From positions 1 to 42,930 of the IMG/VR virus record IMGVR_UViG_3300027706_000085: a stretch of 42,930 nt of DNA, one strand, 5' to 3'. Made by a program: the position numbers and the translations under genes. Every line of letters begins with the position of its first letter. Positions within the stretch are counted from its first letter, which is position 1. Positions 1 to 42,930 of this stretch are shown here, piece by piece. The stretch is from a virus (taxonomy: Duplodnaviria; Caudoviricetes). Under the pieces are notes generated by a model. The model was not told the origin of the DNA. It searched no databases and was given only the letters and a program-made list of their open reading frames with translations.

Positions 1-134
1 AGTCCCCCACCGAGGCCCGCACCGAGTCCCACACCGAGGCCCCCACCGAGGCCCCCACCGAGGCCCGCACCGAGTCCCACACCGAGGCCCACACCGAGTC
101 CCACACCGAGGCCCGCACCGAGTCCCACACCGAG
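1..134. repeat. 12-bp degenerate coding tandem repeat (minus TCG GTG NGG GMC = S-V-[W/R/G]-[D/A])
   Basis: Directly visible; same unit as 42652-42930. Confidence 0.95.
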
Positions 135-358
135 GGTGGCCTTAGCACTGCCTTTGCGAGCGCATTCCCTAGCGGCGATCCGCACCAAATGATTCGCTTC
201 GGCGGCTCAATTCCTCCGCACCTATACATCTCTGCGATGGCAGCCTCAGCCCTCGGCCTATCCGCAGGCTTGCAGCATAGGCCGCGCTCTGTCCAATCGC
301 GCACGTAGTCAGGAAACTTTGCGACTTGCGCATCGGTCAGTTTTTTGATTACAGCCAT
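1..358 (-). CDS. DUF6745-like protein, N-terminal half (continues across the contig junction into 41997..42930)
   Basis: Manual translation from ATG 358: MAVIKKLTDAQVAKFPDYVRDWTERGLCCKPADRPRAEAAIAEMYRCGGIEPPKRIIWCGSP..., running into SVWD/SVRA repeats. Not in the ORF track because it runs off the end. In frame with 41997..42929 when position 1 is aligned to 42872. Confidence 0.85.
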   Translation of the reverse strand, partial: MAVIKKLTDAQVAKFPDYVRDWTERGLCCKPADRPRAEAAIAEMYRCGGIEPPKRIIWCGSPLGNALAKAVLRPPSVWDSVRASVWDSVWASVWDSVRASVGASVGASVWDSVRASVGD

Positions 359-651
359 CGCATCACCCCATCCAGATAGGCCTCTCGCGCGTTTGGATGG
401 CCCAGCGCGGGCGCTCCCATGTTCCCCGCGTGCACCCTGGGGCAGCCCGGCACAGGGCAGCGGTAAATCTTGCGGCTCTTGCGCCACTGCTCCGCACGCT
501 CTTCACCGCGTTTGTGCGTTGCGCCCGTGGCGCAGAATCGCGGCACGGCAAGCGGCACCAAATGCATCGTGCGGCCATGCACCGGACAAACCGGTCGCGG
601 CGACTTCCGCCAGCGCGGGAAGTTGCGGGGGTTGTCGGCTGTGGCTCTCAA
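349..651 (-). CDS. Hypothetical Cys/His (zinc-finger-like) protein
   Basis: CPVH...YRCPVPGCPRVH motifs. Probable TTG start at 651 overlapping the upstream stop, with a GGAGGG RBS. Confidence 0.6.
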   Translation of the reverse strand: MRATADNPRNFPRWRKSPRPVCPVHGRTMHLVPLAVPRFCATGATHKRGEERAEQWRKSRKIYRCPVPGCPRVHAGNMGAPALGHPNAREAYLDGVMRWL

Positions 652-902
652 TTCACCCTCCCCATGCGCATGCGCTCCCAAATTTCCCGCGCTTCCTGCC
701 ATGCCTTCACCGCAGGCAGCAGGTTCTCCCAGTCGTCCATCTGCACGACCTGCGCCGCGCGCTCGAGCGCGATGAAGTAGTTCGCCCGCGCCAGCATGTA
801 CTCGAACTCTTCGGGCTGGAGCTGCGTGCCCGCAAGGGCAGTAGCGCCAGTTGCTACCGTTTCGTTTGGCACGTTGGATTTAGCTCCAGCCCCGAAGATC
901 AT
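648..902 (-). CDS. Hypothetical protein
   Basis: 3' part of ORF 648..1076; ATG at 902 coupled (ATGA) to the stop of 899..1051. Confidence 0.6.
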   Translation of the reverse strand: MIFGAGAKSNVPNETVATGATALAGTQLQPEEFEYMLARANYFIALERAAQVVQMDDWENLLPAVKAWQEAREIWERMRMGRVN

Positions 903-1051
903 AGATGCCTCCCCACCCAGAATTTCAGCACTTGCCACAGCGCGGCCCAGTTCGCCAGCACTTCCAGCCCAAAGGCGAGCGCAATCATCCCGTACGCAAA
1001 GCCCTTGAGCAGCGCGAGATCCACTACTGGCGGTCGGTCGCTGAATCTCAT
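899..1051 (-). CDS. Small membrane protein (50 aa)
   Basis: Manual translation MRFSDRPPVVDLALLKGFAYGMIALAFGLEVLANWAALWQVLKFWVGRHL; ATGA overlaps at both ends. Confidence 0.65.
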   Translation of the reverse strand: MRFSDRPPVVDLALLKGFAYGMIALAFGLEVLANWAALWQVLKFWVGRHL

Positions 1052-1230
1052 GGCTGTTTGTCCCAGATACGGCCAAGAATTTCTTTCTGCTTATCGCTTA
1101 AACGGCGATGCCGCACCCAATGGTCACTTACGGATTCCACGAAGCTGCGCTCCCAATCATTCAGCCGCTCCACTTGAATGCCGTCCAGAATGTAATCAAT
1201 CGCGTTGTCCGTAAGCTCTTCCTGCTTCAT
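1048..1230 (-). CDS. Hypothetical phage protein (WERSFVESV...LSDKQ type)
   Basis: ATG at 1230 just after the upstream stop; the L-x-x-WE-x-x-F...LS-x-KQ motif is common in phage early genes. Confidence 0.7.
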   Translation of the reverse strand: MKQEELTDNAIDYILDGIQVERLNDWERSFVESVSDHWVRHRRLSDKQKEILGRIWDKQP

Positions 1231-1231
1231 T

Positions 1232-1396
1232 TCACCAGTCCTCACTAAGTTCAGCGTTTGGCAATTCCTCGTCCCAAGGAGCACAACCAAAAGCAAAGAA
1301 TAGTCCGCATTTCGTGCATTCGTGACCGTAGTAGACCTCCTTGAATTCGTGGTCTTTCCATTCCCGACATGCGGGCGGGCGGTCGCTGAATCTCAT
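1232..1396 (-). CDS. Small Cys/His-rich protein
   Basis: MRFSDRPPACREWKDHEF...HECTKCG; ATGA coupling with the HNH stop. Confidence 0.6.
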   Translation of the reverse strand: MRFSDRPPACREWKDHEFKEVYYGHECTKCGLFFAFGCAPWDEELPNAELSEDW

Positions 1397-1767
1397 GCCG
1401 CGCTCCTTTTGCTCCATCTCACCTTGCGTTTGTCCAGTAACTCGTGATGCAGCCTGCACAGCGCCATGAGATTTGACAGCCTGTCGTCGCGCCGTTTGCT
1501 GCGCGGGATGATGTGATGCGGGTCATGAGCTTCGCTGCGGCAACGCTCTTTTTGAGGGATCCAGTTCCTGTCGCTCAAATAACGAATACTTACCCCGTTT
1601 ACTACGATTTGCTCGCACCTTCCTCCGCACCGCACCCACAACTCTTTCTTCCGCTTGGTCCAGTCCTTGCCATGCAGCACTTCGCTGCCGTCTGCCCGAA
1701 CATAGCTCTTCGGGTGAGTGTAGCCACGCTGTTTCTTGAGTTCAGGGTCACGCGCCGTCTGGGGCAT
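1393..1767 (-). CDS. HNH endonuclease
   Basis: CGGRCE...DPHHIIPRSKRRDDRLSNLMALCRLHH; probable ATG at 1767. Confidence 0.85.
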   Translation of the reverse strand: MPQTARDPELKKQRGYTHPKSYVRADGSEVLHGKDWTKRKKELWVRCGGRCEQIVVNGVSIRYLSDRNWIPQKERCRSEAHDPHHIIPRSKRRDDRLSNLMALCRLHHELLDKRKVRWSKRSAA

Positions 1768-2008
1768 TGCCTCTCCTCTCGATCGCCCGTTGTAGCGCCT
1801 CATCCGCTTTCTGCATCGCTACAATCAGGTAGTCCACGGCATGTTGCTTGCCCAGATGCTCCACCCAATCCGAGAAGAACTCGTTGAACGAAATCACCTG
1901 GTTCTCATCGGCCATGAAGGTCACTTTGCGCAGCCGGATTCCCGCCGCCTTGCGGCGATTCGTTGCCGCGAGAAATGTCTGCTTCTCCTGCTCGCTAAGC
2001 TCTAGCAC
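1748..2008 (-). CDS. Hypothetical protein
   Basis: Tightly packed ORF in the minus-strand operon. Confidence 0.6.
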   Translation of the reverse strand: MLELSEQEKQTFLAATNRRKAAGIRLRKVTFMADENQVISFNEFFSDWVEHLGKQHAVDYLIVAMQKADEALQRAIERRGNAPDGA

Positions 2009-2678
2009 GCTTCACGCTCTCTTCGAGTGCGCCCTGGAGCCCGCCCTTCAAGCGCACTACAAGGTCGTCCACTTCGCGCAAGAATGCCTGCGCCTCAAAC
2101 TCCATCGCGCTAATTGTTTCGGGCGAATAGGGCAAGCGGCACACAAACAGGTCCAGCGGCTCAGGAAAATCTGGACAGTACGAAACGAAGTCGCACCATT
2201 CGTACCCCGGGCAGCAGGCCATCTGCCACATCATCTGCGGGACGTACAACTCCGGCACTACTTCGCCCAACAGGTAATTCGCATGCGTCGAAGGCTTCGG
2301 GCATTTGAACTCGACCAGCCCGTCGCCCACCAGCCCGTCCGGCGAGCATCCCGCCCATTCGATTGTCGGATGGAGCACAAAGCCTACTTGCGTCACTTCC
2401 TGCCCAGTGCGCAACTCATAGGCCGCTCTTGCCAGCGGCTCCAATTCCCTGCCGCGCTCCATCCATGACGTGACTACATGCTCAGCGGGCTTGCCCGTGA
2501 TGCGCTCGACGGCCAGTTCTACTTTCAGGTCGTAGCGCGCCTTTAGCTCGCTGTTCGTCTCGCGCTTGGACTTGCGGATGGCGTCTCCGATACGCGAGGC
2601 TGTGAGCATCCCGATGCGGCTCTCGAACCACTCGGCAGACCCCTGCAAGCACGAAATTATGTTCAGTTGGTCGTTCAT
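1995..2678 (-). CDS. YqaJ/lambda-exonuclease family recombination exonuclease
   Basis: QGSAEWFESRIGMLTAS, MERGRELEPLAR, GCSPDGLVGDGLVEFKCP, YVPQMMWQM; ATG at 2678. Confidence 0.93.
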   Translation of the reverse strand: MNDQLNIISCLQGSAEWFESRIGMLTASRIGDAIRKSKRETNSELKARYDLKVELAVERITGKPAEHVVTSWMERGRELEPLARAAYELRTGQEVTQVGFVLHPTIEWAGCSPDGLVGDGLVEFKCPKPSTHANYLLGEVVPELYVPQMMWQMACCPGYEWCDFVSYCPDFPEPLDLFVCRLPYSPETISAMEFEAQAFLREVDDLVVRLKGGLQGALEESVKRARA

Positions 2679-3307
2679 TTGGAGACCGTCCGTATAGGTG
2701 TGAGAAGCCGATAAATGTTCCAACCAGCTTTCCACCTTCGATACACAGTCTTGAAAGCAATTCCAGATTGTTCGGCCCATTCACTTAGAGTTCTTCGTTG
2801 GCCATTGATTGTTACGAGAACATTGGTGCGACGATTTAGAGCTTGCTCGCGGCGCGTTGCCCATCGACAATTCCCTGGCTCATAGTTGCCATCGTTGTTG
2901 ATGCGATCAATCGAATGATGCGGCGATGGCCGTGAGCCCATATCGCTCAGAAAATCGGCAAATGAAGCACGCCAGCGTTTACACATCCGTATGCCGCGTC
3001 CACCATAATTCGGGTATTCAGGTCTCCGTTGGTTATAGCAACGGGTATGAATGTCGGTCCAAATCCTGAACTCTGCTGTGTTCGTCAACCCGTGCGTGCT
3101 CTGCCTAAGTATTGCGCGCTGTTTGGCACACTTGTGGCACGTTGTTATTCTGCCGCTTCTCACTGCCACGCCATCTGCCTCACGTGAATTGCCACAAGCG
3201 CATCGGAACATCCAAATGCGGTTATTTGCTGCGCTGCGCCTCCCAGTTGGAGCGATGGCCGTCAGCTCCCCAAAGGCTTGGCCCGCAATGTCAATGGGCT
3301 TACTCAT
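2675..3307 (-). CDS. HNH-type homing endonuclease (free-standing)
   Basis: GQAFGELTAI, WMFRCACG, YGGRGIRMC, HSIDRINNDGNYEPGNCRWAT; lies between ERF and the exonuclease. Confidence 0.88.
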   Translation of the reverse strand: MSKPIDIAGQAFGELTAIAPTGRRSAANNRIWMFRCACGNSREADGVAVRSGRITTCHKCAKQRAILRQSTHGLTNTAEFRIWTDIHTRCYNQRRPEYPNYGGRGIRMCKRWRASFADFLSDMGSRPSPHHSIDRINNDGNYEPGNCRWATRREQALNRRTNVLVTINGQRRTLSEWAEQSGIAFKTVYRRWKAGWNIYRLLTPIRTVSK

Positions 3308-4086
3308 GCTCTGAGCGCCGCCTCGCGCTTCCTGCGAGCGTCCATGAATACCGCCACGGCTTTCGGGTCTTGCGCATGCAGGCCGGATTTAATGGCCTCG
3401 GTGTACGCCTTCGCCAGTTCATCCATGTTGCTCGCCGCTTCGATGTTCGAGACGAAGTCCGCAGCATTGCCCATCGTCACGCCGTCCGTGTCCTCATCGC
3501 TGGTCGCCATGCCGAGCACGCCAAGCAAGGTGTAGCGCCGCAGGTAGCTCACTGTCGAGCCGATAGCCTGCACGCCGTTCTTCGAGCCGCTGGGGTCTGC
3601 GGCTGCGCTCAGTGTGCTCTCGACTGAATAGCCCCTCTTGTGCTTGAGCGAGCAAGTAACCGTGATGGATGAACCATCCTGCGTTTGCGTCCAGTTGTAG
3701 CTGAGGCTGTGCTTCGCCAAAACCGGCCCAAGCGTGTTTGCAATCACATCGAGGGGTGTGTACTTGTACGCGGCCCTGCCCGCGCCAAAACTGACTTCCT
3801 TGGTCTTTTCGAGCTTCGGAGCCTCGGCCTTGAAGGCTGCGAATGCTTCGCCGAACTCTCGGCGGGCCTCTCCCGCTTCCCATCGCTCTTGCAACTCCAA
3901 GAGCTTCGTAAGCGTGTCCACGTTCGCCCCGCGCTGCACGGCTTCTTGCAGTACGCTCAGTGGCGTGGGAGCGGGAATGACCGGCGCGGGCTGCTGCTGC
4001 TGCACGATAATCGCCTCGCGCACTTCCTGCTTCGGTTCGCCGTTCTGTGGCGCGTCAATCACCGGCTTGCTCTTCGTTGGTCCCAT
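3304..4086 (-). CDS. erf: ERF-family single-strand annealing protein
   Basis: YKYTPLDVI...LAKHSLSY and AIGSTVSYLRRYTLLGVLGMATSDEDTDG (ERF G-S-x-x-S/T-Y-x-R-R-Y...D-x-D motif). Confidence 0.92.
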   Translation of the reverse strand: MGPTKSKPVIDAPQNGEPKQEVREAIIVQQQQPAPVIPAPTPLSVLQEAVQRGANVDTLTKLLELQERWEAGEARREFGEAFAAFKAEAPKLEKTKEVSFGAGRAAYKYTPLDVIANTLGPVLAKHSLSYNWTQTQDGSSITVTCSLKHKRGYSVESTLSAAADPSGSKNGVQAIGSTVSYLRRYTLLGVLGMATSDEDTDGVTMGNAADFVSNIEAASNMDELAKAYTEAIKSGLHAQDPKAVAVFMDARRKREAALRA

Positions 4087-4098
4087 CGCACCCTCCTT

Positions 4099-4299
4099 TT
4101 AGACCGTATGGGCTATGAGCGTTTGCAGGACATGGTCGTAATTCCCTGCTCGACACTCAGCTAGTACAGTGTTGATCTCGTCTTGCGTCCATCCCTCACG
4201 CTTGGCTTGGCGGGAAAATGCGCCCATCAGCATGAATGCGTTTCCGTCCAACCCTTCGAGGTTAAGATTTACTGTCTTGCCGCCCACTAAGTTCTGCAT
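4099..4299 (-). CDS. Conserved small phage protein (DGNAF...GNYDHVLQT type)
   Basis: Strong AAGGAGG RBS; LxGxDGNAF and YDHxL motifs; flanked by a 19-bp direct repeat. Confidence 0.8.
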   Translation of the reverse strand: MQNLVGGKTVNLNLEGLDGNAFMLMGAFSRQAKREGWTQDEINTVLAECRAGNYDHVLQTLIAHTV

Positions 4300-4450
4300 C
4301 GCACCCTCCTTTTAGGCTCTGAATCTTCATCAGCATGCGGTCCGCGAAGGTGTCCATCTCCTCTTCGCTCATCGCGGTCCTGCGGTACGGCGCATGCGTC
4401 ACTTCGGTGAGCACGTCCGCCATCTCGCTGAAAAACTGCTCAGGACTCAT
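4262..4450 (-). CDS. Hypothetical protein
   Basis: MSPEQFFSEMADV...; GGAGGAG RBS. Confidence 0.55.
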   Translation of the reverse strand: MSPEQFFSEMADVLTEVTHAPYRRTAMSEEEMDTFADRMLMKIQSLKGGCDAELSGRQDSKS

Positions 4451-4610
4451 CGCTCTCCTCCGCCTCAAAATCCATGCAGCCGCAAGGTCCAGGCGCTACC
4501 CACCCTCCGCAGTTGGTTCCTTCCACCCAGACATCCGGTCGCTCGATTTGGCACCCGTGGCGGTCCCAATGCGCATCCTTGTCATGGCCGCAATTCGCGC
4601 AGATGCTCAT
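4440..4610 (-). CDS. Small zinc-finger-like protein (56 aa)
   Basis: Manual translation MSICANCGHDKDAHWDRHGC...GPCGCMDFE; fills the gap between neighbours with coupled start/stop. Confidence 0.65.
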   Translation of the reverse strand: MSICANCGHDKDAHWDRHGCQIERPDVWVEGTNCGGWVAPGPCGCMDFEAEESDES

Positions 4611-4781
4611 TTCAGCGCCTCCAGCACCATCCGCGTAATTGCATCGCTGCGCAGCCGCAGCTTGCGGGATTGCTCCAGGTACGGCTTGACGGTCTCTTGC
4701 TCGTCGTACCGCCCCTCGGCTTCGTCATCGCCTGAGGTCATGTCAGGATTCTCATAATCGCCCGCACAGTGTGAGCACATC
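4607..4781 (-). CDS. Hypothetical protein
   Basis: 3' part of ORF 4607..4846 (MCSHCAGDY...); start approximate. Confidence 0.5.
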
Positions 4782-4986
4782 ACGCACCTGCCTTTCTGTT
4801 TTCCGCTTCCGCGTAAGCCTTGCTCCGCGATATCGCGTATTCCCAAACGTCATTGGGTGTCAGCGCGGCCAATGTGCCAAGGAGATATGCCTCGAAGGTT
4901 CTCCTGTCGCCGCGAAGGTCGAGCTCCGTGCGGTCCAGAAGGTCTCCGTTGCCGCTGTAAATTCGAGTTGGTATAAATGCGCTCAT
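4780..4986 (-). CDS. Hypothetical protein
   Basis: MSAFIPTRIYSGNG...; ATGA overlap with the upstream small membrane gene. Confidence 0.6.
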   Translation of the reverse strand: MSAFIPTRIYSGNGDLLDRTELDLRGDRRTFEAYLLGTLAALTPNDVWEYAISRSKAYAEAENRKAGA

Positions 4987-5156
4987 GGCAGATGCCTCGC
5001 TATCCAGTCTGTAACCCAAATCAGGCCCCACGCGGTCAGCGCACCGAACACGCCGCACGCCACAATCCACGGCCACAGGCGCATCTCGCGCTTCGCTACT
5101 CGCTGTGTGCGAATGTGGCCCGGCCCAACAAACACTTGCTCGTCCTCGGCAATCAC
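4983..5156 (-). CDS. Small membrane protein
   Basis: Manual translation MIAEDEQVFVGPGHIRTQRVAKREMRLWPWIVACGVFGALTAWGLIWVTDWIARHLP; GTGA overlap with the RHH gene. Confidence 0.6.
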   Translation of the reverse strand: MIAEDEQVFVGPGHIRTQRVAKREMRLWPWIVACGVFGALTAWGLIWVTDWIARHLP

Positions 5157-5398
5157 GCTCCACCTCCCGTCACTGGATTTCCGTAGATGTCTACCTCATA
5201 GCAGGGGGCGCAGACGCGCGGTGCCTTTACCTTTTCGGGATATCGCGCATCCTTATGGACTCGTTGCTCGAACAGGCGTTCTTTTCCAAGCGCCATCAGG
5301 TGGCCTGCCATCGAGGAGACGCTCCGGTTTTCGCTCTTGGCCAGCGCCTTAATTTCGCGCTCGACTTTCTGGGATACGACAATTTGAAGTCTTGGCAT
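5153..5398 (-). CDS. Ribbon-helix-helix (Arc/CopG-like) transcriptional regulator, first gene of the early operon
   Basis: MPRLQIVVSQKVEREIKALAKSENRSVSSMAGHLM fits the RHH beta-alpha-alpha pattern; C-terminal CxxC. Confidence 0.75.
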   Translation of the reverse strand: MPRLQIVVSQKVEREIKALAKSENRSVSSMAGHLMALGKERLFEQRVHKDARYPEKVKAPRVCAPCYEVDIYGNPVTGGGA

Positions 5399-5404
5399 GG
5401 GCGC

Positions 5405-5434
5405 AAAATACTATGCAGTAGTATGCGCTGTCAA
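5405..5434 (-). promoter_or_regulatory. Sigma70-like early promoter (leaderless) with overlapping palindromic operator
   Basis: Minus strand TTGACA(5434-5429)-N18-TATTTT(5410-5405)-N6-ATG; palindrome ATACTA-N5-TAGTAT at 5408-5424. Confidence 0.7.
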
Positions 5435-5451
5435 GGACTAATCTTAAAGAA

Positions 5452-5468
5452 TGTGCGATAATCGCACA
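5452..5468. promoter_or_regulatory. Perfect palindrome TGTGCGAT-A-ATCGCACA (operator-like)
   Basis: Seen directly, just upstream of the -35 box; a 1-nt centre is too tight for a hairpin. Confidence 0.5.
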
Positions 5469-5472
5469 CTAT

Positions 5473-5733
5473 TTACGGGCAGGTGCGCCACTCGATAGCG
5501 CCAGCGCCGAATCGCGCGGCGATTTCAGCCTTTACGGCGTCTGTCGTGGCTTCGATGTAGAGGACGCGGAGTTCAATGGGCTGGTCCGGCAGTTCGCGGG
5601 CGTACAGAATGCCCACGGCGCGGAAGGGCGGGTCATGCGGATCGCGGCGGAAAGTGTTGGAGACGCCGCCAGGTCGCGGGATGATGAGCGGTTCGCCTAG
5701 CTTGGCAGGCTCAGCGGAACTACTACCAGACAT
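5473..5733 (-). CDS. Hypothetical protein
   Basis: ORF at the end of the late operon; no recognisable motif. Confidence 0.4.
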   Translation of the reverse strand: MSGSSSAEPAKLGEPLIIPRPGGVSNTFRRDPHDPPFRAVGILYARELPDQPIELRVLYIEATTDAVKAEIAARFGAGAIEWRTCP

Positions 5734-5872
5734 AGGGGGAAGATGTAGTGTGATGGCGCTGCTCAGCGCAGGCTTTCGCCCCGCAGCAGGAGTACGCCAC
5801 TCGGCGCGTCCAGCGGTACAGCAGGAACGCGGCTAAGCCGATGAGGAAGAGAGCGCTAATCGCTTTTCGCAC
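5723..5872 (-). CDS. Small membrane protein
   Basis: Manual translation VRKAISALFLIGLAAFLLYRWTRRVAYSCCGAKACAEQRH... Confidence 0.45.
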   Translation of the reverse strand: MRKAISALFLIGLAAFLLYRWTRRVAYSCCGAKACAEQRHHTTSSPYVW

Positions 5873-5888
5873 GCTTCACCTGAACTAC

Positions 5889-6092
5889 TTAGCAGCCCAC
5901 CTTTTCCTTGATTACCAGTCCTGTGCAGTGGAGATGCTGCAAGACATCCCCGCGACACTCGGCTTTGTCACTCAGGGAAATATCGGTCAGGCACTGGCGG
6001 GGCACAACCACAGCCGTTGCTTTTGGTTTCTGCGCCGCACAGCCACAGAGAAGCAATGCCGCGCTAACGATACACTTTCGAGAAATGCGCAC
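5889..6092 (-). CDS. Putative lipoprotein (o-spanin candidate)
   Basis: GTG start; SAALLLCGC lipobox followed by a Cys/Pro-containing periplasmic part; downstream of the lysis genes. Confidence 0.6.
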   Translation of the reverse strand: MRISRKCIVSAALLLCGCAAQKPKATAVVVPRQCLTDISLSDKAECRGDVLQHLHCTGLVIKEKVGC

Positions 6093-6252
6093 CGACAAAC
6101 CACGCAATCGGGCCGCACACGAGCAAGCCCTTATTGAGGAAAGACAGTTCATTCCAGCCGCGGAACAGCGCCAGCGCGAACAGCACAATCCCCAGTATCT
6201 TCAGCACGTAGTCCAGATACACCGTCTTTGAGAGCGTCTCGAGAAAGCTCAT
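6064..6252 (-). CDS. Two-TM small membrane protein
   Basis: Two hydrophobic stretches; AGGAGG RBS. Confidence 0.65.
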   Translation of the reverse strand: MSFLETLSKTVYLDYVLKILGIVLFALALFRGWNELSFLNKGLLVCGPIAWFVGAHFSKVYR

Positions 6253-6287
6253 TTGTTTCCTCCTATGCCGAGAATTTCGGTTCCTAA

Positions 6288-6530
6288 CTATTTCCCTGCC
6301 GGTCGCTTGTCCAGCCCATTTTCTGCAAGGATGGCCGCAACGTCATCCACATGCAGGCAATCGACCATGCAAGCGTAGTCGTTGGGCGGCTGAATCGCCG
6401 CAATATTGCCATTGCAGTAATCGTTTCCCGGAGTTGCGCTGTGGAGCACACCATAGGCAACGATCTTGCCATCTTGCAACTTCACGATTTTGTCGCCGTT
6501 CTTTGCTTCACGTCCATTTCTGTAGTGCAT
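6288..6530 (-). CDS. Conserved hypothetical phage protein (MHYRNGREAKNGD type)
   Basis: AAGGAG RBS; N-terminal motif familiar from phage genomes. Confidence 0.75.
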   Translation of the reverse strand: MHYRNGREAKNGDKIVKLQDGKIVAYGVLHSATPGNDYCNGNIAAIQPPNDYACMVDCLHVDDVAAILAENGLDKRPAGK

Positions 6531-6749
6531 TTATCTCTCGCTCCTTAAAAGTAAGTTGAATCCCTTGGTAAGACGAAACGGAATCCGTCCATGGGTCAGG
6601 CTGTAAACGTCTGGCTCTTCTCGCGGGATATTTCCGCGGCCAAAATGCTCAGCATGCAACGTGCAGGCGCATTCGGCCAAGCCAATGCACTTCGGGCATT
6701 GGTACCTACCATCATCATAGAAGCCATCCGCTTGGTCATTCGTGCTCAT
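6531..6749 (-). CDS. Hypothetical Cys-rich protein
   Basis: MSTNDQ...CPKC...CAC; ATGA overlap with the spanin stop. Confidence 0.5.
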   Translation of the reverse strand: MSTNDQADGFYDDGRYQCPKCIGLAECACTLHAEHFGRGNIPREEPDVYSLTHGRIPFRLTKGFNLLLRSER

Positions 6750-7363
6750 AGCAGTGAACACACCACCGCGCCGCCCACGGCCCCTATCGCAGCGCCCTTG
6801 CTGCCCTGTGTGCCCCCCGCCGCCGCCCCGGCCCCTGCGCAGGCGATTACCTTGACCTGCTTGCCAAGGCGATGCAGCCATGAGCCGCCCTTGAGCGCCT
6901 TCTGCAGGTTCGCGTTCTCGCTCTGGAGCGCCTGAACGTCCTTTTGCGAGGCTGCTAGATTCGCTTTGCATTCCTCGCAGGCGACAACCGCTTTCCCCGC
7001 CGGTACAACGTCCTCGGCGGGAATCACGATGGGCTTATTCGGCGGGGCGTTCGGCAAATCCTTGAGCGATTGCGGCAAGGGGCTATCGCTCGTGTCTATG
7101 TGCACTGGGACGGGCAGGGGAATGTATTTATTGATGACGCGCACTGTGTCTGCGGAAGTCTTGATAGCGTCCTTCTCGGCCTGTAGCTGCTTGAGGGCTG
7201 CGTCCAGCTCGGCCTTGTCAGCCGCACGCTGCTTTTCGATCGCTCCGTTAGCGGCTTTGGCCTCTAGGATGCGGTCGTGCGCGTCGAGCCAGTACTTCCC
7301 TGCCGCTGCGCCAACCATCAGCACGATGACGCCTAGAAGGGCTTTGTGCTTCCAGTCAAGCAT
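6746..7363 (-). CDS. Putative i-spanin (Rz-like) with C-terminal glycine-zipper
   Basis: N-terminal TM, two coiled coils separated by a Pro-rich linker, CEEC; lysis-cassette context. Confidence 0.65.
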   Translation of the reverse strand: MLDWKHKALLGVIVLMVGAAAGKYWLDAHDRILEAKAANGAIEKQRAADKAELDAALKQLQAEKDAIKTSADTVRVINKYIPLPVPVHIDTSDSPLPQSLKDLPNAPPNKPIVIPAEDVVPAGKAVVACEECKANLAASQKDVQALQSENANLQKALKGGSWLHRLGKQVKVIACAGAGAAAGGTQGSKGAAIGAVGGAVVCSLL

Positions 7364-7817
7364 GCGCTTCCCACCTTAGCTTTTCCTGCCCATAAATCTG
7401 TTGATAGCGGCGCTGCCGATTAGGCCTACTCCATCCCCCTGGGGATGTCTGCGCGACTACTTTCCACCCGGCTCCTCGCAGACTCGCCCCGCTCTCCGTT
7501 GTCAGCGTGTATGTGACCAAACGTTTTCCGCCCATTGCTCGCCACGCCCGCCAGCACGCGGCATAAAGGAAACTGTTAACGTTCTTTGGCGCATTCGGAA
7601 GCGTACAGGTGCGCAACACCTCTGCGGTAAAAGCGTCATTCAGCAATCTCGCTATGGGCCTCCCCACTATTGCCACCCCCACTAACTCCTCCCCGTCCCG
7701 AGCGCCAATAGCAAATTTACCCCCATCGCGCGACGTTCTTCCGTTGTGGCGGTGAAAGCAAGTCACGAAGTCATTAGCCTTGCGAAGAGTGAGCGGGATA
7801 AGTTCAAGGACCATCAA
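7356..7817 (-). CDS. XF1762-family protein (Mom-like GNAT fold)
   Basis: ANDFV..FHRHN, GVAIVGRPIARLL, EVLRTC, SFLYAACWRAWRAMGGKRLVTYTLTTESGASLRGAGW. Confidence 0.85.
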   Translation of the reverse strand: MMVLELIPLTLRKANDFVTCFHRHNGRTSRDGGKFAIGARDGEELVGVAIVGRPIARLLNDAFTAEVLRTCTLPNAPKNVNSFLYAACWRAWRAMGGKRLVTYTLTTESGASLRGAGWKVVAQTSPGGWSRPNRQRRYQQIYGQEKLRWEAHA

Positions 7818-7870
7818 ATCATCTTCGCCTATTTTTCGCCTTGGTCAATGGTACTCACGGCTGGTCCGTA

Positions 7871-8092
7871 CTAGGACGCTGGCTTTTGCAGCACGTTCCG
7901 CGCGGCATTGACCGCGTACGGCACGGTCACAAACGCGCCCAAGCCGCCCATCGTGAGCGCATCAGGTATCGCGTGGTTCTTGACCACGACAAACACCAGC
8001 ACTGCGCACGCCACTAGCGAATGCACGGCCATGAGTACGCGGCTCGAGGAGCCTTGCCCTTCATCGCTGAATACTTCGCGCCAAAAGCTCAT
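7871..8092 (-). CDS. Putative holin (2 TM)
   Basis: FSDEGQGSSSRV + two TM helices; directly downstream of the endolysin. Confidence 0.7.
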   Translation of the reverse strand: MSFWREVFSDEGQGSSSRVLMAVHSLVACAVLVFVVVKNHAIPDALTMGGLGAFVTVPYAVNAARNVLQKPAS

Positions 8093-8571
8093 CCGTCTTC
8101 CTCCATCGCCGCTCGCTGGACAGCCACGCGGTTGCTATGCGCAATGTCGCGGTAGAACTTCAGCCGCCCCACATTGAGCGTATTCACATAATCCGCTGGA
8201 TTGCCCCACGCCTTCGGCCAGCCCATGGTCGTATCGTGGTAGTAGGTCGCGCCTTCGGTAAGGTCATCGTCGAGGCCCGTAATCACGCCAGAGGCCGCAG
8301 AGAGCGAATCGGTCCAGCTGGCATCTTCGTCGGGCCACTTCTCGCTGTTCGGGTCGTTCGCGTTGAAGCTAGAAAACTGCCACGGCTTCAAAATGACGCT
8401 CTTCCAGTCGCTGCCCCACCAGCCGCCGCGCTTCACGCGATTCGCAATGACATGCGCCACGCCGCGCTTGCCGTCTTGCGATTCTCCTCGCGCTTCCCGC
8501 CAAACCGCCAGCGCCACTAGCGCAATGTCGGAAAGGCTCTCATAGGGCTGAGGCTTCACGCGATAGTCCAA
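8089..8571 (-). CDS. Endolysin, SleB/Hydrolase_2 cell wall hydrolase
   Basis: LAVWREARGESQDGKRGVAHVIANRV, KPWQFSSFN, TEGATYYH, VGRLKFY. Confidence 0.92.
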   Translation of the reverse strand: MDYRVKPQPYESLSDIALVALAVWREARGESQDGKRGVAHVIANRVKRGGWWGSDWKSVILKPWQFSSFNANDPNSEKWPDEDASWTDSLSAASGVITGLDDDLTEGATYYHDTTMGWPKAWGNPADYVNTLNVGRLKFYRDIAHSNRVAVQRAAMEEDG

Positions 8572-8843
8572 TACATTAGGGTTGAGCCTGGGACTTTGTG
8601 ACGCTTCACCTTGCCCAACTTCGCCAGCCGATATAAATCCGTGCTCGCCTTGCTGCGGCTAACGCCGCGCTTTACCGCATATTCCGACGCCGTGAAACTA
8701 TTTGGCGGACGCCTGATCAGCACATCGCGCTCGATTGCTTCCATGCGCTCCCACAAATCGATTGGAGCCTTGGGCTTCAAGGCATTCACAGGTGCACGCG
8801 GCGTTGTTCTGGCAGTGGATAGATTCTTTTTTGTACTTCGCAA
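8556..8843 (-). CDS. Winged-helix DNA-binding protein
   Basis: FTASEYAVKRGVSRSKASTDLYRLAKLGKV; start uncertain. Confidence 0.6.
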   Translation of the reverse strand: MRSTKKNLSTARTTPRAPVNALKPKAPIDLWERMEAIERDVLIRRPPNSFTASEYAVKRGVSRSKASTDLYRLAKLGKVKRHKVPGSTLMYWTIA

Positions 8844-9622
8844 GGGTCCTCGCCTCTTTTCTTGGCCTCGCCATCAAGACGCAAGATGACCGCGCCAATA
8901 TCTGGAATCATTCGGTAGCGGGAATTTTTTCTCATGTATGATGTCTGGACCTGCCATGCGGGAAGGATGATGGCGTGCTTGGATGGATGCTCGACGTGAA
9001 CGAAATAGTGGGCGTGGCCCCTGACGATTACATCCGCCTTGGGGGCCTTCCCTTCCTTGCCGGAGAGCGCCGACCACAATGCTTCGCGGTCAATCGCCAC
9101 GGCGCGGTATAGCCCTCCCGATACGCTGATGCCGTGCGAGAAGTCGAGTCCTACGCCGTCAACATCTAAATCGAGCACTTCCTTCGCGTGCGTGCCAGTT
9201 CCCAGCCCCTCATACGTTGCCGCGCGCAAATCCTTAGCGACATTATCAACGGAGCGGCCAAGCTCGTCGTCGTGATAGAATGTTCCCTTTACGAAATAGG
9301 TCTTGCACTTAGCCCTGTCAAACAACGGTTTGAGAATTTTGACCGACGCCGCTTCTTGATCGCAGACCAGGGGCAAGCACAATTCCGCGCAGCGACTTTT
9401 CGGCTGCTTCCCTTCCACTACATCGCCCACTACAACAATGGCATCGAGCGGCTCGGCGCATGCCCAGGCAATCATGTCCTGCCAGCAATTCCATAAATGC
9501 TTCTGAATCGGGTTTTGCGGTACAGGCTGGCCCGTGGAAGCTACGAAGTCAGGCGGCAGCATTCCGTATATGGAACCAGGGTGAATATCAGAGACGCACA
9601 GTATCCTTCGCCGCTTACTCAT
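8786..9622 (-). CDS. Calcineurin-like metallophosphoesterase
   Basis: VSDIHPG, VVGDVVEG, KGTFYHD, FSHG, RGHAHY motifs. Confidence 0.88.
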   Translation of the reverse strand: MSKRRRILCVSDIHPGSIYGMLPPDFVASTGQPVPQNPIQKHLWNCWQDMIAWACAEPLDAIVVVGDVVEGKQPKSRCAELCLPLVCDQEAASVKILKPLFDRAKCKTYFVKGTFYHDDELGRSVDNVAKDLRAATYEGLGTGTHAKEVLDLDVDGVGLDFSHGISVSGGLYRAVAIDREALWSALSGKEGKAPKADVIVRGHAHYFVHVEHPSKHAIILPAWQVQTSYMRKNSRYRMIPDIGAVILRLDGEAKKRGEDPCEVQKRIYPLPEQRRVHL

Positions 9623-9804
9623 TGGATGCGCCTCGGCGGCGTTTTTCCCTCAATCTTTCGCGGCGGTTTGTACTCTTCCTTGAGCTGCCGGATGACGTGC
9701 GACAGCTCAACGAGCATCTCCTGCGGCATGTCGCGTACTTCCCTGATGCACCATGTGCGTATCTCCTCCATTGCGATATAGGTCTCCTCTGGGTTAGTCA
9801 GCAT
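9619..9804 (-). CDS. Hypothetical protein
   Basis: Coupled ORF. Confidence 0.6.
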   Translation of the reverse strand: MLTNPEETYIAMEEIRTWCIREVRDMPQEMLVELSHVIRQLKEEYKPPRKIEGKTPPRRIQ

Positions 9805-9997
9805 GGCCGTTCATGCTTCGCGGATACCGCACGCCATCCGCATGAAGCGCGCCTTCGCGCTCCTCATGCAAGTGCGGGCGGAATTCCGTCAGCAGCCACA
9901 TGAGTCTGCGCATGGCTAGCCAGCCGCCAATCAGCACGGGAACAACGACAATCCCGCCTTGCAAAAGAAGCTGCGTCCAGTTAATTGTGTGTTCCAT
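9794..9997 (-). CDS. Single-TM membrane protein (holin/antiholin-like position)
   Basis: N-terminal TM, charged C-terminus, start of the lysis block. Confidence 0.6.
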   Translation of the reverse strand: MEHTINWTQLLLQGGIVVVPVLIGGWLAMRRLMWLLTEFRPHLHEEREGALHADGVRYPRSMNGHAD

Positions 9998-10304
9998 GCC
10001 CGGTCCTTGGGTTCAGATATGCGCGGATGGCCGCTTCATGCTTTTCCAGCTTGCCAAGCAAGCCGTTGCAGAAGTGGCACAGCAATCCGCGAAATCGTTT
10101 CGTTTTATGGTCATGGTCGGTGACGAGCCGGTCGCGCTTTTTCTTGCAAATCGCGCAGTGCCCTCTTTGGCGTTTGTACGCGCTGCGCCACGCCATTTCC
10201 GAAATCCTGTACCTGCTCCACAGGTATGAAAAATAGGCGCGCCAGTCGAAGCTGCAAGCATCCAAGCGCGGAGGGAACCGCCTTTCTCGCAATTTAACTT
10301 TCAT
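9981..10304 (-). CDS. Endonuclease VII-like (His-Me) nuclease
   Basis: YKRQRGHCAIC...LVTDHDHKTKRFRGLLCHFCNGLLG. Confidence 0.9.
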   Translation of the reverse strand: MKVKLRERRFPPRLDACSFDWRAYFSYLWSRYRISEMAWRSAYKRQRGHCAICKKKRDRLVTDHDHKTKRFRGLLCHFCNGLLGKLEKHEAAIRAYLNPRTGHGTHN

Positions 10305-10443
10305 GTTTCCGATGGGGCCTGCGTCTTGTCCTGCGGGATCGTGGCGCTATCGCAATGCGCAGCTCCGCGAAGAGCCGCTGGATCGCATGCAGCATCTTCG
10401 TTTCGAGTTTGGTTAGCCTGTGGGTTTCAGGGACATCGTTCAT
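10294..10443 (-). CDS. Small basic hypothetical protein (49 aa)
   Basis: Manual translation MNDVPETHRLTKLETKMLHAIQRLFAELRIAIAPRSRRTRRRPHRKHES; ATGA overlap. Confidence 0.45.
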   Translation of the reverse strand: MNDVPETHRLTKLETKMLHAIQRLFAELRIAIAPRSRRTRRRPHRKHES

Positions 10444-11381
10444 TGCGTGACGGTGAACGTGGAGCTTGCCACCTGCATAGGCACACCGTTCTTTGCGAAA
10501 TTCAGCGTCAGCGTGTGCGGCCCGGGCGGGAAGTGCAGGCAGTTGTTTCGCTCATCGCAGAGTTGCGCTTCTTCGCTGCACGTCGTATCGCCGATTACGC
10601 AGCCATTCGCGTTGAACGCCGCAAGGTTGGTGTAGTTGATGTTGTAGGCAAGCTGGCCGACTCCCATGTTCATGAGTTGCGGAGGAGGAGGAGTCGCGCC
10701 GCCCCCGCCAGCGGCCTTGAATGCCGCTGTCGTGAAGGTCCACGAAGTCGCAGTCGTTGTCGTTCCAATGGTGGGCTGCTGCGATCCAGTTGCCGCCACT
10801 ACCTTATCCTCTAGAGCAAGGCGCGCGTCGCTGCCCTCGACGGTAAACCCTGCACCCGCCGACCATGTGGTATCGCCGCCCAATCCGGCAGCGCCGATGA
10901 CGAGGTCGTTCGCGTTGGTCGTCGTGCAGGCCGCTCCGGTGAGCGTTGAGGTGTTGCTCGTCCCCGCAGTCTGCGCCTGACAGTCTAGGCTCGAAGTCGT
11001 GGCAAGACCGCTATACTCGAAAATAACAATCGCCATTGTGCCGGAAATGCCGCTTGATTGCGTGCAGGTGATACCATCTTTCGTTCCACCGATGGCGTTC
11101 TCGACGTAGAACACTTGGCTCATATGCGCGCCGGACTGAACGGCAGCCGTGAGCGACTGCCAGGTATTTCCTTCGCTGTCGGAGACGGATAGAGACCAGC
11201 CCGCCTGATTGCCGCTGCGACACAGCACAATGTAGTTGTTCCCTGCTACTGTCGCGTTGACGAACGTTCCGACGATGGAGGTATTCGCCGTGCCCAGATT
11301 GTTGGCGGTCTGCACCATCGTGATGGCCGCGCTGGCAGGCAGCGCCCAAAGCAGTGCAAGAAGTAGAGCGAGTTTCTTCAT
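10440..11381 (-). CDS. Secreted beta-rich T/S/G-rich fibre/adhesin-like protein with Sec signal peptide
   Basis: ATG 11381 with GAGG RBS: MKKLALLLALLWALPASA|AITMVQ; beta-rich domain, PPPP linker, Cys-paired C-terminal domain. Confidence 0.75.
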   Translation of the reverse strand: MKKLALLLALLWALPASAAITMVQTANNLGTANTSIVGTFVNATVAGNNYIVLCRSGNQAGWSLSVSDSEGNTWQSLTAAVQSGAHMSQVFYVENAIGGTKDGITCTQSSGISGTMAIVIFEYSGLATTSSLDCQAQTAGTSNTSTLTGAACTTTNANDLVIGAAGLGGDTTWSAGAGFTVEGSDARLALEDKVVAATGSQQPTIGTTTTATSWTFTTAAFKAAGGGGATPPPPQLMNMGVGQLAYNINYTNLAAFNANGCVIGDTTCSEEAQLCDERNNCLHFPPGPHTLTLNFAKNGVPMQVASSTFTVTQ

Positions 11382-11773
11382 TGTTTCCTCTTGTTGTTGA
11401 GTCTGTAATTCTCGATTGCCGACCGTCCTGGTATCGCCGCCGCCGCGACGGGACTCCACCAGTGGCCAATGAAACGCCACGTCTTGCTGGGGTCATCCTC
11501 TTCAACGTGGTAGGAGAGCGCGTGCAGCGTGAACTCCACTGCGAATCCAGCCGAACTGAGCGCCACTACGCTTTTCACATCGGGATGCGGGCTGAGTGCG
11601 GGGTTGGTTTCGACGAGGCCGTGACGGGCGTTTATCGTGCTATGTGCATCCGCTGCCATGCAGCCTGCGATAATAGCCGCGCCAACCCAGAATTTCTTCT
11701 GCTTGTACCACGGCTTGGCTTGCGCCAATGGAGCGAGCAGGAACAGCGAGAGAATTGGAGCTAGATATTTCAT
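11378..11773 (-). CDS. Signal-peptide membrane protein, DUF5658-like (D-x-x-x-T...E-x-N-P)
   Basis: MKYLAPILSLFLLAPLAQA|KPWYK...ADAHST...VETNP...HWW; paralog of 14166..14606. Confidence 0.7.
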   Translation of the reverse strand: MKYLAPILSLFLLAPLAQAKPWYKQKKFWVGAAIIAGCMAADAHSTINARHGLVETNPALSPHPDVKSVVALSSAGFAVEFTLHALSYHVEEDDPSKTWRFIGHWWSPVAAAAIPGRSAIENYRLNNKRKQ

Positions 11774-13812
11774 TGCGCTACCACTACCGCTTTCACGTTG
11801 GCCAGCGTCTCTGCCGCTTGTGTGGTGAATTGGATGGAGATGAGATCGCCTGTTGCATAGGTCTGTGTATGTGTGATGTCGGTGCAACTGGTGCCTGTTC
11901 CGAGCGTGCATGTCATCGTGGTAGTCGAGCCGTTCTTGAGCACGGTAACGACCCCGCTAGATGCGTTGACGCCGCCCGTTCCCGCCGAGACAATCAGCGC
12001 CTTGAGTGTGCCCGCGCGAGTCATCAGCTTGCCCGCGCCGATTGTCGTGCTGGTACAGGTAGTTAATGTGACATTCGGGCCTGTGCCGTAAAGTCCAAGT
12101 GTGGAAGCGGCGGAAGCGACGCCGGTGCAAGCGCCCTGCACGCCGTTGCCCGCTTGCACCGAGTATGTTACGCCGTTCTGAATTAACCCAGTGGTGCCCG
12201 CCGTCCATGCCGTTGTGCCATCGTCGTTGACGATGCCGGAGGTTCCCTCCGCCGCGAATTGTGTTGTTCCGCTTGGAGTGACAGTGGAATTTTCAAAAAG
12301 GTTGACAGTTGCTCCGCCCGACCCGAAATGGATGCAGCCTACAGCAGCACCGTTCGTGCACAATATCGTGCCGCCATGAATGTTGATGGTTGCATTTCCG
12401 CCAGACGGATTAAGGCCATCTATTCGGTCCCCGAAAAAGTTTACTTTCGCACCCGAACCCACCACGAAACTTTGTCCCGCCGAGGAGCTTGACCATGTTC
12501 CGCCAGTGCTATTTAGCGTTCCTGTTCCCGTTACAGATGCTCCTTGCCCCGTGTCTCCGACGAACGGCCAGTAAACGTTCACGGGTTGACCGCCCAGAAC
12601 AATGGACCATCCTGGGACACCGGCTGCATCAGACTGGCAATTGATGCAAGTGGCAGGCGCTCCAATCTTGATTCCCGTGAAGCTGCCGCCGCCTGAGAAA
12701 ACGGGGCAGAGCGCCCACACGTAAAGATTTAGTCCCATGAAATTCGCATCGGCACCGATTCCCTTGAGTCCTGCAATAGCGGAAGAGCAACCATTTGCGC
12801 CGCTGTTGCCGCCACCGAAAATAACGAAATCATGCTCGTAGAGTTGCGAAATACCAGAAAGAGCCAAGCCCCCGAAGAAACAAAAGCCGGAAGTGGAACA
12901 AGTGTTCCCTGTGCCAGGGGAAGTGCTCCATGCAAAGGACGGGCTTGGAAGAATCGTGGTTGAAGTTCCCGCGCCGCAACCCGCGATGGTCGGCATGAAA
13001 TTGATGTTCACATTCGGGTTGGAAGAGATGCCATGCTCCACGATGGATGCGCCGCATGGCAGTTGTAGCACGGCGGGCGCATTTTTGAGTTGCGCAATGA
13101 AAGCCGTCCAAGCCGCTTGCCAGCCCGCATCGTCCACATCGCCCCAGAAGAGACATGCTGTCCCTGTGGCGTTCGAGTTAGCATTCAGTGTGATTTGCGT
13201 ATCGGAGTCCACGCTCCTGACCGTAGTGCGAGCGATGCGTGCCGTTCCTGTTAGCAGACAACTCGCATTCGACCAGGCTACTTGCCCGACAGACGCCGTA
13301 GTCAGGAAATTACATTCGCCGGAGGGGCAGGTGACTACTCCGCTGGCATTGGTGACGCTCGCATCCTGTACCCAGTGCGCGTTCGCCTTCACGCCATACG
13401 CCGAGGCGGTTACGATGATTTGTCCAGGTCCTAAACTTGTGCCGCTGCCCGCCGCCCCTGCCACGCTGAAAAAGCTGTTGCTGTTCGCGTCGTATTGGAA
13501 TGCGCATACCGTAGTTGCGTTGGCCGTGGTGTCCACAGTGCATGTGGAATTGATGCTTCCCGCCGCATAGGACCACCCGCTCACCGCATGGCCGGTGGAA
13601 TCCTGTGTGAAGATGAACGTAATCGTAGACGGCGGAGTGCCTGTGGAACTGATATTAATGGCCGTGACAACCTGATTCACCTGAATCTTAAAGCTGTTGC
13701 TGGTGCTTACGTTAGCGGTTATGACGCCGCTGTTTATGGTGAGAACCTGCTGCGCCAGAAGCGGGGACGCGCATAGCAGCGCGAGAAGTAGAACGAGTTT
13801 ACCTTTGAACAA
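11770..13812 (-). CDS. Tailspike/fibre-like beta-helix protein with Sec signal peptide
   Basis: TTG start with GGAGG: LFKGKLVLLLALLCASPLLA|QQ; FTQDSTG fibre motif; YGVKANA...DDAGWQAAW...LQLPCG pectate-lyase-3-like entry. Confidence 0.75.
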   Translation of the reverse strand: MFKGKLVLLLALLCASPLLAQQVLTINSGVITANVSTSNSFKIQVNQVVTAINISSTGTPPSTITFIFTQDSTGHAVSGWSYAAGSINSTCTVDTTANATTVCAFQYDANSNSFFSVAGAAGSGTSLGPGQIIVTASAYGVKANAHWVQDASVTNASGVVTCPSGECNFLTTASVGQVAWSNASCLLTGTARIARTTVRSVDSDTQITLNANSNATGTACLFWGDVDDAGWQAAWTAFIAQLKNAPAVLQLPCGASIVEHGISSNPNVNINFMPTIAGCGAGTSTTILPSPSFAWSTSPGTGNTCSTSGFCFFGGLALSGISQLYEHDFVIFGGGNSGANGCSSAIAGLKGIGADANFMGLNLYVWALCPVFSGGGSFTGIKIGAPATCINCQSDAAGVPGWSIVLGGQPVNVYWPFVGDTGQGASVTGTGTLNSTGGTWSSSSAGQSFVVGSGAKVNFFGDRIDGLNPSGGNATINIHGGTILCTNGAAVGCIHFGSGGATVNLFENSTVTPSGTTQFAAEGTSGIVNDDGTTAWTAGTTGLIQNGVTYSVQAGNGVQGACTGVASAASTLGLYGTGPNVTLTTCTSTTIGAGKLMTRAGTLKALIVSAGTGGVNASSGVVTVLKNGSTTTMTCTLGTGTSCTDITHTQTYATGDLISIQFTTQAAETLANVKAVVVAQ

Positions 13813-14041
13813 AGGAGCCTCCCCCGGAAATCTGTCCGGTGCCGGATTGCAACAAACACACATTGTCGGCGGCGGTTGCCGTCTTGAAGTGCCAATAGCC
13901 TGTTGCGGGATTGGTCCAGCCTTCGTTGGCTGCCCAGTTCTGGCCCGTGGCTACGGGAACGGCGGGCATGGCGGGCGGCGCAACCGCAGCCACGGCCCAA
14001 ATCAGCCCAGCTAGGACAGTAAATCGTTTTACCTTGCTCAT
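13799..14041 (-). CDS. Short secreted protein or truncated fibre fragment (80 aa)
   Basis: MSKVKRFTVLAGLIWAVAAVA... signal-peptide-like N-terminus; overlaps the next start by 14 nt. Confidence 0.5.
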   Translation of the reverse strand: MSKVKRFTVLAGLIWAVAAVAPPAMPAVPVATGQNWAANEGWTNPATGYWHFKTATAADNVCLLQSGTGQISGGGSFVQR

Positions 14042-14128
14042 TAGCTCGCCTTTCGCCTTGTTTTCGCCAATTCCAATCGCCGTAACTCTTGCGGTATCGC
14101 TGTGGGTGGGTTTCGATTTAGTTTCGTC

Positions 14129-14165
14129 TTGCGGATGACGGCACTTTACTCGTAACATCTGAGGC
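14129..14165 (+). promoter_or_regulatory. Leaderless sigma70-like promoter for antisense moron 14166
   Basis: TTGCGG-N18-TAACAT-N7-ATG; homologous to 16993-17029. Confidence 0.6.
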
Positions 14166-14606
14166 ATGAAGTATTTGGCTCTTCTTGCTGTGCTTTTTGC
14201 GGTTCCCTGCTTCGCGCAAGAGCGTCCTAAACCCATCAAAAAAGAGAAGGTGTGGATTGCGCTCGCTGGACTATCTGCTGCATCCGTTTTGTCCGATGCC
14301 GCGGCCACCATGAGAGATCGTGACATTGCGGACGGATACGCGAGGACATACGGCCCTAATGGGTGCGGCATTGCCAGAAACCAGCCCTGCGCGATGACGG
14401 AAATCAATCCGCTTGAACGCCCCTTTGTGAATTTGCCGAAGCCTGCATACTACTCCTGGCGCATCGGTGAGGCTGCTTTCGCCTCTTACTTGGGCTTGCG
14501 CATGAAGCGAAGCCATCGCTGGATTCGGCATATTTGGTGGGTGCCTCAAGCGGTCACAATCGTCAGCGGTGCGGTTGGTGCGGCCTACAGCGCAAGTCAT
14601 AGGTGA
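14166..14606 (+). CDS. Signal-peptide membrane protein, DUF5658-like (antisense moron)
   Basis: MKYLALLAVLFAVPCFA|QERP...SDAAAT...TEINP...IWW; paralog of 11378..11773. Confidence 0.75.
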   Translation: MKYLALLAVLFAVPCFAQERPKPIKKEKVWIALAGLSAASVLSDAAATMRDRDIADGYARTYGPNGCGIARNQPCAMTEINPLERPFVNLPKPAYYSWRIGEAAFASYLGLRMKRSHRWIRHIWWVPQAVTIVSGAVGAAYSASHR

Positions 14607-14609
14607 GCT

Positions 14610-14792
14610 ATGTCCCCAGAATTAGCTGTAACTCTCGTAGGAGCCTGCTTTCTCATTCTCGTTATGCGCCGATGGGGAGCAAGCAAGTACCCTGTTCTGG
14701 CTTGGCGTGTAATCTTTGCCTTCATTGGAGCTTCTATTGTTTGGGTGATGATGAAACTGCGTCGTAATCGAAATGTCTCACTGATTCGCTAG
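14610..14792 (+). CDS. Two-TM small membrane protein (superinfection-exclusion candidate)
   Basis: Two TM helices, basic C-terminus; antisense moron. Confidence 0.65.
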   Translation: MSPELAVTLVGACFLILVMRRWGASKYPVLAWRVIFAFIGASIVWVMMKLRRNRNVSLIR

Positions 14793-14954
14793 GTCCCTCA
14801 AAATGCGGCTGGCATATGCCTGCTCTTCTGGCGTTCCCTCGCGCGCCAATTTCCGCAACCTCTCCCCAGGCGTCGGCGTTTCAGCGTTCCAGACTTGCTG
14901 CACATCGCCTGGAGCGATGCTGAATGGAATTGTTGAAGCTGAGTATATTGGCAT
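14778..14954 (-). CDS. Chimeric 58-aa ORF ending in a copy of the ejection-protein C-terminus
   Basis: TAAGGAG RBS; MPIYSASTIPFSIAPGDVQQVWNAETPTPG-ERLRKLAREGTPEEQAYASRILRDLANQ; 23/25 aa identical to the end of 17142..18542. Confidence 0.7.
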   Translation of the reverse strand: MPIYSASTIPFSIAPGDVQQVWNAETPTPGERLRKLAREGTPEEQAYASRILRDLANQ

Positions 14955-14990
14955 TGTTTGTTTCTCCTTAAATTCGCGCCATCCCGCCGC

Positions 14991-16913
14991 TCATCGCACT
15001 ACCTTCCAATTGATTGTTGACGCCGTAGGTGTGACCGCCGCCGCCGTGGGATTGCAGTAGGCGAAATTCACGTTGCCCGCAGTCGGCCATTTCTGAAGTG
15101 TGAGCACGCCTGGATTCGCGCCGACTGCCGCATTGAACGAAGTCTCAATGGTGTCCGTCGTCGAAACACCGCTGGCCGCTACCGTGACCGTTGTGCCGCA
15201 CGCGCCGGAAGCAATCGCGGCTGTGGTCATGGTCGCTGTGCCGCTGGCGATGGTAAGCGTATTCGCATGAGAACCATCGGAAACGATTTGCGAGTTCCAC
15301 GTCAGGCGGTCGCTTGTGTCCTTGGTGAGAGGAATCCATGCACTATTGGCGTGATTGCGCCAGTTGACTTGATCTGCGTCCGCAAACCAGTAGCCGCTGA
15401 ATGGGCCGGCCACCGCTCCACCAAGCGTTACCTGGTTGTATGTAACACCGGTGCTTACCCCTGTCGAAATGCTCGTGAAGTTGGAATCCGTGGTGATGTC
15501 GCGCAGGCTGATTGCAGAAAAAGCAGAATTGGCAATGAGAGCGCTTGGCAGCGCACCTCCCACGGCCAATATCTTTTCCAGGTAGGCCGTAGTCCCAGAA
15601 AAGGCAGAATTAAGAAGCGTTCCGCCAGTTACCCCGTTGTACTGGCAGTAGCCCCCGCTCCATTTGATGTTACGCGCCGTGGTTGCAGTGTTCGGAACAT
15701 TGATTACGCTGGTGTTGTTGCCCGTAAGTTCCGTGTAAACATTCGTCAGAAGCACGCCATTGGCGTTGTTGACCGTGATGTTGGAAGCCGTCCCAGTATC
15801 CTGCTCGATGTTCCCGCCGTAGTAGGTGAACATCGTAGTGGTGTGCGTAGAATCGCCAATCTGGATATTACTCGTCGAGCTGTTGTAGATATGGCAGGCG
15901 ACGCATTGGACATCGTTGGCGAATAGCGTTTGCAGGCCGATTACCTGATTTCCAATGCGGACATTTTCCAGGTAGGTGTCGATGGTCGCCGAGCCTGTCG
16001 TGTTGTTTCCAATGCGTACTGCGGCGGTGGAAAAACTGCTTTGCTCGATGGCGACATTCTTAATCCGCACGTCATACTGGCCGTTGAAAATGTCAATGGC
16101 TATCGTCCCGGTGCCATTGTGCTTGATGTTCAGATTCTCAATGATGGAACCTGACGAAGCTCCGGCGGTTCCGTTCACCACTATGGTCGCGGATGCGCCA
16201 CCCGTCCAGTTAATCGTTGTCCCTGGAAGGTTCAAGCCGCCCATCGCGCCCGAAAGATGAACGGGCTTATTGATGACGATTTGCGAAGCGCATGCGAACG
16301 TTCCAGGCGGCAGAAGAATCCATCCGCCATTTGCAGGCAAATCGGCAATGGCCGCATTGATGCCTGCTCCGATGTCGGTCTGACTGTACTTATTCCCATC
16401 GATAAATTTCACGTCATTGATGTTGTAGGCCGTAATCGTATTCTGCCCCGCCGTAGCGGTAAGGTTGCCGGAAAAGGTGTTGTTTCCGGAAAAGGTGTTG
16501 TTTCCGGAAAACGTATTGTTTGCGCTGGTGGCAATGCAGGTCGTCCCGGGGATGCAGGAGATCACAAAAACATAAGGCCCTTGCGGAGAAGAGATGCCCG
16601 CTCCGCTTACTGTGTAGGTGTAGCTGCCCGGCGCGGCAAAGAACGCAGGGATGTTGCCCAGGCCGTCAGTAGTCAATGGATTCGCCAGCGGCACGGTGAG
16701 AGCCGCATCGCTGAAAATACTGACTGTGTTTGTGCAGGGATTACCAACGGCTGGATACCCGCAAACAGTGATGGTCGCGCCAGACTTAGGCGCTCCGGTT
16801 GGGCCAAAGACGGGGCCGATTACGCCCGGGCCGCCCTGAGCAAAAGCTGAGCTTCCGCAGAGCAGAAGAAAGAACGCGAGGATAGACAGCTTTCCTGTGC
16901 GAGACTCTACCAT
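14991..16913 (-). CDS. Tailspike-like beta-helix protein with Sec signal peptide
   Basis: MVESRTGKLSILAFFLLLCGSSAFA|QGG; SDAALTVPLANPLTTDGLG head-binding-like motif; (SGNNTF)3 shaft; INAAIADLPANGGWILLPPGTF pectate-lyase-like motif. Confidence 0.8.
   Translation of the reverse strand: MVESRTGKLSILAFFLLLCGSSAFAQGGPGVIGPVFGPTGAPKSGATITVCGYPAVGNPCTNTVSIFSDAALTVPLANPLTTDGLGNIPAFFAAPGSYTYTVSGAGISSPQGPYVFVISCIPGTTCIATSANNTFSGNNTFSGNNTFSGNLTATAGQNTITAYNINDVKFIDGNKYSQTDIGAGINAAIADLPANGGWILLPPGTFACASQIVINKPVHLSGAMGGLNLPGTTINWTGGASATIVVNGTAGASSGSIIENLNIKHNGTGTIAIDIFNGQYDVRIKNVAIEQSSFSTAAVRIGNNTTGSATIDTYLENVRIGNQVIGLQTLFANDVQCVACHIYNSSTSNIQIGDSTHTTTMFTYYGGNIEQDTGTASNITVNNANGVLLTNVYTELTGNNTSVINVPNTATTARNIKWSGGYCQYNGVTGGTLLNSAFSGTTAYLEKILAVGGALPSALIANSAFSAISLRDITTDSNFTSISTGVSTGVTYNQVTLGGAVAGPFSGYWFADADQVNWRNHANSAWIPLTKDTSDRLTWNSQIVSDGSHANTLTIASGTATMTTAAIASGACGTTVTVAASGVSTTDTIETSFNAAVGANPGVLTLQKWPTAGNVNFAYCNPTAAAVTPTASTINWKVVR
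16467..16520. repeat. 3 x 18-bp coding repeat (S-G/A-N-N-T-F)
   Basis: ccggaaaaggtgttgttt x2 plus ccggaaaacgtattgttt. Confidence 0.9.
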
Positions 16914-16992
16914 CTTCGCTTTCCTTTCGTCAAGCACTTTCGTAAAAGATTCGCCACTAGGAATTGTGGGGTGGTTTCCGGTCATTTCGTCC

Positions 16993-17029
16993 TTGCGTGG
17001 CTACGGGGCATGCGAGTAACCTCAGGTTC
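16993..17029 (+). promoter_or_regulatory. Leaderless sigma70-like promoter for antisense moron 17030
   Basis: TTGCGT-N18-TAACCT-N7-ATG. Confidence 0.6.
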
Positions 17030-17176
17030 ATGTCTCCGCTGTGGCGCGTCATTACGTGGCCCCTTCGCGTATACGCTTTTGTTTGCGTTGTGCTGTTTAT
17101 CGCCATGCCAATTTGGATTTACAGATGGATAAGGCGCAAGATTACTTCTTCTCCAAGTCGCGCAATATCCGGTTAG
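17030..17176 (+). CDS. Small membrane protein (superinfection-exclusion candidate)
   Basis: MSPLWRVITWPLRVYAFVCVVLFIAMPIWIYRWIRRK; antisense, immediately after the last ejection gene. Confidence 0.6.
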   Translation: MSPLWRVITWPLRVYAFVCVVLFIAMPIWIYRWIRRKITSSPSRAISG

Positions 17177-18542
17177 CATAGGCTTGTTCTTCAGGCGTCC
17201 CCTCGCGCGAAAGTTTCCGCAGTCGCTCCATATCTAGCGATGCTTCTTGTGCCATCCATTCCGGCACGCCCTGCGCTCTTGACTTTTGCAGAAGATCAGC
17301 TCTTGCTTGCGATCGGATGCCAAGTTTCGGACTTACACTCCGACCTAGCGGCGTTTCCGGCGCTGGTAGCGCAACTCGCTCCCTTACACCGCTGAATTCC
17401 TCACTTGGAATGCGCGTGGGCAATCGTGGTACAGATCGTCCCTCTCGGGGGACCATGCCTGCCGCAAACTGCATGCCGCGTTCGCTGGCGCGGACTTTGG
17501 CGATGCGTGCCAGTTGCGCCTCCGAAGCAGCCTCACCTGGTGTAAGAATGAGGGAACCTGCGGGTCGTGCAACGTTTTCCATTGCTTCGCCGCCTGACGG
17601 CGCAAGGGCTCTCCTGAATCTCGGTACAAATATCACATTAGGTGCTGGCGCCGCCGTTCCCGCGATTGGCAACTTTGCGCTGCCCAATGGAGTCGCGCTG
17701 GATGTCATGCCCTCAAATGGCGTTGGCCTTCCCTGTAAGGGATCGGGGGCTATTGGCCGCTTCGGTATAAGCGCATCTGCGACATTCCGTCCTAGCACAA
17801 ATCCCATAAGTTCCCCGCCGGGAATACCCGTCATGTGGCCGAGCGCAGCGCCGCCAGCTTGAGCCAGCGACCTAGTTCCCGGCGTTAGAGAACCTTTTTC
17901 AGTGCGCAATTTCGCTCCAATGTAATCAGAGCTTTTCCCTATCAGTGGTTCTGCGACGCGAGCAATACCTCTGGCCACCGGCTTGATAGCCTCTGCTGTT
18001 GCAGCTTGGGCTGTTCCTTGCGCCAATGCCCCGCCAACGTCACCCTGTCCAGCCTGCTCACCTAAGCCTGCCGCCCATGGTCCCACTAGCGGCAGTGCGG
18101 CTGCGATAGAATGCCCGATGGATTGGAGGGGCTTCCCTGCTGCTCCATATTGTGCAGCAATCGCGTTTTCACGATATGCAGGGTCGAAAATGTACTTGTT
18201 GGCAAGCCAATTGAGCTTTTGTCCCTCCGTTTTCCCTGCTGGGAGCAGTGCGTCCTTTCCGAATTGATAAGCTCCGGTGACCATTCCCTTCAGGCCTTGC
18301 TTTGTTTGCTGATAGAGATTGGATGGCGTAAATCCGTAATAACCAGGAACAGGAGGATGCTCGCGCTCGAAATCTGTCGGCTGGTCCTGTCCTCGAATGT
18401 GCATGAGGTACGCTGCTTGGTCACGCGGCGTAGCTTTCGCAAAGTCAGGGTCGACCTGCTTTAGATATGCCGCTTGGTCCTGCGGATTCGCTTTCAGGAA
18501 CTCAGGGTCGGTTCTGTAATCGTATTGCTGGCCGTCAGGCAT
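17142..18542 (-). CDS. Putative DNA ejection/internal virion protein
   Basis: A/G/Q-rich helical protein with DPEFLKA...Q.AYL repeats; position analogous to P22 gp16/gp20. Confidence 0.6.
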   Translation of the reverse strand: MPDGQQYDYRTDPEFLKANPQDQAAYLKQVDPDFAKATPRDQAAYLMHIRGQDQPTDFEREHPPVPGYYGFTPSNLYQQTKQGLKGMVTGAYQFGKDALLPAGKTEGQKLNWLANKYIFDPAYRENAIAAQYGAAGKPLQSIGHSIAAALPLVGPWAAGLGEQAGQGDVGGALAQGTAQAATAEAIKPVARGIARVAEPLIGKSSDYIGAKLRTEKGSLTPGTRSLAQAGGAALGHMTGIPGGELMGFVLGRNVADALIPKRPIAPDPLQGRPTPFEGMTSSATPLGSAKLPIAGTAAPAPNVIFVPRFRRALAPSGGEAMENVARPAGSLILTPGEAASEAQLARIAKVRASERGMQFAAGMVPREGRSVPRLPTRIPSEEFSGVRERVALPAPETPLGRSVSPKLGIRSQARADLLQKSRAQGVPEWMAQEASLDMERLRKLSREGTPEEQAYANRILRDLEKK

Positions 18543-19849
18543 TACTGTTTCGCCTTCCATTGCCTAAACGTGGGAATCGCTCCCGACTGGCTGGGCGCCG
18601 CTTGTCCGCCCGCTTCTGCCACATCCTGGTCAATGGCGGAGAGCTTCTTCTTGGTATCCGCAAGAATGCGCCGCTGCGTCAACACATCTGGCGCGTCAAT
18701 CAGCGACTGTTGCGCCTCGTCCAGAATGGCGCTCTTCTTGCGCAGCAGTTCGCTACGCTTATTAATCAGGCTCTTGATTTGTCCGCGCTGCGCTTCGGTA
18801 ATGCTCAAGCCCTTGCTGGGATCGAGTTGCCACTTGTTTAGAGCGGCCTTCAATGCCTCAAAGTTTGTGCGTCCGCCAACGATGCGGGAGATTTCCGCTT
18901 CATTCATGCGCAAGCCTGAACCTTGTCCACCGGCCATAGCAGTCAGTAGCTCAGGGGCGATAAGCGAGTCGGCTTGCGGCGTTCGCTCATTGATGCTCAG
19001 TTCCAGCCGGGACACGCGGTCCAACGCATCGGCAATAGGCTTCCCAATGGTGGAGAGCTGGCCAGTGATGAATTTGTACCCGTTGTCTAGTCTGGTGTCG
19101 CCAGCGCCCGGGGCCGCGACGGGCAGTTTTGAAGGCCCCATGTCTTTGATGATGTCGCCTGTGTCCTCATCCACAAGGACCTTGTGATTCTCGCCCTTAA
19201 CGCTCAGGTCCGTGAGGGCTGTGCGGCGTTTTGCTGGAGCGCCCGGCAGGGGCTGCGTGCCAGTAAGGTTTCCGTTCTCATCCCATACACCCTGCAATCC
19301 CTTGCCGCGCAGCACGCCCTCTACCTGATTTCGGTGTTCAAGGGCTAATGCGCTCTGCTTACTCTGCTCTAAGTCAGGCCGTTGTGAGAAGAAATCCGCC
19401 TGTGCGGAATGCAGCCTGTTTGTGATGTCCTGCGTCTGCATCTGTCGATTGCGGTCAATGATTCCCGCAAGCAGGTTGTACTGCTGCATGAGCGGCTGAA
19501 TCTGGCGCTGCCGCTGGTAGTCTCCGGTGATGACGGAGCCCAGAGTAGGGTTGCGAGCGCCGACAAAACTTCCAAGAATCGCCCGCCAAGTGGGGATACT
19601 CTGTGGCTGCAGAGCTGCTCGCAGGCGATTCCCTACGTTCTCGAAGTCTTGATACTCTTGCGTGCCTTGGATGGAGGGTTGAGGCATGGAAGGGTGCATG
19701 GCCAGAGAATATGCTCCGCCAGCGTCCGGCTGCATGTTGAATGTTGGCGCGACAGGCAGTTCATCGTCCGTGCCGCTGCCTCCATAGGCCACATCCCATA
19801 CCGGATTGTTGAATCGGAATCTGGGGTCTAATGCGTTAAGCGTTGCCAT
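18542..19849 (-). CDS. Putative DNA ejection/internal virion protein
   Basis: Q-rich helical protein in the ejection block. Confidence 0.6.
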   Translation of the reverse strand: MATLNALDPRFRFNNPVWDVAYGGSGTDDELPVAPTFNMQPDAGGAYSLAMHPSMPQPSIQGTQEYQDFENVGNRLRAALQPQSIPTWRAILGSFVGARNPTLGSVITGDYQRQRQIQPLMQQYNLLAGIIDRNRQMQTQDITNRLHSAQADFFSQRPDLEQSKQSALALEHRNQVEGVLRGKGLQGVWDENGNLTGTQPLPGAPAKRRTALTDLSVKGENHKVLVDEDTGDIIKDMGPSKLPVAAPGAGDTRLDNGYKFITGQLSTIGKPIADALDRVSRLELSINERTPQADSLIAPELLTAMAGGQGSGLRMNEAEISRIVGGRTNFEALKAALNKWQLDPSKGLSITEAQRGQIKSLINKRSELLRKKSAILDEAQQSLIDAPDVLTQRRILADTKKKLSAIDQDVAEAGGQAAPSQSGAIPTFRQWKAKQ

Positions 19850-19855
19850 GCTGCC

Positions 19856-20134
19856 TCACAGGAGAAAGCCTGCTACTCTGCCCAAGCCTCCAAGAAATCC
19901 GCCGCGGCCAGCTTGCCCTGCCAATCCACCGAGAAGCATATTCCTGCCGCTGCGCTGTCCTTGCGCTCCGGCGCGGAAGGCCTGCATAAAACTAGGAGCT
20001 TCGGGCTGCTGGTTGTCGGGAGTAAACCCGCCGCTTGGCTCAAGGCCGGAGCCAAGGTCTGGAGCATCGGGCTCGGGAAGATAGCTCTGCGCCTTCCGTA
20101 TCGGTGACTGCATTCCGCCCATGAAACTGAACAT
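19856..20134 (-). CDS. Gly-rich small virion protein
   Basis: Coupled ORF; Gly-zipper-like C-terminus. Confidence 0.6.
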   Translation of the reverse strand: MFSFMGGMQSPIRKAQSYLPEPDAPDLGSGLEPSGGFTPDNQQPEAPSFMQAFRAGAQGQRSGRNMLLGGLAGQAGRGGFLGGLGRVAGFLL

Positions 20135-20718
20135 TAGATAATTCCTCCAAGGCTCGAACCGAGGCTCGACATAAAACTATCGCCGAATCCAGGATGCCCT
20201 TTCACGATTCCATAGGTGCCAACGCTCTGGCCCACAAGCTGGTTCTGCAACTGATTCAGGCTGTTCAGGAAGCTGGTGTCCACGCCATAGAGTTGCGCGA
20301 TTCCCTGCAAGCCAATCATCTTCCGGCGCAAGGCTTCATCCGCGAAATCTTTCTGATTTTGCAATTCCTGCTGAGCCATCGCCTGGCCCTTTTGTCGGCT
20401 GAGGCTGCGCATGAAGGAACCATAGCCTGCCGCGTTCCCCGTTCGCGCCATACGCCGCGAAGCAGCATCTGCCGCCGCACCCGCAGAGCTGCCAATCGTT
20501 CCAAGCGTGCTCTGCTCAATGGCGCTCTTCTCTTGCGGAGAATAGCCGGAATTGAGCAGCGACGTGTAGCCTGGCATGAGAGCGCCAAACTCAGAACTGC
20601 GCTGGCCGAGCGTGGGCCGCCCAAGAGAAGCTAAGAAGCTAGACTGCTGGCCGAGAGTCCTGTCAATTCCCTTGCGGCTGCCTGAATCAAATGAAATGCC
20701 TGGATAGAATCCGCCCAT
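20134..20718 (-). CDS. Putative DNA pilot/ejection protein (gp7-like)
   Basis: G/S/Q-rich with ARTGNAAG and a C-terminal SLGSSLGG. Confidence 0.6.
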   Translation of the reverse strand: MGGFYPGISFDSGSRKGIDRTLGQQSSFLASLGRPTLGQRSSEFGALMPGYTSLLNSGYSPQEKSAIEQSTLGTIGSSAGAAADAASRRMARTGNAAGYGSFMRSLSRQKGQAMAQQELQNQKDFADEALRRKMIGLQGIAQLYGVDTSFLNSLNQLQNQLVGQSVGTYGIVKGHPGFGDSFMSSLGSSLGGII

Positions 20719-20730
20719 ATATGAGTCACC

Positions 20731-21261
20731 CTATAACAGCGATACTTTTGTTCGTATCGTTCCGCTGTTTACGTAGCCGTATCCCGGAATCTGTGATTGC
20801 CCGCTGCCCTGCGATGGGGAAAGCGCCGGACCGCCCGATGCTGTCGAGAGTTGGCCCGGATTGACCGCTGTTGGCGGATTGCCGAATGTAATCCGGTTGC
20901 TCAGGCCGCCGAGTTTTGTGCTCTTGTACCAGCGCCAGTAGGTTGTCTGTCCCGCAAGCGTCGAAGTGCGGTAGTTCCTTGCAGGCCCAAGAGGAATTAC
21001 ATGCGCATCGGCAAAAGACGGAACGGTTGCATATTCCAGGAAGTAGTCCTGTCCCTGCTCTGGATGCTTGTCAGTGATTTGCACGTCAATCACGCCATTG
21101 GAACCTGTCGCATTGATGCTTCCTTGCGCCTGCGGATCTTCCACACCCCCCAGTGCTGCCAGAATCAGGTTCATGTGTGCCTGCACTTTCTGTAAATCCT
21201 CATAAAGTCCCGGATTGTCACTGCGGACTGAAACGATGTTCTTGAGTGTCAGAGGCTTCAT
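20731..21261 (-). CDS. Putative tail/virion structural protein
   Basis: ATG 21261 (MKPLTLKN...) coupled to the upstream stop; Fn3-like C-half. Confidence 0.65.
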   Translation of the reverse strand: MKPLTLKNIVSVRSDNPGLYEDLQKVQAHMNLILAALGGVEDPQAQGSINATGSNGVIDVQITDKHPEQGQDYFLEYATVPSFADAHVIPLGPARNYRTSTLAGQTTYWRWYKSTKLGGLSNRITFGNPPTAVNPGQLSTASGGPALSPSQGSGQSQIPGYGYVNSGTIRTKVSLL

Positions 21262-24209
21262 GCGTTGATGCCTCGAACGGGCGCGTAAGGCGACTTCGCC
21301 GCGTAAATCGTGAACCCTTGGAGGCTGAAATTGTCTCCGGCAGCGTCCGTGCCAAACTTGATCGCCATGCGGTAGCCCTGTTTCTGTATTTGCCGCTCCA
21401 TATTGGTATATCCGAGGCTGGAAAGCGTCCACGAACGCAAAACGGTGACGTTTGTCTGATCGCCGCGCAATAAAGTTAGATTGCAGTTCCCTGAACCAAC
21501 GACATTGGCCGCGATATAGCCATAATTCATGCGGATTCCGCTCTGGAAGTAGCCTGATTGCCAGTAGGAATTGATGGCTGCCCCATCGTCGGAATGCACG
21601 GTATCGTCGAGCTTGTAGATCGCGCCATTCCCTGCTCCATTGCCAAGGAAAAGCGGCAGCGTGCCATCGGACCGCAGAATCAGGTTCATGGAATTGGCTT
21701 GAATCGCCCAGGGCGACCACTTCCGGCCTACTCCATCCTGTAATTCTCCGAAGCCTTCGGTATAGTCGAGCGTAAGAATCTTGTTTGGCGCAGTTGCGGA
21801 GCCATATGGAACCGAAATATAGATGCGCTTGCGCCGCACATCCACTACTGTCTCCACCAAATAACCATACGTCCAATTGATGGCATCCCAAGTAGGCTGA
21901 ATTTCCTGTGAAATCTTCTGCGGAATGCCGCCGTCGAAGAGGTACACACCGTCTTGCGCGGCGATAACGGCCCACTCGTCTCCCAAGCCTATGCCTTTGA
22001 CGCTTGGCGTGCCGACTTTCGAGGAAATTTGCTGAATGTCCCAGCTCGAGGGCTCGTTTACTCCGTCGTCCTGTGTGACGTACAGGCTGCGCTCTTTCGC
22101 AAAGTACAGATTATTGCGGATGACAAACGCGGAAGTGACGCGCGTTCCGTCGCCCTGAGCCACTTGCAGGAAGCCCGTCACTCCGTCATAGCTTTCGGGG
22201 TCTTCTACCTTCGACGCCCTTACCGTGGAAGCATCAGAATTAGGCTGATTCGTGGGATAAATCTCGATGCAGTCAATCAGGAATGCGCCGTTGTTCGTCG
22301 GGGTGCCATCCGCATAGATTTGCAGCACCAAGTCTGAAGGAATGGTCGCCTGGGCCGTAAGCAGCACCGCGGTGAACTCCTGATACCACGTCGCAAGCTG
22401 AGTGGATGTCACGGAAATGCCAGTAGTTGTGAAGCCTCCCGTCGTGCTCTTTGCATTTATGTGGAGCGTACCGGCTGCAAGCGTGCTGTTTTTGGCAAGT
22501 CGAACGCGGATACTGTATCCCGTGTTAACGCTTAGTATCGCGTTGCCATCTGCATCTTGATAAAGGGACTGTGTGATTTTCCCTCGCGTTGGCGTCACGC
22601 CGTTGCCTACGATTGCATAGGCATCCCCGGAATATGCCGGGTAGCCTTGCGCAAGGGCTGATGCGCCTCCGGCAGAAAAGGTGGCGTCTTGTACCCAGCC
22701 ATGAGGAAAGTTCGGCAAGCTGCCTGGATTCGTGAATCCACCATCAAAACCAACGTTCAGAAGATTCTGGAGTTGATTCCGTTCGCCCCACCAGAACAGA
22801 CGGCTTGAATAGCTGACATTGCCGGAGCATTCTCCCAATACATTCAGGTCGAACAGGGCATCCACATTAGTTCCAGCAAGCAGCGTCGCATCGGAAAAAT
22901 CAAGCGTGATCGCAGTGGTTGTGTTGTCGGCGATAACCATGCTGGCGCTGAGTACGCCGGTCAGACCACCCGTTGTATAAAAGAAATTGTCTCCGCCTGC
23001 TGGAGTGAAACACACAATCCGCGAAATCACATTGGGGGGACCAATCGGGATATTGGACACAACGACGCGCTTTGATCCTGCAGCCGTCCATTTGTTCGCT
23101 GGGGCAGGTCGTGTTAGATAGCCGTTGCGTGTGACGAAAATTACGGAGACTTGATGCACGCCAGCGACAACGTTACCCGCGTTGGTAACCGTTCCGCCGC
23201 CAGATGCGGCTAGCCCGAATGCCCCCGTTCCCAGATACACGAAAATGGATGTAGAACCAACGGGATAACTTCCGCCAGTTCCAGGTGTTCCGCCGAAGAT
23301 GTTTCCTCGGATTACCTGACTGGCGACGTTATAGCCACCCACTGCTACTCCCGCGACAGTGACGATTTGCCCATCTGAATAGGAGGTCGGTACGCTGCCA
23401 GACGACGGAACATATTGCACAATGCCGAAATTGCACGTACCCCCGCCGCTTGGAGCCAAGCCGCTGGTGCTCGCCACATATTGAATCTGCGTTGCGCTGA
23501 TGATTGCAGAGATTGTCCATGTGCCGTTATAGCCTGCAACGCCAGCTCCTGTAATCTGGATGGAATCGCCCACCTTGGAGAATGCCGTTCCATTATTCGA
23601 TGGAAGCAGGGTAAGGGTTACAACGTAGCCGCTCTGCGTCAATCCATTCGCGGGAATGGATGCGCTCTGCGCAATTGCTCCATTCGGAGCAGCGGCAATC
23701 GCCCAGTTTACGGACTCATCCGCCGCCCCCGGAGCTACTCCCGGCCCTTCCTGGCTCACCCTGTCGAGGTTCGCGTCGTCAAACTGCCGCGGAATATCTA
23801 CTCCAAACGAGCCATCTCCAAAGGCCAGGTACTCTCGCGTGAACGCCGAGCAGCTAGAACAGTAGTTCGAGCTGATGGACTGCGACACGATATTGAGCGT
23901 GCCTTCTGGATTTTCCTTATATAGTACAGCGCCAGAATTGGAGAGGCTTGCAATGCCCGGCGTCAGCGCGAGCATGCGATCTTGCAGGAGGGAATTGATG
24001 TATGTCTTGAGGTAGTTGACTTTTACCGTGCCGCCGCCGATGGGCGAGAACGGCGTGGACAAGCCGGGCCTCGACCTGACAAGGCCCGGCAGAAATTCCA
24101 CGTCCTGGCAATCAGGAGACGCCCAGACAGGCAGATTGGTGGGGTCCACATTGGTGATGAGCCCACCAAATGTCTTGACTGGCTGTATCCCGTATTCCGC
24201 AGTAGGCAA
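21258..24209 (-). CDS. Tail hub/nozzle protein (P22 gp10 / T7 tubular B-like) with inserted beta domains
   Basis: FGGLITNVDP...SPDCQDVEF...RSRPG N-terminus; C-terminal propeller-type motifs (QDGVYLFDGG, KISQEIQPTW). Confidence 0.75.
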   Translation of the reverse strand: MPTAEYGIQPVKTFGGLITNVDPTNLPVWASPDCQDVEFLPGLVRSRPGLSTPFSPIGGGTVKVNYLKTYINSLLQDRMLALTPGIASLSNSGAVLYKENPEGTLNIVSQSISSNYCSSCSAFTREYLAFGDGSFGVDIPRQFDDANLDRVSQEGPGVAPGAADESVNWAIAAAPNGAIAQSASIPANGLTQSGYVVTLTLLPSNNGTAFSKVGDSIQITGAGVAGYNGTWTISAIISATQIQYVASTSGLAPSGGGTCNFGIVQYVPSSGSVPTSYSDGQIVTVAGVAVGGYNVASQVIRGNIFGGTPGTGGSYPVGSTSIFVYLGTGAFGLAASGGGTVTNAGNVVAGVHQVSVIFVTRNGYLTRPAPANKWTAAGSKRVVVSNIPIGPPNVISRIVCFTPAGGDNFFYTTGGLTGVLSASMVIADNTTTAITLDFSDATLLAGTNVDALFDLNVLGECSGNVSYSSRLFWWGERNQLQNLLNVGFDGGFTNPGSLPNFPHGWVQDATFSAGGASALAQGYPAYSGDAYAIVGNGVTPTRGKITQSLYQDADGNAILSVNTGYSIRVRLAKNSTLAAGTLHINAKSTTGGFTTTGISVTSTQLATWYQEFTAVLLTAQATIPSDLVLQIYADGTPTNNGAFLIDCIEIYPTNQPNSDASTVRASKVEDPESYDGVTGFLQVAQGDGTRVTSAFVIRNNLYFAKERSLYVTQDDGVNEPSSWDIQQISSKVGTPSVKGIGLGDEWAVIAAQDGVYLFDGGIPQKISQEIQPTWDAINWTYGYLVETVVDVRRKRIYISVPYGSATAPNKILTLDYTEGFGELQDGVGRKWSPWAIQANSMNLILRSDGTLPLFLGNGAGNGAIYKLDDTVHSDDGAAINSYWQSGYFQSGIRMNYGYIAANVVGSGNCNLTLLRGDQTNVTVLRSWTLSSLGYTNMERQIQKQGYRMAIKFGTDAAGDNFSLQGFTIYAAKSPYAPVRGINA

Positions 24210-24213
24210 CGTC

Positions 24214-24561
24214 TTACCTCAACGGGAAGCAGAATGTTCCAACAATCGTGTCGCCCGTTACGCCTGCGGGATAAGCGCCTGCGCCCAGTTCGGCGAAGGG
24301 CGATGAAACCGCAGCGCCAGTCTGAAACACTTTCACCTTGTGGGCGGTGTTGTCAGTGCCGGGAACGAAGCAGTACTGAAATCCCGCCTGCCCTTCGATC
24401 TGCGCAAAGCCCTTGATAGGAACCTTGCCTGTCTTCACGAGCGAAGCGATGTTCAGCGTATCGCCGCCGCTCGAATAGCTGCCGCTGGCGGTAATGCTGA
24501 GTGAAACCCAGTACCGCTTTCCGTCATACCATTCATCATTTTTCGTTACTGCGAGTGCCAT
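24214..24561 (-). CDS. Small virion (decoration-like) protein
   Basis: SGSYSSGGDT...ELGAGAYPAG beta-rich; strong RBS. Confidence 0.65.
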   Translation of the reverse strand: MALAVTKNDEWYDGKRYWVSLSITASGSYSSGGDTLNIASLVKTGKVPIKGFAQIEGQAGFQYCFVPGTDNTAHKVKVFQTGAAVSSPFAELGAGAYPAGVTGDTIVGTFCFPLR

Positions 24562-24607
24562 TGTGTTTCCTTTCCGCGCCGAGATAGCGCGTTTCGATTT
24601 GACTCAT

Positions 24608-25558
24608 TTACCGCCAGAAATTCCCGTAGCCCCAGCCATAAGCCCCTCTGCGCACGGCATTGTTCGGTCTTCGGCGCGAAGGGGCATACTGTCTCGCTTG
24701 CGCCTGCATGTTCAGGAACTCCTGCATGTCCTGGTTGTAGAGGCTTGCGAACATGCTGCCTGAACCTGGCGCGCGCGATTCGGCTGCGAGAAAGGCTGTC
24801 CAGTCGGCTACCACGTCAAGGCAGCCGCGAATAAGAAGCTGACTGGTAATATCGGAGATTGCCGCCTGCCCGCGGTAATATCGCAGGCTGATGTCCGTTT
24901 CGCTCAATGCTCCGATGAAGTTGATTTGTTCGTCGTACCACGCATAACAGCCATTAAGCGAAGTCTGCGCAGTTGAAGGCAGTACGTCCACGCGGGTCAT
25001 TGGCGGCCCAAAATAGAGGTTGCCAGTGATGCGTTCGCGGATAATTTCTGGCGCAAGAAAATCGGTCGGCAATGCGGGACTGCTCGAATCTGAAAGCACG
25101 GTGGTCCCAGCGGGCAGCGTAATCACAACTTCCGTTGTCTCGGTTGGGCTGGTATTGCCCATGAGTTTCATCTGTACCTTGCGGTAGGCCTTCGCAACAA
25201 AGGGAATCAGCACCGCATCGGTGAATACGTCGCCCTGGATCAGCAGGGAAACCGTTCCATTGCCCGAACTGGCGTTAGCTGCGCTCTGGTTGTAGGTGAA
25301 TGTCGTGGACGTGGGGACGCTCACGATGATTTGCGTCCCGTTGAAACTGGAATCCGAGACGCTCGCAACCTGCACGATGTTGCCGATCTGGAGGCTGTGC
25401 GCCGCGGCGGTCGTTATGGTCACTATGTTTCCACTACGCACGGCTCCGCTTGCGGTGATCGCGGAAACGGAGGGAATATCCGCGTCGTTCAGGAGCGAAC
25501 GCACGGTCTGCGTTACATCGCCAACGGTAGGAAATGGCAGCGTGCCGATTACAGGCAT
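24608..25558 (-). CDS. Head-tail adaptor-like protein with inserted beta domain
   Basis: TVGDVTQTVRSLLND N-terminus, ALPTDFL motif; insert VTITTAAAHSLQIGNIVQV...FNGT...TTFTY. Confidence 0.65.
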   Translation of the reverse strand: MPVIGTLPFPTVGDVTQTVRSLLNDADIPSVSAITASGAVRSGNIVTITTAAAHSLQIGNIVQVASVSDSSFNGTQIIVSVPTSTTFTYNQSAANASSGNGTVSLLIQGDVFTDAVLIPFVAKAYRKVQMKLMGNTSPTETTEVVITLPAGTTVLSDSSSPALPTDFLAPEIIRERITGNLYFGPPMTRVDVLPSTAQTSLNGCYAWYDEQINFIGALSETDISLRYYRGQAAISDITSQLLIRGCLDVVADWTAFLAAESRAPGSGSMFASLYNQDMQEFLNMQAQARQYAPSRRRPNNAVRRGAYGWGYGNFWR

Positions 25559-26187
25559 TAGATGGTCCTAGCGGCCTCTTCTTCTCGCGCTTTCTTCGGA
25601 GCCTTCCACAGTCCTTCGGCGATGGCGCGTTCTTTGTCGAGCGGATAGCCGCAGGCGCACATGATGGGCGGCAAGCCGCTGTCGAGAACTTCCGTGCGCT
25701 GCCCGCAAGCCTGACATTGCACAGTGCGATTCGGAGCGCTGGCGGCCCATTCCCGCTTGATGCCCAACTCGCGCACGGCGCGTTTACAGACGTCAGGAAT
25801 CTGGTCCACGCGCTTGGTAGAGAGAAATTCTTTATCGCCTTCGCCAATGAGCAACTCAAGCCATGCCCGGCGCATCTCGCGGGCCTTTTCGATGTCCTCG
25901 GCGGTAGGCTCTTCGCCCGCGGGCTTCACGAAGCAGCCTTTTTGCGCCAGTTTCTCTGTTCGGAAGAAATCATCCACGATCTGTTGCGCGGAAACAGGAA
26001 CAGGGATCTTTTCCGCCTCTTTCCAATCGTATGTCGTGAAGAGCAGCCGGTAATCCGTCATATCGTGAACTTCGAGCTTTCCAAGAACGCCGTCCTTGGC
26101 TGCGGGAAGTATCATTCCCGGCGTGTAGGTCCTGCGAAACAGGAACTCTTCCGGGCAAAGCGAATAAATCGTCAAGCTAGTGGCCAT
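25558..26187 (-). CDS. Hypothetical protein with C-terminal zinc ribbon
   Basis: CQACG...CACG; downstream of the capsid gene. Confidence 0.7.
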   Translation of the reverse strand: MATSLTIYSLCPEEFLFRRTYTPGMILPAAKDGVLGKLEVHDMTDYRLLFTTYDWKEAEKIPVPVSAQQIVDDFFRTEKLAQKGCFVKPAGEEPTAEDIEKAREMRRAWLELLIGEGDKEFLSTKRVDQIPDVCKRAVRELGIKREWAASAPNRTVQCQACGQRTEVLDSGLPPIMCACGYPLDKERAIAEGLWKAPKKAREEEAARTI

Positions 26188-26824
26188 ACTCAAGTACCTC
26201 TTTCATGTCTGGAACGATGATGTTGGGCTTTGTGGCGAACTCTGCTCGCCCCAAATCCTCAATTCTTTCAATCAGCCGCTCTTCCTTGGCTTTTTCCTCG
26301 CGCTCGTGCCTTTCGGAGATTGCGGTGCGCTTGATCTGCTCCGGCAATTCCCTGTTCAGCTTCGCTACCTGCACAAGCGCCTCGCAAAGCGTGTCGGTAA
26401 GCGGTGCGAACTCCCGCTTCGTCACGTTGCCCTTCTTGTCCATGTGGACTCTTTCAATGACTAGTAGGCAGTCGTAATCGCCGTTAGCCGGGAATGGTCC
26501 CATCGTCTCGACGCGATGGCCGTCAATCCATTCCGTGAACATCTCTTCCCAGGATTCGGGAGTGCCGAAGTACTCCGGTGGCCGCCACATCTCCAGAACG
26601 TAGCGGTTGAGCGCATTGGGGTACTTCGGCCTCTTTTCCGTTCCGATCTCTTCGCCTGTTTGGTTGCCGTGCTCGTCGAACTTCTTAATCCTGCCGCCTA
26701 TCCAGATAAATTCATCCGAGCCGCGCACAACGCGGAACAGGGGCTTGGTTCCATCGGGAGTCAAGCCCCCAAGTTCCGTGATGCGTTTCCTCAGCCTGTC
26801 TGGAACAGGCGGCAGCCTAAGCAT
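26177..26824 (-). CDS. Hypothetical virion-assembly protein
   Basis: Coupled to the capsid stop (TAATG). Confidence 0.7.
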   Translation of the reverse strand: MLRLPPVPDRLRKRITELGGLTPDGTKPLFRVVRGSDEFIWIGGRIKKFDEHGNQTGEEIGTEKRPKYPNALNRYVLEMWRPPEYFGTPESWEEMFTEWIDGHRVETMGPFPANGDYDCLLVIERVHMDKKGNVTKREFAPLTDTLCEALVQVAKLNRELPEQIKRTAISERHEREEKAKEERLIERIEDLGRAEFATKPNIIVPDMKEVLEYGH

Positions 26825-28113
26825 TAGTAGATCGAGCTGGTTCCGGCGAATGCGGGCAGCGCAAGCGACTTGATGTAGCTGCCGGCAATGGGGTTGCGGT
26901 TGTAGAGCTGAAGTCCGGCGTTAAGCCAGAATTGCTCCGTGGCTTTCAGCGCGCCCGTGGACGTATCCACCAGCGGCCAGAGAATCTGGTCGCCGAACTT
27001 CACAAACCCTGTGTCGGTGCCGACGATGCGGCCCCAGAATCCAAGAGCAAGGAAGTCAATGCGGGTGCGGTCCTGGTGGATGGACTGGCGCACAGGAACA
27101 TTGCTCATTTTCAGACCGTCCTGGTTGAACATGAGGTCAACGTCCTGATTGCCTGTCGGTTGCTTGAAGATTTGCACCAGCAGCGATGCGAGGGACTCGT
27201 ACGCATCTCCCTGTGACGGATGGCAGTACGCAACCAGCTTGGTAGCAACGTCCTTGAACTTCTCGTCGCCGATGTTGATGCGAATCTCGTTCAGCGCGGC
27301 GCGAATCATGCCCGTGGTTAAAGCGGAGCTGTTCGCATTCACCGAAGGAGTCACAATCTGCGACGGGAAGTTGGCGCGGTTCAGTCCCAGCCAGGTTCCG
27401 GTCGTGGCATCCGATTGGTGGTACTGGATGCCGAAGAGCGAAGACTGGGTGGTGAGCGCTCCGCTCAGGCCGCCGATGACGAGAACGTCTGTGGCAACTG
27501 TGCCGCCAGGAGCCGCGTCAACGGTGACTTTGTGGGCCGAACGGTCAATGGCCGTGACGGTCGCAGAGCCGCGGGCAGTGGTCAAACCTGCGTTGTATAC
27601 CTGCACGTTCTGGCCAATCTGGACAAGCTCCTCTTTGAAGCCGTCCGTAGTCATCGTGAAGGTGTTCGTAGCCACGCTGGTGATGGTGCCAATCACGCCG
27701 TTGCCGGACGTGTTCATCACCTGGTCCAGGTACGCTTTGAACTGATTGATGGCCAGCCGCATCACTTCGCCCGTGGTGCTCTTCACTCCGCGCGCAGCGC
27801 CCGTGGTTGCATACTTCGCAAGCAGCGTATAGCTGTAGCCGGACGTGAAGTAGATGGGCGTCAGCGTGGCAACTTGCCACACCGGGCCGCCTGTGGAACC
27901 AAGCGACCCGCCATCCATTGAAGTCTGCTGGAACGTGCCACCAACCTGCGTCAACAGCGGAATACGCGTTGCGCGGTTCGAGGCCGGGTCCGCTTCCTGC
28001 TTATCAATCATGCCGTACAGCGGAGTATCCAGTTCGAGCAGTTCCGGGATGCCCTTTTCATAGATGATCAGCTCTCTCTCAAGAGGCTGAACATTTGCCT
28101 CAACAGAAGCCAT
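26824..28113 (-). CDS. Major capsid protein
   Basis: 429 aa, AGGAG RBS, position after the scaffold; HK97-like motifs (LDQVMNTSGNG, SLFGIQY, WLGLNRAN, LYNRNP). Confidence 0.8.
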   Translation of the reverse strand: MASVEANVQPLERELIIYEKGIPELLELDTPLYGMIDKQEADPASNRATRIPLLTQVGGTFQQTSMDGGSLGSTGGPVWQVATLTPIYFTSGYSYTLLAKYATTGAARGVKSTTGEVMRLAINQFKAYLDQVMNTSGNGVIGTITSVATNTFTMTTDGFKEELVQIGQNVQVYNAGLTTARGSATVTAIDRSAHKVTVDAAPGGTVATDVLVIGGLSGALTTQSSLFGIQYHQSDATTGTWLGLNRANFPSQIVTPSVNANSSALTTGMIRAALNEIRINIGDEKFKDVATKLVAYCHPSQGDAYESLASLLVQIFKQPTGNQDVDLMFNQDGLKMSNVPVRQSIHQDRTRIDFLALGFWGRIVGTDTGFVKFGDQILWPLVDTSTGALKATEQFWLNAGLQLYNRNPIAGSYIKSLALPAFAGTSSIY

Positions 28114-28143
28114 TTATTTCTCCTCTGGGCATCCCGCAGTCCC

Positions 28144-29361
28144 CTACCTCGCGTAAGTTCCAGACTCAAGCTCGCGGTAAACGTCTTCCGCAGTGCGCCT
28201 GCCCGAAGGCTTTCCGGTCGCATTGACGGAACCCGTGGCTTGAGGGCCTTTCCCCACGTCTTTGGAGTTCGCTGCGATGCCCTGTTTTCGTTCGATTTCC
28301 TGTTTATTGACTTGCACGATGCGCTTGCTCCACTTCGTGATAATCGGAGCAATGGCTTTAGGAATAGTCAATTTCGCTCTGCCGCTCGCATAGGAGACGA
28401 CTGAGCGGAAATCCGAGTCGCCGCGCCTGCCCTTTTCGGCCTGCGTGCGATAGGACTCAATCTGCGCCACAGTCTGGGGCTGCGCCCTCAGCATGGCCAT
28501 CGTTGAGCCAAATCCTTCCTTCACCATGTCTGCCAAATCATCGGAAGTGGCGCTTGGAAATTTCGACTTAAACTGTTTCTCAAGCTCTGCCGCCAGATTC
28601 CCGGAGATGTACTCATCCACGGAGTTCCAGTAGCTCTGGAACTGCGCTTCCGCATCCGCTTTTTCCCGCTCTGCAAGCTGCTGCCTGAGTTTTTCCGCTT
28701 CGGAGTTGGGCCGCTGCTGATTCATTCGCGGCATTCCGAGAGGCATTCCCAGGGCTTGCGCCACAAGCGCAACGGCGTTGGTTACGTCCTGGTTTTGCTG
28801 TTGCTGTGCGAGGCTGTACAGATTGCTGAGAACGGAATCGGTGTACTGTGTGGCTTGCTCGGTCCACAGTTGCTGGTCGTTTTCCGCCAGATATTGCGGG
28901 AGCGCCTTGACGAACTGCCCATACGCCAGTGCATCGGAATCCTTGAGGGATTCAGCAAAGATCGCAGGGTCTTCGCGGAAAGTAGAGCCCATCGTGCGAT
29001 GCTCTTCCGCTTGCTCGAAAAGCTGCTCGGCATCGGCCAAAGTCGGAACGCGTTCCACGATCTGGCGAACCTCTCCGTAATCGCCAAGCTCGGAAAACGC
29101 CTTCTCCCGGCCAATGATGTTCCGCAGTTCCGGGTAGTCCTTGAACAAGGCCTTGTACTTGGAGAAATCGCCCGAAGTTTCGGGCTGCGTCTCCAAATCA
29201 GGTTCTTGCTCTTCTGTCTCTTGAGCCGGTTGTCCCTCAACCGTTTCCGGTTTCGGCTCCTCCGCAGGAGTTGGCTGCTCTTGAGGCTTCTGTTCTTCGC
29301 CAGTTGGTGATGCTGGCTTTACTTCTTCGGCCACACTTGCCGCTGCTACTGCTTCAGGCAT
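28144..29361 (-). CDS. Capsid scaffolding protein
   Basis: ATG 29361; acidic E/P/Q-rich N-terminus, helical body, between portal and capsid. Confidence 0.75.
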   Translation of the reverse strand: MPEAVAAASVAEEVKPASPTGEEQKPQEQPTPAEEPKPETVEGQPAQETEEQEPDLETQPETSGDFSKYKALFKDYPELRNIIGREKAFSELGDYGEVRQIVERVPTLADAEQLFEQAEEHRTMGSTFREDPAIFAESLKDSDALAYGQFVKALPQYLAENDQQLWTEQATQYTDSVLSNLYSLAQQQQNQDVTNAVALVAQALGMPLGMPRMNQQRPNSEAEKLRQQLAEREKADAEAQFQSYWNSVDEYISGNLAAELEKQFKSKFPSATSDDLADMVKEGFGSTMAMLRAQPQTVAQIESYRTQAEKGRRGDSDFRSVVSYASGRAKLTIPKAIAPIITKWSKRIVQVNKQEIERKQGIAANSKDVGKGPQATGSVNATGKPSGRRTAEDVYRELESGTYAR

Positions 29362-31747
29362 TCGAGTTATCCTCCGGCCCTTGCGCTGGTTGAGGTTGCG
29401 AACCTTGCGGGCCTTCTTGCTTCTGGGGCGGCGGAGCCGCAATGCTCTCCGCTGCCGCCAAATCCGCTCCGGGGCCTTGCCCCATCAATCCCTGTGTGGC
29501 TATGGCCTGCTTGAATGCTTGCGCCTTGGCAAGCTGCGAGGCGGCCTTGGAATACGCCAGGACGTTGGCGTAACCCTGAGGATTCGTTTGCCGCGCGTCG
29601 AGTCCCGCATCGGAAATGAGCCATTTCTTCGCGGTATCTCCGGCAATCTGCAAGTTGTCAACGTCGGGGTCAGGCGCAATCGAAGGAAGCTGAATCGGTT
29701 GGCCGTCCTGCCCAACTCCCCCGTCCCGCGGCGCTTCCTGCAAAAGCTGCTGAATGTCCTTGTATGTCTTTTTGCGCTGGTCCTCGCCGGGAACCTCGAT
29801 ACCCCTTGTGCCCATGTAGCGGAAGATGGTTTCCATGTTCTGCGGGTCTTGCGCCACGCCAAGGAACAATGGATTCGGCGCATTCCAGAGTTGCAGGAGC
29901 AACGACCGCACATCGGATTCAAGCACCGGATACTGGGCGTCCACTTCGGGATAAGCGGTGACATTGCCCTGCAGGTCGGTGAGGAGAATCGTATCGGTTT
30001 CGTAATCGCCCGTTGCACCCAGCTTCGGAATCGTCAAATCTTCGGTGCGATTCTTTGCGAGGCACTTCAACGCCTTTGCGTCGGTGTTGCAGAAGAATAC
30101 TTGCAACCGTCTCCACGCTCTGCCGATTCGTCCCAGCGCTTGATTCCTCTGAATCGCAATACCCGACGCAGTGTCGTTTGTTCCTGTGTCGCCGCCAAAG
30201 AGAGCTGGAAACGCGCCAGAAAGAAACTGCGGGATTTGCCCAAGCAGCATTTCGATGTACTTCATCATCCCGACGCTTGGCTCGACGGCTGGAGTAAACA
30301 TCATTTTGGAACCAACGGTTTCGCCGGGTTGCAGTTTGACCGGCGTGATGTTCCCTGCTTGCGCTCCTTGCGCCTCTCGCGCCTCGAAATTCAGAAGTTC
30401 TGTATCGGCGAATCCTTCCGGCACGCCGTACATGCAAATCTCGAATAGCAGGTTGATGGCATCGTTCAACTGCTCCTGAATCGGGATCACCGCGCTCATC
30501 AGCGTTTCGCGCAGTTGCCCTTCGCCGGGAAGCGAGTGCATGGTTTCCCATTTCTCATCCATGCTTTCGTTCTTCGCTTCGCAAAACACATCGTTGTAGA
30601 AAACGACATGCGCCCCATCGGGAAAGAGGTCCAGGAGCTGGCAACGGCGGCAAGGAATCGGCTCGCCGTCCACATGGCCGGAAATTTTGTAGAACGCTGC
30701 GGGCCGAATCCACGCCCTGCGAAACGTTCCCATATCGGTAAGCAGCATTCCCGTATGGCGTCCAGAACCGAGGTAGAGAATGCGGCGCGCTATGCGCTCG
30801 TAACTGTTGGCGGTGCCGCCGTCAGTGTCTGCTCCGGCTGAAGCATCAATCTTGGCAGCTACCTGCGGATAGACCTGCATCGCCTTGGCTTTGTGCAGGT
30901 CGGTAATCCATGTGAGATAGAGAAATTCCGGCTGCGAATCGGCGTACATGGATCGCTTGAGCTGTAAGGCCGGAATCACGCTCACGACTTCCTGGCCTCG
31001 CGGAATCGCTACTTGCCCAACCCTCTGCGGCACAGTGACCGTTTGCGGAGGCATATCCTGCATTGCTGCGCCGCACTCCGGGCAAGTTGGCTGCTCCTCG
31101 GTGGTGCCTGGCGCTTCATAGCCGCACTGCGGACATTGCACTTGCGGCTCTCCCAGCGGAACCTCTTGCTCCGCGAATACATCCTTGTAATCACTGCCAA
31201 ACCTTTCCGCATCTGCCACGTAGCGCGAATACGAGCCAAGGAAACCGTCCGTACACATGTAGTACGTCGCTTCGTCCACAAGGTTTTGCCAGTCATTCTG
31301 TTTGTGGATTAGGTCCACTACTTTCGAGGCTTGCTTCGCGGTCGCAATGTCTGTCGGATCGGAAGGATTGTCCGGCCAGAATCGTGCGGCAACGTTGCTT
31401 TGGCTGAGCACAGAGCACAGACTCAGCGCATAAGCCTGGAAGATGTTTGTCACATGCTGGAAGGCCGGTACGTCGAAGTTCTCATTCAGTCCAAGCGGAG
31501 CCTGATTCGGGGGCAGAAACATTCCGATATCGTCGTTCCAGAACCAATACTGCTCGCCACGGAAGAACAGCCTGCGCTTGAGGATTTCCCGCACTTCAAA
31601 GCGCCGAGGAATCTCATCCTGCCGCTCAAGGTCCATCAGCAACTGCCAAAGAGCGTTCTGCAGCTCATCGGACAGACCTTGAGCTTGCGGCTGCTGAGCG
31701 GCCCCTGTAAGCGTGGGATTCAGTTGTAAGGCAGGAGAAGTGCTCAA
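29354..31747 (-). CDS. Portal protein (P22-like) with zinc-ribbon insertion
   Basis: 797 aa after terminase; LFFRGEQY, TNIFQAY, DIATAKQA, IPIQEQLND, TASGIAIQRNQA; insert CPQC...CPEC. Confidence 0.8.
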   Translation of the reverse strand: MSTSPALQLNPTLTGAAQQPQAQGLSDELQNALWQLLMDLERQDEIPRRFEVREILKRRLFFRGEQYWFWNDDIGMFLPPNQAPLGLNENFDVPAFQHVTNIFQAYALSLCSVLSQSNVAARFWPDNPSDPTDIATAKQASKVVDLIHKQNDWQNLVDEATYYMCTDGFLGSYSRYVADAERFGSDYKDVFAEQEVPLGEPQVQCPQCGYEAPGTTEEQPTCPECGAAMQDMPPQTVTVPQRVGQVAIPRGQEVVSVIPALQLKRSMYADSQPEFLYLTWITDLHKAKAMQVYPQVAAKIDASAGADTDGGTANSYERIARRILYLGSGRHTGMLLTDMGTFRRAWIRPAAFYKISGHVDGEPIPCRRCQLLDLFPDGAHVVFYNDVFCEAKNESMDEKWETMHSLPGEGQLRETLMSAVIPIQEQLNDAINLLFEICMYGVPEGFADTELLNFEAREAQGAQAGNITPVKLQPGETVGSKMMFTPAVEPSVGMMKYIEMLLGQIPQFLSGAFPALFGGDTGTNDTASGIAIQRNQALGRIGRAWRRLQVFFCNTDAKALKCLAKNRTEDLTIPKLGATGDYETDTILLTDLQGNVTAYPEVDAQYPVLESDVRSLLLQLWNAPNPLFLGVAQDPQNMETIFRYMGTRGIEVPGEDQRKKTYKDIQQLLQEAPRDGGVGQDGQPIQLPSIAPDPDVDNLQIAGDTAKKWLISDAGLDARQTNPQGYANVLAYSKAASQLAKAQAFKQAIATQGLMGQGPGADLAAAESIAAPPPQKQEGPQGSQPQPAQGPEDNSNA

Positions 31748-31748
31748 C

Positions 31749-32117
31749 TTAGTTGCAGGATGCGTTCACCGTGACGCTGCTCGCGCTTCCGAGCGTTACC
31801 GTTGTCGCGTTGATGCGGAAATTCGGCCCAGCGGGAACATTCGTTACTTTCTGAGGAGCGGGCGTGCTGGCCGCAACAAGCGCCAAACCTGTGGAGAACT
31901 TCTGCCAAGTTGCCTGCCCATCAGTGCTTATCTCCAGGTCCACTGTAATCGCTGTGGGCACAGCGCCAACGCCTACAGCGGAAAATACCATCGTGCGGTC
32001 ATCGCCGTCAGGAGTTGGCTGCACGGCAAAGATAGTCGCCGAAGCTCCCGTCGCGGTAATCCCGCTCGCTACAGGCCCATTGCTTCCAGAGGACAGCGAA
32101 TAAGGTGTCGTTGGCAT
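31749..32117 (-). CDS. Small beta-rich virion-like protein
   Basis: VDLEISTDGQATW...FRIN motif; GAGG RBS. Confidence 0.7.
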   Translation of the reverse strand: MPTTPYSLSSGSNGPVASGITATGASATIFAVQPTPDGDDRTMVFSAVGVGAVPTAITVDLEISTDGQATWQKFSTGLALVAASTPAPQKVTNVPAGPNFRINATTVTLGSASSVTVNASCN

Positions 32118-32125
32118 GGATTACC

Positions 32126-32314
32126 TCAGATTTTGAATTTCCGCTTGTGGGCCGCGAGCTTGTTCTGATACGCAGCGATAGCAGCGCCTTTGCCCTTCGC
32201 CGCTTCTATCCGCTTGAAATTCCCCGTGGTTTTAGTTCTTCCAAGAGCGTGGACGGCAGCGCGTCCATGCGCTCCCTTCGGTTTGTGCCCTTCACTTGGC
32301 GGAACGAGTTTCAT
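32126..32314 (-). CDS. Small basic protein
   Basis: K/R/H-rich; ATGA coupling. Confidence 0.65.
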   Translation of the reverse strand: MKLVPPSEGHKPKGAHGRAAVHALGRTKTTGNFKRIEAAKGKGAAIAAYQNKLAAHKRKFKI

Positions 32315-32640
32315 GTTTTTATCCTAGGCCGCCCACCTTGACGGCCATGATGAGCCCCATGTTCTTGCTTAGAAATCGCTTCTAAATGGTCGGGCGACAC
32401 ACACAACCTGTTTCGGCACTTATGATGAACATCATGGTTGGGTGCGATAGGGCCAATGAACATTAAATAGGCAGCCCTGTGGGCTGTTTGCTCTTTCCCA
32501 TTAAAATGAAAGATTCCGTATCCCGCGGACATCGGCTTGCCAGTCCATATCCAACAACCACTTTCAATTACTTCCACGCGTTTTATGAAACGCAACGGGG
32601 CGCGGTAAGATTCCCGCGCATTTGGTATTCCGCGAGGCAC
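32311..32640 (-). CDS. HNH homing endonuclease (HNH_3 type)
   Basis: CWIWTG...GYG...AHRAAY...DVHHKCRNRLCVSPDHLEAI. Confidence 0.9.
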   Translation of the reverse strand: MPRGIPNARESYRAPLRFIKRVEVIESGCWIWTGKPMSAGYGIFHFNGKEQTAHRAAYLMFIGPIAPNHDVHHKCRNRLCVSPDHLEAISKQEHGAHHGRQGGRPRIKT

Positions 32641-32817
32641 CTACAGCTTGAATCCTTTCTTCTTCCTCGCTGGCAAACCCTTGCGCGGCGTTGCTGCGAA
32701 GTCATGAAGCTGGGAATGGCTCATCTTGAGCAAGCCACGATTGCGGGCGTAGAGTTGCGATGGGTTGTGTTCTGCAATACTCATGGCGATAGCCTGTGCC
32801 TTACTTTTTGCAGGCAT
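32641..32817 (-). CDS. DUF3008-like small basic protein
   Basis: MPAKSKAQ...MSHSQLHDFAATPRKGLP; ATG at 32817 with GGAG RBS. Confidence 0.8.
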   Translation of the reverse strand: MPAKSKAQAIAMSIAEHNPSQLYARNRGLLKMSHSQLHDFAATPRKGLPARKKKGFKL

Positions 32818-33292
32818 TGGATTTCTCCAAGTATGAGAGGATTTCCGCTTTGCGACGAAAAATACCGCCCCTATTGCGGCACTGTTCTTGCATTGTGGCC
32901 CATCTGCAATTATCCATGCTGTAACCTGAAGAGTTGTCAATGCGCTCAATTGTGTGGCGAGCGGTTGGCTTGTTTCCCATATCGGTTAGAAAATTTTGGA
33001 AACGATGCCACCTTTCGCATACAGTTACACCTTTAGCGCCGTACCATTTGAAATTTGTAGCCTTGCTTGCCCGGCATCTTCGCATCATGGCGCGCCAACT
33101 TTGATATTCGGGAGAATTAGACATGCCATGCCCGAACGTTGGATGCGGCCCCAGTTTTGTCGAAATACTGGATGCATGAACGCCAAAGGTTTTTGCCAAC
33201 ACTCTGTCGGGAACTAGTCCCCTTAGAGACGAAACAAGCGACCACGTAAATGCCCTAGTGGCTGCTTGTCGCCTCGTCGCTTCGCTAACCAT
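32801..33292 (-). CDS. HNH-type homing endonuclease
   Basis: HGMSNSPEYQSWRAMMRRC, YGAKGVTVCERW, HTIERIDNSSGYSMDNCRWAT. Confidence 0.82.
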   Translation of the reverse strand: MVSEATRRQAATRAFTWSLVSSLRGLVPDRVLAKTFGVHASSISTKLGPHPTFGHGMSNSPEYQSWRAMMRRCRASKATNFKWYGAKGVTVCERWHRFQNFLTDMGNKPTARHTIERIDNSSGYSMDNCRWATMQEQCRNRGGIFRRKAEILSYLEKSNACKK

Positions 33293-33429
33293 TTAGTGCA
33301 CCAATCCTTGGGCTGAATTATTCCTGAAACGATCTCGCAGGAATGCGGAGCCTTGAAGTGCTTGCACTCCGCACAGTGATTCGGGCCTTGCGCCGGATGC
33401 TCGTAGCCAACTTCCCGCTTCGAGAGCAC
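33223..33429 (-). CDS. HiPIP-like (high-potential [4Fe-4S]) protein
   Basis: VGYEHPAQGPNHCAECKHF...SCEIVSGIIQPKDWCTKW matches the HiPIP Y...CxxCxxF...C..V.G.I.P..WC..W pattern. Confidence 0.75.
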   Translation of the reverse strand: MLSKREVGYEHPAQGPNHCAECKHFKAPHSCEIVSGIIQPKDWCTKWLAKRRGDKQPLGHLRGRLFRL

Positions 33430-33430
33430 A

Positions 33431-33511
33431 TCAGCCCTTGAGCAAACGCTCCAGCTTCTGAATGGTTTTCTTAGTCACTGCTTTGGGTGGACGACCTGGC
33501 TTTTTAGGCAT
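33431..33511 (-). CDS. 26-aa AT-hook-like peptide
   Basis: MPKKPGRPPKAVTKKTIQKLERLLKG; fills the gap between neighbours; GGAG RBS. Confidence 0.5.
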   Translation of the reverse strand: MPKKPGRPPKAVTKKTIQKLERLLKG

Positions 33512-33743
33512 CTGGTTTCTTCTCCACTGGAATCGTCATGCGCTCAGCCTGGGCGCGGAACTGGCTGGGCAATAGCCGCTTCTTGAGCTTGGGCAGCTCC
33601 TCCCGCTCACGCAGATGCACGGCGGGCAGCCGCTCTTTTTGCAGCAGGGCATCCTGCCACATGCTCAGTTCTTCGCGCAGCCGCTTCACTTCTTCCTCAA
33701 GACTCCGCGTATACGCCGATTTGAACCACTCGCGCCAGTTCAT
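33504..33743 (-). CDS. Hypothetical coiled-coil protein
   Basis: ATGA-coupled to the terminase stop. Confidence 0.65.
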   Translation of the reverse strand: MNWREWFKSAYTRSLEEEVKRLREELSMWQDALLQKERLPAVHLREREELPKLKKRLLPSQFRAQAERMTIPVEKKPDA

Positions 33744-35191
33744 GCTTGCCTCTGCGCCCAGCGCCAATGCCTGCGGATCGGGACCGACCGCGCACCCTTT
33801 TGCCGTTCTTCGTTGAGCACGCGATGGTAATGCACGAGAATGTCCGTTGGCGTAGCCTTCAGCGGCGCCATGCGCTCCTGCACGCGAACCTCGAGAGGCT
33901 TCTCCGCTGGCCGGAAATAGCTCCGTAGGCCGTATCGCGCTGAATCCGCAGGGTCATCGCCATCGAACTTCACGCAATCCTCGACTTTCTTTTCGTCGCG
34001 CGAGAGCATCGGGAGCGTGCGAATCAGTTCTTTACAGTTATCGCCAATCAGCCAATGACCGCTGCGCAGCATGTCGTACATCAATGCCCAGCCGCCAATG
34101 CGGTCATCGTTCGCCCTCGCGCATGCAGGCAAACCCTTCTCCTTGAGCACCTTGTCAATCTGCTGCGCAATCGTGTCCGTATCGTCCCGATGCGCGAAAG
34201 CATCGGGCGAGAGCCACACAGAACTAATCTCTTCGCCATCCGTGCGCTCTACAATCTGCTGCGCTAACTGCTTAGGGCTGAGTCCGTTCTGCACAAATTC
34301 TCTGTATGTCACGGTCAGCGAATCATGGACCTTGGCGAACCAATGTACGGAAGCCGGATGCTTGAATCCCCAGTCAATCGCAATCCAGCGCGTTGCCCAA
34401 GGCTTAATCTCAAACTCTTCGGGCCGCTTCGTATGCTTGAACGGATCGAAGACGTCGAAATACTGCCCCGCGAAGACGTTCCAGTTGCCTTGCACGTAAA
34501 TCTTCTGCATCTCAGGGGGCAGCGTATTCAATTGCGCCCAGTAGGACTTCGAGAGATGTGGATTGTCCGTTGCCAGCGCCGGCACAAATGCAAATTGGTC
34601 CTGCAGGGGCCTCAACTCAACGGGAAAGTCTCGGTCAATCCACAGCTTCTTCACCCATGCGTGACCTTCTCCGCCAGGATTCGAGCCGCCTAGAAATTTT
34701 GGTCGCTCAATTCCCGGCCAGCGCAAGCGGAGCCGCAAGAAGTCGAATACGCTCTGCGGATTCTTCGTCAGTTCATCCACGCCAATCGCCGCAAATTCCG
34801 CGCTCAAGTACTTGCTCGGATCGTCCAAGTTTCTCAGCGCCAGTGTTCCGCCACCGAATCGCTCATGCAACTGAAAGCCTCTGCTTTCGCTGCCCAGCTT
34901 GAGCTTGCCCAGCCAAGGGGGAAACTCCACTTGAATCTTGCTGATTTGCCTGTCCCACAAACTGGGGTAATCCTCGCAGGCTAGCATTACAACCGCATTC
35001 GCTATTCGCAGCTTCGCCCATATCTCGAATAGCAGCCAGACTAACGCCCATCGCAGCGTGTAGCTCTTCCCCCCGCCTGCGGCCCCGCCATATAAGACGA
35101 AATCATGGTCCGCGACAGCGCGGAAGAACTGCATCTGCCTGTCAGTCGGGTTGATGAGGTCACTGAGCGCTACGGTCTTCTGAGTTGCCAT
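33740..35191 (-). CDS. terL: Terminase large subunit
   Basis: PTDRQ, Walker A YGGAAGGGKS, Walker B IGVDELT, GSNPGG, nuclease IDWGFKHP and DDPADSARYG. Confidence 0.95.
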   Translation of the reverse strand: MATQKTVALSDLINPTDRQMQFFRAVADHDFVLYGGAAGGGKSYTLRWALVWLLFEIWAKLRIANAVVMLACEDYPSLWDRQISKIQVEFPPWLGKLKLGSESRGFQLHERFGGGTLALRNLDDPSKYLSAEFAAIGVDELTKNPQSVFDFLRLRLRWPGIERPKFLGGSNPGGEGHAWVKKLWIDRDFPVELRPLQDQFAFVPALATDNPHLSKSYWAQLNTLPPEMQKIYVQGNWNVFAGQYFDVFDPFKHTKRPEEFEIKPWATRWIAIDWGFKHPASVHWFAKVHDSLTVTYREFVQNGLSPKQLAQQIVERTDGEEISSVWLSPDAFAHRDDTDTIAQQIDKVLKEKGLPACARANDDRIGGWALMYDMLRSGHWLIGDNCKELIRTLPMLSRDEKKVEDCVKFDGDDPADSARYGLRSYFRPAEKPLEVRVQERMAPLKATPTDILVHYHRVLNEERQKGARSVPIRRHWRWAQRQA

Positions 35192-35528
35192 GGAACGCCG
35201 CAGGTAGACTTCCGAGTGCCACGGCTACGTTAACGCTTGGCGCATCACCTGTGCTCTTTGGCATCACGCCAGTTCTGTCGAGCAGTTCCCACGCATCGGA
35301 GCTTTTCTTTCGCACAGCCCTTGCAATTGTCCGCGCTGAGTCCGGTAACGCATTGAGAAGAATGCTCTTAGCTTCGCCCGTAAGCCTGCTTATTTCCGCC
35401 TCATTGAGCACTTTTACGATGGTTGTGCGCGACATTTGCAAGTCCCGCGCAATCTGAGACTTAGAGGCTCCGCCTAAATGCTTGGCGATTATCTCCGCTT
35501 GAACGGGCAACGGAGTTTCGATGGCCAT
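35160..35528 (-). CDS. terS: Putative terminase small subunit (HTH)
   Basis: GASKSQIARDLQMSRTTIVKVL HTH; ELLDRTG motif; directly upstream of terL. Confidence 0.7.
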   Translation of the reverse strand: MAIETPLPVQAEIIAKHLGGASKSQIARDLQMSRTTIVKVLNEAEISRLTGEAKSILLNALPDSARTIARAVRKKSSDAWELLDRTGVMPKSTGDAPSVNVAVALGSLPAAFHGNSEDRSAQ

Positions 35529-35530
35529 TA

Positions 35531-35848
35531 CTAAACCGCTTCACCCTCGATCTGCTGCACGGTGATGGAACCCGCTGCCGTCTTGATGCCGCCCACTATC
35601 TGCCCGGGGTAGAAGCAGCCCATCTGCCAATTCGGACCTACTGGCGCTGGGGTGAATATTGCTGGAGTTCCTTTCGCTACTTTTGCCGGAGTCGCGCTGT
35701 TTGCTGGATTGTAGACAAGCAAATCCGCTGTAGGCGCTGAAGTTGAGTCGTAGTTCTCTTGCACGAGGATGCGCTTGCACCAACTATTCGCCACGATATT
35801 CACAACTGCCGTGGAATCAACCGCATAGGTTGTGATTGGGTTCGCCAT
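35531..35848 (-). CDS. Small beta-rich hypothetical protein
   Basis: ORF coupled TGATG to the upstream ORF. Confidence 0.65.
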   Translation of the reverse strand: MANPITTYAVDSTAVVNIVANSWCKRILVQENYDSTSAPTADLLVYNPANSATPAKVAKGTPAIFTPAPVGPNWQMGCFYPGQIVGGIKTAAGSITVQQIEGEAV

Positions 35849-35861
35849 CAGGCCATCCAGC

Positions 35862-35996
35862 CTACCCGCGATGCCGGATGTGGTCTACCACGCCGGCCCC
35901 AATGCCATCGCCATCCACAATCGCCGCGTCCGGATTGACAATCTCTTGCTTTGTGTTGACAATCCACTGCTGTACCGTTGACAAAGGCGCTACGGC
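35862..35996 (-). pseudogene. Relic fragment of a different terminase large subunit (nuclease domain)
   Basis: Stop-bounded frame AVAPLSTVQQWIVNTKQEIVNPDAAIVDGDGIGAGVVDHIRHRG resembles the TerL PDAxxVDxxGxGxGVVDxLR motif. Confidence 0.55.
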
Positions 35997-36065
35997 TTAT
36001 GTCCATCCAATCTCTGCGCGCGTTCGTTACCTTGTATGCGACCGCATCTAAGTCAAACGGTTTTC

Positions 36066-36356
36066 TCATGCCAGCTCTCCGCTCAACCGCACCACCATCG
36101 CGTCCGGCGACTCCAGCCCGCGCTCGTAATACGTTCCTTCAGGCATCCGCGCAATGAAGTAGCCTGGCTTGCGGCGCAAGTCCGCGCCCTCGAGAGCTAG
36201 CTTTTGACAAGTGTTTTCGGTCGCTGTGAGGTGAATGCTGCGGAAGGTCGCTGAACAGAGGTACTTGCGAGGGCCTAATTCCTTGAGGTGCGGGCGCATC
36301 TCTTCCAATTCGCGCCGGTTGACGTGCTCTTTACTGCCATCTGCATGTATCAGCAA
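36066..36356 (-). CDS. Hypothetical protein
   Basis: ORF in the late leader region; start uncertain. Confidence 0.5.
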   Translation of the reverse strand: MLIHADGSKEHVNRRELEEMRPHLKELGPRKYLCSATFRSIHLTATENTCQKLALEGADLRRKPGYFIARMPEGTYYERGLESPDAMVVRLSGELA

Positions 36357-36380
36357 GTACGGTTTGGAGATGGTAGTCCC

Positions 36381-36513
36381 GCAGAAAAAATCGTCGCCCT
36401 GGATGTTACCAGCCAGAGTCTGTCGCGCCCAGCACAGGGAGCGAGTGTTGGTCGGTCACTCGCCCCCGCTGGAAAGGAGGTGCGCTGTGTGATCTGCCTC
36501 GCATTTTTTCCGC
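36381..36513 (-). ncRNA. Candidate structured RNA (multi-stem junction) in the late leader
   Basis: Closing helix GCGGAAAAAAU/AUUUUUUCUGC; internal helices CCAGC+GGGGGCGAGUG/CACUCGCUCCC+GCUGG, CUCUGG/CCAGGG, GAGG/CCUC; all mismatches are G-U on the minus strand. Confidence 0.55.
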
Positions 36514-36527
36514 TCAGGCGGTGCGCG

Positions 36528-36749
36528 TCAAGCAGAAACTATATTTTTGTGGAGTTCGTAAATCCGGCGGCTCATCGAGTGCCTGGTCTCTTCGCGCCAG
36601 CGCAACTGCTCCCAGCGCGCTTTCTCGCACCGGATGCACTTCATCCGCAACGCTCGATTCACGTGGCCGCATCCGCAGCAGCGCCACCTGGACGGCTCGC
36701 GCTCACTGATGTTCGCCAAGCGGTTGTCGTGCCGTGACGTGTGCGCCAT
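36528..36749 (-). CDS. RanBP2-type zinc-finger protein
   Basis: W-R-C-x2-C-x3-N-x6-C-x2-C (WRCCGCGHVNRALRMKCIRC); ATG 36749 seven nt after a -10 box. Confidence 0.7.
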   Translation of the reverse strand: MAHTSRHDNRLANISEREPSRWRCCGCGHVNRALRMKCIRCEKARWEQLRWREETRHSMSRRIYELHKNIVSA

Positions 36750-37101
36750 GTTTCGCATTCTATTCGCCCCCAAATGCGCTTGTCAAAAGGTATACGTCGC
36801 CAGTATTAGCGGCACGGACCTGCACTATGGCTTTGCGCGCACATTCATCCCCGCCGATCGCGTCGAGCGCGATTCATTCGCGGATTCCCGGTACATCCGG
36901 TCATATACTTACCGGCTCGAGCCCGGTCTCTACGAGCTAGCCGAAGCCGGCGAGCGCCGCTATATCATAGTCTGGGACAAGGACGGGCGCGTCGTGCACC
37001 GCAGCGTCGATGCCACTAGGGCGGAGGCAATCGCCCGATTGATGTCCGATGGTAAGACCTACGAGGAAGCGCGGCAACAGACAAAGGAGGTCACGTGCTA
37101 A
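36748..37101 (+). CDS. Hypothetical protein, possibly 5'-truncated
   Basis: KVYVASISGTDLHYGFARTF...PGLYE motif; the N-terminal codons are the antisense of the late promoter and have no RBS. Confidence 0.55.
   Translation: MFRILFAPKCACQKVYVASISGTDLHYGFARTFIPADRVERDSFADSRYIRSYTYRLEPGLYELAEAGERRYIIVWDKDGRVVHRSVDATRAEAIARLMSDGKTYEEARQQTKEVTC
36757..36786 (-). promoter_or_regulatory. Sigma70-like promoter heading the late arm (leaderless)
   Basis: TTGACA(36786-81)-N18-TAGAAT(36762-57)-N7-ATG. Confidence 0.75.
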
Positions 37102-37201
37102 GTATGGGAATTATATACTTCACTCCCATGCTCCTGAAAACGCTAGACTTACAGACTTTCGCCTTTTCTTCAAAAATCTTTGCCTTGGCGCAAGAAAGTA
37201 C

Positions 37202-37230
37202 TTGACACACTCGCGTGAGTAATGTATATT
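37202..37230 (+). promoter_or_regulatory. IS promoter
   Basis: TTGACA-N17-TATATT with the ACTC-N4-GAGT palindrome in the spacer. Confidence 0.7.
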
Positions 37231-37251
37231 GCGAGCATGGAGGGTACGACA

Positions 37252-37587
37252 ATGAAACTGAGATACTTCACGACCTACAACGCAAAGCCGACGAAAGATG
37301 AGTTCCGTGAGATTACTCTTGACGACCTGCGTGCTTTCGCAGAACAGACCGTCGAGGGGGAGCCAGACAGCGACGTTCCGAAGCTGGAAGTCAACGAGCT
37401 TCTTAACCGCCTCGACGCCGGTGCGATGAATCGTCATAGCGCGCAAAACCCAGTTGATTGGAGCGCGGACGCCACCGCTCTCGATTGCGGCGGTTTCGCG
37501 TGGGCTATCCGAACCGCTCAACGCGGCAAGCGCGTTTTCGTGGCGACGGACGAAGATGGATTCTACTTCGCAACGGAGCGGAACTAA
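37252..37587 (+). CDS. IS passenger, hypothetical protein
   Basis: GGAGGG RBS; stop abuts the transposase ATG. Confidence 0.75.
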   Translation: MKLRYFTTYNAKPTKDEFREITLDDLRAFAEQTVEGEPDSDVPKLEVNELLNRLDAGAMNRHSAQNPVDWSADATALDCGGFAWAIRTAQRGKRVFVATDEDGFYFATERN

Positions 37588-38511
37588 ATGTCTCGCTCGA
37601 CTATCAGCACCTTCAAGTTGTTTGAGCTTTTCCCCGACGAAGCCTCGGCTCGCAAGTATTTGGAGTCGAGGCTCTGGCCGAACGGCGTCATCTGCCCGGA
37701 GTGCAAGAACGGGGCGAGAATCACTACGATGTCGAATCGTCCCGGCTACTACCGCTGTAACGCTTGCAAGTTGGACTTCACGGTGAGGACGGGAACCATC
37801 TTCGAGCGGTCGCATGTCCCGCTCCAGAAGTGGCTTTACGCAATGTATTTGCTTGTGACCGCTCGCAAGGGCATTTCTTCGATGCAGTTGGCGAAGGAAA
37901 TCGGCATCACTCAAAAATCCGCATGGTTTGTCCTTCATCGGCTCCGCGAAGCTCTCGGCCAAGACATTGACAAGCTGCGCGGCCAAGTCGAGATTGACGA
38001 AACTTTTGTCGGCGGTCTGGAAGCAAACAAGCATGAGATAGATAAGCTCAAGGAAGGACGCGGGGCTGTCGGCAAAGTCCCTGTGCTCGGAATGCGGGAA
38101 CGCGGGGGACGTACCAAAGCTCTGCCTCTCTTCGGTGTTACGCAAGACGAAATTCACAACGCAATTTACACCCACGTCGAGACTGGCTCTACGCTCTACA
38201 CCGATGAGCACGCGGCCTATAACGACTTGGCTGGACTCTTCTACAAGCAAGAGCGAGTGAACCATTCCGCGAATGAATACGTGCGCGGCATGGCAAGCAC
38301 GAACGGAATCGAGAGCGTGTGGGCTGTGCTTAAGCGCGGATTGCACGGCGTCTATCACAAGGCGAGCAAGAAGCATCTCCGCCGCTACGTTGACGAGTTC
38401 ACGTTTCGCCTGAACGCCGGGAACGTTGCGCGTCACACGTTGCAGCGTCTCGACTCGTTTGTTGACCGCGTTGCTGGAAAGCGAATCACCTATGCGGAGT
38501 TGACCCAATGA
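37588..38511 (+). CDS. tnp: IS1595-family transposase (Zn ribbon + ISXO2-like DDE)
   Basis: RLWPNGVICPEC..YRCNAC, VEIDETFVGG, LYTDE, RVNHS, TNGIESVWAVLKR, YVDEFTFR. Confidence 0.95.
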   Translation: MSRSTISTFKLFELFPDEASARKYLESRLWPNGVICPECKNGARITTMSNRPGYYRCNACKLDFTVRTGTIFERSHVPLQKWLYAMYLLVTARKGISSMQLAKEIGITQKSAWFVLHRLREALGQDIDKLRGQVEIDETFVGGLEANKHEIDKLKEGRGAVGKVPVLGMRERGGRTKALPLFGVTQDEIHNAIYTHVETGSTLYTDEHAAYNDLAGLFYKQERVNHSANEYVRGMASTNGIESVWAVLKRGLHGVYHKASKKHLRRYVDEFTFRLNAGNVARHTLQRLDSFVDRVAGKRITYAELTQ

Positions 38512-38702
38512 AAACAGCTTTTCAAATCCGTTTCCTTCGTCAACTGAAAAAACTGGCCCAACAAGCCGACAGAGCGGATATTCTCCTTCCGAACGGAGCG
38601 GAAGTGGGGAGCCTGCTTGGCTCGATGGCTGATGATTTGCAATTAGCATGGAAAGTTCCAGAAGCTTGTCTCCAACCGCAAAAGAAAGACGCGATGCAAT
38701 GA
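38508..38702 (+). CDS. IS passenger, hypothetical protein
   Basis: ATGA-coupled to the transposase. Confidence 0.6.
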   Translation: MKTAFQIRFLRQLKKLAQQADRADILLPNGAEVGSLLGSMADDLQLAWKVPEACLQPQKKDAMQ

Positions 38703-38893
38703 GCCATCTCCACGAACCACGCGCCGAAGCACAGTCTTTTGAGCTTGAATCCGAGACGGAGTGGGAAAAGCGACGCGATGAGGCTCCTGAAATTCTTGAC
38801 CGTGCCGCCGATGTCGTGCTCGCTTACAAGCCGAAACCAAAAACGAAGGCAGCGAAACGCCGTGCTCGGCGGAAGAAAAAGAAAGCGAGTTAG
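38699..38893 (+). CDS. IS passenger, small basic protein
   Basis: LDRAADVVLAYKPKPKTKAAKRRAR; ends 4 nt before IRR. Confidence 0.65.
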   Translation: MSHLHEPRAEAQSFELESETEWEKRRDEAPEILDRAADVVLAYKPKPKTKAAKRRARRKKKKAS

Positions 38894-39290
38894 CGCGGGG
38901 AGTCATCTATATAATTCCCCTAAGTATCCTTGACACGCGAGTACCCCAGCCTGGGCGATACCGCGAATATGGAGTACCTACATCGGTGGCTCGTCATGTA
39001 GACATCTTACTCGGCGAGCGCAATACATGCACAGATGCGCGAGTAGAGGAGATTGACAGGGAGATCTTAGCAATATTGCGACCATGGGTACGCTCTAATC
39101 CTCATGCCGTAGCCCTCGGCCGCAAGGGCGGCAAGGCCAAATCTCCCGCTAAAGCCGCCGCATCGCGCGAGAATGGCAAAAAGGGTGGACGCCCGCGCAA
39201 GAAACTGAGCGGCGCTTAGGGCATCAGCGCCAGCCATGCCTTGCGCAGCCATCGCTTCATCGCTCACGCTCCCCCCTGCCGCTCGTTGCC

Positions 39291-39491
39291 CTATCTCCGC
39301 GTCGCGTTTTCAACAGCAATTCGCAAGTCATTCGCATTCACCGTAATGCTGTGCCCTCGCCAATCCAGGACCACGCGGTCGTTCCAAATACGGTGAGACT
39401 TCACGTGTAACTCATCAGCTTCATTCGGTAAGCCCTTGCGCTCTTCTCCGTCAAATTCGTACGGGTCCAACTTCGTCACCGTCTCATACAT
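39291..39491 (-). CDS. Hypothetical protein
   Basis: MYETVTK...LHVKSHRIWNDRVVL...DLRIAVENAT. Confidence 0.65.
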   Translation of the reverse strand: MYETVTKLDPYEFDGEERKGLPNEADELHVKSHRIWNDRVVLDWRGHSITVNANDLRIAVENATRR

Positions 39492-39636
39492 TTTTATATG
39501 TTTCCTTTTGTTGCCGCTCGTTTCAACGCCGCTCTGCCCTTCGGCGTCACGCGCCAGCATCGCGTAATCACAATAGCCGTCGTCTTTGCCTCGAACGTGC
39601 GCAAGATGGTCACCCGCTTGCCGGCAGATTTTCCCT

Positions 39637-40047
39637 TCATGACCGCGCCGCCCCTTCCAGAATGTAAACCGCTCGACGTCTTGCTTTTTCCTGATATGAC
39701 TTGCAGGCTAGACAGATATTCCTTTTCTGTGATTCGCTGTACTCAAGCTTATGTCCGGCCTTGCAATGCGTTTTGGCCCTGCTTGGATTTTTGCCCCGAC
39801 TACGCCGCATATTCTCAGCGTGAGTTACGGCCTCAAGATGGCCTGGATTTACGCATTGTCGATTCCTGGGAACCTCGCCATTGAGAAGTCGATATGCCAG
39901 CACGTGTGCATGTGTCGTTCTGGCCTTAAAATGCGGATGATACCTTAGATCCACAACACCGTATCCTTTCTTGTTTGTCCATCCCTTCCAAATCCAACAC
40001 GACGGTGTTTTTTCGACGCGTCCCCAAAAGCTTTTTTCTAGTTTCAT
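39637..40047 (-). CDS. HNH_3-type homing endonuclease, probably degenerate
   Basis: FWGRVEK..CWIWKG..GYG..AHVLAY..GEVP-RNRQCVNPGHLEAVT..KTHCKAGH; lacks the IDHLC segment. Confidence 0.75.
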   Translation of the reverse strand: MKLEKSFWGRVEKTPSCWIWKGWTNKKGYGVVDLRYHPHFKARTTHAHVLAYRLLNGEVPRNRQCVNPGHLEAVTHAENMRRSRGKNPSRAKTHCKAGHKLEYSESQKRNICLACKSYQEKARRRAVYILEGAARS

Positions 40048-40334
40048 AGATTCTCTTTCAGCCATTGCAACGCCTTGCCTCTCAACACATCTCTATTGGA
40101 AAAGACGAATACTCTCCATCCAAGAACTTGCGCCGTGTTCAGCTTCTCCGCATCATTGCTCCAGCCCGCGCCATGCTTCCCCTGAAAGTGGCCATTCACT
40201 TCAAACGCTAGCCGGTGCTCTTCGCTCGCCAGATCGAAGCGCCACTTGCGGTCAGGGTGGAAGCGATATTCCGCCTCCGTCTCTATGCCCAGCTCGGACA
40301 AGTGCGTCCGCAGCAGCTCTTGAGCCTCAGTCAT
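40044..40334 (-). CDS. PD-(D/E)xK endonuclease (Vsr/DUF559-like)
   Basis: EYRFHPDRKWRFDLA...LAFEVNG...DAEKLNTAQVLGWRVF; ATG at 40334. Confidence 0.85.
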   Translation of the reverse strand: MTEAQELLRTHLSELGIETEAEYRFHPDRKWRFDLASEEHRLAFEVNGHFQGKHGAGWSNDAEKLNTAQVLGWRVFVFSNRDVLRGKALQWLKENL

Positions 40335-40364
40335 CACGCGCTCCACTTCGATGGAATTTCCCCT

Positions 40365-40439
40365 GCCTTGCCTTGCCCCGCCCGGCCTTGCCAAGCCATG
40401 CCTAGCCAAGCCTTGCCACGCCTCGCCATGCCTTGCCCA
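40365..40439. repeat. 15 x GCCNN pentamer array
   Basis: gcctt gcctt gcccc gcccg gcctt gccaa gccat gccta gccaa gcctt gccac gcctc gccat gcctt gccca. Confidence 0.92.
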
Positions 40440-40448
40440 GAAAAGTCA

Positions 40449-40859
40449 TCACCCGCTCCACTTCGCTAAAATCTTCGCCTTCCGCTCCTGGTACTCAGGA
40501 CTCTCAAGCAGTGCCGCTCGCTCCGCTTTCGTTAGCGGGCGCTCTTCCGGCTCCTTTGCGCGCATCTTCTCCAGCGCCGCGCCATAGGCCTCAAGTATCT
40601 CTTTCGGTTGGGGCAGGAAGTTGATGTGGTCGCGGCACCACTGGAACGCCTTGTGCAGCGCCAGTGGATTTTTGAGCTGGCCGAGGGAGTCCACGTAAAA
40701 CAGAATCACTTCCTCGGTGATCTGGTGCTCGCCCCGCATGTACGGCATCGCTTGATAGAGTCTGAGCCAGTTGAGAACCACGTCCGAGCACGTTCTGGGC
40801 TGCTTGTTCAAAGCGGTCGAGCTTTCCGGCTCCCGTTCCACTTGTCGGTCGTGCGCCAT
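40449..40859 (-). CDS. Replication accessory protein (helicase loader/inhibitor-like)
   Basis: FYVDSL...AFQWCRDHINFLPQPKEI motif; follows the initiator; GGAGGG RBS. Confidence 0.6.
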   Translation of the reverse strand: MAHDRQVEREPESSTALNKQPRTCSDVVLNWLRLYQAMPYMRGEHQITEEVILFYVDSLGQLKNPLALHKAFQWCRDHINFLPQPKEILEAYGAALEKMRAKEPEERPLTKAERAALLESPEYQERKAKILAKWSG

Positions 40860-41481
40860 TTTCCCTCCTTGGCTCGTACACATCTGGCCAACCATTCCTG
40901 ATGGAGTTTTCCAAGATTTCCACTGGGTCGTAACCTTTAATTTTCAGTTCCCGTAATTTGTCTTGGATCAGTTCCCGGGCGCGTGCGGTAAGCGGCTTAC
41001 CAATGCTCTTCCGCATATCCTTGAAGTCCAGCCACACGCGCACAGGGACACAATTAGTTTCTGTATTGGACGGTTCAGCTTTGGACGGTTCCCCTGCACC
41101 CGTGTGCACCCTTTCCGGTGGCCCTGTGCACCCTTTTACTTCCTCCCGTGCACCCTTTCGCTCTACAAAGGGTGCAGAATTTGCACCGTTTTCTTGCTGA
41201 ATGAACAGCCTCGTGGCTGCCATTTTGGGCAGTCGGTACGTGCTGGGCCTGCCCCGGCCCCCGCCGATTCGTACTTCGAGTTCACCTGCTTTTGTCAGTT
41301 CGCCTATGGCATATTGCACCTCTCTCGCGCTCAAGCGCGCTTCCTTGGAAATCGTCTCAATGGACGGCCAAGCATTCTCACCTTGCGCATTCGCGTGATT
41401 CGCTATAGACAGCAACACACACCTAGCCCCTAGCCGTGAGTCCGAAAATTCCAGAACCCATGAAATCGCTTGTACGCTCAA
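40591..41481 (-). CDS. Phage replication initiator (N-terminal wHTH, lambda O/DnaD-like)
   Basis: MSVQAISWVL...VLLSIANHAN..AWPSIETISKEARLS; C-domain WLDFKDMRK..KPLT..NSIRNGW; internal iterons. Confidence 0.85.
   Translation of the reverse strand: MSVQAISWVLEFSDSRLGARCVLLSIANHANAQGENAWPSIETISKEARLSAREVQYAIGELTKAGELEVRIGGGRGRPSTYRLPKMAATRLFIQQENGANSAPFVERKGAREEVKGCTGPPERVHTGAGEPSKAEPSNTETNCVPVRVWLDFKDMRKSIGKPLTARARELIQDKLRELKIKGYDPVEILENSIRNGWPDVYEPRRENGARPTSGTGAGKLDRFEQAAQNVLGRGSQLAQTLSSDAVHAGRAPDHRGSDSVLRGLPRPAQKSTGAAQGVPVVPRPHQLPAPTERDT
41066..41191. promoter_or_regulatory. Putative replication origin iterons
   Basis: GTGCACCCTTT at 41104, 41126, 41148 (22-bp period), inverted copy at 41167-41176, partial copies at 41095 and 41182; TTGGACGGTTC x2 at 41066 and 41081. 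Confidence 0.75.
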
Positions 41482-41482
41482 C

Positions 41483-41668
41483 TTATCTGGGCCTCACCGA
41501 ATAAATCCGCACCCCGAAAACCCGCTTCTCGCTCGCGCTGTACCATGGCTGCATGCGCTCCTTAGCCTTGTTCTTCGGCTGCGCGCGCCATCGGCGCATC
41601 CAATCCCGCGCATAGGTCGGGTTGCGCTTGCGCCACTCGCGCTGATATTCCCGCTGGGCCTCGGTCAT
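41483..41668 (-). CDS. Small basic hypothetical protein
   Basis: REYQREWRKRNP-type helical repeat. Confidence 0.55.
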   Translation of the reverse strand: MTEAQREYQREWRKRNPTYARDWMRRWRAQPKNKAKERMQPWYSASEKRVFGVRIYSVRPR

Positions 41669-41673
41669 GCCGC

Positions 41674-41985
41674 TCAGTCCGCTACGCGCCGCTCGATATT
41701 CTCGCCCGCGTACTCACGCTTAATCGTCACGCTGTAGTCGCCCCGCGGAATCGTAAGCTGCGCGTGTTCCTGGTGCCGCAAGCTCACGCCTTCCTCGCTC
41801 ACCGCGAGATACATGCCTTCGCCAACGGTGAACAGCTCCGCCGCACCAGGCTCCGCAACGAGCGTGTGCGAATGGCCGGTCACTTCCCCGTAAGCCAGCA
41901 CGTTATCCTTCACGGGCTTACGCTGGCCTTTCGGGATGCGTTCCACTGGGGTGAGAATCACGTCTCCGTGCCTGATGATTACCAT
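41674..41985 (-). CDS. Conserved partner of DUF6745 (His-rich beta protein)
   Basis: RHGDV...LAYGEVTGHSH...HQEH...GDY...REY; AAGGAG RBS. Confidence 0.8.
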   Translation of the reverse strand: MVIIRHGDVILTPVERIPKGQRKPVKDNVLAYGEVTGHSHTLVAEPGAAELFTVGEGMYLAVSEEGVSLRHQEHAQLTIPRGDYSVTIKREYAGENIERRVAD

Positions 41986-41996
41986 GCGTTTTCTCC

Positions 41997-42930
41997 TTAC
42001 GATTCACTTGCGATTTGATAACTGCCCCACTGTTCGCGGGGAACTCTTAGTTGCCAGCCAATTGCTTCCCGTACCGTTCGGCATTCGGGATGCACGCGCT
42101 CGACGTACTGCCGCAACGTGGAAGGACAGACGAGGCGCAGCAAGACAATCGGCTCACCGTCATTCACGGACTTGATTTCGTGGAGTTCGTTCACCCACGT
42201 CTGGCCGTTGTCGTGAGGCGGAAGAACGCGCTGCACTGCGCTGTCCAGCAGCTTCGATTGCGCCTGCGCGAAAAACCACTCGAAGCCCCTGCGCTCAATC
42301 ATCACGCGGCGCACCTCGGAGTTTTCCTCCTTGAGGATCCGCTCCATCGTGATGGTGTCTGGTTTCTCAATGATGTCCTGCGAGACGCGCACCCCATGCC
42401 ATGCCCAGATGGAGAAACCGTCTGGGTAGGAGACTGCTGGACCATCCGCGCAATGGAGCGAGCCACGGCTATCGCGCAGCAAGCGATGATGCCGCTCCGA
42501 AACGAAGCATATGTCCTTGCAGGGAATCGCCCAGTTTGCTGAGGCGCATAGTGCGAAGAGACCAGCCAGCTTCTCAGTTTGCTTTACTAGTCCGCATTCA
42601 TTGTGGAAAAACGAATAGAAAGATAGCCACGGGGCATCGTGCGAGCCGTAAACCGAGGCCCCCACCGAGGCCCCCACCGAGTCCCGCACCGAGGCCGCCA
42701 CCGAGTCCCACACCGAGTCCCGCACCGAGTCCCACACCGAGTCCCGCACCGAGTCCCACACCGAGGCCCGCACCGAGTCCCACACCGAGGCCCCCACCGA
42801 GGCCCGCACCGAGTCCCACACCGAGTCCCGCACCGAGTCCCACACCGAGGCCCCCACCGAGGCCCACACCGAGTCCCCCACCGAGGCCCGCACCGAGTCC
42901 CACACCGAGGCCCCCACCGAGGCCCACACC
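41997..42930 (-). CDS. DUF6745-like protein, C-terminal half
   Basis: YGSHDAPWLSFY...FVSERH...GSLHCADGPAVSYPDGFSIWAWHGVRV...EENSEVRRVMIER...CPSTLRQYVERVHP. Confidence 0.85.
   Translation of the reverse strand, partial: VWASVGASVWDSVRASVGDSVWASVGASVWDSVRDSVWDSVRASVGASVWDSVRASVWDSVRDSVWDSVRDSVWDSVAASVRDSVGASVGASVYGSHDAPWLSFYSFFHNECGLVKQTEKLAGLFALCASANWAIPCKDICFVSERHHRLLRDSRGSLHCADGPAVSYPDGFSIWAWHGVRVSQDIIEKPDTITMERILKEENSEVRRVMIERRGFEWFFAQAQSKLLDSAVQRVLPPHDNGQTWVNELHEIKSVNDGEPIVLLRLVCPSTLRQYVERVHPECRTVREAIGWQLRVPREQWGSYQIASES
42652..42930. repeat. 12-bp degenerate coding tandem repeat (~23 units)
   Basis: Directly visible; 42872-42930 matches 1-59 at 58/59. Confidence 0.95.

Follow-up and report, generated by a model that had tools for sequence, protein, structure and literature searches.

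Predicted Sec export and disulfide folding of a tailspike-like protein in a probable acidobacterial podophage

F1 is the only recognisable tailspike-like protein of the phage represented by IMG/VR record IMGVR_UViG_3300027706_000085, which was analysed from position 1 to 42,930 (the window, 42,930 nt) and comes from soil, with a likely host among the Acidobacteria. Because signal peptide and cysteine pairs covary among the homologs, Sec export, cleavage by signal peptidase I and disulfide formation by the host Dsb system are very likely for F1-type proteins. That the exported tailspikes would then dock onto spike-less particles at lysis is, from the sequences, fairly probable. We also lean slightly towards the view that in an acidobacterial podophage lineage, including the cultured phages Tunturi 1 and 2 and a domesticated gene-transfer-agent-like cluster, folding of the receptor-binding protein has moved to the periplasm more than once and virions are completed at lysis. 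The assembly of tailed phage particles is, to our knowledge, placed entirely in the reducing cytoplasm, and we found no published description of exported, disulfide-folded tailspikes of tailed phages.

Table 1. Genes and domains of the window, with positions on the whole stretch.
Feature	Position	Strand	Basis
Lysis genes	6746..8571	-	
Rz-like spanin	6746-7363	-	PHROG Rz-like, E 0.0013
Holin candidate	7871-8092	-	Inferred
Cell-wall hydrolase, signal-less	8089-8571	-	Pfam Hydrolase_2, E 6.5e-15
F3, beta-rich, 313 aa, predicted signal peptide, 8 mature Cys	10440..11381	-	
Small predicted exported protein, 131 aa	11378..11773	-	
F2, second spike-like protein, 680 aa from TTG, 20 mature Cys	11770..13812	-	
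F2 N-terminal domain, equals C-terminal domain of relatives' signal-less fibres	13468-13752	-	PF26209 (precomputed)
F2 predicted signal peptide	13753-13812	-	
80-aa ORF, hydrophobic N-terminus	13799..14041	-	
Small predicted exported protein, 146 aa, moron-like, opposite strand	14166..14606	+	
Recombination scar	14778..14954	-	
F1, tailspike-like protein, 640 aa, 10 mature Cys, only gene with head-binding domain	14991..16913	-	
F1 C-terminal beta domain, common to other fibre-block proteins	14994..15275	-	
F1 predicted right-handed beta-helix, approximate limits	15624..16436	-	Weak
F1 neck or shaft, CIPGTTC pair and S(A/G)NNTF x3	16464..16553	-	
F1 Pam1/P22-type tailspike head-binding domain, Cys26-Cys35 pair (mature numbering)	16554..16838	-	Profile, model, Foldseek, VIA
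F1 predicted Sec signal peptide, 25 aa, AFA/Q cut	16839..16913	-	Rule-based call; conserved domain of homologs starts at cut
Four Cys-free ejection-protein-like genes	17142..20718	-	Inferred from position and composition
Tail hub/nozzle-like protein, signal-less	21258..24209	-	PHROG 3287, E 6.8e-13; hub role inferred
Head-tail adaptor-like protein, signal-less	24608..25558	-	Pfam SU10_adaptor, E 2.3e-5, below cut-off

Start codons, leaders and cysteines of the fibre block

F1 and F3 start with ATG (at 16913 and 11381, with AAAGGA and AGAGGA respectively 5' of the codon) and F2 with TTG (at 13812, preceded by GGAGG), and the longer starts at 16985, 13863 and 11480 have a weaker ribosome-binding motif or none. 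An equivalent leader is present at the N-terminus of the homologs too. Signal peptides were called by a rule that asks for a basic n-region, an uncharged 8-residue hydrophobic core and small residues at -3/-1, five genes outside the block being entered with approximate starts. Seven of the 58 window genes are positive, six of the eight in 10440-16913 and one of the 50 elsewhere, namely the Rz-like spanin; at least one positive call of the rule was false, that of a hub with a wrongly assigned start. The signal peptides originally predicted for the three large proteins are all called, with ribosome-binding motifs at the leader starts, and show by the same rule an n-h-c layout with an AxA cut. 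The six signal-positive block proteins all lack a Tat motif, a lipobox and, beyond the leader, a strong transmembrane segment, and Tat or lipoprotein export is ruled out by the lack of the first two.

The mature parts of F1, F2 and F3 contain exactly the 10, 20 and 8 cysteines that had been counted, and the statement that these lie mostly in close pairs holds for about half: among the 19 consecutive pairs, 10 are separated by at most 12 residues. The claim that all fibre-like genes carry leaders goes too far: the head-binding domain is found on F1 only, F3 lacks fibre hallmarks, and the products of the three small genes, on which leaders are called as predicted, are not fibres, the 14041 ORF perhaps being no gene at all. 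Pfam and PHROGs scans give no match for any block gene, and no RNA holders of the block are listed. The block has exactly the same letters in contigs from two runs, which may both have given rise to the window, and an assembly artefact is thereby ruled out.

The tailspike-like protein F1

The head-binding-like motif noted from the letters is real. The domain has a profile match to 7eeq (E 0.001), its model (pLDDT 87.7) is placed by Foldseek with Pan3, Pam1, Sf6 and P22 (TM 0.54-0.62), and VIA gives a Z of 9.2 against 7eeq, with CnaB/pilin domains sharing the fold at Z 7.7, tied with P22 and Sf6. The N-terminal domain of F1 is therefore predicted to have the Pam1/P22 head-binding fold. The profile has this one match in the whole record, which is estimated to be 95% complete, in agreement with the earlier view that there is no separate signal-less tailspike. 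The first 48 mature codons contain no in-frame ATG, GTG or TTG, so no whole cytoplasmic domain could be made from an internal start, and a cytoplasmic F1 isoform of that origin is ruled out.

The pectate-lyase-like beta-helix proposed for all three large proteins is weakly indicated in F1, has a lead in F2 and finds nothing in F3. The single-sequence model of mature F1 (pLDDT 40.9) has no Foldseek match at E<=0.001, the best being at 1.3e-3 with beta-helices in the top rows, and F1 has no Pfam beta-helix match. The shaft given as (SGNNTF)3 reads SANNTF-SGNNTF-SGNNTF and thus has two exact copies. The Cys pair of the C-terminal beta domain is present in six of seven aligned copies.

Signal peptides and cysteine pairs among the homologs

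A survey of the head-binding domain gave at least 95 matches, of which six of 95 were unclassified and left out; among the matches listed, the leader is conserved on 70 copies and 19 are signal-less. At least two cysteines occur in the domain in 69 of these 70 signal-bearing and in none of these 19 signal-less copies, counts that are not independent, as the tree needs four changes of which only two are forced by well-supported branches, and two independent pairs are too few to reach significance. The pairs have three mutually exclusive placements (23, 20 and 22 sequences, among the matches listed), and a second domain follows the same pattern, with a Cys pair in 3/3 against 0/3. Signal and Cys pairs are gained and lost together among these homologs.

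The mature Cys count is even in 57/70 signal-bearing and 10/19 signal-less copies among the matches listed; in the loci the figure is 56/70, against 56/94 for the hub, 3/13 for the portal and 25/42 for the capsid, and over all beta-rich ORFs it is 23/25 against 29/64. Across the homologs the domain begins at the AxA cut site, and a C-terminal membrane anchor and a Tat-type leader are each found in 0/70 of the signal-bearing homologs among the matches listed.

Other genes of the block and the late region

The body of F2, whose first Atlas match (0.91) is to the pectate lyase family, is likely a beta-helix, and PDB sequences give no useful match to the protein. F2 probably serves as a second spike that is either attached via its predicted fibre-type N-terminal domain or released free. 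A signal-bearing F3 family recurs among relatives, and the 11773 and 14166 proteins are kept with their signals in the closest relative and show nothing fibre-like. The fetched loci contain no homolog of the 14041 ORF, which is doubtful as a gene. F3 and the small block genes are likely to encode exported accessories. The recombination scar fuses the N-terminal 26 aa of a family of small, signal-less beta-proteins to a diverged copy of the 17142-18560 gene's end.

The hub carries inserts, including a galactose-binding-like domain (PF03944, E 1.9e-4 at 560-654); it is the predicted docking partner of the spikes, and its insert is a candidate rival receptor-binding site. A hub profile finds no match among PDB sequences, the ejection-like genes have no library match, and none of the window genes was identified as Dsb-like. 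A tblastn search with hub, capsid and head-binding domain gives no match in the cultured-phage collection.

Gene order and replacement in related genomes

Sixteen virus records were searched whole, and among the 13 with the domain ten have signal-bearing copies only, three signal-less copies only and none both. Two of the three records without the domain are 100% complete, and one of the three, L013, still has a signal-bearing block; such relatives may do without the domain. Signal-less copies lie directly 3' of the adaptor gene (L106, L110, L111, L114) and signal-bearing ones between hub and adaptor (L001, L102). Close relatives show strongly mosaic fibre blocks, and the hubs of distant relatives span 1,400-2,200 codons of open frame. 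The apparent replacement of signal-less by signal-bearing copies, genome by genome, favours attachment of F1 to the virion.

Each of five host genomes (5/5) has a single copy of the domain, which lies in the phage-derived particle cluster, and all other host proteins lack it; its median dN/dS in the chromosomal cluster is 0.083. In many genomes of the Acidiferrales, the domesticated gene-transfer-agent-like relative has a DsbA-like gene next to it; as NadE and isocitrate dehydrogenase genes lie at this site too, this neighbour is not counted as support and may only mark where the element settled. The fibre-like proteins of Tunturi 3 and Tunturi 4 are signal-less, and the trait is therefore lineage-specific; these two, together with G004, G015 and G016, rule out that it is common to all acidobacterial phages.

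Proposed assembly route and alternatives

The leader of F1 would direct export, and the product would be cleaved and disulfide-folded in the periplasm by host Dsb proteins, as suggested by the signal-like leader, the domain starting at the cut site, the even Cys count and the lack of a membrane anchor. Spike trimers would wait in the periplasm, as no outer-membrane sorting signal is seen, and head, adaptor, hub and ejection proteins would assemble in the cytoplasm. Upon the action of holin and endolysin, particles and spikes would come to share the space bounded by the outer membrane, and the spikes might then bind the hub of spike-less particles through the predicted head-binding domain. Classical tailspikes fold and attach in the cytoplasm, and P22 tailspikes add spontaneously to finished heads in vitro. 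If the route is true, tailed phages would have a two-compartment assembly, could recruit disulfide-dependent binding or enzyme modules from the host secretome, and would depend for infectivity on the host Sec and Dsb systems. Annotation pipelines label such genes 'tail fiber' or 'hypothetical' and overlook the leaders.

The original interpretation is partly supported: export with oxidative folding is well supported by the comparison, and attachment to the virion is fairly probable against secretion of free proteins. The main alternative, rather unlikely but conceivable, is that the exported, disulfide-folded proteins never join the particle and act as late depolymerases or adhesins, the virion binding its host via inserts of hub and adaptor. 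Released at lysis they would clear capsule or biofilm, or retained in the envelope they would mask receptors, and the head domain would survive as a trimer-stabilising cap. This has a precedent in WceF, where removal of the head domain leads to aggregation (PMC7949094), and it would fit the lipoprotein-like gp72 of Tunturi 2, the galactose-binding-like insert and long hubs, the related records without the domain, and F3, 11773 and 14166, which lack a particle-binding domain. Against it, no record pairs a signal-less with a signal-bearing copy, L001, L102, Tunturi 2 and the chromosomal cluster all have the gene within the tail module, the domain is not found elsewhere in the five host genomes, and a route to surface display is missing, as 70/70 homologs among the matches listed have no C-terminal anchor and no lipobox or Tat motif is seen. 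Under this alternative too, about 6 of 43 kb would constitute a late secretome of tailspike-derived proteins, of which we found no description.

It is very improbable that the spikes act as diffusible bridges, meeting particles well after lysis or on the next host, where the beta-helix would hold a host glycan and spike-less particles would be captured reversibly by spikes shareable between phages. The sequence evidence for export and the mosaic fibre blocks suit this, but dilution after lysis would presumably lower the efficiency of capture, and the Tunturi stocks of 1e8-1e9 PFU per mL with clear plaques say little either way. Equally improbable are leaders not used for export, with true starts downstream or uncleaved anchors on ordinary cytoplasmic tailspikes: the signal calls depend on a hand-made rule with at least one false positive and several relatives have ordinary signal-less versions, but the ribosome-binding motifs are placed at the leader starts, the homolog domains start at the AxA cut, the Cys pairs occur only alongside a leader, and F1 lacks an early internal start.

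Comparison with known systems

F1 shares its predicted N-terminal fold and neck with the podovirus tailspikes of Pam1 (7eeq), Pan3 (9vyg), Sf6 (gp14, 7sg7) and P22 (gp9, 1lkt), and may resemble them in a beta-helix body; its gene lies in a late region of podovirus type, alongside those for hub, adaptor and ejection-like proteins. Sf6 uses the head-binding domain to anchor its tailspike on the tail hub (PMC9728967). Unlike classical tailspikes, F1 has a predicted Sec leader and a domain Cys pair that is absent from signal-less homologs. The pIII and pVIII proteins of filamentous phages are Sec-exported, and pIII is a disulfide-bonded receptor-binding protein; these coat proteins are membrane-anchored and assembled during extrusion, whereas F1-type proteins are predicted to be soluble and come from a phage that is tailed and lytic. 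Lys44 of fOg44 and the SAR endolysins use the host Sec system and are not particle parts (PMC6116005). The MAT fibres of Bdellovibrio are signal-bearing, phage-fibre-like trimers with disulfides in the tip domain (PMC10769870), but are host-encoded cell-surface adhesins, most with a terminal S74 chaperone; S74 has no match in the window proteins, and F1-F3 have no Pfam match.

WceF of Pantoea stewartii forms a trimeric beta-helix, is exported, has a head domain like that of P22 and is no virion part (PMC7949094). It is a bacterial enzyme of a biofilm operon, exported folded by Tat, whereas 0/70 F1-type leaders among the matches listed are of Tat type, and F1-type genes have neither a WceF-like Tat leader nor a location in a host exopolysaccharide operon, but lie in particle gene clusters and have gained Cys pairs. 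Together with Tunturi 2 gp72, which is small, lipoprotein-like and carries half of the head-binding motif, WceF shows that the head domain can be retained on exported non-virion proteins.

The Tunturiibacter phage Tunturi 2 (PP885685; PMC11924767) is a cultured acidobacterial podophage with a signal-bearing copy of the domain. BLASTP finds no match in it for hub, capsid, portal or terminase, and it is not a close relative; neither 'mass spectrometry' nor 'signal peptide' occurs in the main text of PMC11924767. Its gp12, gp13, gp14, gp16 and gp17 have signal-like leaders at the N-terminus, with 20, 10, 20 and 34 mature cysteines in gp12, gp13, gp14 and gp17, respectively, and gp12, encoded directly after the adaptor-like 'tail protein' gp11, has the same head-binding domain (E 3-4e-7). 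Tunturi 2 thus has the same arrangement and is in culture, which makes the proposed assembly route directly testable.

Genome organization and host

The record of 42,930 bases has an estimated completeness of 95%. Because no gene for a tail tube, sheath or tape measure was recognised among the window genes, we infer that the phage is podovirus-like; no tyrosine integrase was found in it. In species-representative genomes, 152 hub relatives were found, and since 71 of the best 80 of these 152 carry acidobacterial titles, the host is likely a member of the Acidobacteriota. The sequence occurs in soil and mine metagenomes. The short ORF downstream of the Rz-like gene possibly encodes an outer-membrane spanin.

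Features of the window and their coordinates
Feature	Position	Strand	Remark
Terminase	33740-35191	-	PHROG 2, E 2e-32
Portal-like gene	29354-31747	-	position and size
Scaffold		-	
Major head protein	26824-28113	-	
SU10-adaptor-like gene		-	
Hub-like gene		-	983 aa
Four ejection-like genes		-	Cys-free; listed between the hub-like gene and the block
F1, tailspike-like	14991-16913	-	640 aa
F2	11770-13812	-	
F3	10440-11381	-	
Endolysin, then Rz-like gene		-	listed after the block
Short ORF	~5889-6110	-	lipobox and further Cys
Mom-like DNA modification gene (PHROG 1384, E 3e-31) and calcineurin-like phosphoesterase	7356-7817 and 8786-9622		lysis region
IS1595-family transposase	37588-38511	+	within the phage genome; Pfam E 1e-43
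HNH/endonuclease VII genes	1393-1803, 2675-3307, 9981-10304, 32311-32640, 32801-33292, 39637-40065		six per 43 kb
DUF6745 protein	41997-42929		many SV(W/R/G)(D/A) repeats before it; truncated by contig end
Recombination scar	14778-14954		mini-ORF
Intact paralog of first part of scar	31749-32117		
Gene with end copied in scar	17142-18560		
Small opposite-strand genes	14166-14792, 16964-17176	+	hydrophobic segments

Predicted signal peptides and cysteines in the fibre block

The predicted Sec signal peptides (leaders) and Cys residues of the block at 10440-16913 are confirmed: the leaders at 16913, 13812 (TTG) and 11381 are each accompanied by a ribosome-binding motif, and the mature proteins hold 10, 20 and 8 Cys respectively, as originally counted. 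A rule-based caller found a leader in 6 of the 8 block genes and in 1 of 50 outside, and a Tat motif, a lipobox and a strong membrane segment are absent from all six flagged genes. Contigs from two runs carry an identical block sequence, and the window may derive from either of them. Close pairing, originally described for most Cys, holds for half of the consecutive pairs and fails for the rest, and the SGNNTF shaft repeat is present in two exact copies, not three. No fibre hallmark was seen in 11381. The products of 11773 and 14166 are small and not fibres, and 14041, also listed with a leader, is doubtful as a gene.

A mini-ORF marks recombination in the fibre block. It opens with the N-terminal 26 aa of a family of small beta-proteins without signal peptides, and these are joined to a second copy, 68% identical, of the end of the 17142-18560 gene. 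Small opposite-strand genes follow each copy of this ejection-gene end; the closest relative also has the one at 14166, and they are possibly superinfection-exclusion morons.

The predicted head-binding domain of F1

All 13 F1 homologs of an initial search start with signal-like leaders, judged by eye. An iterated profile built on the first 110 mature residues matched 85 ORFs in the loci; nearly all of those that are intact have a hydrophobic core and a small-X-small motif immediately before the start of the domain. A 22-sequence profile searched against the PDB had a multi-repeat human NOMO2 chain as top match (E 0.0007), ahead of 7eeq, "Tailspike head-binding domain" (E 0.001), and the tail spike 9vyg (E 0.005). 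With a model from 46 sequences (pLDDT 87.7), Foldseek ranks the head-binding domains of Pan3, Pam1, Sf6 and P22 first (TM 0.54-0.62), and the viral library gave phage tailspike and pectate-lyase-type proteins, with 17 matches at E<=0.001. By VIA, Pam1 is the sole match above 8 (Z 9.2, rmsd 2.9 over 88 residues), and a CnaB2 domain (Z 7.7) is level with Sf6 and P22. The equivalent domain of Sf6 anchors the spike trimer onto two hub protomers (PMC9728967). The F1 body is probably a beta-helix, as modelling weakly suggests.

Probable export and disulfide folding

The homolog set holds at least 95 hits, and those listed comprise 70 signal-bearing, 19 signal-less and 6 unclassified copies. At least two Cys are found in the domain of 69/70 signal-bearing but 0/19 signal-less homologs, the mature Cys count is even in 57/70 versus 10/19, and the median is 1.9 against 0.6 Cys per 100 residues. 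As parity controls, even counts in the loci were 56/70 compared with 56/94 for hub, 3/13 for portal and 25/42 for capsid, and, over all beta-rich ORFs of 30 phage loci, 23/25 versus 29/64; these controls agree. A second domain has a Cys pair in 3/3 signal-bearing N-terminal copies and in 0/3 signal-less ones. Domain Cys pairs show three mutually exclusive placements (23, 20 and 22 sequences), with four more sequences having another placement, which points to repeated disulfide gain once the domain was exported. All these counts share ancestry. A rapidly built tree of 90 domains, from an alignment stripped of its Cys columns, gives four changes of the signal state, two of these forced by well-supported branches, and both independent pairs go in the expected direction, which is too few to reach significance. 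From these sequence patterns, export and disulfide folding of F1-type proteins appear very probable.

Proposed attachment to the virion

Sixteen related virus records, picked as hub or fibre relatives and with several contributing to the profile, were searched whole: 10 have only signal-bearing copies of the domain, three only signal-less and three none. Signal-less copies lie directly after the adaptor gene in four loci, and in L001 and L102 a signal-bearing copy sits between hub and adaptor. The domain is found once in 5/5 host genomes, within a phage-derived particle cluster, and its median dN/dS in the chromosomal clusters is 0.083 (650 non-independent pairs, 48 sequences). On balance, attachment of F1-type proteins to virions is favoured. 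In G020, a complete phage whose ejection genes are P22-like, the domain is present on two proteins (L002:6065-18160); each has a leader, and one is 2,134 aa long and contains 54 Cys.

That the block is a late secretome, never part of the particle, is the main rival reading and the less likely one: none of the 16 records holds signal-bearing and signal-less copies together and no C-terminal membrane anchor was found in 70 homologs, although two complete relatives have no match to the domain, the galactose-binding-like insert of the hub could itself bind the receptor, the fibres of Tunturi 3 and 4 are signal-less, gp72 of Tunturi 2 is lipoprotein-like with half of the head-binding motif, and WceF (PMC7949094) is a bacterial exported trimer with a P22-like head domain and no virion.

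In the route that we favour, F1 would leave the cytoplasm through Sec, lose its leader by cleavage, be oxidised by the Dsb proteins of the host and trimerise in the periplasm, and heads, hub and ejection proteins would be assembled in the cytoplasm. Since the endolysin lacks a leader, lysis likely proceeds through holin holes; failure of inner membrane and wall would bring particles and spikes together for as long as the outer membrane stays closed, and the spikes are predicted to dock at the hub. P22 tailspikes are said to add to heads spontaneously and late; no paper on this was found in the literature searched. The mechanism as a whole, export, periplasmic folding and docking at lysis, is reasonably probable. 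F2 is likely a second spike, whereas the products of F3 and the small genes are likely accessories, either free or bound to the envelope.

A chromosomal particle cluster

On the chromosome, the relatives make up a particle and lysis cluster of podophage origin and ~25-30 kb (L014-L093, e.g. G006:C1 ~993000-1024500; L028, L046, L058, L070, L085). It encodes terminase, portal, capsid, adaptor, a single signal-bearing fibre that is under purifying selection, hub, SLT lysin and a spanin-like protein. A DsbA-like gene and NadE lie downstream in 45 of the 55 loci with at least 9 kb of downstream sequence, a fixed chromosomal site in different, mostly Acidiferrales, species, and 49/50 DsbA-like matches keep CxxC. 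Host genes are upstream in the 3 genomes displayed, no tRNA gene was found in 10 flanking loci scanned, and the nearest recombinase of the tyrosine type is >20 kb away in 4/4 genomes. The cluster looks like a domesticated, gene-transfer-agent-like element and is a candidate for one; the literature searched yielded nothing on it in Acidobacteriota.

Comparison with known systems

In the literature searched, mostly open-access and including PMC6116005, PMC7949094 and PMC10769870, no description was found of a tailed phage whose tail fibres or tailspikes carry signal peptides. Where tailed phages are known to use Sec, it is for endolysins (PMC6116005), and passages of a huge-phage preprint (bioRxiv 10.64898/2026.10.24.761521) deal with sortase substrates, PspA and outer-membrane proteins rather than with fibres. 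In the cultured phage Tunturi 2 (PP885685), gp12 has the F1 domain behind a leader and follows the "tail protein" gp11, and leaders with even mature Cys counts are also found on gp13, 14 and 17, annotated as tail fiber, pectin lyase and virion structural protein; the fibres of Tunturi 3 and 4 differ in being signal-less. A word search of the main text of PMC11924767 gave neither signal peptides nor mass spectrometry. Gp72 of Tunturi 2 (L138:950-1243, 97 aa), distant from the tail genes, is possibly a decoy or exclusion protein. F1 is predicted to share the head-binding fold of the P22 and Pam1 tailspikes, but these are synthesised in the cytoplasm without a leader. Virion attachment can be tested in the cultured phage; if docking is shown, particles would be assembled by a route that is categorically new.
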